Notes under the pieces: model-generated | Database searches by the model: none | Told to the model about the DNA's origin: nothing | The model's input: only the letters and a program-made list of their open reading frames with translations | Source of the DNA: Owenia fusiformis | Taxonomy: Eukaryota | Assembly (NCBI GenBank): GCA_903813345.2 | Contig: CAIIXF020000001.1 | Span: forward strand, 28,458,001-28,522,000 | Direction: 5' to 3' | Length of the DNA stretch: 64,000 nucleotides | Position numbers and translations under genes: made by a program | In this document: positions 1 through 64,000 of the stretch, piece after piece | Layout: each line of letters starts with the position of its first letter | Numbering within the stretch: position 1 is the stretch's first letter

Positions 1-2834
1 ATATTATTTAGAAATATTTAGTAAATACTAATGCTTCCAGTTGTCTTCCAACCCCGTTGTTGTGACATTTCAAAAAATCTCAATTTTCATATTTGGCTCA
101 ACAGAAATCTGACTTCAGCGACCAGAAATTGAACAATTTTTTATACCCGCTTATGCGTCTTAACAGTTTTTAGGAAGTCAGTTTGGCAGATCAGTTTAAC
201 TACATATGATTTATGAATACTCGTTAATTCGACTCCTAGACAGATAATTCCAATATTTTCTCTGATCAGATGGGGCACGTTGACCAGACAACTCTCATCT
301 CAAGTTATCCAAGAAATTCCATCTGTTCTCTGTATCAAACCGTATGAATGACAGGCAGTCTTCCAAGCAATGTTCCTGAAGGTTATATTCATGTAGTAAA
401 TGTTGATTTTTTCCTGGGAAAATTGCTTAAAACATGTAGAACTGCAGGTATCTACTTAGATAATCTGCAATCCAGTTTTAGCATGTTTAGAGATGGGTTA
501 TAACCTAAGTGGCAAGGGGGCATGTAAAACTGTAAGAACAATTCGGGTGAATTATTTATTGAAGCAAAAATTTCATTTCAATTTCGAGGTTGGATTGACA
601 ATCAATATTTTTTCTTCCAGATGCATTATTTTCAAAATTTATAAGGAAAGAATTTGAGGAGGGGCATTTCAATTATTTCCAAATTGGACAAAATACATAC
701 ATGTAGATCTGAACTTGAAAAGAATAATGTCAATGTTCTGATTATATGAAATACTTGTTTTCAACTAGAAGGGATGATTCATTCTGCTGCAACCCCCCCC
801 CCCACCGATCCATATATTTCATGACACTTTTATGTCTTCATAAAAATCCTGAATAACTTCTCCATTTGACAGATAGTTTGGGAATTTGGGTAATTTCTAA
901 CAAAGTTCTTGCAAAACATGCAATGAATTTTTAAAGAAGCATCCCCACCCATCTGTGTTCCATTTGCTGTTTGCCATCGGGGTATCACGTGCCCTCAAAG
1001 CCCATAGAATAAGGCACATTAGGTTACTCAAGTCAATGTATTGCACTTAGATTTTTACTAGACATACCTATAATTATTTCACTGAAAAATTGAATGTTCT
1101 GCATTAATGTGTTGTTCCTCTTCCCCAACAGGCTGGAACTATTTTTGATTGCATAACAGCTGCACTTTGAAAACTGGTTCATAAAAAAGTGCATATAAAA
1201 AGCAGGGTGTATCATCAAAACTATAAAATCACTTGCTAAGTTGCTACACAGCTTCACCTTTACCCTGAATTCCCATTGGCTCATCATATCATCCTCTAAC
1301 TATAACATGTGATTTTGATACTGATTAGATATTTACGATCTCAAATGGAACTTCAAGAGAATTTGAATGTGACATGAATATTTGATACTCTTAGCTTAAT
1401 AGACAGAAAATGTTTTGTAGTTTTCTGTCAATATGTTCTGATTTAATATTTAATTAAAGAGTGTTAAGAGGTCTTTTGGAGAGGGTACTCAACTTTTACA
1501 TATTTTGTTTTCTTTGCTGTTTTTCGATGGTTCTTAAGATTTATTCTAACCTGATGATTGCGGACAACCCCAAAGAGGATAAAATAAAACGTAATGGGAA
1601 CATGTTGAAATCATTATCTCTTATCATAGATTTACTTTTAAAGAAAGACATAGAACCTTGCTAGAACTAGTTTTCATAAATTGGTGGAGATTTCACTCGA
1701 TTTCAACGTTAATTTTCATATTCGACTCAATAGTTTTTATCTCACAAAGTGCTAAATTAGAACTGTAAAAATTAGTATCTACAATAAAAAAAATCAGGTG
1801 CTCGTGCTTGGCTTGCTCAGAGATATCACCTGTTAGTATTGTAAGGGCTAATCAGCCTGAAGTAAGAACCTTCAGAGAAGATGCCACATTAGGAAAAGTG
1901 AGGAAAAATTGGGAGCGGGATATCATTTGCTCATTACTGCACTGCTAAATGAAGTTTTAGCAGAATATAATGATCATTGGGTACTAAAACATAGAATGTA
2001 CTGGGAAATTATGGTTGCAACATGATGCACTAATTAACAATTAAATTAAATGTAATTATCAAATAATGATTATAGCATAAAATATAAATGATGAACATCT
2101 GACAAAATCAGTATAAAATAAAACAGTCTTACAAGTTCATCACGACTCAGACCATTGGCAGTTGGCCTGGACAAATTCCAAATGAATTTCATTCGAGACC
2201 ATCGCAATCACAATCATACAAACAACACCCAGATAAGAGCAGGTTACATGTGATACCTTTAGCATTAGTTCACGAGAGTCCTGAGATCATTCCACTACAA
2301 GTGCTAATGCATAGGATGAACACCTGAGCAATCGCTTCAAGGGATATTCACATACACATATCAGTTTACCGCGTAGTAATACACCGTGTATCTGTATACT
2401 GATTTATAAAGACATTTGGGGATTATTCATTTAATTGAGATATCTTATTTCTATCAGTGCCTGAGTAAACATTCCGTCAACGTAAAAGTAACAAACTGTG
2501 AATGTTTCAGTAAAGTTTTCTGATGGAGCAATTAAAAGTTAGGATCGTTAGCTACGATAAGACAGACATTGGTTACGACTTGACTGTGCCCAGTATCGAA
2601 TAACCATCAACATTATTTTGCGTTATAAACGAACAACCAAACACAAACTGTGACTTGAATTAATGGATTGTGTTTACTGCCTAGGGTTTATCATATCTTA
2701 CAAGTAAAGTCAATAACAGGATGAGAAAACTTATTGACTAGTGAGATAGGCAACATACAAACATAGTGCTTTAAACATCTGTTTATTACATAAAGGTTAA
2801 TTAGCAGTTATGGCACTTTGAAATAACAACGGGA

Positions 2835-3737
2835 ATGAACCAGTGGAAATCTATTAAGAAATACATTTCAAGATCTCTCTCTGTGACAGAGAATAACAAG
2901 TCAAACATGCCAAAACCAATTTCTGGAAAGGTTGTGGCATCCTTTGAGACAGAAAATAAGTTTGTCTCGAGTTTAGCGACCATGGCTTCAAATGATATTT
3001 TAGTCACAGAGGACTACACTTTGAACGTGTACAAATCAGGGGGAAAACAAGGAGGACTGCTCAATGATCGGAATGATAAGGTTTATCCATGGAATGTTGC
3101 GGTGTTTCGTTTTGTAAATGAACACATTGCGATGACTTGCTGTGCAATGAAGGATGGCATTAATGAATGCGTGAAGATTTATAATACGAGGGGACATCTG
3201 TTGAAATCATTTGGCCAGAATTTGATACATCCTAGGGGATTAGCTGTAAATAGTCACAACCAGTTTGTAGTGACCGATTCCGAATCTAGAAATGTATATA
3301 TCTATGACGCAGATGGTTGTTTGTTACACTCTATTGATCACATAGACTATAATGACGAAAAGGTTTTCCAGCACCCTCTATATGTGGCAATTAACAACTC
3401 AAACTATGACATCATTGTGTCAGATTGCACAGCTGGTTGCGTTAAAGTATTTGATTGTGACGGTCGTTACCGATTTACATACAATGGCAAAGGGACACTC
3501 AACCCAAGAGGGGTGTGTAGTGATAAATTCGGGAACATCTTTATTACAGATTGGCATAGTGACAGTATCCACATGATTAACTCCCAGGGACTATTCCAGC
3601 GATGTATAGTGACCAAGAATGATGGGATTGAAAAGCCCCAGTGCCTGGTTGTGAACGAAACAGGAAACTTGGTTGTTGGGGAATATACTGGACACATAAA
3701 GACCTTCAGCTATTTATCTAAAATGTCAAGTGTTTGA
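2835..3737 (+). CDS. NHL-repeat (TRIM2/3/71-type six-bladed beta-propeller) protein, single exon, no RING/B-box visible
   Basis: 300-aa ORF with repeated NHL blades: HPRGLAVNSHNQFVVTDS..VYIYD, HPLYVAINNSNYDIIVSD..VKVFD, NPRGVCSDKFGNIFITD..IHMIN, KPQCLVVNETGNLVVGE. Confidence 0.85.
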   Translation: MNQWKSIKKYISRSLSVTENNKSNMPKPISGKVVASFETENKFVSSLATMASNDILVTEDYTLNVYKSGGKQGGLLNDRNDKVYPWNVAVFRFVNEHIAMTCCAMKDGINECVKIYNTRGHLLKSFGQNLIHPRGLAVNSHNQFVVTDSESRNVYIYDADGCLLHSIDHIDYNDEKVFQHPLYVAINNSNYDIIVSDCTAGCVKVFDCDGRYRFTYNGKGTLNPRGVCSDKFGNIFITDWHSDSIHMINSQGLFQRCIVTKNDGIEKPQCLVVNETGNLVVGEYTGHIKTFSYLSKMSSV

Positions 3738-3946
3738 GATACTCTAAGTGGCAAAATTTTTGAGAGTATCTAATACTTGTATAACAGTGAATAACGCTTG
3801 TGTTCTTGAGATAAGTCAAGAGTTAGTCAGGGGATAGTTACCAAAGTTACCAAACATTTCCCGTGTACTAACACGCTTATTTGCATGCGTGTAAATTGAT
3901 GAACTGTGTTAGTTTAGCAACGAGCCCTTGTGACCCCGCCCCACTA

Positions 3947-4889
3947 CAGGGCGTCCACAAAACCCAACTTCAAAACAAATCTATTAGAATCCTGGGCAGT
4001 TTTTTAAAAATACAAAGGTAGCAGTAAAAAGCCTGATTTATTTTTCATCAAATGGTACCTAGACCATGATGTAACCATCATGTATGACTGAGCAATCTTG
4101 ACCATTATGAGATGTGGTAAAATTAGCACTGTGCCATGTTACCTTCCTGTGTGGCAATTGATGTGTAATTGGCTTAGTATTCTTTTTCTGTTATATTATG
4201 TTAGAGGATGGGCCTTTTGGACTGGGGACTGAGTAACTCATGAAAAAAAGTTTGACAAAAAGCTTAACTTATTCTAAAATAGGCCTGCAAAAATGGTTCA
4301 ACTGACACCTGAACAGTAGAGCCAACAAAAAGTTCTAAAAAGCAAGGCCAATGTACTGTTTATAGAACCCTCATTCTTACTTTTGAAATTGAAATGTATT
4401 TAAGCAATACTGTCTCACATGAATCTACTTATTGAGACTCAATAAACTTGAGTTCTTCCGAGAAAATGAGGATTTCAGCAAGGGCTATTGACTTTACATG
4501 GGGATACAATTGACTTCAAAGCTGCATATCATCAAGTAGAAGTTGCTGATCAAGAGGCTCCTTGGATCCAATTTCGCGAGAGTTATGCAAAAGTGTGAAG
4601 ACATGGAACATTGAACAAGCTTGAATTTAAACATTAGTAATGTTCTGAACACAAAAAAAACATTCACTGTGTCATTCCTACTTGAATGCTAACCTGGCAC
4701 AGTGCTGATTTTACCACCTTTCATAATGGTCATGATTGTTCAGTCATCCACGACAGTTACATAATGATCTAGGTATCGTTTGATGGAGAAAAAATCAGGC
4801 TTTTTACTGCTACCTTTGTGTTTTAAAAAAATGCTCAGAATTCTAGTATCCTGGCTTTGAAGTTGGGTATACTTTTTGTGGACACCCTG
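3947..4889. mobile_element. Tc1/mariner-type MITE
   Basis: TA|CAGGGCGTCCACAAAA ... TTTTGTGGACACCCTG|TA; imperfect inverted arms extend ~200 bp; non-coding. Confidence 0.85.
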
Positions 4890-4972
4890 TACAACAATTC
4901 AAAAGGTGTTAAGCCAAGGGGGTCACAGAGGCTTGTAGCTAGACGATGTGGTTTTCATGTCTTACACCAAGT

Positions 4973-5060
4973 TAGTCTTGCTTCAATACTGTGGTCCTGG
5001 CTCCCTATCTAAACAAAACGCTTTTTAGAGTAGATACTCCAGGCTCTTGAAGCAAGACTA
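4973..5060. mobile_element. 88-bp non-autonomous element with TAG..CTA ends and a 9-bp TSD (AcademH-like)
   Basis: TIR TAGTCTTGCTTCAA/TTGAAGCAAGACTA flanked by perfect direct repeat ACACCAAGT (4964-4972, 5061-5069). Confidence 0.75.
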
Positions 5061-7943
5061 ACACCAAGTCTCTGCTATATAACATAACAGTAAATCTAGA
5101 ATTTTTTTGTACAATACATTTTTGGGTGTATGTCAGTGCCATGAAATCAAAATTGTATGAACTTGAGTAAACGCAAAAAAATAAATTGACAACTTCACAA
5201 TATTTAAAAGCACAATTTAAAAGTTAATATACTTCAATGATGCCACGAAGAACAGTCATAAATCAAGGTGAAAACTAACAAGAGTTTAAAAATGTTAGGC
5301 CATCAAACCCAAAAATTGGGCCCAACATTTGGAAATTTAGGTGGCCATTTCTTGATAATTTGGCCTAAAATTAAAAATAAGGCCCAAAAAGGCCCATACA
5401 CGTCGCACGAAACTGGGGACAATTGGCGTAACATTATGGCGTCAAAAAAACAAAACAAAACAATGAGCAGTATCAAGGGCGTAAACAGCCTTACAACGTC
5501 AAAAACGACAAGCGTCACATTTTTACAAGTTTACTCAACCTAAAAATAAAATACTTTATCTTTATCTAATCTTTACAAAATTTACAGGGTAGCAAGATCT
5601 CGAGGACAATATTTCTAAAATGTTTTTGAATTTTGAAAAACGGTCAAGAAATTTATTTGGGGCGTTAGTAAATATTGATATGTATGGAATTTGTGGTACA
5701 AAATCGATGCGTCACATTTTTTCAAGTCTAGAAAACCAGCTCTTATTTTAATATTATTTGCAAAATAGACAAACTGGTTATTGTTTTGTAAATTTCGCCA
5801 TGACAATATTGTGCAGTTAATTTTTCTTTCAAATCAGACCTAAATTAGAAGGTTAAATGAAGGTAAACTTATTGCTCGTCCCATTCGCCTTCAAAACCTT
5901 ACACAATTTTTAAATTTTTAAAAGCGTTCGTTTTAAGATAATTTGAACTGTAGCCGTCAAGCAATTGTGACGTCATAAATGCACATGTTCGATTGAATAA
6001 AATGTGAAATTTTAGTGCGAATTTGATCATTATTTCAAAAGTTATCCCAATTTCAACGAGCCCCGTAAGCGCAAAGTGTTACGTCTTACAGCGTATTTGA
6101 CGATGTCGGGGTATATTTAACTTTAAAAATATGTAGGATCCCATCAAAATTTTGAAGGAAAAATAATTTCACTGAAATGCAAATAAAAAATACTTCAAAA
6201 AGGTATATAAAACACCTAGTTAAGTTTTTAAATGAGGCAGAGATTAACGCTCAAAGCTGAGATCAGCCCGCATTTCCCGAATTGTCCCCAGGTCCTTGCA
6301 CGTCATACCAATAATTTTTTTCTGAATCCATCTTAGGGGTGCGGGGCAAGTTTGTCTCTTTCATTGCGAGTGATTTGAAGAGATTCGTGGATGTATTCCA
6401 ATTCGAATATTACTATGCATACTAACAGGTAGGTAACACAATGACGCGTTTTGGGCTGTGTAATGGCATAGGCTTTCAGGAGAATGGTATACAACTCTGT
6501 GTTATAAACATGAGAACTTCAAAGTGAGCAGTGCCTTGCTTCTTTTTTTGATAAATGTTTATATTTTTAGTATTATCTTGAAGAAAAATCAATTCGGGAT
6601 GTGATTCAAGCATAAAACATTTTAATCCCATTTAAAACTAAACAAAAAAGACTGATAAGAAAAAGAGGCATCAAAATGCTCGAACTCCCGTGCAGTGATA
6701 TATCTATACCGAGATACTGCATAGGAGTTCGCAAAATGCTCTCTTCAAATGTTGCATTGTGGGTAATTATTCAAGAACACATTCCAATAAAGATATTATT
6801 TGTGGGAGAATGTTCACTTTCATTATTGCCACAGATTTTATTTCTTAAATAATTCATGAAAAGTACAAATTCGATTTTTCTTGGAATGTGTACATGAAGC
6901 ATTTTCTCCAATTTTGAAAACCCAAGGCAATACTTGTGTATAAATTATGGGAAGTTGCATACCCTTCTGTTGAAAACCCATGGTAATGGCTAGCTTGACG
7001 ACTGTGTATTTCAATGGGGTTTTACATAAATCACTATATCTTCCTGTACATTACAAAAACAATCTTTAGTTCACACTATTTTGGAAACCACGGTTCGCTG
7101 AAATATCAGGGATTTATCCAGACGTGTACATACGGTAATTTGCATTCAGACCCTTATTTCCCTGGACGTCCATGTTATCCAACGGAGAAACATTTTTTGC
7201 CGTTTTTGGTAAGTTCAAACGATTAAGATTTGGTTTTCACATACTTATTCTTGTAGTCTTTATGCAATAAAATCATTCAAAAATATAGACATTCTTACAA
7301 TTTGAGCTTACAAAAAGAAGTTTTAATAATAATAGTTGACATTGCGTAGTAAATAGTTTACAAAAATATTTTACTGCTTAATAATAGTTTGATTAAAAAT
7401 ACAGTTGTTGCAGATATGCTATTATAAACATGTAAAATAAAATTTATTTGAATGAGCTTTTTAAAATTATAGTTAAACTATTATTTTCGCTTCTACAGCT
7501 ATTATTTATGTCTTCAACATGAACGACAAACTATTATTACGCAGCTTGTTCATGAACATTTTAGATGATGAAATCACCGTTTTACAAGTTTATTTCTGAT
7601 TGTCATCGTTTCTGATTTCCAGTATTTGCTGACTTAAGCTTTAAAGAGGAAAACTTCAGTTAATGGATACACCCGGGTGTCTTATGTAACATGTGAAATG
7701 CCTACCAGATAACAAACAGCCAATCAGCTGTTAGCAGGGGATGTGGCTTAGCAGTAATGGGTTATTTATAAACACAAGCACATGGCATTTTGTTGCTATG
7801 ATTCATTCATTTATATTTATATATCCTAATTTCCCAAACATCATTGATTATTGAACAATTCATTGTAGATATTTAGGTTATAATTGTTCATCAATTATAT
7901 CTAGTATATTGTTTTCATTTCTGCAAAGTTTGGTGTATAGTCA

Positions 7944-8528
7944 TTAATCCCATAGATGTCCCATATAATCAATTCCTCCAGGATTGGGGAGCCATCCACG
8001 CACAAGTCTTACTATACAATCTGGCATGATGTCTCTTCTGTGTCCATGATATACATATAAGTTTCTCCTCGCATCCGTCTGCAGTGCCAATTGTTTTTTT
8101 GAAACATATCGAGGGTGCCTCCATGCACCTCTATGTTGCAGCATCACCCAGAATTTTTTGTAACATTTTTTTCTAGCTGTTGAATTCCTTTCATGAGGCT
8201 CACTGGTTTCTGTTTGCCACCACAACTGTCTAAACTGTTCTGATGTGCAACACGGGGCACAAAAACAATGTGGGCATTCATCAGTACCCAATACTGGTGG
8301 AAATATCGGAGGGCCCAATGGATCATTATCGTCACTGTCTACATCCATGTCAGTTTTAGTCTCGACTGGTTGGCTTGATTGTTCACTATTTTCACTTTCC
8401 AAATGTTGCTTTAAATCTGCAATACCAGCTTCTTTCACAGTGATGCCACAATGCTCTAAAAATGTTCGTATTGCAAGTTCTTCTGTTTCATCAGTCCATA
8501 TGGCAAATATATAACGTTTTGCAGACAT
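7944..8528 (-). CDS. Kolobok accessory protein (KolX-like; resembles the P2X7 cytoplasmic ballast/Zn domain)
   Basis: First ATG at 8528 (the track start is TTG). Cys cluster CPHCFCAPCC, RKKCYKKFW and C-terminal IMPDCIVRLVRGWLPNPGGIDYMGH resemble the ballast pattern R..AYR....W...LPSC....IR..FP...G.Y.GF. Confidence 0.65.
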   Translation of the reverse strand: MSAKRYIFAIWTDETEELAIRTFLEHCGITVKEAGIADLKQHLESENSEQSSQPVETKTDMDVDSDDNDPLGPPIFPPVLGTDECPHCFCAPCCTSEQFRQLWWQTETSEPHERNSTARKKCYKKFWVMLQHRGAWRHPRYVSKKQLALQTDARRNLYVYHGHRRDIMPDCIVRLVRGWLPNPGGIDYMGHLWD

Positions 8529-9603
8529 TTTTGCATGGAACAAAAAATGATTATAAGTAATTGTTTATATGCTGGTTCTGATAAGAGTTTTGAATATACT
8601 GTTTATAGATAGTGGGGATGGTCACATGAGATTCTACTTCTAATACAAGTCAAGCTAAGTTCAAAATACCATATTCATTCTATCAAAATACTTGCACACT
8701 TTTCAGGATAATGCAAACCAGCAAAAATAAGTAGTTTGGGCACATTTTGGAACACTTATGGTAATTCATTAGAAATTGCTAAAAGAGCAGTGGTAGGTAA
8801 ATGGGACCTTATGGCTATGTGTTGACAGACTTATGAAGACATTTCACAAGTGTGTATCAAATCAAAGTTAGATTATCATCATTCAAAGTCTTTTTCAATG
8901 GCAGATCCCTTGATCTTTTAGTGTATGTTCCATGGATCTGTAATCTTCATCCCATAATCAGACCATTACTTGTAGATTAGACCAGCATGATCACTTGTAA
9001 TGTTCTGGATAGCTACCTCCTATGGATCATCATTATCTAACCGAGGGTGTACCACTTGGTACTCCACTTGATTAGCTACACTATAAGCTATAATAATTAA
9101 TATAATAGACCATATAAATTCACATTACTCTATATCAATAAGGCACACAAATGAAAGTTGACATTTTTACTAGCCATGGATGAACACATTCTGATGACCC
9201 CTTGGATTTGCCTCATGTCTCCGGACACCCCCCTCCCCAGGATCACCCAAACTTAATAGTAAACTATAAGATCTGACAACATGAGTAAGGAATGATGCAA
9301 GCTGGATGACAATAACTTGTTTGACATTGCTTAGTTGCCAAATGGTGCGGGAAGTAAGATCATTCTTGCATAAAAATGAAATGACTAAGTTAATATTTAG
9401 TTCCATGTACAAAAGTTACTTTCCTGTGTACATTTACAATTTCACCAGATCATTGGTAAAACTGAAGAGAAGAAATCTTATCAAATGACACATCCCTGAG
9501 AACAAATCTGTCAAAACTCAAAAACCAAAACCAAGCACTTTATCAGTGATTTTCTCCTGAATAAGACATATCAATAAGCATATAAGCAAAACTATCAAAG
9601 AAA

Positions 9604-11217
9604 ATGAGTGAAGAAAAGAAATTCTCTAATAAGGGGTTGACCTTTCAACTCTATTTGAGAGGAAATGAAGTAAGAAAAAATGAAGTTCTTAGAAAAATGA
9701 GATTCCTCAAGGAAAAATCGCTTTCTAAAAAGTTGTCAAATAACACTGACGTAATTGAAGAGGCCCTTGATTTTTGGATTAAAAATCATTCAAGAGAAAC
9801 TGAAACGGCACAACCAGCATCGCAATTGGTCATCAATCAGGACTTTGTACCACTTCAACCATTTTCCTCTGTTTCTAAGGATGACACAAACGAATTGATG
9901 TTTTTAACAACAACAAGTGCCATAAACCTTCTTGTAGCACAATCGAGTCATCACCAAGAACTATGTAACTCCACTCTTCAATGGGAGAACAGTACAATGC
10001 ATGGGCACGTCGCCATTGCTAATCTTAGATGTGAGCATGGACATAATATAAGATGGACTTCATCCCCATACATGGCAAATGCTCATTTTCTTGTTAATTA
10101 TAGAGTGTTCCATGGTTATATTACATCTGGGATGATACCTTCAAAGTATGAACGATTCTCTGAAGGTGCTAACATTGGCACCATGTCCCAAAGCTATTTG
10201 GACAATCTTACAAAGGAGTTCGCCAATATAATTAAATCTTTGAAAAATGAATCATCTGAGAACGCTGTCGAGTTGGAAATTGGGATGTATCCAAACTTAG
10301 AAGAAGGAATTACCATCATGACAGATGCTAGACACGGTTGCAGAAAGAACGCTAAAGACTGTGATATAGTTTGCATTGGTGAAAAAACTCATCAAGTCTT
10401 GCATTCAATCCATGTTACAAAGAGAGATGATCCCTGTTCACAGCGACATGAAACATTCGGCACACGCAGAATGTACGATGATTTTGAGAGGCAAAATGTG
10501 TCTATTGGTACACACGTTCACGATTGTAATGGTGCTGTGAACTGCCTTGTGAGAGATACTCAGATATTTACGGACAACCAAAATGACTCATGGCACGCCT
10601 GCATTGCTTTAAAGAAGCAAATTCAAAATGTTGCATCAGGGCCCAAGTATAAGCATGGTCAATCATGGCATGCTCAACTGGAAGATAAACCAGAAGCAAT
10701 AAGGAAATTTGCTTATACAGCCATGAAAAATTGTGGCGAGAATGCAGAAACATTGAGATACATGCTGGCAAATATGACTGAACATTTCCAAAATAATCAT
10801 CAAAACTGTTTTGATCAATCTCGCTGTCGACTAGATCCAAACTATGAACCAAGTACAATTGTTGTGAGAAACGATGTTGCTATTCGACTATTAAATGATA
10901 CAATTAAAAAAAGCACAATCTATAAAAATGCACATAATTACACAAAGGCGCTTTCAACAGCATATGTTGAAAGTTTTAACAATACACTAAACATGTTCCA
11001 GGATAAACGGATTTACTTTCAAGATATTCAATATGAAATGAGGACAAATTTAGCTGTATTATACTGGAATGAGAATGTGGACAGGGCTTATACAAGCTTG
11101 TTCGAATCAGAAGCCCCAGACATTCCCTTCAAGCACCCCAAAAAAGTTCTAACAAAACCAACATATTCCTTCAGAGAAAACATTTGGGAAAAACTGATTG
11201 AATCAGTTTATACCTAG
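9604..11217 (+). CDS. Kolobok-type DDE transposase
   Basis: Intact 537-aa ORF; His/Cys finger HHQELC..LRCEHGH; candidate catalytic motifs MTDARH, HVHDCN, NDSWH, TAYVESFNN; tail LAVLYWNEN; lies between TIRs. Confidence 0.8.
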   Translation: MSEEKKFSNKGLTFQLYLRGNEVRKNEVLRKMRFLKEKSLSKKLSNNTDVIEEALDFWIKNHSRETETAQPASQLVINQDFVPLQPFSSVSKDDTNELMFLTTTSAINLLVAQSSHHQELCNSTLQWENSTMHGHVAIANLRCEHGHNIRWTSSPYMANAHFLVNYRVFHGYITSGMIPSKYERFSEGANIGTMSQSYLDNLTKEFANIIKSLKNESSENAVELEIGMYPNLEEGITIMTDARHGCRKNAKDCDIVCIGEKTHQVLHSIHVTKRDDPCSQRHETFGTRRMYDDFERQNVSIGTHVHDCNGAVNCLVRDTQIFTDNQNDSWHACIALKKQIQNVASGPKYKHGQSWHAQLEDKPEAIRKFAYTAMKNCGENAETLRYMLANMTEHFQNNHQNCFDQSRCRLDPNYEPSTIVVRNDVAIRLLNDTIKKSTIYKNAHNYTKALSTAYVESFNNTLNMFQDKRIYFQDIQYEMRTNLAVLYWNENVDRAYTSLFESEAPDIPFKHPKKVLTKPTYSFRENIWEKLIESVYT

Positions 11218-11713
11218 AACCAAAGGATATATACAACATTGAATCAAAACATATTTTGGATTTTTATATATTTGGATATTCATCTTCAGTTCTGGATTAC
11301 TTGAATAATGGTCATGAACTGGTAAGTAGGCACATTTTGTCTATCACTTCATAACAGAACCACATGCTTTTGTTTACTTGTCATGACCTTTGACCTGAGA
11401 GCATAACATATTATTGGTCAAGTTCAAATTAAAGCCACATCCCACTGCGAATATTTAATGAGACATTTAAAATATTTCTTTTCAAGTTTGCTTGAAATAT
11501 ACTGGATAATATTGGAATATGATTCGACATTTCTATTCTTTATGGTTTAATACATAACTGTTAGAAATTTGGATGACTGGAAGTTCCTAGAAATCATGAT
11601 AATGGCAAAAGCAAAATAAATTTACTGGTTTCAGTGATTCAAAAATTTTCAACAGCCATAATTGGCTGTTCCAGCTCTTCCATCTTCCTTTTATACCCGG
11701 TTTTCCCCTTTAA

Positions 11714-12464
11714 GGTCTCATGGAAGTTAACAGGAAATGACAAAACAAAAAATGACAAAGTCATGCTGGATTTTGAAAATTTTTTGAACCAAGATAACAG
11801 AGTTCTGTTTGGACCTCCAGTCAGTTTAACTAGTTCCACATATCATTTACATGACTGGGAACACAATTGAAATGGTCAGAATGACCATAAACATGATAAA
11901 ATAACCTTTTCAGCCCTCTGAAAATGTGACTGAAAAATAGCTAAAAGTAGGTGCTCAGGAAAGGTCAATCAACAGAATCTTTTGATTTTTTCAGAAAATG
12001 TGTCCAATATATTGCTCTAAATGACACAATCTTTGAAATTCAAAAAAATTGTCTGAAACAATAATGGCTGTTGTAAAAAGGAAAATAGATCGATTTTCAA
12101 TTCAGTTTTTTTAAATTTTTTCTAAGAATGATATCAAATTTGTTTAAATTGTATCATTTAGAGCAATATATTGGGCACATTTTCTGAAAAAGTCAAAAGA
12201 TTCTGTTCAGTGACCTTTCCTGAGCACAGACTCTTAGCTATTTTTTAGTCACATTTTCAGAGGGCTGAAAAGGTTATTCTATCATGTTTATGGTCATTCT
12301 GACCATTTCAATTGTGTTCCCGGTCATGTAAATGATATGTGGAACTAGTTAAACTGACTGGAGGTCCAAACAGAACTCTGTTATCTTGGTTCAAAAAATT
12401 TTCAAAATCCAGCATGGCTTTGTCATTTTTTATTTTGTCATTTCCTGTTAACTTCCATGAGACC
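11714..12464. mobile_element. TTAA-targeting foldback MITE (Kolobok-type ends) nested in the larger element
   Basis: TTAA|GGTCTCATGGAAGTTAACAGG ... CCTGTTAACTTCCATGAGACC|TTAA; near-perfect inverted arms of ~310 bp. Confidence 0.9.
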
Positions 12465-14741
12465 TTAACGAAACTATAAAGTTGAAATATGGGGTAAAAT
12501 CGTTACCGTCCATATCGACTCCAATTGATTGTGTATGGAGATTCAGGACGTCAACTCAGAAAATCCGAATGCACCGTCATAGATTGTGTTATGCATGAAT
12601 AAATTGCTGATGTTTTATTGAAATGTTATCTGAAGATTTTTTCAAAGAAAAAAGAAAGTGATTTTTGTGAACCCCCATTGGAATATACAGTAGTCAAGCT
12701 AGCCACCACCAAGCCTAAAACTAGTTATTACGTTACCGACCTGTGATACTACCATATTATTCTAAATCCCGATCATGAGATATCACCATAACTGGAAAAT
12801 AGATGGCATGGGCGATATGTTAAACTAGTACACAGGCATATCTTTGAAGTCATCAAAATAGAAGAGGTGTTGAAAAGGAACCTTGAATTTACATTTTAAC
12901 CATTATGGATATCTTTCCGCCATTATAAAAATAACTTAATAATGTCAATAAGGTTAATTGACATGTGTACATAGACGTTGTAGATTACACCTCCATATAG
13001 GTCTGTAAATATACATAGCATATCTTTCTCTTTCACTTGCTCTGACACTTATATTTGATTAAGATCATTTGATAGGAGGGGTGACAATGATGGTCACTTT
13101 GTACCTGCGTACCTGCTCTAATGCCCATACATGATCAGTGGTATGTCTACTGTCACTATAAAGACATTGTTAGCTGTGAAAAAAATTCGCAAAATTCTGA
13201 AAATCTGAGATTTACTCGATCTCTAAACCTTATGCAAATCATCATGGTATTTATTGACTGGCAACAACCAAAGAGAAACAAAATACACGGTTTGTCCCAG
13301 GTAAAGAGAGTGAAGGTGACGGCGGGGGGGGGGGGGGGGTGGATACAGTCTTTGAGCAAGACTAAATCATGGCCTTCTATTACACTTTACTCATTTTAAT
13401 CTTGCACATAATAGAAGTATTCCAGGTGAACCTGCAATCATGTTAGTGGCTGTCATATCAGGCGAAGGGTATCCCTCCCAATTACCCTTTCTACCATTAC
13501 GAGTCTGAACATAGGGAATCGAAGATATCTCTTGAAAGCCCATTGTTTTACATAATCCGCAGTACAATTTTCCATGCGAAAAACGTAAACTCATAATTAC
13601 TGTTTATACAGTACTATAATTTACATAAAAATCTCACATAGAAAGCTTGATAACAGATGGCGGATGGCAAGCACATCTAATCATCCATCCATACTGATTG
13701 TGCCAACTACCCTTTCACAAACAACTTTTGCAGTTTGCCCTTCTTATCGAGAATAATTTCATGCAATCCTGACTTTTTAATTAGTCAATTGTGCTATATA
13801 ACAACTGACGATGTCTGCTTTGGAACATCTCACTATTTTTGCGGCCGATGATCATCAAAACTGTCGGAAGCTGGTACCTCAGAAGGTAAGGAAGGCCTTG
13901 TTATATTTTTCTCTAAATAAGGGCTAATCTGATATGAAGTTGCTATTTCAAATAATTCACACGTAAGATTCTCATGAGAAGGTATTTCTCGGTCATCATT
14001 CAACAGTCATCTTCTACATGTATCTTTCTTCATAGAATCTCATGTTTTTGATGTCACTACGATTTCACGAAGGTGAGATTTCTGGAAATTGTTTTTTTCG
14101 AACTCTTCATTCGAAACTTGTAATATTCCTTAAAAGGCGTCTTCATTAAATTGAAAAAAAATTGATACTCAATCCTCATATAACATCAGAAATAGTTCAT
14201 AGAACATAGAACATTCAGTCTCAAATGATGTGGGATAGATGAAATCCAGTCTCGAAGTCCATAGGCAATTCAAAGGATCAACATCTATTCGCAAAGCCGT
14301 CACCAATCCATAAAACACAATAATTCACAATGGTCATTAGGAGAAAACTATGGTTAGTTTCGATCCCTATATTTTTCAATCATTAATGCCATAGCCGGGC
14401 ATAGCATATAAAGTTATTTAGATTCAAAGTGCAAAAATGAAAATGGTAACCATATTTATAGACACATGATTGCATTAATGTAAAAATCGTTACTTTTCCT
14501 CAAATAAAGTGACAATAGGCATGTCAAGGAATGATAATTATGAGCCCAGATATCCTCTAAAATTGAAAAAATGTTCGCCAAGATCATGATGATGATTTTT
14601 ATGAATACTTGCTAGATCTGATTCTGTCTTTAATCATCCTCACTCTCAAGATGCTCATTGATGTTTTTGTTGCCTTTAACGTGTTATCTGAATGGATATT
14701 ACCAATTACCATGTGCATTATATCGATGCCATTTTAGAGTC

Positions 14742-17700
14742 ATGTTGATGCTTCTGGTCACTCTGGTAGCTGCGTGTGCAGTGGTGAAAGGTAAATAAAT
14801 TAAAATCAATAAATTATTAAATATTTGATATTTTAGGGAATTACATATCCGGCCCAAACATGAGTGAACAACAAATTGTATACAATCTTATATTAAAATG
14901 TTCATAACTGTCTCACAATCAAGCAAAACTTGGGGCTCATCGACTTAATTTTTATCTAAGAATATAGTAGTAGCTTGAACAAATGAATCTACATTTACCG
15001 TCAGACTTATATAGCTCTTTATTCTTTTTATCGAACCGTTTGTTATTATTTGTTTCTGATAAAATAAGATTTGCGTATTCTTTTTCCAGGGCAAACCACA
15101 GGGACATGCCCTAGCGTTGTAGGTTTTCCCAAGAATGGCGGGGGAGAGGTGAAGTCGTTGCCTGACACTGGTGGAAATTGGGCAAATCTTATGACTGATA
15201 ATGTTTTCCCGTGTAATGGTGTCGTGAAATCATGGACATATTATAGGTATTAATAAAATGAGAACAACGCTCATTATACTAATACTACATATGTGCTATG
15301 ATATGTTAAAGGCAGAGTAGAATGAATGGTTTATGTGAAGGATACATAAAATGTCGCACCACTAGACTCACCTAAAGAAATGACTAGATACGTTATGATA
15401 TTTAAAGTGTCCCACCTCCTTTCATTTAATTGCAGAACAATAACTGATTTAATATGGCCCTCAGTGATATGATATGTTTTGCTAATACTTTCCTCCTCAG
15501 GAACAACCCTACCGATGCTGCCTTTGTGTCTGTATGGAGAATCGTACAAAATGGCGTATTCAAGCTTATCTTTAAAACAGAATTGCCAGCAACTACCGTT
15601 GGAAAGCATACAGTTCCCGTCAGTCCTGAGGTATTTACACATATTTATATACAATGCACTCCAACAGCAATCGAAAGGTCTCGTTTTAGGTATTTGAGTA
15701 TGTTCAAAAAGAGAGGCTCGGCATTCTCCGTCAGATTGAATCGGCAAAATTCGGTTGTATGGCTTAACTTCGGCTGCATGACCAACCTCGATTGAATGGA
15801 AAAGATGCTGTCCCATTACCCTGCGTGCAGAGTCTAGTTAAACTACACTCTGCCTAGTAGAGACCATATTGCAGTTTAGTAGCCCCGCCCCCACGACAGG
15901 TACCGGTGACAGTTTGGGTAATAAACAACTTTTGACCTACACGCTGACCTTTCTTCCACCAATCAGCGAAACATGTGCCAAATGCGTTCTAATTAAATAT
16001 GCGCATGTCATTGGCTCAACGATGACGTCAGAAGGAATGACCATATATAGAACGTCGGTCAATTTTGGCCGACGAACACTGATTGGCGCGGTGAGTTCAC
16101 AGGTTTATTTTAGTTTGAAAGAGTGAAGACGAAGCTCTCTTTTAAGAAGTGAAGTCAAACGAATGCAAAGGGTACTGTCCCATTTGAGTATATATTCAAA
16201 AATTGATATGGCATATTGTATTGCATGTTTTAGTTGTCATATGTACCATGTGTACAATATGTGTTTGTTCTAATTTAGGCGCCCGTACAGAAGGGAGACT
16301 TTATAGGAATCCATTTCTCGAGGAGTGCTTCTAAATGTGGAGTGGCAAATGCTAATTTATATCAGGGAGAACATCCTGAACTATTATTAGAAGATTATTT
16401 CTTTACGTTGAACGTAGGGGTAAGATCTTTATTTGGAAAATACATAAATGCGTGTGACACGTTTTTCATTGTATTTTTATTTCAGATATCGTTAAAACTG
16501 CCTTTTCAGGTGTAAACTCTAATAAACAGGGTCCCATGTTTATGAAATTCATGTCATATAATTTTTTTCTTGATTGTAGTTCTATGATGACCAATTTACG
16601 GTTGGTGCGGAGTTTAACTTTGCTCCAAATAATCAGATGAATTTCGTAAAAAGAACATATGCAATACAAGCGGAATTTGAAGGAGGTATTGTATATAATC
16701 AGAGTATTCCTAAGCATCCTTTTCAATAATGGACGGTTCAGAATAATGATTATTTATCATGCAAAATCACTATTTTGACTATTTTAGACGACGCCACTGC
16801 AAGTCAAGATCCTATATTTGACAATGCAAAATGTCACACCCTTGATGCTGTCCCTGTAAACGCGCTTATGAAGGAGTTACCACAAAGCGGGGATAACTGG
16901 GCAAACCTACAGGTGCCCGGTTTTTCTTTTCTTAGATTTCTTTGTTAATCAAACTGATGTAAATAAGAATCAAATGCCTCAGTCACATTTGATCTACGGC
17001 AACCGTATACGGCGGCTGTAGCTTCTCAAAATCGAGAGAAATATCCAGCATAAAACATAGGGATAAACAGTACAGTGTACTATGTATGTAGATTTTGTGT
17101 ATATCAACTTTGTAAAGCTACGGCCGCCGCACGCCCACCGTATAGCAGATGTGACATAGGCTTTATTGAAAACTCTCACACTTCTCAAATCTCATTCTTG
17201 TGAGTGTTTGTACCTTTTAAGAAAAATGTTCTTGTAAACGCTAAAATAGAAAAACGACTTTCAGATAAAATTTCTTATACCCCACGTCCCGTCTCACATT
17301 TTGTCGTCATCTCTATTCTACTGCCTTTAAGGTAGGAGATATCTTTCCGTGTGATGGTGTGGTTACTGGATATGAATACTACCGCCATCCTGGCTCAAAA
17401 GGCACGGCATTCGTTGGCATTTGGGAATATAGCGGTCCAGGAAAATACGAATATACTCTTAAGCACAAAACTGCCTTACCTTGGGACGCTTCACAAGGAG
17501 AACAAGGAGGACTTGTCAAAGTTTCGATACCGCAAGAGGCTTATGTAAGAAGGATAGCAATGTTGACAAAAATATTAAATTTATTTTTGAAATTATTTTG
17601 ATCAAACTGTTCGTCCTACTCCACACAATTAACATTACGGTTTATTTTGAAATGTTTCCAAACAAAATTTTAGCTCAGGGTGAATCAACTGGATGTTTTG

Positions 17701-19949
17701 GGAGTGTTCTACTCAAAAGATGATCCAGTTGGTGTCATATCGAATGCAAATCCTTGGCAAGCTGCGACGGATAATATTTCTTATACTACGATGTATGACA
17801 CCCTTAATATCAAGTCGTAAGTGACATTCTCGATCTAGTTGGTTATCTTTTATTCATTTTAAAAGCTTATATCCTCAAAACATATATAGTTTGTAAAATA
17901 TAGTGACATGCGGCAAATATTATATTTGTAAATACTAGCCACGTTTAAATTTTAAGTATCCATTTTATTACATTTTTAGGTACGATGAAGACTTCAAAGT
18001 AGGAGGAGCGTATGATTGGGATCAACCTTCCTTGTGGATTGTGCCTAGATTATATGCACTTAAAGCTTTATTTAAAGAAGGTGAGTGTTGGTTGTTGAAA
18101 AATGTTTCTGATTTGGATGGCATTGACCATGGCTCCAGTTAGTTATATTACGCATTCTCTTCAATTAAATCAGTCTATTTCCTCAACTATTTACAAAATC
18201 ATACTTTGCACAATTTCATGTACACTTTTTATAATATTTCACAAATCATTGTAAATACCATTATGTGGCACCTAAGACTCCCTCTTGGGGGGTCATTGCC
18301 ACTGCAACCTGGAAATATGTTACAATGATTTTAATTTAAAATAAGTTTCACCTAGGATGACCATCGATGGGATTCGATTTAAATAACATAATATACATGT
18401 ACAGGGTGTTTCATAATGACCGTCCCCCCCATCCACAGCCAATCCTAGATCACGTGGCCCATAATCTATATACCATAGTAAAGGTTATTCAATTCTGGAC
18501 TTATGTGCCCAATTTTAGCATGACTGGTCAATGAGAAGATAATTTGTAAACTTATGTTTGATAATCACAATACCCTCAATGTGTGTGATTTATGGCTACC
18601 ATTTCTAATGGATTTGAAGAGAGGAGCACATTGCTATATAATCCATTGAATCGCAAAGAGCTCTCTGGGTATTTCTTTGAAGTATTCTATACTTTTGTCT
18701 TTTAAATATCATTGGGATATATCCTCAGCATCCATCAAATGTTATAAGTTGTACATCACTATAGATAATAGTGTATTGAGGCATGGTTACCATAGCTGTT
18801 TGCATGGTACATGGCTAATTTTGAAAAAAAGTAGATATCAGATTCTATGCTTAAGGTAAAATGGGTACCTTTTTTAAAGGTATGTACCAAGTTGTAAAGA
18901 TTGTTGAGCTTATTCAAAGTTCTTTTAATTAGTCCAGAATTAAACAAGCTTTCGTATGATATATAACATATGCTGGTATGCTATTTGGGATTGATGGTTG
19001 ATGGGGGACGGTCATTATGAAACACCCTGTATAATCGTTCAATATTGTATGATTTAATAAACCGCAATAGACAATCAATCACTGCAATCGACACAATATT
19101 TAGAAATGAGACCGCAAATACAATTTCATATACAGGGTGTTCATAAGTAATTACACTAGGTCGCCCAATTTTGGTCTTCAGCCAATCGTTCAAAATTTTG
19201 CACATATTATCAGGGATGTTATTATGGGAAAAATTAATAATACTTTTCACTTGTCAAGAGTAACACTTAGTATTACAACACATAGTACTTACGTTAATAT
19301 GATGTTTTAAGAATGTGGTCCAGATGTGGTATTTGCGGTTGATAACAGCTACAGTATAAATCGAGGAGTATTGAAAAACGTGACAGTGTTAATGGCAAAC
19401 ATAGTCAATCAGTTCGAAGTTGGCCCTGATGAGAGAGAAGCGCAGTTTGCAGCACTGGTATTCGACAAGACCGTCAAAGACCAGTTTTTCTTCGATACTA
19501 ACAACACGAAAGATGGAGTTTTGGACAATATTGCTGGTTTATATATTGAGTTAGACGGGAAGAGAACAAGAACAGATAGAGCTCTTAAGAAGATTAGTAA
19601 GAATTACTTGAATAAAAATGGAGATCGGCCTAACAATAAGAATTTTGTTTGTATCATAACCGATGGTGTTACATATCCAAAACGGTTTAAGTCAAAAGCT
19701 GTGGCACTGGCTAGGAAACTTGAGGGACATCCCTACAATGCAGATGTCATTGTGGTTGGCTTACCCCACAGGCGAGCTAAAGACCCTGGGACCCACTGGA
19801 ATGATCTTGCTACCGACCCCGATGAAGAACACATGTTCCTGCCACCTATTTATGAAGTTGCTGAGTTAAGCCTCGCAAAAGCCATAGCATCTAAGATAGC
19901 CTCATTTGCTTGTAATAAAAAAGCCCCAGTGGCTTGTAATGAAGAATAA
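14742..19949 (+). CDS. Secreted ~600-aa protein: signal peptide + two ~170-aa homologous domains + C-terminal VWA domain (10 coding exons)
   Basis: Phase-consistent GT-AG exons 14742-14790, 15090-15246, 15501-15630, 16279-16419, 16580-16685, 16788-16912, 17332-17544, 17674-17816, 17980-18080, 19312-19949 (1803 nt). Signal MLMLLVTLVAACAVVKG; repeats share LP..G.NWANL....FPC.GVV....YYR....AFV.[VI]W; VWA MIDAS DNSYS, TRTDRAL, IITDG. Confidence 0.8.
18402..19029. mobile_element. Tc1/mariner-type MITE in the last intron of the VWA gene
   Basis: TA|CAGGGTGTTTCATAATGACCGTCCCC ... GGGGACGGTCATTATGAAACACCCTG|TA. Confidence 0.9.
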
Positions 19950-20809
19950 TAATGATGTACGAGTATATCTCAAATACTGCATAAAATTGTACGTTCTTTT
20001 TTATTAAACCCAGATGAGGCCATCGTCCAATAAATATAAAGTCTGAGGACTATAGGCCTACATCCTTTCAACACAGGTCCTCCGGATCTGGGTTCCGAAG
20101 ATGTAGAGTCTAACCTGGAGTATATGCTCTATATATTGTGAAAGAATATATCCCTAGACAAAATATATACTTACAGGGTAATAGATACGTTATAACGCAG
20201 TGAACGAATAGATAGTCGAGTTTTAGGTCCTAGTTTTATGCTCATCTAAGTATACTGATGTCGTCAGAAAAATCGTTCTTTTTTGTTTTTTTCAATATTT
20301 TATTCAACGCATTTCCAAAGATAATTATTATAAAAATACATGTTCAGAGGACAGATACTTTTCCTCCAGACAATTCTTATTTTCTTGTTATACACGTCCC
20401 CATGGTGAATTCTTCAGCCATTGTTTCAAAACAAAATAGATTAGGATGTACCATTAATAGATGCGTGTGACAACAAAAATTATTTGAAATAAGTTCCCAA
20501 TTTTTGAATTTTCGAACAAAAACAACTTTTTAATTAAAAAATTAAAAAAAGTAAGATAAATATTTTGCAATTTCAACGCACAGATTTTTCACTAATGATT
20601 TTCAACACGTTCACGGTACAGACAAAACACCTTTTTCTGTAGATTTTTGGGGCTCCAATGCCATTTTTTTTCAAACTTTCTATTATCATTAACCTTTTTG
20701 AATGGTTTATAAAATGCACTTGCCTGCTGATTGGAACCACAGGAAATAATGTCATTGAAAAATAGAATAAGTTTATTATTAACATGCTAACGAATGCACA
20801 AGGGTGAAG

Positions 20810-22246
20810 TTATTGCCATCCATCAAGTTTATACGGTTCTAAACAATCCAACATCTTCACTAGTGCAGCTGAATCAGGAACATTATGAGTTTTGAATTGC
20901 TCCCTTATGTATTTTATCCATGGTATCCACTCCTGTCTCCATTGAGGATGAGACGCTACACTATCAGAAAGTAGTTCCAATCTGAACATGTTCCGACAGC
21001 CTGCCATGTCAATTCGACCAGCAGTATCAACCATCGGGAAGTCAACATCTGGTAGTTTGGTACCTCTGTCATCCTTTACAGAGTCTGCATTATCCCACGC
21101 ATACTTAGTGTCATATATACGATGTAGGTTAGCAACAATTTCTCTGAAGCACTTGCCAATCTTGCTGGGTTCGTCAGATTGCTCATTAAGACATTTTTCA
21201 TAGTGACGTTTCACTGCAGTTGTCAGCATGTAGGTATCCGACCTCGGTGAGAACACCTCCGTCATGAAGTACTTCAACACGAACACAATCTGCCTATGGG
21301 CATCGTCAAGTCCTTGTTTATTAGCTGGTTTCTCGCAAATTGACATTGTCCAATGAAACGCTGAATCAGAAAAGTCACAATTCGAACAATGGTCTTGACG
21401 AATAGGGTCAACAGGTACCAGGATCAGTCTTCCATTCTCAGTGTGTTTATGGTGTACACAGAGGCACAGATCGACCTCAGTTGGACAAACGGGGGCCTTG
21501 AGTAATGTCACTGTAACAGAGGGACCAGTTGTGTCTACTGAAAACTTCTCATAATCATCTTTCCCGTTTATGTATTCAAGACATCTCATCACAGCCTTCT
21601 GGAAAACAACATAGACGTAAATACTAATTGAACCGGTCTTGGGATCGATCACTGGCAGTTCTTGTGATAGTTCATCACCGAGTTCAGTGTGGAGTTCTTG
21701 AAAAATAGCAATCAAAGCATCGGTTTTCAAGGTCACTTGTCCACTCTTTGTACCATGGATGTCACGTGTGTCGTTCGTGTCGATCTTACTATCCACGGAG
21801 AGTGCCCATAACAGAAGGAAATCAAATTCGTCAGGATTCATAATCTTCAAACCTTTATAGAAGCTACCAGATTTCACCATTTGTACATCAAAAATACCAG
21901 GGTACAACTCATGTAGTGTTTTAATGACATCGTGTACGAACGCTTCTACGTATTCTCGTTGTTGCTCCACGGCAGCATCGGTGTAGTTCACCCGGATCTT
22001 CTTGGCGACAAAGTCAATAAATTTAGCTAAACTCATGTTTTCAATCTCTCGTTGTTGTTCATCTTGGGTTGGGTTATCACCACATTTAGACCCACTTGCC
22101 GCTATTTGTTTAGAGTCGTGAATCGTTGCTTTCTCATTATCAGCATCCTCACATTTGATAGCTGCTTGTAGTTTGTCATGTAAACCATCTGTCTCAGGTT
22201 CAGTGTTCTTAGATTCACACCGGAGCCCTGTAATGATATTAGTCAA
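20810..22246 (-). CDS. cGAS-like receptor / Mab-21-family nucleotidyltransferase, copy 1 (5' end probably spliced; ORF begins with TTG)
   Basis: SGSFYKGLKIMNPDEFDFLL (GS..E-x-D), TGPSVTV, EVDLCLCV (third acidic residue), helical C-lobe IVFVLKY..TYMLTTAV..IGKCF. Confidence 0.85.
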   Translation of the reverse strand: MTNIITGLRCESKNTEPETDGLHDKLQAAIKCEDADNEKATIHDSKQIAASGSKCGDNPTQDEQQREIENMSLAKFIDFVAKKIRVNYTDAAVEQQREYVEAFVHDVIKTLHELYPGIFDVQMVKSGSFYKGLKIMNPDEFDFLLLWALSVDSKIDTNDTRDIHGTKSGQVTLKTDALIAIFQELHTELGDELSQELPVIDPKTGSISIYVYVVFQKAVMRCLEYINGKDDYEKFSVDTTGPSVTVTLLKAPVCPTEVDLCLCVHHKHTENGRLILVPVDPIRQDHCSNCDFSDSAFHWTMSICEKPANKQGLDDAHRQIVFVLKYFMTEVFSPRSDTYMLTTAVKRHYEKCLNEQSDEPSKIGKCFREIVANLHRIYDTKYAWDNADSVKDDRGTKLPDVDFPMVDTAGRIDMAGCRNMFRLELLSDSVASHPQWRQEWIPWIKYIREQFKTHNVPDSAALVKMLDCLEPYKLDGWQ

Positions 22247-22310
22247 TGTAAATTAAACAGAATCGTACACTTTTTAGTGAGTCGTCTAGCTTTGCTGATT
22301 TTATGCATTA

Positions 22311-23370
22311 CAGGGTGGGCCAATAAAAACTGGAACATTTTTCTATTTATTCAATTGTCTTTATTTTTGCAAATTCAGATAATGGTAAAGTGATTATTTG
22401 TGAAAATATCTCAGAAGATAAAAATATGAATGTATGATTATTTTTGGCTTGTCATGGTCATGATCTGTATTCTGCGTGTGTCATGAAACATTTCAAAATC
22501 TTCTCTGCTTGAAACATCCTGCTGAAAACACGGTATCTTTTATACCATACAATATGTACCCTTCAATTTCCATAAATTAAAACAAATGTAATTATCTCTA
22601 GGAGAAGCAAGACATGTCTCCCTTGGGTAATATAGCTTAATTGACCTCGTTTTTTTAAAAAAAACTGGCACAAGATGTCTCAAAACCTGTCATTTAAGCC
22701 ATGTATGACTGTCAAATACAGCTCTGAAACTGATTGTTCAGGTGGGCAGAGGTTCAGGAAACCCTTGTGTTAGGTAAAAAAAATTGGAACAGTTTTCTAT
22801 CTATTGTAACATTTTTGTTGGTCATGTATTATCTTCAATGCTTTAGAAAATTGAAAAACAATTCATTGACAGCTTGTGTAAATATGAATATACAAGCTCA
22901 ACATTTAATTACTGAACATGTCCTCCACCCACCTGAACAATCAGCCGAGCTGTATTTGGCAGTCGTGAATGGCTTAAACGATATTGTGCCAGTTTTGAAA
23001 AAAACTGAGGTCAGTTAAGCTATATTATCCAAAGGAGACATGTCTAGCTTCTCCTAGAGATAACTACATTTGTTTTAATTGATAGAAATTGTGTTGAACC
23101 CATTTGAAGGGCATATATTGTATGGTATGAGATACTGTATCTTTCAGCATTGATGTCTCAAGCAGAGAAAATTTGGAAATTTTTCATGACGCACACAGTA
23201 TACAGATAATGACCGTGACAAGCCAAAAATAATCATACATACATATTTTTATCTTTAACATTTTCACAAATAATCATTTTATCATTATCTGATTTTTTGT
23301 TGACTGAACTGCAATAATAAAGAAAATTTAGTAAATAGAAAAATGTTCCAATTTTTATTGGCCCACCCTG
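22311..23370. mobile_element. Tc1/mariner-type foldback MITE
   Basis: TA|CAGGGTGGGCCAATAAAA ... TTTTATTGGCCCACCCTG|TA; inverted arms cover most of the element; absent from the paralogous site near 34950. Confidence 0.9.
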
Positions 23371-23396
23371 TACATCAATATTCAATGTATTTGATC

Positions 23397-24425
23397 CAAG
23401 GGAAAGATCAATACCCGGTGATTTCAGCGGGAAGTGGCGTTTCGTTCAGTGGATGAGCTGCGCGCGCACGCATAAATGTGATTATAAGCTTTGAACCGAG
23501 ACAAGGGAACCGAGAGATATTCACGATTGATATGCACATTTTTGATTGTGCCATTGCTTTTCCATTGCTCAATCCATGTATTGATAGAAGTAACATTAAT
23601 AATGCAGATTGGTTTACTTTCAATACATGGCAGACACTACATATCGGTCTATTAAATACCAGTTTGTGCCTTAGATAGTTTTATATTTCCATCCACGGCC
23701 TGGAGCCTGGGTGTGTTTGTCTCTTGTGTTTGTGCTTGTGCATGGACTTCTAATCACTAGCAGAATATAACATGATGCAAACTCGACATTATAACTCATG
23801 CTGTAACATTTTGACTTTGCTGGAAAACAATAGGAATTATTTTTCTTGCCAATCAATCATGAATCACAATCAAAATTTCACTATGATCAATCAGGCAATG
23901 GTCCAAATCATGAAGTTATAACATTATATGATATTCAGCAAGAAGTCCGGTAGAAATACAGAATATTTAAACATCAAAGCTGAAAGTTAAAAGCTAATCT
24001 GTCAATTTTCTGTCTGCAAAAGAGCGTTTACATTTGACACAATAACAGACTGAGTCTTTGAAATCTAGGATTCCCCAGGAAAATATGACGTCATACTAAT
24101 TAGCATAAGGATTTCCCTATTGGTATGGGTCGAGCCTTGTTCGAAAACACAATCCATAAATACATGCTAATTTCTAAGGAGATAGGAAGTGTATAACGTG
24201 TTTATCGATTTTGTTCAAAGATTTAATCAATTATCAAATTGTTTAAGTGGATAAAGTGGTAACACTTGCTTCAATTCATAGCGTAATCGACGGATAGAAA
24301 CTGACCGAATTCCCGATATCCTACCCCGTATTACTGTAGGCTATAAGCACAGTGACCTACAGAGGGCGCTATCACAAACAAGTACTGCACGAACCGATAA
24401 ATTCCCGGGTATTGTAACGCCCTTG
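23397..24425 (+). mobile_element. Non-autonomous CAAGGG-ended element with 7-bp TSD (P-superfamily-like), copy 1
   Basis: Ends CAAGGGAAAGATCAATACCCGG / CCGGGTATTGTAACGCCCTTG; TSD TTTGATC; the paralogous empty site has a single TTTGATC at 34983-34989. Confidence 0.9.
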
Positions 24426-24552
24426 TTTGATCTACTCGGCCTTCTTTAAAGAAGTATCATGTGCATGGGTTACTGTAAATGAAATAGACAAAATATCAAG
24501 GAAATGCTGAACAAATATGAATATACAGTCGTTGATATGATTTGGATAAAAC

Positions 24553-25347
24553 CTACATGGATTTTATAAATGAAAACATAGCATTGATACCATGTGATCT
24601 TTCTTTGTTCTTCGCCTGATGGATCAACTCGGTGACCAGTTTTGTTGTTCTTCTATAAGACACCAATAATCTCGCCTTTGTCATGAAAAGATCAGTTACT
24701 AAGGCAGTCGTCATATCTTCTCTTGGATGCCACATTTTTTCTATCGAGGCAATCTTCGCTAGAAGTTCGGGCCTGCGGTTACGTAAGCTTTGAAATTTGT
24801 CATCCAATCTATTAAATTGTCCCATTGCCTGTGCAAGTAACTGTTGTTTTGTTTCAGCTGATACTGTTGTATCTTTAATATCATCACGTGCTTTTGTTTC
24901 TTTTAAGGGATCCTTTTGCGCAATATCAGTGGCATTTGGGGCATCTTTCATACTCGCGTCCTTATTAGCAGATGTAATGTCGAGTAACTGTCCAATTGGA
25001 GATTCTTTTGAGAATGTTAGAAACTGTAGGTCAAGTAATAATGAAGACGATAGTTCGGAATCGAAGCCTTTGTCTTCGGCCCCATACACAGTATCTCTGA
25101 ACGACCGAACGAGATCGTAATTAAGGTCCCCGAGTTGCGCTAGTTCGTGAAGTTTGAAGTATACGTCGCTTGTCAACATGCTTCTTTGAAGATTCCTTAG
25201 CATGTTTGGAAAAATCGAATTCGCTGCCTCTTCCCGAAGGAGTTGTTTGAAATAAGTTGTATTCTTCCTTGCTATTAATGCTTTTAAAGCCTGTCGCCAT
25301 AAATCATCAATTATGGCCTTTTTGATTGTCTGTTCCACATTCTCCAT
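24553..25347 (-). CDS. Unknown helical protein (or N-terminal exon of the cGLR), copy 1
   Basis: Open frame conserved with the paralog at 35080-35889; ATG at 25347 follows a TATTTCCAG acceptor-like site; no family recognised. Confidence 0.7.
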   Translation of the reverse strand: MENVEQTIKKAIIDDLWRQALKALIARKNTTYFKQLLREEAANSIFPNMLRNLQRSMLTSDVYFKLHELAQLGDLNYDLVRSFRDTVYGAEDKGFDSELSSSLLLDLQFLTFSKESPIGQLLDITSANKDASMKDAPNATDIAQKDPLKETKARDDIKDTTVSAETKQQLLAQAMGQFNRLDDKFQSLRNRRPELLAKIASIEKMWHPREDMTTALVTDLFMTKARLLVSYRRTTKLVTELIHQAKNKERSHGINAMFSFIKSM

Positions 25348-26043
25348 CTTATTTTGAAATAAATCCTGGAAATATAGAGATTTCTCCATGACCTTCTTAC
25401 TGTGATTAGGATATGTGAAAGCTGCTTAAAAGATTATACTTTGCTAATCTTCCTGACCAAAAATAGAACATCCGAGTCATTCATTTTTCACAAAATATTT
25501 GGCCCACCGGTTCCGTTTTCCTGACGATGTTGAACCAGCCCATGTAATGGTCCTAATGATACTCTCCAAATTCTTCAATTTTTAAAATATAAATTATCAA
25601 TGTTAGCCTTATGTTAGCACACATAATATTGCGTTTCTGTAGACTGTTTAATATATCCATGTGGTTCCAATATATTCACGATGATCAATGATTTCGAAGT
25701 CACAGTTTGACAGCGATTTGTTTAACTTACATAGACTGTACAGATGTGGAGAGCATGACCAAATGTTTCCACATTTTGGCGCGGGACTGCACAGTAAAAT
25801 AAAACTGATATAAATGTGCTAATATCATTTATATACTACAGTATACGCACCCTGATTAATTTACTTCCTGGTTGCTACCATATATTGTACCCTTATTTGA
25901 ACTCAATACAGGTAAACAAGTTTTGGTCTATTGAGATGCATGTAAAATTAACAATACTTTCTCTCAATCCCAATCCATTGAATCCTGTTTTTATTCTGAT
26001 CGTGCAGTCCTAGAATGAAGAAATGATCCTGGCCTAGTTGTAG

Positions 26044-27052
26044 CAAGGGCGTTACAATACCCGGGAATTTATCGGTTCGTGCAGTACTTGTTTGTGATAG
26101 CGCCCTCTGTAGGTCACTGTGCTTATAGCCTACAGTAATACGGGGTAGGATATCGGGAATTCGGTCAGTTTCTATCCGTCGATTTCGCTATGAATTGAAG
26201 CAAGTGTGACCACTTTATCCACTTAAACAATTTGATAATTGATTAAATATTTAAACAAAATCGATAAACACGTTGACAAATTGACAGATTAGCTTTTAAC
26301 TTTCAGCTTTGATGTTTAAATATTCTGTATTTCTACCGGACTTCTTGCTGAATATCATATTATGTTATAACTTGATTTGGATCATTGCCTGATTGCTCAT
26401 TCTGAAATTTTGATTGTGATTCATGATTGATTGGCAAGAAAAATAATTCCTATTGTTTTCCAGCGAAGTCAAAATGTTACAGCATGAGTTATAATGTCGA
26501 GTTTGCATCATGTTAAATTCTGCTAGTGATTAGAAGTCCATGCACAAGCATACACATAAGAGACAAACACACCCAGGCTCCAGGCCGTGGATGGAAATAT
26601 AAAACTATTTAAGGCACAAACTGGTATTAATAGACCGATATGTAGTGTCTACCATGTATTGAAGGTAAACCAATCTGCATTATTAATGTTTCTTCTATCA
26701 ATACATGGATTGTGCAATGGAAAAGCAATGGCACAATCAAAAATGTGCATATCAATCGTGAATATCTCTCGGTTCAAAGCTTATTTCCAACAGAATCGTG
26801 TCAAAATATGTGTCTGAGTAACAGTTATACATTATAAGATCGCAAACTCTTACCAATTATCAGCCGAATGGCTCATTTTCAACGAAATGTCCTTAAGACA
26901 ACAGCCCTGGGTCGCGCCTGAGACCAAAAACTATTTCAAATAGCCCTCCCCTAATTATATTGGATAATCACATTTATGCGTGCGCGCGCAGCTCATCCAC
27001 TGAACGAAACGCCACTTCCCGCTGAAATCACCGGGTATTGATCTTTCCCTTG
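26044..27052 (-). mobile_element. CAAGGG-ended element with 7-bp TSD, copy 2 (inverted relative to copy 1)
   Basis: Same termini and internal sequence as 23397-24425 apart from large indels; TSD GTTGTAG. Confidence 0.9.
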
Positions 27053-27803
27053 GTTGTAGTCCTATTCACAAACTCAGCCTTTTGGCTCATATCGGTAAGA
27101 GGCTATGAACGAAAAGGATATTGCTATACATTATTAATAATAGCAAATATTGATTTCTGGATCTTTAGAAGCACCCGAGATGTGATGAGGACACAGATTT
27201 TATTAGTCCGCCTATAATATAATTCCAACTTTTTGTTCATAATTGTAAGTAGTTGCAGTCTCTGACAATCCTAGTACTGTATCAGCTATCACGAAACATG
27301 ATCTTCATTGTATGGAGGAGACACGCACCATCTACAACTTGTAGAAAACAAAAATTTAACTTGAACAAAACATGTTGAACACATTTGTAATTTACTTCTT
27401 AAATGTACACGGTGGGTAGTTCAGAGAATTCCCGAATAAAATGTATGTTGGGACATGATCCCATAAGGTAATTATTTTACGACATGCACAATTTACCTTT
27501 TTATATACATTTTCTGACATATACATACATGTTATACAATATAGGCTTTTCATTCAGACATTTTTCACAGATACTTTCGTCTATTATATATCTTTTATTG
27601 ACTCTTTAGATGTCATATCATGACATATTAGTCACTAAGGTAGAGCAGTTCTTCCCATTGTCGAGTTGAAGAACTGGTATCTTTATCCTGGCTAGAACCA
27701 TAGACAATTCTAGCCAGCGCCAGCCTTTTATCGAGTTAGCAGCACTCTAGTAATCGCCAGTATAGGTCAGCAGTCATAGGTCAAAGACAAATCACAAGAA
27801 GTG

Positions 27804-27902
27804 CTGTGACCTGGGTTTGAACCCAAGACCTCTACTTTTTCAGCCTGAAGCCAGACTTCCTGCTTTTCAGACCAATGCCTTAACCACTAGGCCAACCCGG
27901 CG
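27804..27902 (-). mobile_element. tRNA-derived SINE head or tRNA(Phe)-like pseudogene
   Basis: Minus strand GCCGGGTTGGCCTAGTGGTTAAGGC (A box, D arm) ... CTGAAAA loop present twice ... GGGTTCAAACCC (B box); acceptor and anticodon stems pair poorly. Confidence 0.55.
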
Positions 27903-28192
27903 ACCACATTTGAAGTGCTTCCGGTATCAGGACTAAATTAAGCAAGGGTGTCTTTAATGCCCGAGATAAGTCGATGTACTGGACGGAAGCGCATGAGCTA
28001 CCTAAAGACAAGATGATGTGAAGCCGAGGCTCTAGTCAAGCTCGATAATGATGTATCTTAAGATTTAGCTTCGTGTTTCATGCATAATTGAATGGAAATA
28101 GAAAACCAAAATCCAACGGCGCTTGTCTTTATCAAAACCCTTTGCTTATCAAAGGGGGCACGTTCAAACGCCATCTTATGTTCAAGGGTTAA

Positions 28193-31100
28193 TAGTATAG
28201 TAGGAACAAGGGGTTCCCATGCACCCATAAGGTGTGAATAAGTTACATACATTTTTGTAATCCCTAGGGTGTCTATTTAATGAATTCATTTGTTAACATT
28301 GCCAACTAATGTCCCATAGTACTTTTATGGCGGCATTCAGTTACCATGGTTACGCATCTTTAGACATCTTACCTTGGTATCTTAAATCATTTGTAGCTCT
28401 GTCATTATTTGGTCTATAGAAATGATATTGGTACCAAATTGAATCTCGTTAAATTTCCAATAAATTTCTGATATTCAATAATGCAAATTATCTAATTTGC
28501 ATAAATTATGACGTCATCAATCTATTTTTGGTTCAGAATTTCCAACTATAGCAACGTATCTATTAGAACTGAGGCCGTATGGCAAAATTTCTGAAAGGTT
28601 TTGTCCTTTATTCTATTAGTAGAAGCTTTAAGCAACATAAAAGTGAAAACAGATTCAAAATTGAATCAGTATTACGAAAGTTATGTAACTTTCGAAGTAA
28701 CTATCGTGAATGTCATTATTTGACAATAATATACATACGTCTTACCTTGGAGTCTTGAATCAATGTAGCTTCGCCATTATTTGGTCTATAGAGATGATAT
28801 TGGTATCTGATTAAACCTTATTAAATTTACTATATGGTTACAATATTCAGTTATGCAAATTAGCTAATTTGCATTAATTGTGACGTCATCAATCCATTTT
28901 TGGTTCAGAATATCCTAGTATAGCAACATATCTATTAGAACTGAGGCCGTATGACAGAATGTGTGCATAGTTTTGTCCCTTATTTGATGAGTGGAAGATA
29001 TAAGCAACATTGAAGAGACAACAAATCTTCAAAATTGGATCAGAATTAACAAAATTATCCAGCTTTGGAGGCAGCTACTGTGAACGTCATTGTTTGACAA
29101 TTATAAAAAGAATATTAAATTAACAAAAAAAGTAACAACCATTATATTATAGTTGTTTCAATCTTATTGAGTAAAAATGTGCATGTATTGAACTGAACTA
29201 ATAAGTATGTGGAAAGGTTACATGCATTTTGACTATCATTCACAGGGGTCAAAACGGTTATCTCGACCCTGTATATTAAAGATCCAATCTTATAATTTAC
29301 CATGCACTTTCAATGATTCATATAAATAGTATACATATAGTCTGCTTTTCATCATATTCTTCATATTCTTGATTCTTAAAGCATCTGAAGTATATAGCAT
29401 GATTAGAAGTGAAGATGATTCATCATATGGTTTATGTAATATTTCTAACATTTCAGATGCTATGGTAACATCACTTGGTAATGAGGTTTTTACATTTCAC
29501 GTTCTTAATGAGTTAAAAGAAAGTTATTCTCCCTTTGCTTTAGAGATAAATAGTTGCATGAATTTGTTTAAAAAAATTATAACTTAATTTAACCTCCTCC
29601 TGACAGCCCCCATATTTGAAGATTTTGGTGAAACCTGGCAAAATACATTAATAATTAGGTTCCAGAAGCCCCCAGAAGCTATATGATGGGCCCCATTGGC
29701 CCCAAGAATCTATACAGGGGCCCCAAGTGGCCCCCAGAAGGTATACGATGGCCCCCAGAAGCTATACAAGGGCCCATGGAAACTATACTGTGGTCTCCAG
29801 AAGCTATATGGTGACCCCCAGTGGCCCTCAGAAGCTATATGATGGCCCCAAGAAGCTAAATAGTGGCCCCCAGGAGCTATACGGTGGCACCCAGAAGCTA
29901 TACAGGGAACCCCAGTGGCCCAAAGAAGCTATACGATGGCCCCCAGAAGCTATACAGCAGCCCCCAGAAGCTACAAGATGGCCCCCAGAATCTATATGAT
30001 GGCCCCCAATGGCTCCCAGAAGCTATACAGGGCCCCCAGTAGCCCCTAGAAGCTATACGGTGGCCCCCAAAGCTATATGGTGGCCCATTGGGGGACACTG
30101 TATAGCTTCTGGAGGCCATCGTATAGCTTATGGGGGCTACCGTTCAGTTTCTGTAGGCCCTTGCATAGCTTCTGGGGGCCATCGTATAGCTTCTGGGAGC
30201 CACTGGGGGCCCCTGTATAGCTTCTGGGGGCTACAGTATAGTTTCTGTAGGCCCTTGCATAGCTTCTGGGGGCCATCGTATAGCTTCTAGGAGCCACTGG
30301 GGGCCCCTGTATAGCTTCTGGGGGCTACAGTACAGTTTCTGCAGGCCCTTGCATAGCTTCTGGGGGCCATCGTATAGCTTCTGGGAGCCACTGTGGACCC
30401 CTTTATAGCTTCTGGGGGCCACCATATAGCTTTCGGGGCCACTGGGGGTCACCGTATAGCTTATAGGGGCTACTGGGGGCCCTTTATAGCTTCTGGGAGC
30501 CATTGTGTAGCTTCTGGGAACCACCATATAGCTCCTGAGGGTCACTATTTAGCTTCTTAGGGCCATCATATAGCCTATGAGGGCCACTGGGGGCCACCGT
30601 ATAGCTTCTAGGGGCTACTGGGGGCCCTTCACATCTTCTGGGAGCCATTGGGGGCCATCATATAGATTCTGGGGGCCATCATGTAGCTTTTTGGGGCTCC
30701 TGTATAGCTTCTGGGGGCCTTCGATTAGCTTCTTGGGGCCACTGGGGTCCCCTGTATAGTTTCTGGGAGCCACCATATAGCTCCTGGGGGCCACTAATTA
30801 GCTTCTGGAGGCCATCATATAGCTTCCGAGGGCCACTGGGGGCCACCTAGAGCTTCTGGAGACCATAGTATAGTTTCTGGGGGCCCTTGTATAGCTTCTG
30901 GGGGCCATCGTATAGCTTCTGGGGGCCCCTGTAAAGCTTCTGGGGGCCACCGTATAGCTTTTTGGGGCCACTGGGGGCCCCTGTATAGCTTCTGGGCGCC
31001 ACCGTATAGCTCCTTGGGGCCACAGGGTTTCCTGTATAGCTTCTGGGAGCCACCATATAGCTCCTGGGGGCCACTAATTAGCTTCTGGAGGCCATCATAT

Positions 31101-32960
31101 AGCTTCCGAGGGCCACTGGGGGCCACCTAGAGCTTCTGGAGACCATAGTATAGTTTCTGGGGGCCCTTGTATAGCTTCTGGGGGCCATCGTATAGCTTCT
31201 GGGGGCCCCTGTAAAGCTTCTGGGGGCCACCGTATAGCTTTTTGGGGCCACTGGGGGCCCCTGTATAGCTTCTGGGCGCCACTGTATAGCTCCTTCGGGC
31301 CACAGGGTTTCCTGTATAGCTTCTGGGAGCCACCGTATAGCTCCTGGGGGCCACTATTCAGCTTCTGGGGGCCAACATATAGCTTCTGTGGAGCACAGTA
31401 TAGCTCCTGGGGGCCACTTGGGGCCCCTGTATAGATTCTTGGGGCCACTGGGGGCCATCATATAGCTTCTGGGGGCTTCTGGAACCTAATAATTAATGTA
31501 TTTTGCCAGGTTTCACCAAAATCTTCAAATATGGGGCTGTCTGGGGGGGGGGGGTTAAATTAATTAAGTTATAATTTTTCTAAACAAATTCATGCAACTA
31601 TTTATCTCTAAAGCAAAGGGAGAATAACTTCCTTTTTACTCATTAAGAACGTGAAATGTAAAAACCTCATTATCAAGTGATGTTACCATAGCATCTGAAA
31701 TGTTAGAAATATTACATAAACCATATGATGAATCATCTTCACTTCTAATCATGCTATATACTTCAGATGCTTTAAGAATCAAGAATATGAAGAATATGAT
31801 GAAAAGCAGACTATATGTATACTATTTATATGAATCATTGAAAGTGCATGGTAAATTATAAGATTGGATCTTTAATATACAGGGTCGAGATAACCGTTTT
31901 GACCCCTGTGAATGATAGTCAAAATGCATGTAACCTTTCCACATACTTATTAGTTCAGTTCAATACATGCACATTTTTACTCAATAAGATTGAAACAACT
32001 ATAATATAATGGTTGTTACTTTTTTTTGTTAATTTAATATTCTTTTTATAATTGTCAAACAATGACGTTCACAGTAGCTGCCTCCAAAGCTGGATAATTT
32101 TGTTAATTCTGATCCAATTTTGAAGATTTGTTGTCTCTTTAATGTTGCTTATATCTTCCACTCATCAAATAAGGGACAAAACTATGCACACATTCTGTCA
32201 TACGGCCTCAGTTCTAATAGATATGTTGCTATACTAGGATATTCTGAACCAAAAATGGATTGATGACGTCACAATTAATGCAAATTAGCTAATTTGCATA
32301 ACTGAATATTGTAACCATATAGTAAATTCAACAAGGTTTAATCAGATACCAATATCATCTCTATAGACCAAATAATGGCGAAGCGACATTGATTCAAGAC
32401 TCTAAGGTAAGAAGTAATGTATATTATTGTCAAATAATGACATTCACGATAGCTGCCTCGAAAGTTACATAACTTTCGTAATACTGATTCAATTTTGAAT
32501 CTGTTTTCACTTTTATGTTGCTTATACCTTCTACTAATAGAATAAAGGACAAAACCTTTCAGAAATTTTGCCATACGGCCTCAGTTCTAATAGATACGTT
32601 GCTATAGTTGGAAATTCTGAACCAAAAATAGATTGATGACGTCATAATTTATGCAAATTAGATAATTTGCATAATTGAATATCATAAATTTATTGGAAAT
32701 TTAACGAGGTTTAATTTGGTACCAATATCATTTCTATGGACCAAATAATGACAGAGCTACAAATGATTTAAGACACCAAGGTATGATGTCTAAAGATGCG
32801 TAACCATGGTAACTGAATGCCGCCATAAAAGTACTATGGGACATTAGTTGGCAATGTTAACAAATGGATTCATTAAATAGACACCCTAGGGATTACAAAA
32901 ATGTATGTAACTTATTCACACCTTATGGGTGCATGGGAACCCCTTGTTCCTACTATACTA
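28193..32960. mobile_element. 4.8-kb non-coding foldback element with TAG..CTA ends and TAA TSD (Academ-like)
   Basis: TAA|TAGTATAGTAGGAACAAGGGG ... CCCCTTGTTCCTACTATACTA|TAA; 28193-~29720 is a near-perfect inverted copy of ~31425-32960; each arm holds an internal ~360-bp tandem duplication. Confidence 0.85.
29660..31485. repeat. GC-rich minisatellite (core GGCCCCCAGAAGCTATAC, ~21/33-bp units) that inverts near 30090
   Basis: CCCCAGAAGCTATA units up to ~30080, then TATAGCTTCTGGGG units; higher-order 280-bp duplication (30815-31094 vs 31095-31374). Confidence 0.9.
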
Positions 32961-33006
32961 TAATAACTGTTTAAAATAGGTGATGGCAGAAACAATATAA
33001 TAGTAA

Positions 33007-33260
33007 ATCAATGCCTATACTTTCATTGTTGACACAAACAATCTAATGGTTGATTACACAATCAATGCCAATACTTTCATTGTTGATACAAAAAATTTAA
33101 TGGTTAATGACACAAACAATGTCAATACTTTCACTGCTGGTGCAAACAATATCATGGTTGATGTCACAATCAATGGCAATGCTTTCATTATTGATACAAA
33201 CAATATCATGGTTGATGACTTAATCAATGTCAATACTTCACTGTTAAGACAAACAATATA
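33007..33260. repeat. 54-bp tandem repeat, ~4.7 diverged copies
   Basis: Units A[TA]CAATGnC[AT]AT[AG]CTTTCA..TG..ACAAACAAT..ATGGTTGAT start at 33007, 33061, 33115, 33169, 33223. Confidence 0.8.
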
Positions 33261-33465
33261 ATTTTGTTTTTGTACATTTGTTTAACTACAATTAAATTGT
33301 GTTACAATACTTTTTACAGCATATTTAATTTTTCATCATTATCTCTTTAAATGGGTTATTCTGGGACTTTTGGTGCAGTTGCCTGCTTATGGGAACATAG
33401 GAAAATGTCAGTAAAAAATAGAACGAGTTTGTTATTAACATGCTAACCAATGCACAAGGATGAAT

Positions 33466-34911
33466 TTATTGCCATCCATCAGGTTTATACGGTTGCAAAT
33501 AATTCAACATCTTCACTAGTGCAGCTGAATCAGGAACGTTATGAGATTTGAATTGCTCCCTAATGTCTTTTATCCATGGTATCCACTCCTGTCTCCATTG
33601 AGGATGAGACGCTACACTATCAGAAAGTAGTCTCAATCTGAGCATGTTCCGACAGCCTGCCATGTCAATTCGACCAGCAGTATCAACCATCGGGAAATCA
33701 ACATCTGGTAGTTTGGTACCTCTGTCATCCTTTACAGAGTCTGCATTATCCCACGCATACTTAGTGTCATATATACGATGTAGGTTAGCAACAATTTCTC
33801 TGAAGCACTTTCCAATCTTACTGGGTTCGTAAGATTGCTCATTTAGACATTTTTCATAGTGACGTTTCACTGCAGTTGTCAGCATGTAGGTATCCGACCT
33901 CGGGGAGAACACCTCCGTCATCAAGTACTTCAACACGAAAACAATCTGTCTATGGGCATCGTCAAGTCCTTGCTTATTAGCTGGTTTCTCACAAATTGAC
34001 ACTGTCCAATGAAACGCTGAATCAGAAAAGTCACAATTCGAACAATGGTCTTTACGAATAGGGTCAACAGGCACCAGGATCAGTCGTCCATTCTCAGTGT
34101 GTTTATGATGTACACACAGGCACAGATCGACCTCAGTGGGACAGACGGGGGCCTTAAGTAATGTAACTGTAACAGAAGGACCTGTTGTGTCTACTGAAAA
34201 CTTCTCATAATCATCTTTCCCGTTCATGTATTCAAGACATCTCATCACAGCCTTCTGGAAAACAACATAGACGTAAATACTAATCGAACCGGTCACGGGA
34301 TCGATCACTGGAAGTTCTTGTGATAGTTCATCACCGAGTTCAGTGTGAAGTTCTTGAAAAATCGCAATCAAAGCATCGGTTTTCAAGGTTACTTGTCCAC
34401 TCTTTGTACCATGGATGTCACGAGTGTCTTTCGTGCCGATCTTTTTAAGTGTATCCACGGAGAGTGTCCATAATAGAAGGAAATCGAATTCGTCAGGATT
34501 CATAATCTTCAAACCTTTATAGAAGCTTCCAGATTTCACCATTTGTACATCAAAAACACCAGGGTACAACTCATGAAGTGTTTTAATGACATCGTGTACG
34601 AACGCTTCTACGTATTCTTTTTGTCGTTCCACGTTAGCGTCAGAGTAGTTCACCCTGGCCTTCTTGGCGACGAAGTCCACAAAGGTAGCTAAACTCATAT
34701 TTTCAAGCTCTTGCTGTTGTTCATCTTGTGTTGGGTTATCATTACATTCAGCTTCACATGCCGCTATTTGTTTATGGTCATGATTTGTTGCTTTCTCATT
34801 ATAATTACCCTCACATTTAATGGCTGTCTGTAGCGTGTCTTGTAAGCCATCTGTCCCAGTAGGTTCAGTGTTTTTGGATTCACACTGGAGCCCTGGAATA
34901 ATATTGGTCAT
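33466..34911 (-). CDS. cGAS-like receptor / Mab-21-family nucleotidyltransferase, copy 2
   Basis: 481-aa ORF with ATG start; same GS/EFD/VD motifs; core nearly identical to copy 1, N-terminal ~95 aa more diverged. Confidence 0.85.
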   Translation of the reverse strand: MTNIIPGLQCESKNTEPTGTDGLQDTLQTAIKCEGNYNEKATNHDHKQIAACEAECNDNPTQDEQQQELENMSLATFVDFVAKKARVNYSDANVERQKEYVEAFVHDVIKTLHELYPGVFDVQMVKSGSFYKGLKIMNPDEFDFLLLWTLSVDTLKKIGTKDTRDIHGTKSGQVTLKTDALIAIFQELHTELGDELSQELPVIDPVTGSISIYVYVVFQKAVMRCLEYMNGKDDYEKFSVDTTGPSVTVTLLKAPVCPTEVDLCLCVHHKHTENGRLILVPVDPIRKDHCSNCDFSDSAFHWTVSICEKPANKQGLDDAHRQIVFVLKYLMTEVFSPRSDTYMLTTAVKRHYEKCLNEQSYEPSKIGKCFREIVANLHRIYDTKYAWDNADSVKDDRGTKLPDVDFPMVDTAGRIDMAGCRNMLRLRLLSDSVASHPQWRQEWIPWIKDIREQFKSHNVPDSAALVKMLNYLQPYKPDGWQ

Positions 34912-35079
34912 TGTAAATCAAACCACAATCACAGGAGCTGATTTTATGCAGTGTATCAATATTTGAAATGCACAACATGTAATTTGATCTACTCTTCTTA
35001 TTATCTGAGCTTCGGAAAATAAAATAGACAAAACATCAAGGAAATGCTGAACGAATATTAACATAGGTGATGGTATGAT

Positions 35080-35889
35080 TTAAATCAAGCCTACATGAAT
35101 TTCATCAATGAGAATAAAGCATTGATACCATGTGTTTTTTTCCTTTTTCTTCGCCTGTTGGATCAACGCCGTCACCAGTTTTGTTGTTCTTCTATAAGAC
35201 ACTAATAATTTCGCCTTTGTCATGAAAAGATCAGTTGTCAAGGCAGTCGTCATATCTTCTCTTGGATGCCACATTTTTTCTTTCGAGGCTATTTCCTCTA
35301 GAATTTCGGGTCTTTGCTCACGTGAGCTTTGAAATGTGTCATCTATTGTATTTAATTGTCCCATTGCCTGTGCAAGTAACTGCTGTTTTGTTTCAGCTGA
35401 TACTGTTTTATCCTTGATATCATCACATCCTTTTATTTCTTCTTGGGGATCCTTTTGCGCAATATCAGTGGCATTCGGGACGTCTTTCATACTCGCGTCA
35501 TTATTTGCAGATGTTATGTCGAGTAACTGTCCAATTGGAGATTCTTTTGAGAGTATCAGAAACTGAAGGTCAAGTAATGTTGAATTCCTTGGTTCGATGT
35601 CAACCCCTTTGTCTTCAACCCCATACACGGTATCTCTGAAAGACTGGACGATATCGTAATTAAGGTCACCGAGTTGCGCTAGTTCGTGAAGTTTGAAGTA
35701 TACATCGCTTGCCAACATGCTTCTTTGTAGATTCCTCAGCATGTTTGGAAAAATCAAATTCTCCATTTCTTCTTGCAGGAGCTGTTTGAAGTGAGTTGTA
35801 TTCTTCCTGACTATTAATGCTGTTACGGATTGTCGCCATGAATCATCCATGGCTTCTTTGATCGTCGCCTCTACATTGTCCGTCTCCAT
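35080..35889 (-). CDS. Unknown helical protein (or N-terminal exon of the cGLR), copy 2; +1 frameshift near the 3' end
   Basis: Paralog of 24553-25347; ATG at 35889 after TTATCTTCCAG; a 7-T run at 35135-35141 carries one extra base relative to copy 1. Confidence 0.7.
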   Translation of the reverse strand: METDNVEATIKEAMDDSWRQSVTALIVRKNTTHFKQLLQEEMENLIFPNMLRNLQRSMLASDVYFKLHELAQLGDLNYDIVQSFRDTVYGVEDKGVDIEPRNSTLLDLQFLILSKESPIGQLLDITSANNDASMKDVPNATDIAQKDPQEEIKGCDDIKDKTVSAETKQQLLAQAMGQLNTIDDTFQSSREQRPEILEEIASKEKMWHPREDMTTALTTDLFMTKAKLLVSYRRTTKLVTALIQQAKKKEKNTWYQCFILIDEIHVGLI

Positions 35890-36368
35890 CTTCAACCGGA
35901 AATCTGGAAGATAAGCCTAAACATATAACTCTTTATTTCGAATATGTGAAAGCTGTGCTTCTTATAACACGATGCGCAAAAACGTCCTTATTCTGATTCA
36001 ATGGTAATTTTTTCATCATACACTGTTTACGATTTTCATCTGATTCCACACAATATATGGGGCATAACCATAACTAAAATATCCCTAAATTGTGACTTCA
36101 AATATTACCTTGAAATGGACGGTTTACATACATTCATACACCAGTCGTCAGTTAGTTAATCTTCACTCATTCCAATATCGCTATAAAATGATAAATATGT
36201 AATAATACCATTATACAATTGATTGCTGCACTCTCTGCAAAACTATGGTTGAAATCCATGTAGTTATAGAAAAATATAAAATATGGACATTTTTTGCTCA
36301 TCCTGTAAATACACATTCTGATAAATTTTCTTCCTGGTTGTTGTTTACATGCTTATAGTGGCCCTTAA

Positions 36369-36599
36369 GGTCAGGGTGCACTTTAATAAAACTTCATGAC
36401 CAAGTGCTATTTTCAGATAAACATAACTCATTCTACACATCATCTGATCATCTACATCTTTCATTCTTGCACAAAAGATGCATTAGTGTACCTAGACTAT
36501 TAATTGAGGGTTGATAATTCTTCAGAATGTTTGAATAACTAGAATATTCAGTGGTTTACTTTTCAAAATTGCAAAAAAATTCTACAGTGCACCCTGACC
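36369..36599. mobile_element. Short TTAA-type (Kolobok-like) MITE
   Basis: TTAA|GGTCAGGGTGCACT ... AGTGCACCCTGACC|TTAG. Confidence 0.75.
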
Positions 36600-37433
36600 T
36601 TAGCTGAACTGAATGTAAGATTATTTAGTCAAAACACGTAGTATTGTTAAATGTTTATGATCAGGTAGAAAACCGTTTTTGTTCAATTGAGATGAATGTA
36701 AATTGGCAAAGTTCAAACAATCATTTCTCTAATCTCACCCTTTTGAATCCTCGCATTTATCCAAACTTCCTACTTCCTGTTCAATACATCTTGAGAAAAA
36801 AGTCCGTGGAAGAAACAAGAGATTGCTCCGTTTTAGATGTGATAAGGACATGGATTTTGTGAGTCCGCCAAAAATATAGTTCAGACATTTTGTTCAAACG
36901 TGGACTTTGTCAGTCTGTCAGCAGTCTCTGACACTTCTACTAGCGATCATCAAGCATTAATTAGTTGAAAATTGTATATCGTATTGGGGAAGTAGTATAA
37001 GTAGATGCTACTCTGCCAGCACGAGCACTTAAAAATGTCTTTGGCGATCTTCTAGACCGTCAAATCTCGGATCACCAACGATCTTACGCCTGGGGACTTA
37101 TTATTCATTTAAAAACTATGTGTTGTCGAAGGTCAAGGAAAGGAGGTCAACGACACATTTCTAGGTCGAAGTCACCTGTAAGGTCTATTTCAGGATATAG
37201 AATTCAATGGAAAGCTAATGCTTTTGATATGTCCCAGACAAAAATCAATCAAATATGAAAATATTTTTCGCACTGTAGTATTATTCTTTGGACACACATG
37301 GATAATAATGATAATTATTTACTGTCACAATTTGTAAACAAAAAAATCTTGAGATATCATAGTACATGTATATTGTATATCGAGAATTCATCAATGACAT
37401 GACATGAATCAAAGATGTCAGTAAAATCTAGCA

Positions 37434-38108
37434 TTAGTGTGTGTTTGATTTATTAGTGAGATCACAATAAACAATGACACTATCAATCCAACCGTAGTCC
37501 TTAACGTAAGATGTCTTGGGCAATCTTTCAATCAACTCCCATATCGGATTATCTCGACATGCCTTGATGACGGGAGCATTATTAACGTGTATCTCTCCCA
37601 AACAACCTTCATACCCGATTTCGTCTGCTAGTTCAGAGTAGAGTCGGTTCAATAATTTTATACAGCCCCTACCCCTGTATTCTTGGGTTACTATAAAATT
37701 GCTTCCAGCTAGAACGGGGTTTGAAGCTCTACTCAAACGCGACGGATAGATCGTGATCCCTCCAATTAATCTATCAGCATCTTGGTCAACTAGCGAAAAT
37801 ATTTGACCGCGGCTATGTTTTTCTTTGAAATGATCAAGGGAAAGAAAGTCATCGTGTCCATAACCTTGACCTCGGTGCATTGCGCCGTGAAATTGTGTAT
37901 AGATGTCACCTATTTGCTTCTCAGTTGCTGAATCAACCAGTACATTTGTCCCGTCTTTTAAGACAGTGTGTTTTGGAAGATTTGGAAGTTTCTTGTAGTC
38001 AGGAATTCTATGAAGGATCCGTCTTTGTATTATATTCACGAGGTGATGCCCTGGACGGTTCACAATCAGCCGCTGTGTGGAAGGATGACTGGCGATTCTC
38101 AATAACAT
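37434..38108 (-). CDS. GNAT N-acetyltransferase (Mpr1/Spt10-like), intronless, possible mitochondrial presequence
   Basis: Motif A NFIVTQEYRGRGC; LADEIGYEG..IHVNNAP..LPK..GWIDSVIVYCDL; the N-terminal ~37 aa are Arg/His-rich with no acidic residues. Confidence 0.8.
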   Translation of the reverse strand: MLLRIASHPSTQRLIVNRPGHHLVNIIQRRILHRIPDYKKLPNLPKHTVLKDGTNVLVDSATEKQIGDIYTQFHGAMHRGQGYGHDDFLSLDHFKEKHSRGQIFSLVDQDADRLIGGITIYPSRLSRASNPVLAGSNFIVTQEYRGRGCIKLLNRLYSELADEIGYEGCLGEIHVNNAPVIKACRDNPIWELIERLPKTSYVKDYGWIDSVIVYCDLTNKSNTH

Positions 38109-40395
38109 TGTCGTAATAAGTGTATGTTGCTTTGTTTGCTCGTTTGTTTGTTAGATCCAACTACTTCTCCTCGAAAGCATATCCAGTTTGAAATCAGGTC
38201 ATACGTAACTATGGTGTAATAAAATTTAATACTTGAAATTACCTCTGCTACTCAAGTTGTTTTAAATACGATGATCCAAGTCTCTCCAATGATTCAAACT
38301 GATGCGATTCCGATATGCTGTGTTTAGATGAACGTATGATCAACCGAATATTCAACCGGACAGCGGGACAGCGGTTAATGGCGTGTCATAAAGAAATGGC
38401 GAAAAGGATACTGCAATTGTACAGCGACCTTGACTAATCACTTGCGAATGTCTCTACGGCTCTACTAGACGAGTACAACTATATACAATATACATACATG
38501 ATACATGTAGGTCAAGTACCACCAGATAGACGTATCGAATCCTACTGTTACTGTTCATAACAGATAAAGAAAAATAAAGAGGTTCTAAAAATTTTATGAT
38601 ATTAGAATTGTATAAACGGCAACATTAATTAGAACCATGAATGCCAATATAGATTCATCGAGCCAATGATTTTTGAAAGTAAAAATTACATCAATTACAA
38701 ATGATGTAAGACGCCTAATTTTCTAATCATCAAAACCATGCAAAATCAATATGCAACCAATGCAATGCCGTTGACACATTTGCTCCGATCTTCAACCAAG
38801 ACGCCCGGCTGATGAATATTTTGCCATTACTGTGATCGCCATCGTCGAGCGACCTCGAGCGTTCAGTGTAATACGTAATGAAAAAGGGTAACCATCATCG
38901 GCCACTAAATTCCTAAGTTGCTGATGTACTTACAATATGCCACATGTAGATTATGTCACATAATTTTATCTGACATAATCAGTCAACATGTAGTCAGATT
39001 TATTTGATAGCATTTGGCCATTGGCTAAGGGCGATAGAAACAATTTTAAATAAAGATGGCATAGTTAAATCGATCTGTTAAAAGATAAATAGAATTCTGC
39101 AGCTGCTGCCATCTTTATATCGGACCAAAACCTATGCATCGGACCTACCTGCATACCACCGAATCATTCACCTGAGGAATATGTCAGACCATTTTAACCA
39201 TCTATTCAACTCATTTAAATATGAACCTGCCATCCTGAACCTGAATCCGTCAGCCAGCAGTTAAATTTGCGAATGCTACATTAGCTTCCCAACCTCTTTT
39301 GTTTACATTCGCCAACACGTGAAGAATATAGGAAAGTTGGGATAACTTTTTGAAGTTAAGAATTATTGAAGCCGATTTCACTTGTCGGCGACGGGTACTC
39401 TAGTCCTGATACGAACTGAGCAGGTCAGTGGCTATGCCGTTCGTAATATCTAGCTATTCATTACGGTAGCTTGAGTATCAAAATAGGTCAGACTTGACGA
39501 AAACAAGGATGTAGGATCGGTATCTCCACATTCCTTAATATCAGAGTTTGTTCATTTTTGATTACAAGTTAAATCCATCACCAGGTCAACACAACTATTA
39601 AACATATGTACAATACGTTTTTATAGCTGACAATAAAGGAATTGATGTTGCTCTATATTTTCAAAACCACTCCCACGTTAAAAATTAAAGTACGCTATGC
39701 AAACACACTTTTTTGGTATTTTAGAGCCTTTTAACCATACATGTACCAGCTCTATACTGAAGTTGTTTTAGACACCGCTTGTCATTTTTTGTAAACTACA
39801 TAAGCCTAATAGTGCAATCAAAGTTTTTGGCACGCATATGTAGTCTAATTTTAACATAGCTGCAAGGTAGTCATCGGTGGAAATTGACGTGAAGGGACGA
39901 AAGGTAGCTGGGAAACAGGACGGACTTGCCAGAAACAAACAACAAGCCACTAATTGGTATATATCGTTACACTATTCTTGGCTAGAGTATATACATTTTT
40001 GGGTAGATAGAAACAAGTTTATACTGTACGACCTTTGAGGAACTGCCAATCGTATTAGGTAAGGACATACTTTTTTATTTAAAAGACATGGTGTGAAGTA
40101 CAATACTATAATTTTATTTGAATACACTTTGGTTAAATATTACCGATGAAGTGGATAATGCCACATATTTCAAATTTAAAAACTATTAATTAGATTAAAA
40201 TAATTTTAAGATTAATAAGACCACCTTAACCATAAACCTTGCTAATGATATGGATTATGGTGTATTACGTACATCATGTGGGAACAATTTATAGAACACG
40301 AGATTGTCATTTTAGCATCTACGCTTATAATTACAATTATTTTATTTTCACTATGCTATAGAGGACATTTATTTATTACAGAACCCCACCCCGTC

Positions 40396-40527
40396 ATGGC
40401 ATCTTACGACCAGTTTGCTCAGTTCTACCGTGAAACGGACGCTGATAATAGCGGATATGTAGATAGTGATGAGCTCATAATGAAGTTGAAGAAATGTGGA
40501 TATAAAGGCAATGACAAACAAATAAAG
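40396..40527 (+). CDS. EF-hand gene, alternative first coding exon A
   Basis: MASYDQFAQFYRETDADNSGYVDSDELIMKLKKCGYKGNDKQIK, 132 nt, phase-0 donor AAG|GTGAGT. Confidence 0.8.
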
Positions 40528-42199
40528 GTGAGTGCTTGTCATCACTCGTTTTTAGCATTCTGATACTCATCACATCTTTCTGTTTCAAACTAGCGATATT
40601 CTACTTGAAGGGATCTGATATAAGGCTGTAAATGCAATTCTGAATGATCAGAGTCTCTCTTTATCTATTCAAAAGCTCTATTCCGACGGATGGTAGAGAC
40701 TATGGATCCCACACAGTGCTGTGAAGGCGTTTTTATTGTGTTCACTGGACCATGGAGATGATTTTTTATCTCCATGGAGATAGAATATGTGCTTGTACAT
40801 TTTTCTTTGCCAGTGTATTGCATAGAAATGGACCATGGGATAAAATTCAGTTCTCGCGGTCAGTCTAGTGCATTGTGAATTTATATAATTTCATTTTAAT
40901 TTTTCAATAATAAAATTGTTTCACAGTCGCTAGCAGTTTTGGGTCCATATCAAATTGTGACTGAAATTGTGATTTTTCTCAGTAAATTTATTTTTGGCAA
41001 ATGATCAGTGTTTGATGCATATCATTTGAGGGATCACGAATTGAAAATAAGGTATCTAATACAATCGGCTGTTTAGGATTACATAAATAAATCCTCTTAA
41101 TAAAAAACTAATTGAACACTGTCATGCTCCCATGGTTATTGTCTCATTGTACATGTCCTACGCACAAAATGGCACAATATAAACGTTTGGGGTAAATGAG
41201 GGCTTTCTATTTTTATTACTTACTGTATTCAGCTTACCTTTGTATGTGAAATTGTTGCTTGTTATTCAGCAGCGACTAAATGCTTATGAAAAACACTGTC
41301 AAAAACTTTCAAAGATTTTCCATTCATATTTAATTTCAAGCTATTTTCAATTTAGTGGCAGTTAATGAATGATCTGATTGTATCTCCCTTACAACAGGAA
41401 CTAAAGTATTGAAACTTCTCAATAAAGCAATAAATAAGGTTGTACCAAGGACAAGACATCACGTTTAAACATTTGTACTACTGTATTCAACAGGTCACGC
41501 AATTTGTCTTTAAATTTCAAAAAAATGAATTGACACAATACCAAAATGAGTTGGCGTTGCATTTTACGACACATAACACACACAAGCATAATATGAAGGA
41601 CGAGTGTTTCCCGAGGACTCGTTTATTCAAACCTTGTCACGACCATTCAGTCCCTCGTCGGTCAAATAAGTAGGATGTTCAGGCTACGAGCATCCAATTA
41701 GGCATCCCTTCTATATTTAACTGACATGGATTTACCATTATGATACCCCTAAATGTATGTCAGTGAAAAAAACATGGTATAATGTCATTTTGGAAAGGGA
41801 CAGAATATTGCAAGGTTTCCACTTTGGGAAAAACAAAGGTCCAGACTTTGCCCTGGAGTATAATTATAAAAAACATGTTGGCCCATGTATGGCAAGACTA
41901 TAATTACATGTACATTTATCTAATCAGTATGCATGAATATGCCCTGATGTTTTTGCTATTTTAAGATCTAATTACAATCAGCTTGGGAATGGGAACTCAT
42001 ATTTGCCTTATGATAACATGCCTAGCATATGGATTCTAGCTTTACCCCCCCCCCCTCTCCTAATGTTATTAGTGTTACAAAAATGGGAGATGGGGGATTT
42101 AAGACCAATCATTTATGTCATATCATATTTCACTATTTGAGTACTAATAAGCACATAATGCTCTTACTTGATATTTTTATAACCGGTTCTATTGTAATA

Positions 42200-42547
42200 T
42201 AGGGTGTCCAAAAAACAGGACCGAAGAAAAGTTGTTAACTCGGTCAGTGTTCAGGGCACTGATATTCTGCCTTGAAAATTTCAGAACTATTTAGTTCATT
42301 CAATGTGAATTTTGTTGTGAAAGTTTGATCTACCTATATATTGAGTCACAAACTACACATTACAAAACATGCTCCACGTGGGCCCCACTCTTCTGTATGT
42401 ACAATTGAATATAGAGAGAAGAGGTGCCCAATTGTAGCATGTTTTGAAAGGTAATGTAGTTTTTTATGCGACAGACAAAAATGAAATTTCAAGGCAGAAT
42501 TTTAAAGGCAGAATATGCAAGACTGACCGAATTTTTGACACCCAGTA
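42200..42547. mobile_element. Degenerate mariner-type MITE
   Basis: TAGGGTGTCCAAAAA ... TTTTTGACACCCAGTA plus internal inverted match ATTCTGCCTTGAAA / TTTCAAGGCAGAAT. Confidence 0.45.
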
Positions 42548-44249
42548 TCATGTCCTATTTAATCACTGTGTTAGAAAGATGTGATGAATATCGAAATGTT
42601 TTTTTGTGGTATTAAGAACCTGTTTTCGTAAAAATGGCAGTGGTAAAAAACATCCCACGCAAAGTGTTTTTCATCTAACTTAGAATAAAGTCAAACTTAG
42701 ACACCAGTTTATTTTGACCTATAGTCTAGAGTTGTGTACAAGTGAAAAATGAAATTGAAAGTCAAAGCAGATAGAAATGAGTTCTGCTACAGCATTCATA
42801 AAATGTGCTAAAATAACGGAACATCTGTCCAAGGACTTACATGATCTGTCACAGTTCTATTTTTAGTATTATTACAAGGGGTTTCTATTGAAACATTTTC
42901 AACTGTTACTGAAGTATCAATTATGTGTTAAGTGATTTAAAGCTTTGATAACAAAATAGTTTTTTAAGTGAAAGTAAACAATAGAGCATTTCCTTACAAT
43001 CCTCACATAAAATATTGCAAGCAAAAATCATTGTTGTTGGTACCGTCCGTCTATAATCTTTATTGCGCTTAAAAATTGGCCACTATTTTTTTTTGTTGAA
43101 GTCACCTCTGACTTATGGGTGATCCAGGATGATCGCCTAATCCGTATCATCATATTGAACACATATAGTACACATACCATCAAAGAAAATAAAGACTTCA
43201 CAATCTTAAGTAAATATGAACGTACATAGGTTGCCAAAGAAGTACTTATTTCACAAATCACATATTTTTGGGGTAATCAGATAGTACAAAACAACTAGAT
43301 GAAATCCCCCGCACCATAACACAACATTGTTAATAAGTAAACAAGACAGATAGTGATTAATAGTACCATGGGTACTGGGCTCACACAGTGGAAGACGGAA
43401 GTGCTTACAAAAGACCACTGTTGCACCTTTGGAAGCTATGTTTAGACTGAGGATTGAACGTGTAGTCTTAAAAGTGAGGTGCATGCAATATTTCAAGCAC
43501 ATTGATCAAACATTCTTAGACTTATACCAAGACAAGACTTAGACCAAGACATCATTTTTGACAAAAATATTGGTGGCAATTTTAAAACATTACAAACTTC
43601 TAGACATTACTGTTAATTTACTTGTACAATGCCTGTATAATTTCAAACAAATTCAAACATGACCGTGCTCTATTCGAATTTCTCAACCAATCAGAATGCA
43701 GCATAGCCAATATAGAACGTTCTCTAATTCTCCATAGATGCACGACCATGCTCTATTCAATCTGCAATTTGCATTGTTTTGAGTGACGTCACATCTCAGC
43801 TGCACATCTGGGGCTCTGTCCGGGGACAGCTGTTCTTTTTTACTCCCTGTTTTATCAACACCCCATGTTTGCATACACCGTATAAAATCCAAAACGGGGA
43901 GTAAAATAGAACAGCCCAAACAAATTCTAAAAATTTTCCGGCCGACTTCAGAATCTTGACAGCATGCGTATTCTTCCTTCATGCCCGTTCCACAGACACG
44001 GCTTTTACTAATTTTTATGTTTGAATCGGAATAAATAATGATAGAACCTTCGGTTCGTGCTTTGTACAACATTCTGTCCAACTCGTGCTGAATTTCACCA
44101 TATTGAATGGCCTATCATTATTTATTCCTTAATTAATGCACACCTTGATACAGTACTTTTGGAAATATAGCATGTCAAGGTAAAAGTGACGGCCATAAAG
44201 GCCGTCAAGTATAGATATCTAGTATTTTAATTGTCGTGGAGGATTTCAA

Positions 44250-44350
44250 ATGAGCCAAAATGCGTTGACAGACGGATAGATGGACGGACGGACAGACAGA
44301 CTAACAGTCAAGTGGGTGATTACAATAGCCCACACCATGTGAGCTAAAAA
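44250..44350. mobile_element. End of a Helentron/DINE-like non-autonomous repeat
   Basis: GACG/GACA microsatellite followed by a short hairpin AGCCCAC..GTGAGCT and an A-run; left boundary not determined. Confidence 0.4.
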
Positions 44351-45796
44351 GATGACAGTTTGCATTAACTCTGACATGACAGTGATCAACATGATTTTGT
44401 GGGCTGGGCATACGCATTTCATTAATATATACAAGTATAGCGGCCGTCTCGACTTGTATACGTGATCACTTTGTAATATTCCAAGTCCATGAAGTCTGCT
44501 ATCTCGTGATTAACGTTTAACCAGAGTCATTTTGACATTTTGATTAGACGATATAAGTTTAATAATGTTATTAATGATCACATATGATTCAAGCCTCGAT
44601 ATATCCATGATTAATTCTCACTCAACTCCAATTTATTTATGGATAAGTACACTATTCACAACATGTGTGCTATCAAGTTAAACTCCGTTTTTATGAAAAC
44701 CATGCAAAGCCAAGACTGGGAAAAACATTATCAAACCACACTTCCCAGTCAATCAAGCGGCTGCATTAAAGAAATTAATCTTCTCTGGACAGTCTGTGTG
44801 TGGGGGAGTAGGTCTTTGGATGACTTAGGCCTCTGTATTTTTCGGAACAAGGTGTCTATTGTTTTATCGATAGAATTCCTTCGGGTCATGCTATACTGTT
44901 TGACGTACACCTTAAAACGTGTTCAAAATGATGCAACTCACCATTCAGTTACAGATGGTGCAAATCCTAATTAGTCATGTATTATTGGGGCCTTTAATTA
45001 AAATTGAGATTGTGTTATTGTTTTATGTTAATGGCTACTGGCGGTGACCTCGTGTATTATTATATGAGGGCAACATATCTTAGTCACCGGTTCTTTGCTC
45101 AGTGATTGTGTTTTGAGGGATCGCTCGAGTTGTCTGCATCATACACTCAAAGTGATTTACAGCTTTGTCCTTTGACATCAGACGATCATATTTTTTAGCA
45201 CTTTCATTTTGGTTCATGTTCTACGAACAGAAACTCTATACAGTATGAAAATATTTTTTAACATTTCAACCTTTAAACCCACTTATAACTGGAAAACTAG
45301 TAAATAGTAAGCATATATCAATTATACTTTTCATCCTAGTGACTGAACATTTTTTGGTTACATTATCTCTGCTCTTGATTTATCTGTTTATCAAATGGTC
45401 CTGTGCTTACGCCGGCTGCCACGTGAGTCTGGGGTGATTGCCTGAGCGAATTGTCTGGCGGTGTGTCTGAACAAGGGACGTTTGGAGAACATTTGTGGAC
45501 TTCCGAAACACAAGAGTGAGAGAGTTGAATCAGTTGACCAGGCTATAAGTGAATTGGTGTCTATTCTTGAATAGAATAATCAACTGCAAGATACATGTAA
45601 CGGAGCATAACTGGAGGCTAGCAAAGGATATAATTACAAAGGGAAGTTTTTTGGCAGAATTATTACCATTGTCACACAAAGTCGGGGAGTGTAGAAAGAA
45701 TGATCGAGAAACAGTCAAGGTCAGGTGAACAACCTTGGATGCTCAAACAACTAACCAAAACCTGATGTGATCAACTGGACATTCAGATAAGTGGAC

Positions 45797-45841
45797 GTTA
45801 CCATAGCAACCACAAGGAAAACTAATCGTTACCATGGCGAC
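45797..45841. promoter_or_regulatory. Two RFX X-box-like motifs at the start of exon B
   Basis: GTTACCATAGCAAC (45797-45810) fits the GTNRCC-N0-3-RGYAAC consensus; GTTACCATGGCGAC (45828-45841, one mismatch) overlaps the ATG. Confidence 0.5.
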
Positions 45842-45965
45842 TTACGAGATGTTTGTGGAGTTTTTCCGTGAGGCAGATACGCATAACCATGGTTACCTAT
45901 CGCTGGATGATGTAGTTGCTAAACTAAGGCAGTGTGGATACAGGGGATCAGAGAGGCAAATTAAG
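45834..45965 (+). CDS. EF-hand gene, alternative first coding exon B (not in the ORF track)
   Basis: ACCATGG start; MATYEMFVEFFREADTHNHGYLSLDDVVAKLRQCGYRGSERQIK, 132 nt like exon A; phase-0 donor AAG|GTACAC. Confidence 0.8.
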
Positions 45966-48243
45966 GTACACACAAATGACTAGCTTTGGGGGAGATTGGT
46001 CTTTTCGTCACATCCGAGCAGAATCTATCATCCTACAAGTCAATTTGGAAGGATAAATACAGACGGGCAACTAGTAAGTGCCTACGTGCACTGGTATTTT
46101 CCTAAATTTAAATATTTCCAATGGTTGTAATTCTTTCATACATGCAACCAGTGCTGCCTAATGCCGGGGCATGTCGAGATGGGGGGGGGGGGCATCGTTA
46201 TCATCTTGTGATTTGAATGTTAACTAGCGACACTTCAGAGTTTGGTGAATGATCCAATTGACAGCTAACCCTAAACCAAACACCATTAATTAACCCATAA
46301 AACTGTGCCTGATCGTCGATGAAGTGTTTATTCAGATATAAACAACTCTTAGTTTTTAAATTACAATACTCTTGTCACAGTGACCCTCAGCTCGGGTGTT
46401 TATGAAGAACATATGTCTGTAGTAATCTTGCTTGTTTTAGGCATACATACAGTTGAAGATATCATTCTGTGATCACATCATTTTCAATTTCATTTTGAAA
46501 TTCCTGGAATTGCTTATATCACTTTTCAATCAGTAATATGCTTTAACTACACTATACTAATGGTTTTTCAACATTTTTTACTTAAGTTACTTACACGCCT
46601 GCCAAAGACAGGTTTATGAAAAAAGGAAAAGGGAACTAAATAGAAAGGTACAAATATATAAGCAGCCTCATAAACTGCCATCATTCTAAAATACGGATCA
46701 ACTGCATCTGAGCATTCAATTCACCTCATTGGCATAACTTAGTATCTTCATCCTAATAAACAAAAAACATGTTTCTAGAAATCTGTGACAGGGTCATTCT
46801 CATCCCAAAACCAAATTACGTCAGAGTCATTGGGGTGCCATGGTAAACTTGTTTCTTCTGAAGTATTGCGCAAGACAGAAAATGTCAGAATGAACATCAG
46901 AATGAAGTCATGGCAAGTAACACGTCTTCCCCTTTGGTAGTCCAACCTGTTTGAGTCGAACCTAATGTAGAACCAGAATGCTAATGTTTAGAGCCACTTC
47001 TAAGAACATACTGTATGAAAACCAACAGGCTATAATTAAAACTTGTTTCGAATTATGATATACCGGTTTACCATTCATTTCACTTTCATGTTCTTTTAAA
47101 ATTCAATTTTATTTAATAAATGGTTTTTACTTTTCGTTTAAATCATGTAAATGTTGAATATACATTTATCAAATCTAAGACCGACGAATTGAAAACATGA
47201 GGACAAGAGTTGCTTTCACCAGTCTTCTTTATTTGTTCATTAACCTGTATGTGTCACCCGTGTCCATCATGTTTGACGAATGGTTTTCTTCATTTTTTAT
47301 TACACATCTGAACACTTGATTGTAAATTTTGTTTTAGATGCATTTGAAGGGCTAGCGTGTGCATTTATTGACAAAGCATGTATGAAAGTTAAACATGACA
47401 AGGTGACTTAGAACTCACCATACTCGTATCTATTGCTGAAATAAAACTTTTGATCCAATTGTCTAGTAAAACAGTAAATATAAAAACCACAAAATATGCC
47501 CTTAGTACTTACTTTAACCAAAATTTACACATCAATATTTTTTAAATACTATCTGAGCAAAGAGTACATAGAAAGGAGGCTTGCCATTTACACCCATCAC
47601 GAGGCCGGGTAAGTCGAAGTCGCGGCGCTTTTTGGAATAAGGTCATCTAATAATATGTGTAAATAAAATTCAAAATGTTGCACTTCAAAATGTGGTACTA
47701 AGAATTATACTAGGAAGTAAAAGGGGAACTTCCAGCGCATCAACTTCCTTCTTGTTGACACTTTTCATCAACAATGGAATGACCATCATCAATTACTTCT
47801 TGTACCTCAACGACAATGTAGCACTGTTTTGTTAACCTACGAGTGGTGACCAAAAAGTGATAGGACGACAATAGGACGAAAATACTACAAGTTTTCCACT
47901 TAGCCAAATCGGTGTGCAAGCAGGGTGCCTATTTTAACCCGATCTCCTTCCTTTCCGGCGCCGCACGATTCATCTCAGTGTCGAGTCGCTGATGAGAAGT
48001 GTTGTTGGCTTGCATCGGCCTGAGTTTGACATGTTACTTCCTCCGACATAACTATCGCAGTGATTTTGGCCTTGACTTAACCTAAGTATTGTAATTTAGT
48101 GTAATATTTTTGACACATGTTCAAGAACATTTAACATTTAGTTACGTCTCACCATGCATTCAATATTGCCAAAACGATAGTTTCCTCCGTTTTATTATTA
48201 AACAAGTTGCCAGTTGACAAAAGTAAGACATTTGGAAACAAAC

Positions 48244-48432
48244 ATGTCGGAACAACACTGGGAAGCTAACATGTCTGAGCAGGATCCAGCGAAAGGTCCT
48301 ATGTTTGAATATGAACAATATGCTGGTTTTTTCCGTGAAGCTGATAGAAATGCCGATGGGTATATCACATGTAATGAACTAGGTATGCAATTAGATTCTG
48401 TGGGATACTTCGTCGAGGAAGCGGATTTAAAG
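48244..48432 (+). CDS. EF-hand gene, alternative first coding exon C
   Basis: MSEQHWEANMSEQDPAKGPMFEYEQYAGFFREADRNADGYITCNELGMQLDSVGYFVEEADLK; phase-0 donor AAG|GTAATG; start ATG uncertain. Confidence 0.75.
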
Positions 48433-49722
48433 GTAATGATATTGTTCAAAAAATGTTCAAAAACCATATCAAAGGCGTTTTACGATTTCTAGTATGATAC
48501 TGAAAATTTCATCTCGAAAAGTTGAGACTTCAATAATAATTTGAAAAATAAACTCCCAGGCACTCTCTGTATTTGACCGAATGAGTTGTCCTTACATTAA
48601 GCCTGGCCTCTTTTTTAACTTATATATAAAAATATGTTCCGAGACTTGAGAATTAGTATGCAATGTCACTAAAATTGGAAACTTCTGATTGGGTCAGGAG
48701 GGAGTCTCGCGAGTTACCCGGATATGACCGGGCAAAAGCCTAGATTCGGGTGTTTTTTCTTGCTATTTCAATGAAAATATGAAAAAAATCGATGAAATGA
48801 TCGATACTGACCATGCAAATGTTGAGGATTTTATAATGGTACGAATGATGTCTAAGACCGGAATACCTGCACAAATTCTTTTAAGTGCATGTGATCTTCG
48901 AATTCTATAATAAGAGCTATCAGTTATACTGAGCACAGGGTTTATTTTAAGACGAATCTTTTAAGAAGCAGAGTAAAAAATATCCAAAGGGTAGCCAGCG
49001 TTTGCGCAGTCGCCTTGGCCTCGTGTCATTCCAAGCAAAACTAGCAAACTGATCGTGAAAAGAAAGACTAGTTCCTTTACTTTTCATGAGTATCATTCAC
49101 AAAAGATCTTGTCCAAAATGAGAAAGATGTAGAAGGTGTGATTTACCAATTTCCCTAACTTAGTTTTATCACGCTTTAATAATCAAATAATTTGGCAATG
49201 GGACAGCATCTTTTCCATTCAATCGAGGTTGGGCCATACAGCCGGAATGAGATGGTTTATTGCTGGTTTCATCCGCTTCAAACTGGATTATGAATGCAGT
49301 CAAGATGTCAAGCTAGCTATGTGTAGTGAATGTGCGAATGATTGTTCTTGCAATGCATGTTTTCCCTGATATGTATGGTCACACGACTTGGCGTTGCATG
49401 CATCTTTCACTCAAGGTGAAGGTCACTCATGGTACCAATGAGTGAAAATGCAAGACAATATGCATAGTCTCTCATGCTTCTCTGCTACTTAGAGACAGAA
49501 TGGATCCCAGGCCAATGCACTCTGGTAAGCATGTTGCCACCTGACTCGGATGCCGGTGACACAATTGGATCCAATCTAAAGGTAGAACCCTACCCTGCAC
49601 GCAGGCTCTAGTTATAAACTACTAAAAGAAGTGAAGTCAAACGAATGCAAAAGGTATAGCCTATGGGTTTCTTCTTTTTTGTCTACATAGAGTTGCCTGA
49701 TTCAGTGGACTGGTGGTTCTGG

Positions 49723-49893
49723 CAAGGGCGTTACAATACCCGGGAATTTATCGGTTCGTGCAGTACTTGTTTGTGATAGCGCCATCTGCAGGTCACTGTG
49801 GTTATAGCCTACATTTATGCGTGCGCGCGCAGCTCGTCCACTGAACGAAACGCCACTTCCCGCTGAAATCACCGGGTATTGATCTTTCCCTTG
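49723..49893 (-). mobile_element. CAAGGG-ended element with 7-bp TSD, minimal 171-bp copy 3
   Basis: Both family termini joined directly; TSD GTTCTGG. Confidence 0.9.
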
Positions 49894-52249
49894 GTTCTGG
49901 CGGTTCTTCCATTAAACCGACCACTCCTTGCTTGGTCCTTGGAAACACAGTGATCACCTTTAGGCGGTCAGATGTTTTAGGACAGGGACCAAGCCAACGA
50001 TTGTGCAAACCGAATGAATGCCTTGTAATTTGTCAGGGCACACATGATCGATATATTACGAGGCATACGTAATACGTAATGTTTTTGGGTAGAGGCCTAG
50101 TTCAGATGATTATATCTCCAGGTATATGACAGGAAATAATAATATGCCCCCAAGTGGAGTTGAACTCCCCTCTGCAACAATCGAAGCAATTTAAGATACA
50201 GATTGTGGTGAAGCGTTAAATGCATGACGCCAAAGGAATTCAAGCAAACAACTGTGGTCGTATGGGCTGATATTGTTTTGAGTCATGCCTTGGGCAAGAA
50301 GCCATCGGCAATTCACCAAACGTTCACTGTTTAAAATCACCATCAAAACACTCAAATAAACCAGCTATAAAAGGTCAACTTTACTTCACATAGCAATAGA
50401 TAACATGACCTGCTGAAATGAATTAGTTTTGGCCATGATAATAAATGTAACATTATATGTCATTTTGATAGCATTCGTCTGGTTCTTTTATTGATGCTAT
50501 TATTTGGGTTTCATTAAGGAGGCCATGTGAAGTCACATAAAGTAGCTACGTTTACATTTTGGCTTATCATCCATAGAACGTATGGTTATATAGAGAGAAG
50601 TGGCTACGTTTTCATCGTACCTAAAATGCACGATATTGTTGTGTTGCTTGGTGAGCGGACGGTGGAGTCTATTTTTTGTTGGTTGTGTCTCCTTTCAGGC
50701 AAACGTTTGACGGGTTGACATGTGATTTTCAGGGATGATTTTGGAGTTCAAATCTAAGACTTATGATGTTCTGAATATAATTTATGTATGAGAGTATTAA
50801 GTATTAGTTGATTCGAATGTACGATATTGTTCACTGTGTGTCTCGTGATGTAAAAGCGATTAGTCCATTTGAGAAATGACAAATACCGATAATTCTTTTT
50901 TGAAATAAAAACAAAGTCAAAAGTGAAACACCATTGGTTCATTGTCAACTGCTCATCATCTCTCAACACTTATGACATTACTACTGAAGTATACAATAAG
51001 GGGATTGTAAAAAAAAGTAACAGATTTTTGGTGACAAGACTTATCCATACCAGTTTACGTGACCAGTTTATCATGATCAATGTGAGTGTATCTTAATTTG
51101 CACATGAATAAGTTTTTATTTAACCTTGTCAAAAGGTCACTTTTCGTTTGCCATTCATCAGTCTGAACTCTGAATATTGGCAAACTTAAAAAGGTGTTGG
51201 ACAAAGACAAATGTCATTTTTCACGGATCATAGTTAGGTTCGTGCCAAAAGTACATAAATGTATATGCATTTATTCAAATAGGTTTAATAGAATGTTATT
51301 TCATTGAGAGTTTATTACATTTATCTATGCATATGATCTTGCTGACATATACCATGCCTTTTACTATGTTGTAGGTTGTACCCACTGGCATGTAGCGGCC
51401 CTGATATCGATAAATTCTACACGCAATATAACCAGATTTTAGATGCTTGGTTAAAACTTTACACGAAAAAGCCTCGATATCCGGGCATTTACTCTTACAC
51501 TGAACTGAAAATAGCATCGTCTAAACGTGCATGTCTTGGCTTCCGGGAAAGTTTATCAACATTTATACTCAATTGAAAGAGCAGTCGTGCTTATATCGTG
51601 TACCAGTTTGATTGTTTTATATGTGTGTGTATTTATAATATGATAGCCTAGTAATACCGTGTCGTTAGAACAAGTGCTAGATATCGAACTGATGACCTGA
51701 AATTAGATTATTGGACTGATCGCGCATCTGATATTAGATGATTAATTTGCATTGAATCTGATATTAACTTGCAACCCAATACCACAGTAAATACCAAGAC
51801 TTTACATTAGAATGATAACACGGCCTCATATTCTAATTCATTATACGTCCATTGCAGGCCAAAAATGTTTCAATGTGGATATTGTAATGCACACGAGAAT
51901 ACATTCGATTCGTATATATTGATCATACATCAATTGAACATGGAGATTTTCCTGTACACTTTTCCCAAACATGTGGAATAGACTAGATGCGAGTAGAAAT
52001 TATCTTGATTTATCCTATGCCAAGTAGGGTTTTAGGGAGATAAGTTGGTAAGATATATCCCGTATCCTGATTTTGAGGTTTCCATATCAAGAACCTCCAT
52101 ATCTCCCGTCATATCTCCCGCTTCGGTGCATATCTTCCCGCTTCGGGGCGTATCTTCCCGCTTCAAAAAAAGTGGAAATGCAATAAAATGACTTTGCATA
52201 TGAATGATTTGTTTATTTTTTACACCTTGTACTACTGAAAACTCTACTT

Positions 52250-54115
52250 GGTATAGGATAAAGCAGTTATGTACGGTCGGTTTGGATATTGGGTTCATCC
52301 CTCGTGAGATATGCACATCTACTTTCTGTCCCTACGGTCCCTCAGGTAGATATGCATATCTCCCTCTGGAAAAACCCCATATCCAAAACCTCCCAGTACA
52401 TAACCCTTATTTATCCCATGGTTACAAGGATATATATCGAATATCACGTGAAGATATAATTGATACGTGGATGAAGATATCATATTTTAGCAAACAATTC
52501 CCAAATCATCGAATATCACTTTTGAAACCATCGAATATCACTTATTGAAAGGTGATATTCGATGGTTTCAAAAGTGATATGCGATGGTTTCAAAGGTGAT
52601 ATTCGATGGTTTTGATTTTTTCAATTTTTTTTATTAATTCAGCAAAACGATTGTTTATATATTTATTATATATTTTTATTTTTTGGGATCTTGTTTTTAC
52701 GGCGTTCGCATTAAATACACACCACTCTGTTACGTCACGTATATGACGTTCGTTGAATTATCGCAATCAAAATGTCAGACGAAATGGAATTTCCATTGCA
52801 ATTTATCTGACTATTCAATGTTCACTGGATAATTCCCAATCGGATAAACGGACAAACCTATGGTTTTTCAAAAATATCACTTATATCCACTCATGGATAT
52901 CAGTATCTTCACTCATTCGCTGCGCTCACTCGCGAAGATATCAATATCCACTCATGGATATAAGTGATATTTTTTCAGAGCCATAGGATATTCCTACATT
53001 ATTCCATAGTTAGCATGATATCCATAGGATAACATGTCAAAATAAAAACGGTATTTTTGAAATCAGTGGTAAAATATGATATTTTTGGCAAATTTTCACT
53101 TAACCATAGCATACGGTGTTTTAGCCATGACATACGGCGCCGTATGCCATGGTTTATGGATTTTTGCTACTTCAGACTCAAAACGAGGCTAAGTGTCAAT
53201 ATCGCCGTATCGTTTGGAAAATACATTTTAAATCACTTAATTCCCGACGATTCTGATGATGACTTTAACTATGGAATATAAAGAACATCCTATGATTTAC
53301 TCGTGATATGATTTTAATCCACTCATGGATGTTGATATCTGCACTCTCCCGCTACGCTCACTCGTGCAGATGTCATATCCATTCGTGGATAAAGATCATA
53401 TCACTCATAAATCATAGGATATCCTCTATTTAAGATGTGATATTCGATAGTTTAAAAGTGATATTCGATGGTTTGTAAATTGTTTGCTAAAATATGATAT
53501 CTTGATCCACATATCAAATATATCATCATGTGATATTCGATCTATATCCTCCTTGCAACCATGGGATAAAGCTTTACGTCCCGCTCCAAGCGGGCAGATA
53601 TAGTATATCTGCCCGCTACGTCATAATCGCCGCTTGCATATTTGTTCATAATTTGTAACGTTCGCGGAATGACTGTAAACGGCAATGGAGAAAACACAGA
53701 CAATCAGGGTCTGTTTGATAGTTAAAAAAGGAAAGAGCATCCACTTAATCAATAAAAAATTCGAGAAAATAAATATGGGAATATTTGAGAGAACATGAAA
53801 ATCCGCCCACGGCCAAGAAAACAAAACTGGACATGAATATTCTAAAATGTTTCCACGATTTAACAATGTGAACCAGATGACCAAGATTGGTATGGGATAA
53901 ACATATTATCCTATAGTCGCGGTTCAGGATATTGGGATTATCCCTTGGCCAATATATAGGGGTTATGCAATTGGAGGTTTTGGATACAGGGAATATCCCG
54001 AGGGATATACAATATATCTTCCCGAGAGACCGAAGGGACCAAGGGAAGATATATTATATATCCCTCGGGATATTCCCTGTATACAAAACCTCCAAGTGCA
54101 TAACTGTTGTATATA
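52250..54115. repeat. Cluster of nested palindromic/hairpin repeats (unclassified DNA elements)
   Basis: Long inverted pair TTTATCCCATGGTT..(52410) / ..AACCATGGGATAAA (53570); hairpins at ~52264-52403, ~52860-52985, ~53285-53425, ~53951-54103; 21-bp GTGATATTCGATGGTTTCAAA subrepeats. Confidence 0.65.
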
Positions 54116-55756
54116 GTTTACCATGATATGTACTTCTTTCTGTAACTGGAATACGATTCTAATATACAAGCAGCACATACGTATTCCCGGGGAACCATAA
54201 ATATTTTGTGTAGGGTGTGGACATTTTTCTTTTCATTTCTCTAAAATCAGACTATTCTCATAAAATTCATACAAAGTTGGGCCTAAGCCTCTATTTTCGT
54301 ATTCTGCATCTTAAGATATTTATAATGTAAAACCTAAGAGATAAATTCAATGTCTTCAGTTGAGAATAAGTGTAAGGTAAATGTGTGAATTCTGCTTGTT
54401 GTTGCACTATTTTTATAATAAACAAGGTTCGATACGCAACACTGAATAGACTGCAGTCATAGCTTAGTTGTAAAGAAAACAAAAGAAGTTGGGACGTGGT
54501 CATGCTTGAATACGATTTTAAATATATCGCCGTTTACATTTGTTGAAATCGGCCTGTATTGATTTCAACAGGTGATCGGTGTACAAGGGCATATATTTGA
54601 GTTATTGGTTTAACGATAAGTATGACCTATGAGTGGGTAATGTTTTACAAATGCATGAAACAAATACTCCAATGGCCTAATCTCAATTTTCCTGCATAAA
54701 CTATTACATTGAAATGATGGTCATTTGCTCTCTAACTTCCGCACCGCATACGTAACTTCGTAACAATTCAATAAGCCAAGACAGGACCGCTATAATCGCT
54801 ACATGCCAGTGCAAGGAGGATTGGCTCCCAGGATCGAAACTCGATATTTTCCAACAATGAAAACGTCGAAATGTCGTTATTTTCTGAAATTAAAACCGAC
54901 TATAAATTCAAAATAAACAGTTCAAAAGATTCGAACCAATATCTCGATCATTTCTTGTGAGTTTTGGAATTTTTCGTTTGGAAATAAGACCAAAATTCAC
55001 GATTTAAATGTTGAAGTGAACAAAATGGCGGCTGTTTGAATTCGAATTTTGTATTACGACATACCCATATATGGGACAGAATATCGGTGGTGCACTCTGG
55101 GAGCCAATCCTCCTTGATGCCAGTGTGTACCATCGTATAGCCGATGGGCTTTTTTAGGATGAGTAACCTTTCTGCCAATTGCCAGATTGCCCCCTCTCTT
55201 TCAAAACGACTAATTAGGCCTACCTGTATAACATGTACACAAGTGCACCTTATGCCTAATAAGGCCCCGTTTATTTGACCACAAAAGAAATAAAAATTAT
55301 CTTTGGGGGAGCAAAATCTGTTAATTTGAAGTGTTTAAAATGTACATAATGTGACGTAATTGAAAACTCATTTTTATTCAGTCGAGGCCAATAAGAGCCA
55401 TCATTAGATATCATTAGATATCATCTCTAGTTCAAAACCAGAACGATGTGATGAGTTTTGAGTATCAGGATGAGTAAGACCCATTCGTATATGTCTCTGG
55501 GTAAAAGAACAGAATCATAAACAACCCGGATGACCCGAGGCACATACGTACCGCGGAGGAGTATACATATTCGACAATGTCCCTGTCATTTAATCTGGAA
55601 GAGTTTACCTTTTCTTCCCAACTCTTGGGAGGAAATACTTGAAGCTATTCTGGGTAAAAATACCCCTTTCCTCAAGGATATACAATGTTCCTCTTCATAT
55701 GTGTTGATCATACTTGACCCATTGTTTTCTACTTTCTGATTTCCATGTATTTGCAG

Positions 55757-58677
55757 CGTATGTTCTCAGAGACAGACACCTCAGGAGATGGCCTCATATC
55801 ATTTGACGAGTACATGCTTGCCATGGGTTTCACTCTTACACTCGCACACAAGTAAGCACTAGTCATAAGTTGATCTTCATTAAAAGGCAGAATCAGATCT
55901 ATATGATCAAATGGTACAAAACAATTAGACAGGTTCCACTGTATAGCTACATTTCATAATCAGTCGTAATTATGCCATAGACATTTAAGTCAGAATTGGA
56001 TTGCGTAAATATATGTCATTATGACACTGGTCTATTTCCATTGATAAAAGCAATAATTGCGTATTTTAGGGGTGAGAGTTTGCGAAGAATCTTCTACGAG
56101 ATAGATGAACAAAATACTGGGAAAATATATTATACCAAAATAGAGGAGGTTTTAGAGGTGAGAGTGCCTAAGGCTGTACTTATTCAAGCATTTAAAAAAG
56201 ATACAGTAATGTCCAGGAATAAAAAAAACATTCGATCGAGTAGTAGCCTTGCCCAAGTCGGTCTGTTTTACTTATCTTGATTTCTATTATGACCGAACAT
56301 CTGATAAGTAAAAAATACCGAGTTGGGCAAGGCTAATCGAGTAGTTGCATTCTTATTTCTATTCGCACAAGAAGCACCGTGCATGCATGCTATCGATTGA
56401 AAAAACGTTTTTTCAATGAATTGTAATTGTATTGTTTCAATGTATTGTATTGTATTGTATCGTAGTGCATTGTAGTATTTGTATTTCAATGCATATACCA
56501 GTTTGATTTTCATATCTTGGTAATCAAGCTGATTCCACTGAATCATGAATATCACGTGTCTTTAGTATTCATTTATTCATGATCACCCGTATTTAAAAAC
56601 AAAGTTACAGATAACATGCATATACACTCCCCTCCATAAGTTTGCCAACCTTAGCTCCCTCATTGAACTAGGTGTTAAAGCCTCTTTATGTTTGAATTTT
56701 TATTTACATAACCTGTGAAAAAAAATACTTATATTGATGGAAATGACTTGACTTCATTTCCAATGCCTCCAAATTTTCCCAGTTTTTTCCTCAATTACAA
56801 TAGGTCGGAAATTGATGATAAATTTGAGATTTTTTGAAAATCGTCATTCCCATGTAAACCAATTGGAAATGGTGAGTCCGGTGCAGATTTATCGTCAGTT
56901 TTCGACCAATAGTAATTGAGAAAAATGGGAAAATTTGGAGGCATTGGAAATGAAGTCAAGTTACATTCCCAAGAATAGTAAAGTGTTTTCTTCACAGGTT
57001 ATGTATAAATGAAAATTCAAACATAATGAGGCTCTAACAGGTAGTTCAATGAGGGAGCTAAGGTTGCCAAACATATGGAGGGGGGTGTAATTAAACCATT
57101 ACAAGTATGATCTAATAATGCATTTTAAACATTATATATGTGTCTAATATGCTAATTGCCAGCGTACGTAGTATCAGCTACTGATTGCCAATGTGTAGAT
57201 ATAAGGGAGTTTAAACTTGCATATAAAGTCGAAACGCCAACCTATACGTCTGACCAATCGCCCATACAGATGCATTGCTTAAACATTTTCCGTTCACGTT
57301 CAGGTTGTGAAAAACATTGCAAGCTTAAACTCCCTATTGTTGAGCAAACGCAGGTCATTATAACTTACTCGAGTCTCTATCTTGGCTAGAAGTAATTTCA
57401 TCTGGAACACCGTGAACCATTTGAAAAAAGCTGGCCGTAAATTTATTAAATATTTTAAAAATCGCCAGATAAATAAATCATGAATAAAAATGGAATTGGC
57501 TGGGCTCCTTGATGCTATATTGCATGATTTCGTCTAAAATCAAAATAAACAGCTCCAAGAAAAATGGCGATATTCGAAAACTGGACAAAATGTCGTTATT
57601 GTCTGACATTAGTAACTTATAAATTCTAAGTTAGCTATCCAGAAGATGTGAATTAATACATTGATCACTCCATATGTGTCTTGGAATTTTTGGTGAGGTA
57701 ATAAGACCAAAACTCGCAATACAAATTGTGATGTGGAAAAATGGCGAACTTTTGATTTCAAATTTTATGATTACGACATGACCAAAATACAGCAGTAAAA
57801 AACATGCAGGGATTTAGCTTTGGACAAAGGCCATGATATAGTGGCCACGATACAGTGGTCTTAGAAGAAGGTAAATAAGAACCACACTATTTTCAGTGCA
57901 ATCGTGCATCCATACCTCGTAAGAAACGCACTGAGTAAACTGCCAAAATGAAAAATGTCAAATTGAATTCTTAACTGGTTGTTATGTTCTTATTTCTGAC
58001 ACGTTCTCCTTTCTAATGGTATATTCATAACCTGGGGCAAATATCGTCATTTCAATCTTCGTTTCCTCAATTGCTTGTAATTTGATACTATTCGCGCATA
58101 AATAACCTGAATTCAGTTTTATACAATTTCCCAGGCATACCTGAAACTTCATAATGACTTTGTTGATAGATGCGAATATGAATGAATGCAAATGTTACTA
58201 ATAAACTAAAAAACAATTATTTATTGAGAATATTGCATTCACGTATGCATGACATTCCTGCTCTACATGTAGTAAAATAGTGCATATAGGTAACTTATGA
58301 AATTCTCTGTATTTAAACGAAATGGATTGCATAAATTCTTAATTTCTGCCCCATTAGCTGATTTACATAATAATCAAACAAAATTGCTCAGTATTCCTTG
58401 TGTCTAAAATGATGTTCCTTTGTGCATCATTGTTGCTATTTTATGTTACGCTACGCTAGGTTACGTTGCGACGTTACCGTATGTTATGGTATATCGCAAA
58501 ATGAATCATCTATCAATGAATATATCATGTTTCCAGGAACTTAAAAGACATTTCTTCCGAGCTGACATTAAACGAATCAGAGAGAACGCCTTGTTGATGA
58601 AGGATTCTGAGGGATACATTGATTATGAAGAATTCCTGAAAAAGGTAATACCTCATTCCAACGACTTGGTAGAGTAA
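55757..58677 (+). CDS. EF-hand gene, shared exons encoding EF-hands 2-4 (calmodulin-like)
   Basis: Exons 55757-55851 (RMFSETDTSGDGLISFDEYMLAM, phase 0 to 2), 56070-56157 (LRRIFYEIDEQNTGKI, phase 2 to 0), 58537-58644/58677 (KDSEGYIDYEEFLKK). With exon A or B and stop at 58677 the product is 151 aa. Confidence 0.8.
56625..57087. mobile_element. Tc1/mariner-type foldback MITE (intronic)
   Basis: TA|CACTCCCCTCCATAAGTTTG ... CAAACATATGGAGGGGGGTG|TA; inverted arms ~170 bp. Confidence 0.85.
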
Positions 58678-58768
58678 AATGTGATTAAACGTGTTTGATA
58701 TGAACTGAATGCTCTTGTAGATCATTAAGTAAAGACTAAATAGAGTAAATGAAATTGGATTAATTAAG

Positions 58769-58924
58769 GATTTAAGCCTTGGACTCAGTGCATTATGTGC
58801 TGAACCATTCCACGAAGATGTTGTTTCCAAATCTTAACATGACCCCGCAGGGGAATGCAAAGTTTAGGAAACAACATCTGAGTGGAATGAAGCAGCCATA
58901 ATGCATTGCGTTTTGGGCTTAAAT
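58769..58924. repeat. Hairpin repeat
   Basis: ATTTAAGCC..TGCATTATG..CATTCCAC..AGATGTTGTTTCC mirrored by GGAAACAACATCT..GTGGAATG..CATAATGCA..GGCTTAAAT; centre CCCCGCAGGGG. Confidence 0.65.
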
Positions 58925-59348
58925 TCATTTCACACATTGCAAAGTATTTTCTTTAAAATCACCTAAAAGATACAAAATCACTAAGAAAGGTCAAGTATTG
59001 GAAAACTCAATTTCAATCTCAATCGCTTAAGATATTTCACACACTGTTCATTATGTGATCTACTCTGTTCTGGTTGGCTGGAATCGGACACACCTTGCCT
59101 AGCTATGTGGGAATATAATATTAATCATTTCACTGAGCGAAATGAAAATGATTATTTTACATTTTATTCTAATGTTTGTATGTATTTTATGTAGTGTATG
59201 TATGTATTTTGTTGTTCAAACAATGACATGGGCATTTCTGATCTTTCAATAAGCACGAGTTGTTCAAAAGGGTCATGTAACATTTTGAAAAATAGAAGTA
59301 AATCATTAAACTATAGTTGTACATTGTCTTGAATATACTCTATTTCAG

Positions 59349-62300
59349 CTTATGTCAATGAAGATTATCATCATCGAGGATTTTAAACAGACAGGAGGAC
59401 GGTATTCTATTGAGAAACGCAAAACGGAGTCCAACATTACAACAGTTGTCACCGAAACGACCACTACGAGAAGGACCTTCAACGAGGAAGAGATCGAAGA
59501 GACACAAACAAAAGCCCTCAATGGAAATGCCCAGGATGCTGTTGAAGAAACGGTTCTCACCTTATTTAATATTTTTAATCTATTGAAATACTTTTATCAG
59601 ATCAGATGTACAATTTTGTTGGTTATGTTTTTGAGTACTTTCAATAGTCAATTATGTTTATAATATCCAAAAGTATTTTTATTGAAGTCACTTATATTTA
59701 CTTTTATTTCAACAATTGTTAATGGACAGTCATTCCAACAACGAGAAAAGAATACCTTTGATTCATTGATAGTTTTTCAATAGATCACCGTCCAGAAGGC
59801 AAACGTCGTAGAGGCTAAAATATCTGAACCATGCGTTACAAAAACTACTACAATTAGCATGACTAGCGAACAAAACAACAACAAAAATGGTAAGATTATC
59901 TCGTCCACACATCTACATGTGTATTATTTGCTTATGCTCATCGGAAGAGGGCTAAGCTTGGTTTATAATTCTTATCTTAATATGTTCAGCTTGAGAAACA
60001 CTTCTTATTGCTAGAATGACAGTAGAACTTACACGTAGCTTTTCAATATTATTACTGGTAGAATTGTCTTCTTTATTTGCATTTTCTAGTAGCGTGTAGG
60101 TCTGATGGTCTTTATCGCTTTAGTAGTTTCATGTTAGACTACGAGAGGTGATCACAAAGCTCTAATAATATAACTTTTTTAGTTTTCAATATATTCTCAA
60201 AACTTTATGTGTTGTAACTGTTACAAATGATCATGTGAATTGTGCTTTGTCATACGGGATGTTAACATGCTTCGTTTGATTCCAAGAAAAAGCTTATGAT
60301 CCAAAAAGGACTGACTAAGTACAATAAGTGCAGCTTTTTTAAGAAAAATAAAATCATAATGCTGAAAAATTTTGTTGAGCTTATAAATTCTTTGTCCAGA
60401 CTAAAGATCTCAAGCAACTATACGGCGAAGATATGAACAAAATTACGGTCAAAATCCCTGTATGGTCTGAACATTAAAAAAACTACACCAAATATTTGGA
60501 CATTTGGCAAAATAGTCACGGGATCTGAAATCATTATAAACAGTGAACAGCACATAGTACTTCACATTTTGATTTGATTATTGATAGCTTATTTGATAAT
60601 GTATTATTTGTTGAATCATGGGTAATGGGGGTCAATTTAACTAGTGTTTATAATGAGCATTTGGTCCTAAGAATTTGGGTTACTTGGGTGGCAACCATTT
60701 TCAATTGAATATTTCTATTATGCTAAATCTATATTGTTCGACTTATAGCCTATTGTATGTTTACATTCTGTAAAAATGTCAATAGAATATTTTGGAAACC
60801 CAAAATTTCAGAGATATTCTGAGAACTTTATGATCACCCCTCGTAGATGTTTGATTGCATGTTGGATTTAGATATTAGTAAATATTTGTAGTAATGATGT
60901 AGCATGATGGTATATATATATTGATTTGATAGTTCTATCATATCTGTCATATTGTTTATATAATTGTTACATTAACAAGATAAAATGTCACATACCCCAT
61001 TACAATACCCTTTTCCCCAAGTTGACAACGTAACATTAGAAATTAACATAGTCGATGAACAATATAGTATATTAGTTGTACCAAAATGGGAAATTTTATT
61101 CTCGGTGCAATGTATGCCATTTTGTTTCTCACTTTCATCCCCCTAACTTTCTCTGTTAAAGCCGGTGCCTCGTCTGTTGGAGAGGCTAGCACTGTGCCCA
61201 AGGAGGTGAGGATGGGTGTAACGGCAGTAAATGTTAAACGTTCTAAACAATCAAACAAAGAACAGGAAGATCAAACCTCTACTGTTAATGTAGAATCATC
61301 AGACACTATTGACATTCAAGATAGTTCTACTCTTACAGCTAGCACATTGGAAACCAAGGAAATTAAGTTACCTTCTAAACCATGCGTTGCTACTACAGAA
61401 ATAAAACAAATAAGAAACATTAAACAAGACATCAGTGAAAGTGATAAGGCATTAATGATAGAGGTAATGGAGGACCTTTTAGGTAGTGACAACGAGGAAG
61501 ATACTGACACAGTCAAAATGACTGCTGTGGATGATGGTTTGCAGCCAAAGTTGCCTTCTGAGCCATGTATGACATCAGTCACTGTGACAACGGAAGATAC
61601 GACTACCGTAGGAACATCTGTGGATGGAGATGAATTGGCTACAACTAAAGATGAAAAGGGACCAGATTTATCTGACTCTGATAAGAAGTTAATGACAGAG
61701 GTGTTGTCTGAGTTGATTGATGATACATCTGACGATGGAACCACAGCACAACAAGATGATATAAAAGTCACAACAGAAGTTACAATTACAACAACCGAAC
61801 AAATTACTACTAACGTTGAAGTAGCCAGCGGTATAGGGTTGACTGAGACACAAACATTTACACAAGATGAAACAGCCCCTATAGAAACTGCGCAAGAGGC
61901 AGTTGAAACACCACCAGAAATTCCCTCTGACCAAGAAAAAGATGAGGAGCAAGAGGTTTCAGCAAGAATATCTAAAATGGGGAGCATTAATTTTGACGAT
62001 GGAGACATCACACAATCAACAGTTGTTGTTGAAACTACAAAAACAACAAGTACAACAAAGGAACTCATAAATGACACTGTAGATGCAAAAATTGACAACA
62101 TTGAACCAGAAGAAAAGGAGATTACAGCAGATGTCCAACAGGAGCTTCTTTCCCAACAAAACGTAGTGGAGGTCAAAATGATTGAAGTTCAGCAAGAAAT
62201 ATCTGAAATAAAAGAAGCAAAAGCAGGTGACATAAAAGATGAAACAGTTGATGTTGAAACTACAAAAACAACAATTACAACTAAGGAACTCATAAATGAC

Positions 62301-64000
62301 ACTGTAGATGTGAAAATTGACAACATTGAACCAGAAGAAAAGGAGATTACAGCAGATGTCCAACAGGAGCTTCTTTCCCAACAAAATGTAGTGGAGGTCA
62401 AAATGATTGAAGTTCAGCAAGAAATATCTGAAATAAAAGAAGCAAAAGCAGGTGACACAAAAGATGGAACAGTTGATGTTGAAACTACAAAAACAACAAT
62501 TACAACTAAGGAACTCATAAATGACACTGTAGATGCGAAAACTGACAGCATTGAACCAGAAGAAAAGGAGATTACAGCAACTGTTCAACAGGAGCTTCTT
62601 TCCCAACAAAACGTAGTGGAGGTCAAAATGATTGAAGTTCAGCAAGAAATATCTGAAATAAAAGAAGCAAAAGCAGGTGACATAAAAGATGGAACAGTTG
62701 ATGTTGACACTACAAAAACAACAATTACAACTAAGAAACTCATAAATGACACTGTAGATGCGAAAATTGACAACATTGAACCAGAAGAAAAGGAGATTAC
62801 ACCAGATGTTCAACAGGAGCTTCTTTCCCAACAAAACGTAGTAGAGGTCAAAATGATGGAAGTTCAGCAAGAAATATCTGAAATAAAAGAAGCAAAAGCA
62901 GGTGACACAAAAGATGGAACAGTTGATGTTGAAACTACAAAAACAACAAGTACAACAAAGGAACTCATAAATGACACTGTAGATGCAAAAATTGACAACA
63001 TTGAACCAGAAGAAAAGGAGATTACAGCAGATGTCCAACAGGAGCTGCTTTCCCAACAAAACGGAGTGGAGGTCAACATGATTGAAGTTCAGCAAGAAAT
63101 ATCTGAAATAAAAGAAGCAAAAGCAGGTGACGTAAAGGATGGAACAGTTGATGTTGAAACTACAAAAACAACAATTTCAACTAAGGAACTCATAAATGAC
63201 ACTGTAGATGTGAAAATTGACAACATTGAACCAGAAGAAAAGGAGATTGCAGCAGATGTCCAACAGGAGCTTCTTTCCCAACAAAACGTAGTGGAGGTCA
63301 AAATGATTGAAGTTCAGCAAGAAATATCTGAAATAAAAGAAGCAAAAGCAGGTGACATAAAAGATGGAACACTTGATGTTGAAACTACAAAAACAACAAT
63401 TACAGCCAAGGAACTCATAAATGACACTGTAGATGCGAAAATTGACAACATTGAACCAGAAGAAAAGGAGATTACAGCAGATGTCCAACAGGAGCTTCTT
63501 TCCCAACAAAACGTAGTGGAGGTCAAAATGATTGAAGTTCAGCAAGAAATATCTGAAATAAAAGAAGCAAAAGCAGGTGACATAAAAGATGGAACAGATG
63601 ATGTTGAAACTACAAAAACAACAATTACAACTAAGGAACTCATAAATGACACTGTAGATGCGAAAATTGACAACATTGAACCAGAAGAAAAGGAGATTAC
63701 AGCAGATGTCCAACAGGAGCTTCTTTCCCAACAAAACGTAGTGGAGGTCAAAATGATGGAAGTTCAGCAAGAAATATCTGAAATAAACGAAGCAAAAGCA
63801 GGTGACATAAAAGATGGAACAGATGATGTTGAAACTACAAAAACAACAATTACAACTAAGGAACTCATAAATGACACTGTAGATGCGAAAATTGACAACA
63901 TTGAACCAGAAGAAAAGGAGATTACAGCAGATGTTCAACAGGAGCTTCTTTCCCAACAAAACGTAGTGGAGGTCAAAATGATGGAATTTCGGCAAGAAAT
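59349..64000 (+). CDS. Thr/Glu/Asp-rich extension exons, probably of the EF-hand gene, ending in a very large exon open to the window edge
   Basis: Exons 59349-59552 (phase 0, weak donor), 59784-59889 (phase 0 to 1), 61162 to >64000 (phase 1, no stop seen in frame, so absent from the ORF track); recurrent SEPCV/SKPCV/SEPCM motif links the exons. Confidence 0.75.
60142..60843. mobile_element. Tc1/mariner-type MITE (intronic)
   Basis: TA|CGAGAGGTGATCACAAAG ... CTTTATGATCACCCCTCG|TA. Confidence 0.75.
62018..64000 (+). repeat. Coding tandem repeat, 225 bp / 75 aa, ~9 near-identical copies in the window
   Basis: TTGAACCAGAAGAAAAGGAG recurs every 225 bp from 62101 to 63901; unit TVDVETTKTTITTKELINDTVDAKIDNIEPEEKEITADVQQELLSQQNVVEVKMIEVQQEISEIKEAKAGDIKDG. 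Confidence 0.92.

What the first reader, a model, noticed from the sequence alone, without database searches (positions are those of the whole stretch)
20810..35889. Duplicated cassette: unknown helical ORF tightly coupled to a cGAS-like nucleotidyltransferase
Seen: the same order occurs twice on the minus strand, a ~265-aa ORF of no recognisable family followed by a Mab-21/cGLR ORF. The gap is ~170-180 bp in copy 2 and ~210 bp in copy 1 once two transposon insertions are subtracted. Established: cGLRs are metazoan second-messenger synthases homologous to bacterial CD-NTases. Inference: the upstream ORF is either a co-duplicated partner (regulator or effector, operon-like) or a previously undescribed N-terminal domain of the receptor.
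Basis: partly seen in the sequence, partly recalled or inferred. Interest (0 to 1): 0.85.

Follow-up and report, generated by a model that had tools for sequence, protein, structure and literature searches.

The report
Duplicated cGAS-like gene with orphan N-terminus
The two "cassettes" are tandem copies of one spliced annelid gene, in which an all-helical region found nowhere else forms the front end of a cGAS-like immune enzyme; it is not a two-gene partnership.

Summary
On the minus strand a 269-278-aa ORF is followed by a Mab-21/cGAS-like ORF, and this occurs twice (blastn 85% and 91% identity). By the names of the database hits the DNA is from the annelid Owenia fusiformis.

The two ORFs are exons of one gene. 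Both copies keep the same GT donor and AG acceptor. A public gene model of copy 1 (P0002) reads straight across that junction. For copy 2, contigs of two RNA-like runs skip the 236-nt intron, and the DNA run does not. The window's copy 2 has one extra base just before the donor, which breaks the frame. All four contigs that cover the site (three runs) are one base shorter and in frame.

The protein is about 725 aa: an N-terminal region of about 252 aa, an acidic linker of about 64 aa, and an NTase core with GS, ExD and D catalytic residues.

The N-terminal region has no relatives outside these two loci in 1.84 billion representative proteins. It is under purifying selection (dN/dS 0.33). A weak BAG-like stretch is only a lead. 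Both structure models were too poor to use.

This is a new variant of a known kind, of moderate interest.

The parts
25731..25814 (-). Copy 1: upstream exon of the public partial model P0003, probably 5' UTR
   Evidence: Residues 1-28 of P0003 are encoded here exactly. Residues 29-126 map to 25365-25072. The segments between the acceptor and the ATG differ by 4 nt between the copies (18 against 14 nt), so they are not codon-preserving. I infer that this stretch is non-coding.
24591..25365 (-). Copy 1 exon A: the N-terminal helical region. The CDS most likely starts at the ATG at 25347 and gives 252 aa up to the donor.
   Evidence: The acceptor TTTCCAG|GAT sits at 25365 and the donor CACATG|GTATCA has its last exon base at 24591. 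The Met at 25347 aligns with Met 1 of copy 2.
22228..24590 (-). Copy 1 intron (2363 nt, GT..AG), holding two inserted repeats at 22309-23372 and 23393-24434
   Evidence: P0002 reads across this intron.
20810..22227 (-). Copy 1 exon B: acidic linker (22037-22227) plus the Mab-21/cGLR core (20813-22036) and the stop codon
   Evidence: The frame is open from the acceptor. The copies differ here by a 3-nt indel that keeps the frame. Pfam Mab-21 E = 1.1e-06. Linker pI is 4.58.
21821..21868 (-). Copy 1 catalytic motif: G57-S58, 11 residues, then E70-F-D72-F
   Evidence: The motif aligns with KSGSYY..DEFDF of PDB 8gjw 'cGAS-like receptor 1'.
21470..21472 (-). Copy 1: putative third catalytic Asp (D189, in V-D-L)
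   Evidence: It lies inside the Pfam Mab-21 match, residues 59-198. Its assignment as the third acidic residue is my inference from the motif.
24721..24867 (-). Copy 1: weak BAG-like stretch, residues 161-209 of the N-terminal region
   Evidence: hhalign against six BAG units of P0005 gives probability 71% and score 35.2 over 49 columns. None of 200 column shuffles reach that score. Pfam BAG does not match.
35129..35903 (-). Copy 2 exon A: the N-terminal helical region, with the CDS starting at the ATG at 35889
   Evidence: The acceptor CTTCCAG|ATT sits at 35903. X2 depth falls from 968 in bin 35766-35902 to 6 in bin 35903-36039.
35135..35137 (-). Copy 2: one extra base in an A-run of the window sequence, which shifts the frame just before the donor
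   Evidence: Copy 2 has one base more than copy 1 in the alignment. The X1 DNA contig lacks base 35136 and has another letter at 35135. The one X2 contig and two X4 contigs carry 6 letters where the window has 7.
34893..35128 (-). Copy 2 intron (236 nt, GT..AG). It contains the ATG at 34911 that opens the 481-aa ORF.
   Evidence: X2 and X4 have zero depth in bin 34944-35080, where the DNA run X1 has 41.8. The joint 34893/35137 is in X2 and X4 and not in X1.
33466..34892 (-). Copy 2 exon B: linker (34699-34892), cGLR core (33469-34698) and the stop codon. The transcript continues below 33300.
   Evidence: X2 depth is 555 in bin 33300-33436. The catalytic residues G57/S58, E70/D72 and D191 lie at 34483-34530 and 34126-34128.

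Best explanation
Each 'cassette' is one multi-exon gene of Owenia fusiformis, and the gene is present as a tandem duplicate. Exon A encodes an all-helical region of about 252 aa that belongs to no known family. Exon B encodes an acidic linker of about 64 aa and a divergent Mab-21/cGAS-like nucleotidyltransferase core. Splicing joins them in frame into one cytosolic protein of about 725 aa. That much is shown. What follows is inferred. The core keeps the GS and Glu/Asp/Asp catalytic residues, so it probably makes a nucleotide second messenger when it binds a ligand, as other cGLRs do. The N-terminal region is under purifying selection and is not basic, unlike the N-terminal tail of human cGAS (that the human tail is basic is recalled). 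It most likely acts as a protein-protein module that controls where, with what partner, or in what oligomeric state the enzyme fires, like the TPR, ankyrin and death domains appended to a minority of cGLRs. The frameshift in the window's copy 2 is an assembly error or a rare allele.
For: The donor and acceptor are conserved in both copies. In copy 1 the donor leaves 1 base and the acceptor supplies 2, so the junction is in frame. Public model P0002 (CAH1774116.1) contains exactly that junction, and P0001 uses the same junction in copy 2. In one search, X2 (one contig, depth 678) and X4 (two contigs) join 34893 to 35137. Both runs have zero depth in the intron bin, while the DNA run X1 has depth there and no joint. 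The joint contig of X2 is of copy-2 type: it differs from the window at 2 letters in 35137-35271, where the copies differ at 12 sites. The X1, X2 and X4 contigs are all one base shorter than the window at the A-run, which restores the frame. The 63-64 codons between the acceptor and the first Met of the core are open in both copies, and the one indel is 3 nt long. dN/dS between the copies is 0.33 for the N region (bootstrap 0.21-0.53), 0.31 for the linker and 0.20 for the core. Pfam Mab-21 is above its cut-off in both copies. The GS...EFD stretch aligns to solved cGLR and cGAS chains: 14 of 17 weak PDB profile hits are so named. G57, S58, E70, D72 and D189/D191 are present. The N region has no relatives beyond these two loci: 5 proteins at E <= 0.001 among 1.84 billion, of which 3 are these loci and 2 are repeat proteins, and 2 of 827 candidates.
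Against: The window's own copy 2 is out of frame at this junction. The public annotation splits copy 2 into two models (P0001 and P0006) and gives only partial models for copy 1. The joint contigs have only 27-29 letters on their shorter side, under the 31 that the tool advises. X2 and X4 are RNA only by the tool's guess. The one certain RNA run, X22 (raw reads), had almost no reads on the gene. No reads were laid on copy 1, so its splicing rests on the sequence and on P0002, and I did not check how P0002 was made. Both AlphaFold models were poor (pLDDT 46.4 and 37.7). The spacer before the third acidic residue is 114/116 residues, against the 50-90 of the published motif. Nothing here tests enzyme activity or what the N region binds.
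Confidence: 0.82

Rival explanations
1. These are two separate genes, or an operon-like pair: the upstream ORF is a free-standing partner (regulator or effector) of the cGLR and was duplicated along with it.
For: As written, the window's copy 2 gives a 257-aa product that stops just after the junction (P0001), and a separate 386-aa cGLR model exists (P0006). An ATG at 34911 opens a 481-aa ORF.
Against: The ATG at 34911 lies in the spliced-out intron, and no contig of X2 or X4 extends beyond 34893 into the intron. In copy 1 that ATG is TTG. All four contigs covering the A-run (X1 one, X2 one, X4 two) are in frame. Copy 1 is in frame, and P0002 is a fused model. Animals do not normally translate a second ORF from a spliced mRNA (established knowledge).
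Confidence: 0.06
2. The frameshift in copy 2 is a real segregating allele: a null, or a 'split' allele that yields the N-terminal region alone. Copy 2 would then be on its way to becoming a pseudogene.
For: The window sequence carries the extra base, and P0001 was annotated from it. Alleles at this locus are highly mosaic.
Against: None of the 3 runs that cover the site shows the window's version. The site is a homopolymer run, where long-read assemblies often err (established knowledge). Copy 2 shows dN/dS well below 1 against copy 1.
Confidence: 0.2
3. The C-terminal third of the N region (residues ~161-209) is a BAG-type helical unit that binds the Hsp70 nucleotide-binding domain. The chaperone would then hold or release the enzyme.
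For: phmmer found a diatom protein with ubiquitin-like and BAG repeats (P0005, E = 6.6e-05 library-wide; Pfam BAG 6e-25). hhalign against its six units gives probability 71% and score 35.2. None of 200 column shuffles reach that score (maximum 22.4), and the reversed sequence scores 13.3.
Against: Pfam BAG does not match either copy at E <= 1. The PDB profile search found nothing at E <= 10. The library E-value sums five near-identical repeats, so it is inflated. The match covers only two of the three BAG helices. The structure model is too poor to judge a three-helix bundle. The Atlas gave no hit.
Confidence: 0.12
4. The Mab-21 core is not a signalling enzyme. It would be a structural or regulatory Mab-21 protein, and the whole gene would have a non-immune role.
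For: The core is very divergent. It has no PDB sequence hit at E <= 0.01 and no relatives outside the locus in the word-indexed search (2 of 2780 candidates). The spacer to the third acidic residue is longer than the published cGLR motif allows.
Against: All catalytic positions (GS, E, D, D) are kept in both copies, and dN/dS is 0.20. There is a weak match of the C-terminal helical part to the PADLOC oligonucleotide-cyclase model (E = 0.0039). That inactive Mab-21 proteins such as MAB21L1 have lost these residues is recalled, not tested here.
Confidence: 0.15

Closest known systems
Animal cGLRs with appended domains (TPR, ankyrin, death domain, multi-cGLR), per Li et al. 2023 (PMC9980059, passages seen)
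   Same: A Mab-21/cGAS-like NTase core is fused in one polypeptide to a non-catalytic module that presumably mediates interactions.
   Different: The appended region here matches none of those domain families, nor any Pfam family. It is confined to two loci of one annelid. Table S2 of that paper, which lists the rarer architectures, could not be seen.
Human cGAS
   Same: The GS...ExD...D catalytic layout is shared, and the N-terminal part of the core aligns weakly to cGAS chains. Both have a long extension in front of the core.
   Different: The cGAS extension is about 150 residues and disordered (passage of PMC8410604) and basic (recalled). Here the extension is about 316 residues and predicted helical (low confidence). 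Its pI is 8.9 in copy 1 and 4.95 in copy 2, and an acidic linker follows.
The solved chains PDB 8gjw ('cGAS-like receptor 1') and 7lt2 ('Mab-21 domain-containing protein')
   Same: These are the best-named PDB profile hits. 8gjw shares the same KSGS...DEFDF motif.
   Different: The E-values are only 0.034 and 0.13, and only about 50-65 residues align. Insect cGLRs lack an N-terminal extension (passage of PMC8410604).
BAG-domain co-chaperones (Pfam PF02179)
   Same: Over 49 columns the profile resembles helices 2-3 of BAG units.
   Different: Pfam BAG does not match. A first helix was not aligned. No structural support could be obtained.
Bacterial CBASS operons (CD-NTase plus effector or regulator genes)
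   Same: The enzyme superfamily is homologous. There is a weak PADLOC cyclase match.
   Different: This is not an operon. The two ORFs are exons of one spliced eukaryotic gene.

Membership tests
Pfam Mab-21 nucleotidyltransferase domain (PF03281) | HMM score above the curated gathering cut-off | tested here: met
   The scores are 29.4 and 28.1 bits against a cut-off of 24.1. Residues 59-198 match model positions 1-134 of 197.
cGLR, criteria of Li et al. 2023 (PMC9980059, passage) | Active-site motif h[QT]GS X8-20 [DE]h[DE]h X50-90 h[DE]h | tested here: inconclusive
   GS (57-58), an 11-residue spacer, E-F-D-F (70-73) and V-D-L (D189/D191) are present. Two details depart from the motif. The residue before GS is Ser, as in KSGS of PDB 8gjw. 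The second spacer is 114/116 residues rather than 50-90.
cGLR, criteria of Li et al. 2023 | Homology across both the NTase core and the C-terminal helix bundle | tested here: inconclusive
   The core criterion is met. For the C-terminal part there is only a weak PADLOC 'Cyclase' match: E = 0.0039, residues 311-387 of the 471-aa linker plus core.
cGLR, criteria of Li et al. 2023 | Predicted structural homology to known cGLR/CD-NTase enzymes (AlphaFold2) | tested here: inconclusive
   The model from the two-sequence alignment has mean pLDDT 37.7. It is too poor for a fold search, so none was run.
cGLR (function) | Ligand-triggered synthesis of a nucleotide second messenger | not testable with these tools
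   This needs recombinant protein and TLC or LC-MS.
BAG domain (PF02179) | Match to the family HMM | tested here: not met
   BAG was not listed for either copy at E <= 1.
BAG domain (PF02179) | Three-helix bundle with Hsp70-contacting residues on helices 2 and 3 | tested here: inconclusive
   hhalign probability is 71% over 49 columns that correspond to helices 2-3. The model pLDDT of 46.4 is too low to judge the fold. Contact residues were not tested.
Two-gene cassette or operon-like partner system | Each ORF is translated as its own product from its own start codon | tested here: not met
   The ORFs are joined by splicing. The ATG of the downstream ORF in copy 2 is intronic, and copy 1 has no ATG there.

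The most novel reading that the evidence does not exclude
The N-terminal region is a domain born in the Owenia lineage that includes a BAG-like Hsp70-binding unit. This cGLR would then be held or released by a chaperone, which would link proteotoxic or infection stress directly to nucleotide second-messenger signalling, a mode of cGLR control not described so far. The mosaic alleles and unequal dS between the exons would then reflect fast diversification of a new immune sensor.
Probability: 0.08. Interest if true: 0.7.

Novelty: new variant of a known kind. Interest (0 to 1): 0.35.

Why it matters
The finding turns an apparent partner gene next to an animal cGAS-like receptor into a correct gene model. 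That model is one protein of about 725 aa, which the public annotation holds only in pieces. It adds an architecture to the minority of cGLRs that carry extra domains. This one has an orphan helical region that is under selection, lineage-restricted and of unknown fold. If the region gates the enzyme, it would give a new handle on how cGLRs other than cGAS are controlled. The locus also shows how a single homopolymer base in an assembly can split an immune gene in two.

Tried and rejected
Structure and fold:
- AlphaFold2 of the N region gave pLDDT 46.4 and of the core 37.7. Both are too poor, so I ran no fold search.
- Complex prediction of the core with the N region returned no verdict, with both runs scoring 0.00. 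This is no evidence either way.
- The ESM Atlas gave no usable hit for the whole N region or for residues 150-252.

Sequence and family searches:
- PDB sequence searches found nothing for the N region, as a single sequence or as a profile at E <= 10.
- PDB found nothing for the core as a single sequence at E <= 0.01.
- PADLOC and NCBIfam gave nothing for the N region above any cut-off.
- The search for longer (fused) relatives of the upstream ORF scored none of 2521 candidates.
- P0004, a 3836-aa insect repeat protein with E = 5e-14, is rejected as a summation artefact. Each of its 37 stretches scores 4.7 bits or less.
- The N region has no internal repeat.

Genome, earlier notes and RNA:
- The genome search 'own' holds no genome for this window.
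- Earlier notes of this scan had nothing by place or by sequence.
- Rfam and tRNA scans of the window found nothing.
- No RNA holder was listed by the look-up of sequencing runs.
- The raw-read RNA run X22 gave almost no reads on the gene.
- I classed 33 of the read differences shown (40 rows shown, 61 more not shown) as synonymous or not: 23 synonymous and 10 not. I do not count this as independent evidence, because 31 of the 33 simply carry the copy 1 base.

Literature:
- Searches for cGLR + annelid (2 papers), Owenia fusiformis + cGAS (5 held, 2 listed), cGLR + N-terminal extension (5 held, 4 listed) and Mab21 + STING + Annelida (1 paper) found no paper on this gene.
- I saw only the listings, plus passages of PMC9980059 and PMC8410604.
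Full report
**What is there.**
- Copy 1 has a 278-aa ORF (24553-25389) upstream of a 408-aa ORF (20810-22036).
- Copy 2 has a 269-aa ORF (35080-35889) upstream of a 481-aa ORF (33466-34911).

Both downstream ORFs pass the curated cut-off of Pfam Mab-21 (29.4 and 28.1 bits against 24.1). The upstream ORFs match no Pfam family above its cut-off. The duplication is unambiguous: blastn aligns 20715-22258 with 33374-34923 at 91.4% and 24477-25349 with 35017-35885 at 85.2%. At protein level the identities are 197/250 and 382/410.

Between the two aligned blocks copy 1 has about 2125 extra bases. These are two insertions:
- a self-complementary element at 22309-23372;
- a ~1-kb element at 23393-24434, which recurs inverted at 26037-27055 and as a short copy at 49716-49897.

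The database hits name the organism as the annelid Owenia fusiformis, and the composition (about 36% GC) fits an animal genome.

**One gene, not two.** The protein similarity between the two upstream ORFs stops about 13-17 residues before their stop codons, but the DNA similarity continues. At that point both copies have CACATG|GTATCA, a plausible donor. Both copies also share an acceptor, TTACAG|GG in copy 1 and TTCCAG|GG in copy 2, upstream of the first Met of the Mab-21 core.

In copy 1 the donor leaves one base and the acceptor supplies two, so the exons join in frame. The 63-64 codons between the acceptor and that Met are open in both copies. They differ by a single 3-nt indel, and in copy 1 there is no ATG where copy 2 has its ORF start.

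Two public gene models agree with this junction:
- P0002 (CAH1774116.1, partial, 460 aa) reads ...KERSH-G-LRCESK..., which is the predicted junction of copy 1.
- P0001 (257 aa) uses the same junction in copy 2 and then runs into a stop after three more residues.

I did not check how those models were made.

**RNA evidence for copy 2.** I laid one DNA-like run (X1), two RNA-like runs from different studies (X2, X4) and one raw-read RNA run (X22) on 33300-37400.
- X2 and X4 cover both exons. X2 depths are 401-2502 and X4 depths 2-50.
- Both have zero depth in the intron bin 34944-35080 and in most intergenic bins, whereas X1 covers everything.
- A joint from 34893 to 35137 is seen in X2 (one contig, depth 678) and X4 (two contigs), and not in X1. 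So the joined form is not present as DNA in X1, the one DNA run laid.
- No contig of X2 or X4 extends into the intron, so the ATG at 34911 is not in the mature RNA.

There are four limits.
- The shorter side of the joint is 27-29 letters, below the 31 the tool advises.
- X2 and X4 are RNA by the tool's guess, although their depth pattern behaves like RNA.
- X22 gave almost no reads on the gene.
- I had one lay only, so copy 1 was not tested with reads.

**The frameshift in copy 2.** The window has one base more than copy 1 in an A-run just before the donor. This puts exon B out of frame and explains why the annotation split copy 2 into P0001 and P0006.

Where the window has seven letters before the last exon base, the X2 contig and both X4 contigs carry six, in two allelic versions. 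The X1 DNA contig lacks base 35136 and has another letter at 35135, at full depth. So none of the three runs that cover the site shows the window's version, and all four contigs read in frame (...K-P-H-G-L-Q-C... or ...K-Q-H-G...).

The X2 joint contig is of copy-2 type. It differs from the window at 2 letters in 35137-35271, where the copies differ at 12 sites. I read the extra base as an assembly error or a rare allele.

**Gene model.**
- Copy 1: an upstream exon at about 25731-25814 (from P0003), exon A 24591-25365, intron 22228-24590, and exon B 20810-22227.
- Copy 2: exon A 35129-35903, intron 34893-35128, and exon B from 34892 down past 33300.

The segments between the 5' acceptor and the ATG differ by 4 nt between the copies. 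They are therefore probably untranslated, and the start is the Met shared by both copies. The product is about 725 aa: 252 + 1 + 63/64 + 408/410.

**Is the N-terminal region real coding sequence?** Between the copies, dN/dS is 0.33 for the N region (bootstrap 0.21-0.53), 0.31 for the linker (0.12-0.80) and 0.20 for the core (0.12-0.34). The N region is therefore under purifying selection. dS is uneven at 0.34, 0.50 and 0.17.

Of the 33 coding differences among the 40 rows that one search showed (61 more rows were not shown), 31 carry the copy 1 base. X1's depth on those contigs (105-111) is about twice that of contigs of 39-66 elsewhere on the stretch. This points to gene conversion between the copies and to mosaic alleles. 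For that reason I do not count the 23:10 synonymous to non-synonymous split of those differences as independent evidence.

**What the N-terminal region is.** It has no detectable relatives.
- The exhaustive phmmer search of 1.84 billion representatives found 5 proteins at E <= 0.001. Three are models of these two loci.
- The fourth, P0004 from an insect, is a summation of 37 repeats of 4.7 bits or less each.
- The word-indexed search found 2 of 827 candidates, both from this locus, and none of 2521 longer candidates.
- PDB, PADLOC, NCBIfam and the Atlas gave nothing.

AlphaFold predicts an all-helical chain with a gap at about residues 134-163, but at pLDDT 46.4. There is no internal repeat.

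The one lead is the fifth hit, P0005, a diatom protein with a ubiquitin-like start and BAG repeats (Pfam BAG 6e-25). A profile of its six units aligns to residues 161-209 with hhalign probability 71% and score 35.2. None of 200 column shuffles reach this (maximum 22.4), and the reversed sequence scores 13.3. Against it, Pfam BAG itself does not match, only two of the three helices align, and the hit was picked from a huge library with its E-value inflated by repeats. I put the BAG reading at about 0.12.

**What the core is.** The motif G57-S58, an 11-residue spacer, E70-F-D72-F, and then V-D189-L (D191 in copy 2) is present in both copies. A profile of the two copies finds 17 PDB sequences at E <= 10. 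Of these, 14 are named cGAS, cGAS-like receptor 1 or Mab-21 domain protein. All align on the GS...EFD stretch, and none is better than E = 0.034. The C-terminal helical part weakly matches the PADLOC oligonucleotide cyclase model (E = 0.0039).

By the criteria of Li et al. 2023 (passage) the motif is present, but its second spacer is 114/116 residues instead of 50-90. The structural criterion could not be judged (pLDDT 37.7). The protein is thus a member of Pfam Mab-21 and very probably an active cGLR, but a divergent one. The word-indexed search found no relative outside the locus (2 of 2780 candidates).

**How it most likely works.**
- Shown: one spliced gene, duplicated in tandem, encoding an N region, a linker and a cGLR core.
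- Inferred: the core makes a nucleotide second messenger on ligand binding.
- Inferred: the N region is not basic in copy 2 (pI 4.95; 8.9 in copy 1) and is followed by an acidic linker (pI 4.2-4.6), so it is not a cGAS-like DNA-binding tail. It is more likely a protein-interaction or autoregulatory module.

The complex prediction between the N region and the core gave no verdict.

**Comparison and novelty.** A passage of Li et al. says 87% of animal cGLRs have no appended domain. It names TPR, ankyrin and multi-cGLR fusions among the rest, and a figure legend adds ankyrin and death-domain fusions (passages). An appended domain is therefore not new in kind. This one is an orphan, lineage-restricted and under selection. 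Four literature searches found no paper on it (listings only), and the supplementary tables of Li et al. could not be seen. I rate it a new variant of a known kind, with interest 0.35.

Noticed in passing
window 28192-32961: A large inverted repeat lies between the two gene copies. Its arms total about 1.4 kb and are 98-99% complementary. It encloses about 1.8 kb of 21-nt-period tandem repeats (29668-31477), which raise GC to 50%.
   Followed up: no
window 36362-36602: A ~240-bp element with terminal inverted repeats (TAAGGTCAGGGTGCAC ... GTGCACCCTGACCTTA), MITE-like. The summed contig depth is 26,000-84,000 in the DNA run and 10,000-46,000 in an RNA-like run, and raw RNA reads run off both ends into other sequence.
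   Followed up: partly
window 23393-24434 and 26037-27055 (also 49716-49897): Two copies of one ~1-kb non-coding element, 96-100% identical and in opposite orientation, flank exon A of copy 1. A ~180-bp derivative made of its two ends lies at 49716-49897.
   Followed up: partly
window 33505-34422 (copy 2 core exon): Contigs of other individuals laid here carry the copy 1 base at 31 of 33 listed differences, in different mosaics in X1 and X2. X1 depth there is about twice that of contigs elsewhere on the stretch. dS is 0.17 in the core against 0.34 in exon A. Together these suggest ongoing gene conversion between the copies.
   Followed up: partly
window 33541 (copy 2): The public-type model P0006 ends at ...QFKSH, 24 residues before the ORF's own stop. 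RNA-like contigs run on through the stop, so the model's end looks like an artefact.
   Followed up: no
window 33006-33275: Four or five tandem copies of a 54-nt unit lie just downstream of copy 2.
   Followed up: no
window 9586-11217 (+): A 543-aa open frame matches Pfam Mutator-like transposase (E = 2.3e-10).
   Followed up: no
window 2805-3737 (+), 19311-19949 (+), 37434-38150 (-): The neighbouring open frames carry NHL repeats, a VWA domain and a GNAT acetyltransferase domain. No STING-like ORF was seen among the frames of 130 aa or more, of which 12 of 15 were scanned against Pfam.
   Followed up: no
window 61068-63998 (+): A 977-aa open frame runs off the window end with no Pfam match, in a stretch with AT skew 0.41. 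Long open frames also lie on the opposite strand there, which suggests low-complexity or repeat sequence.
   Followed up: no
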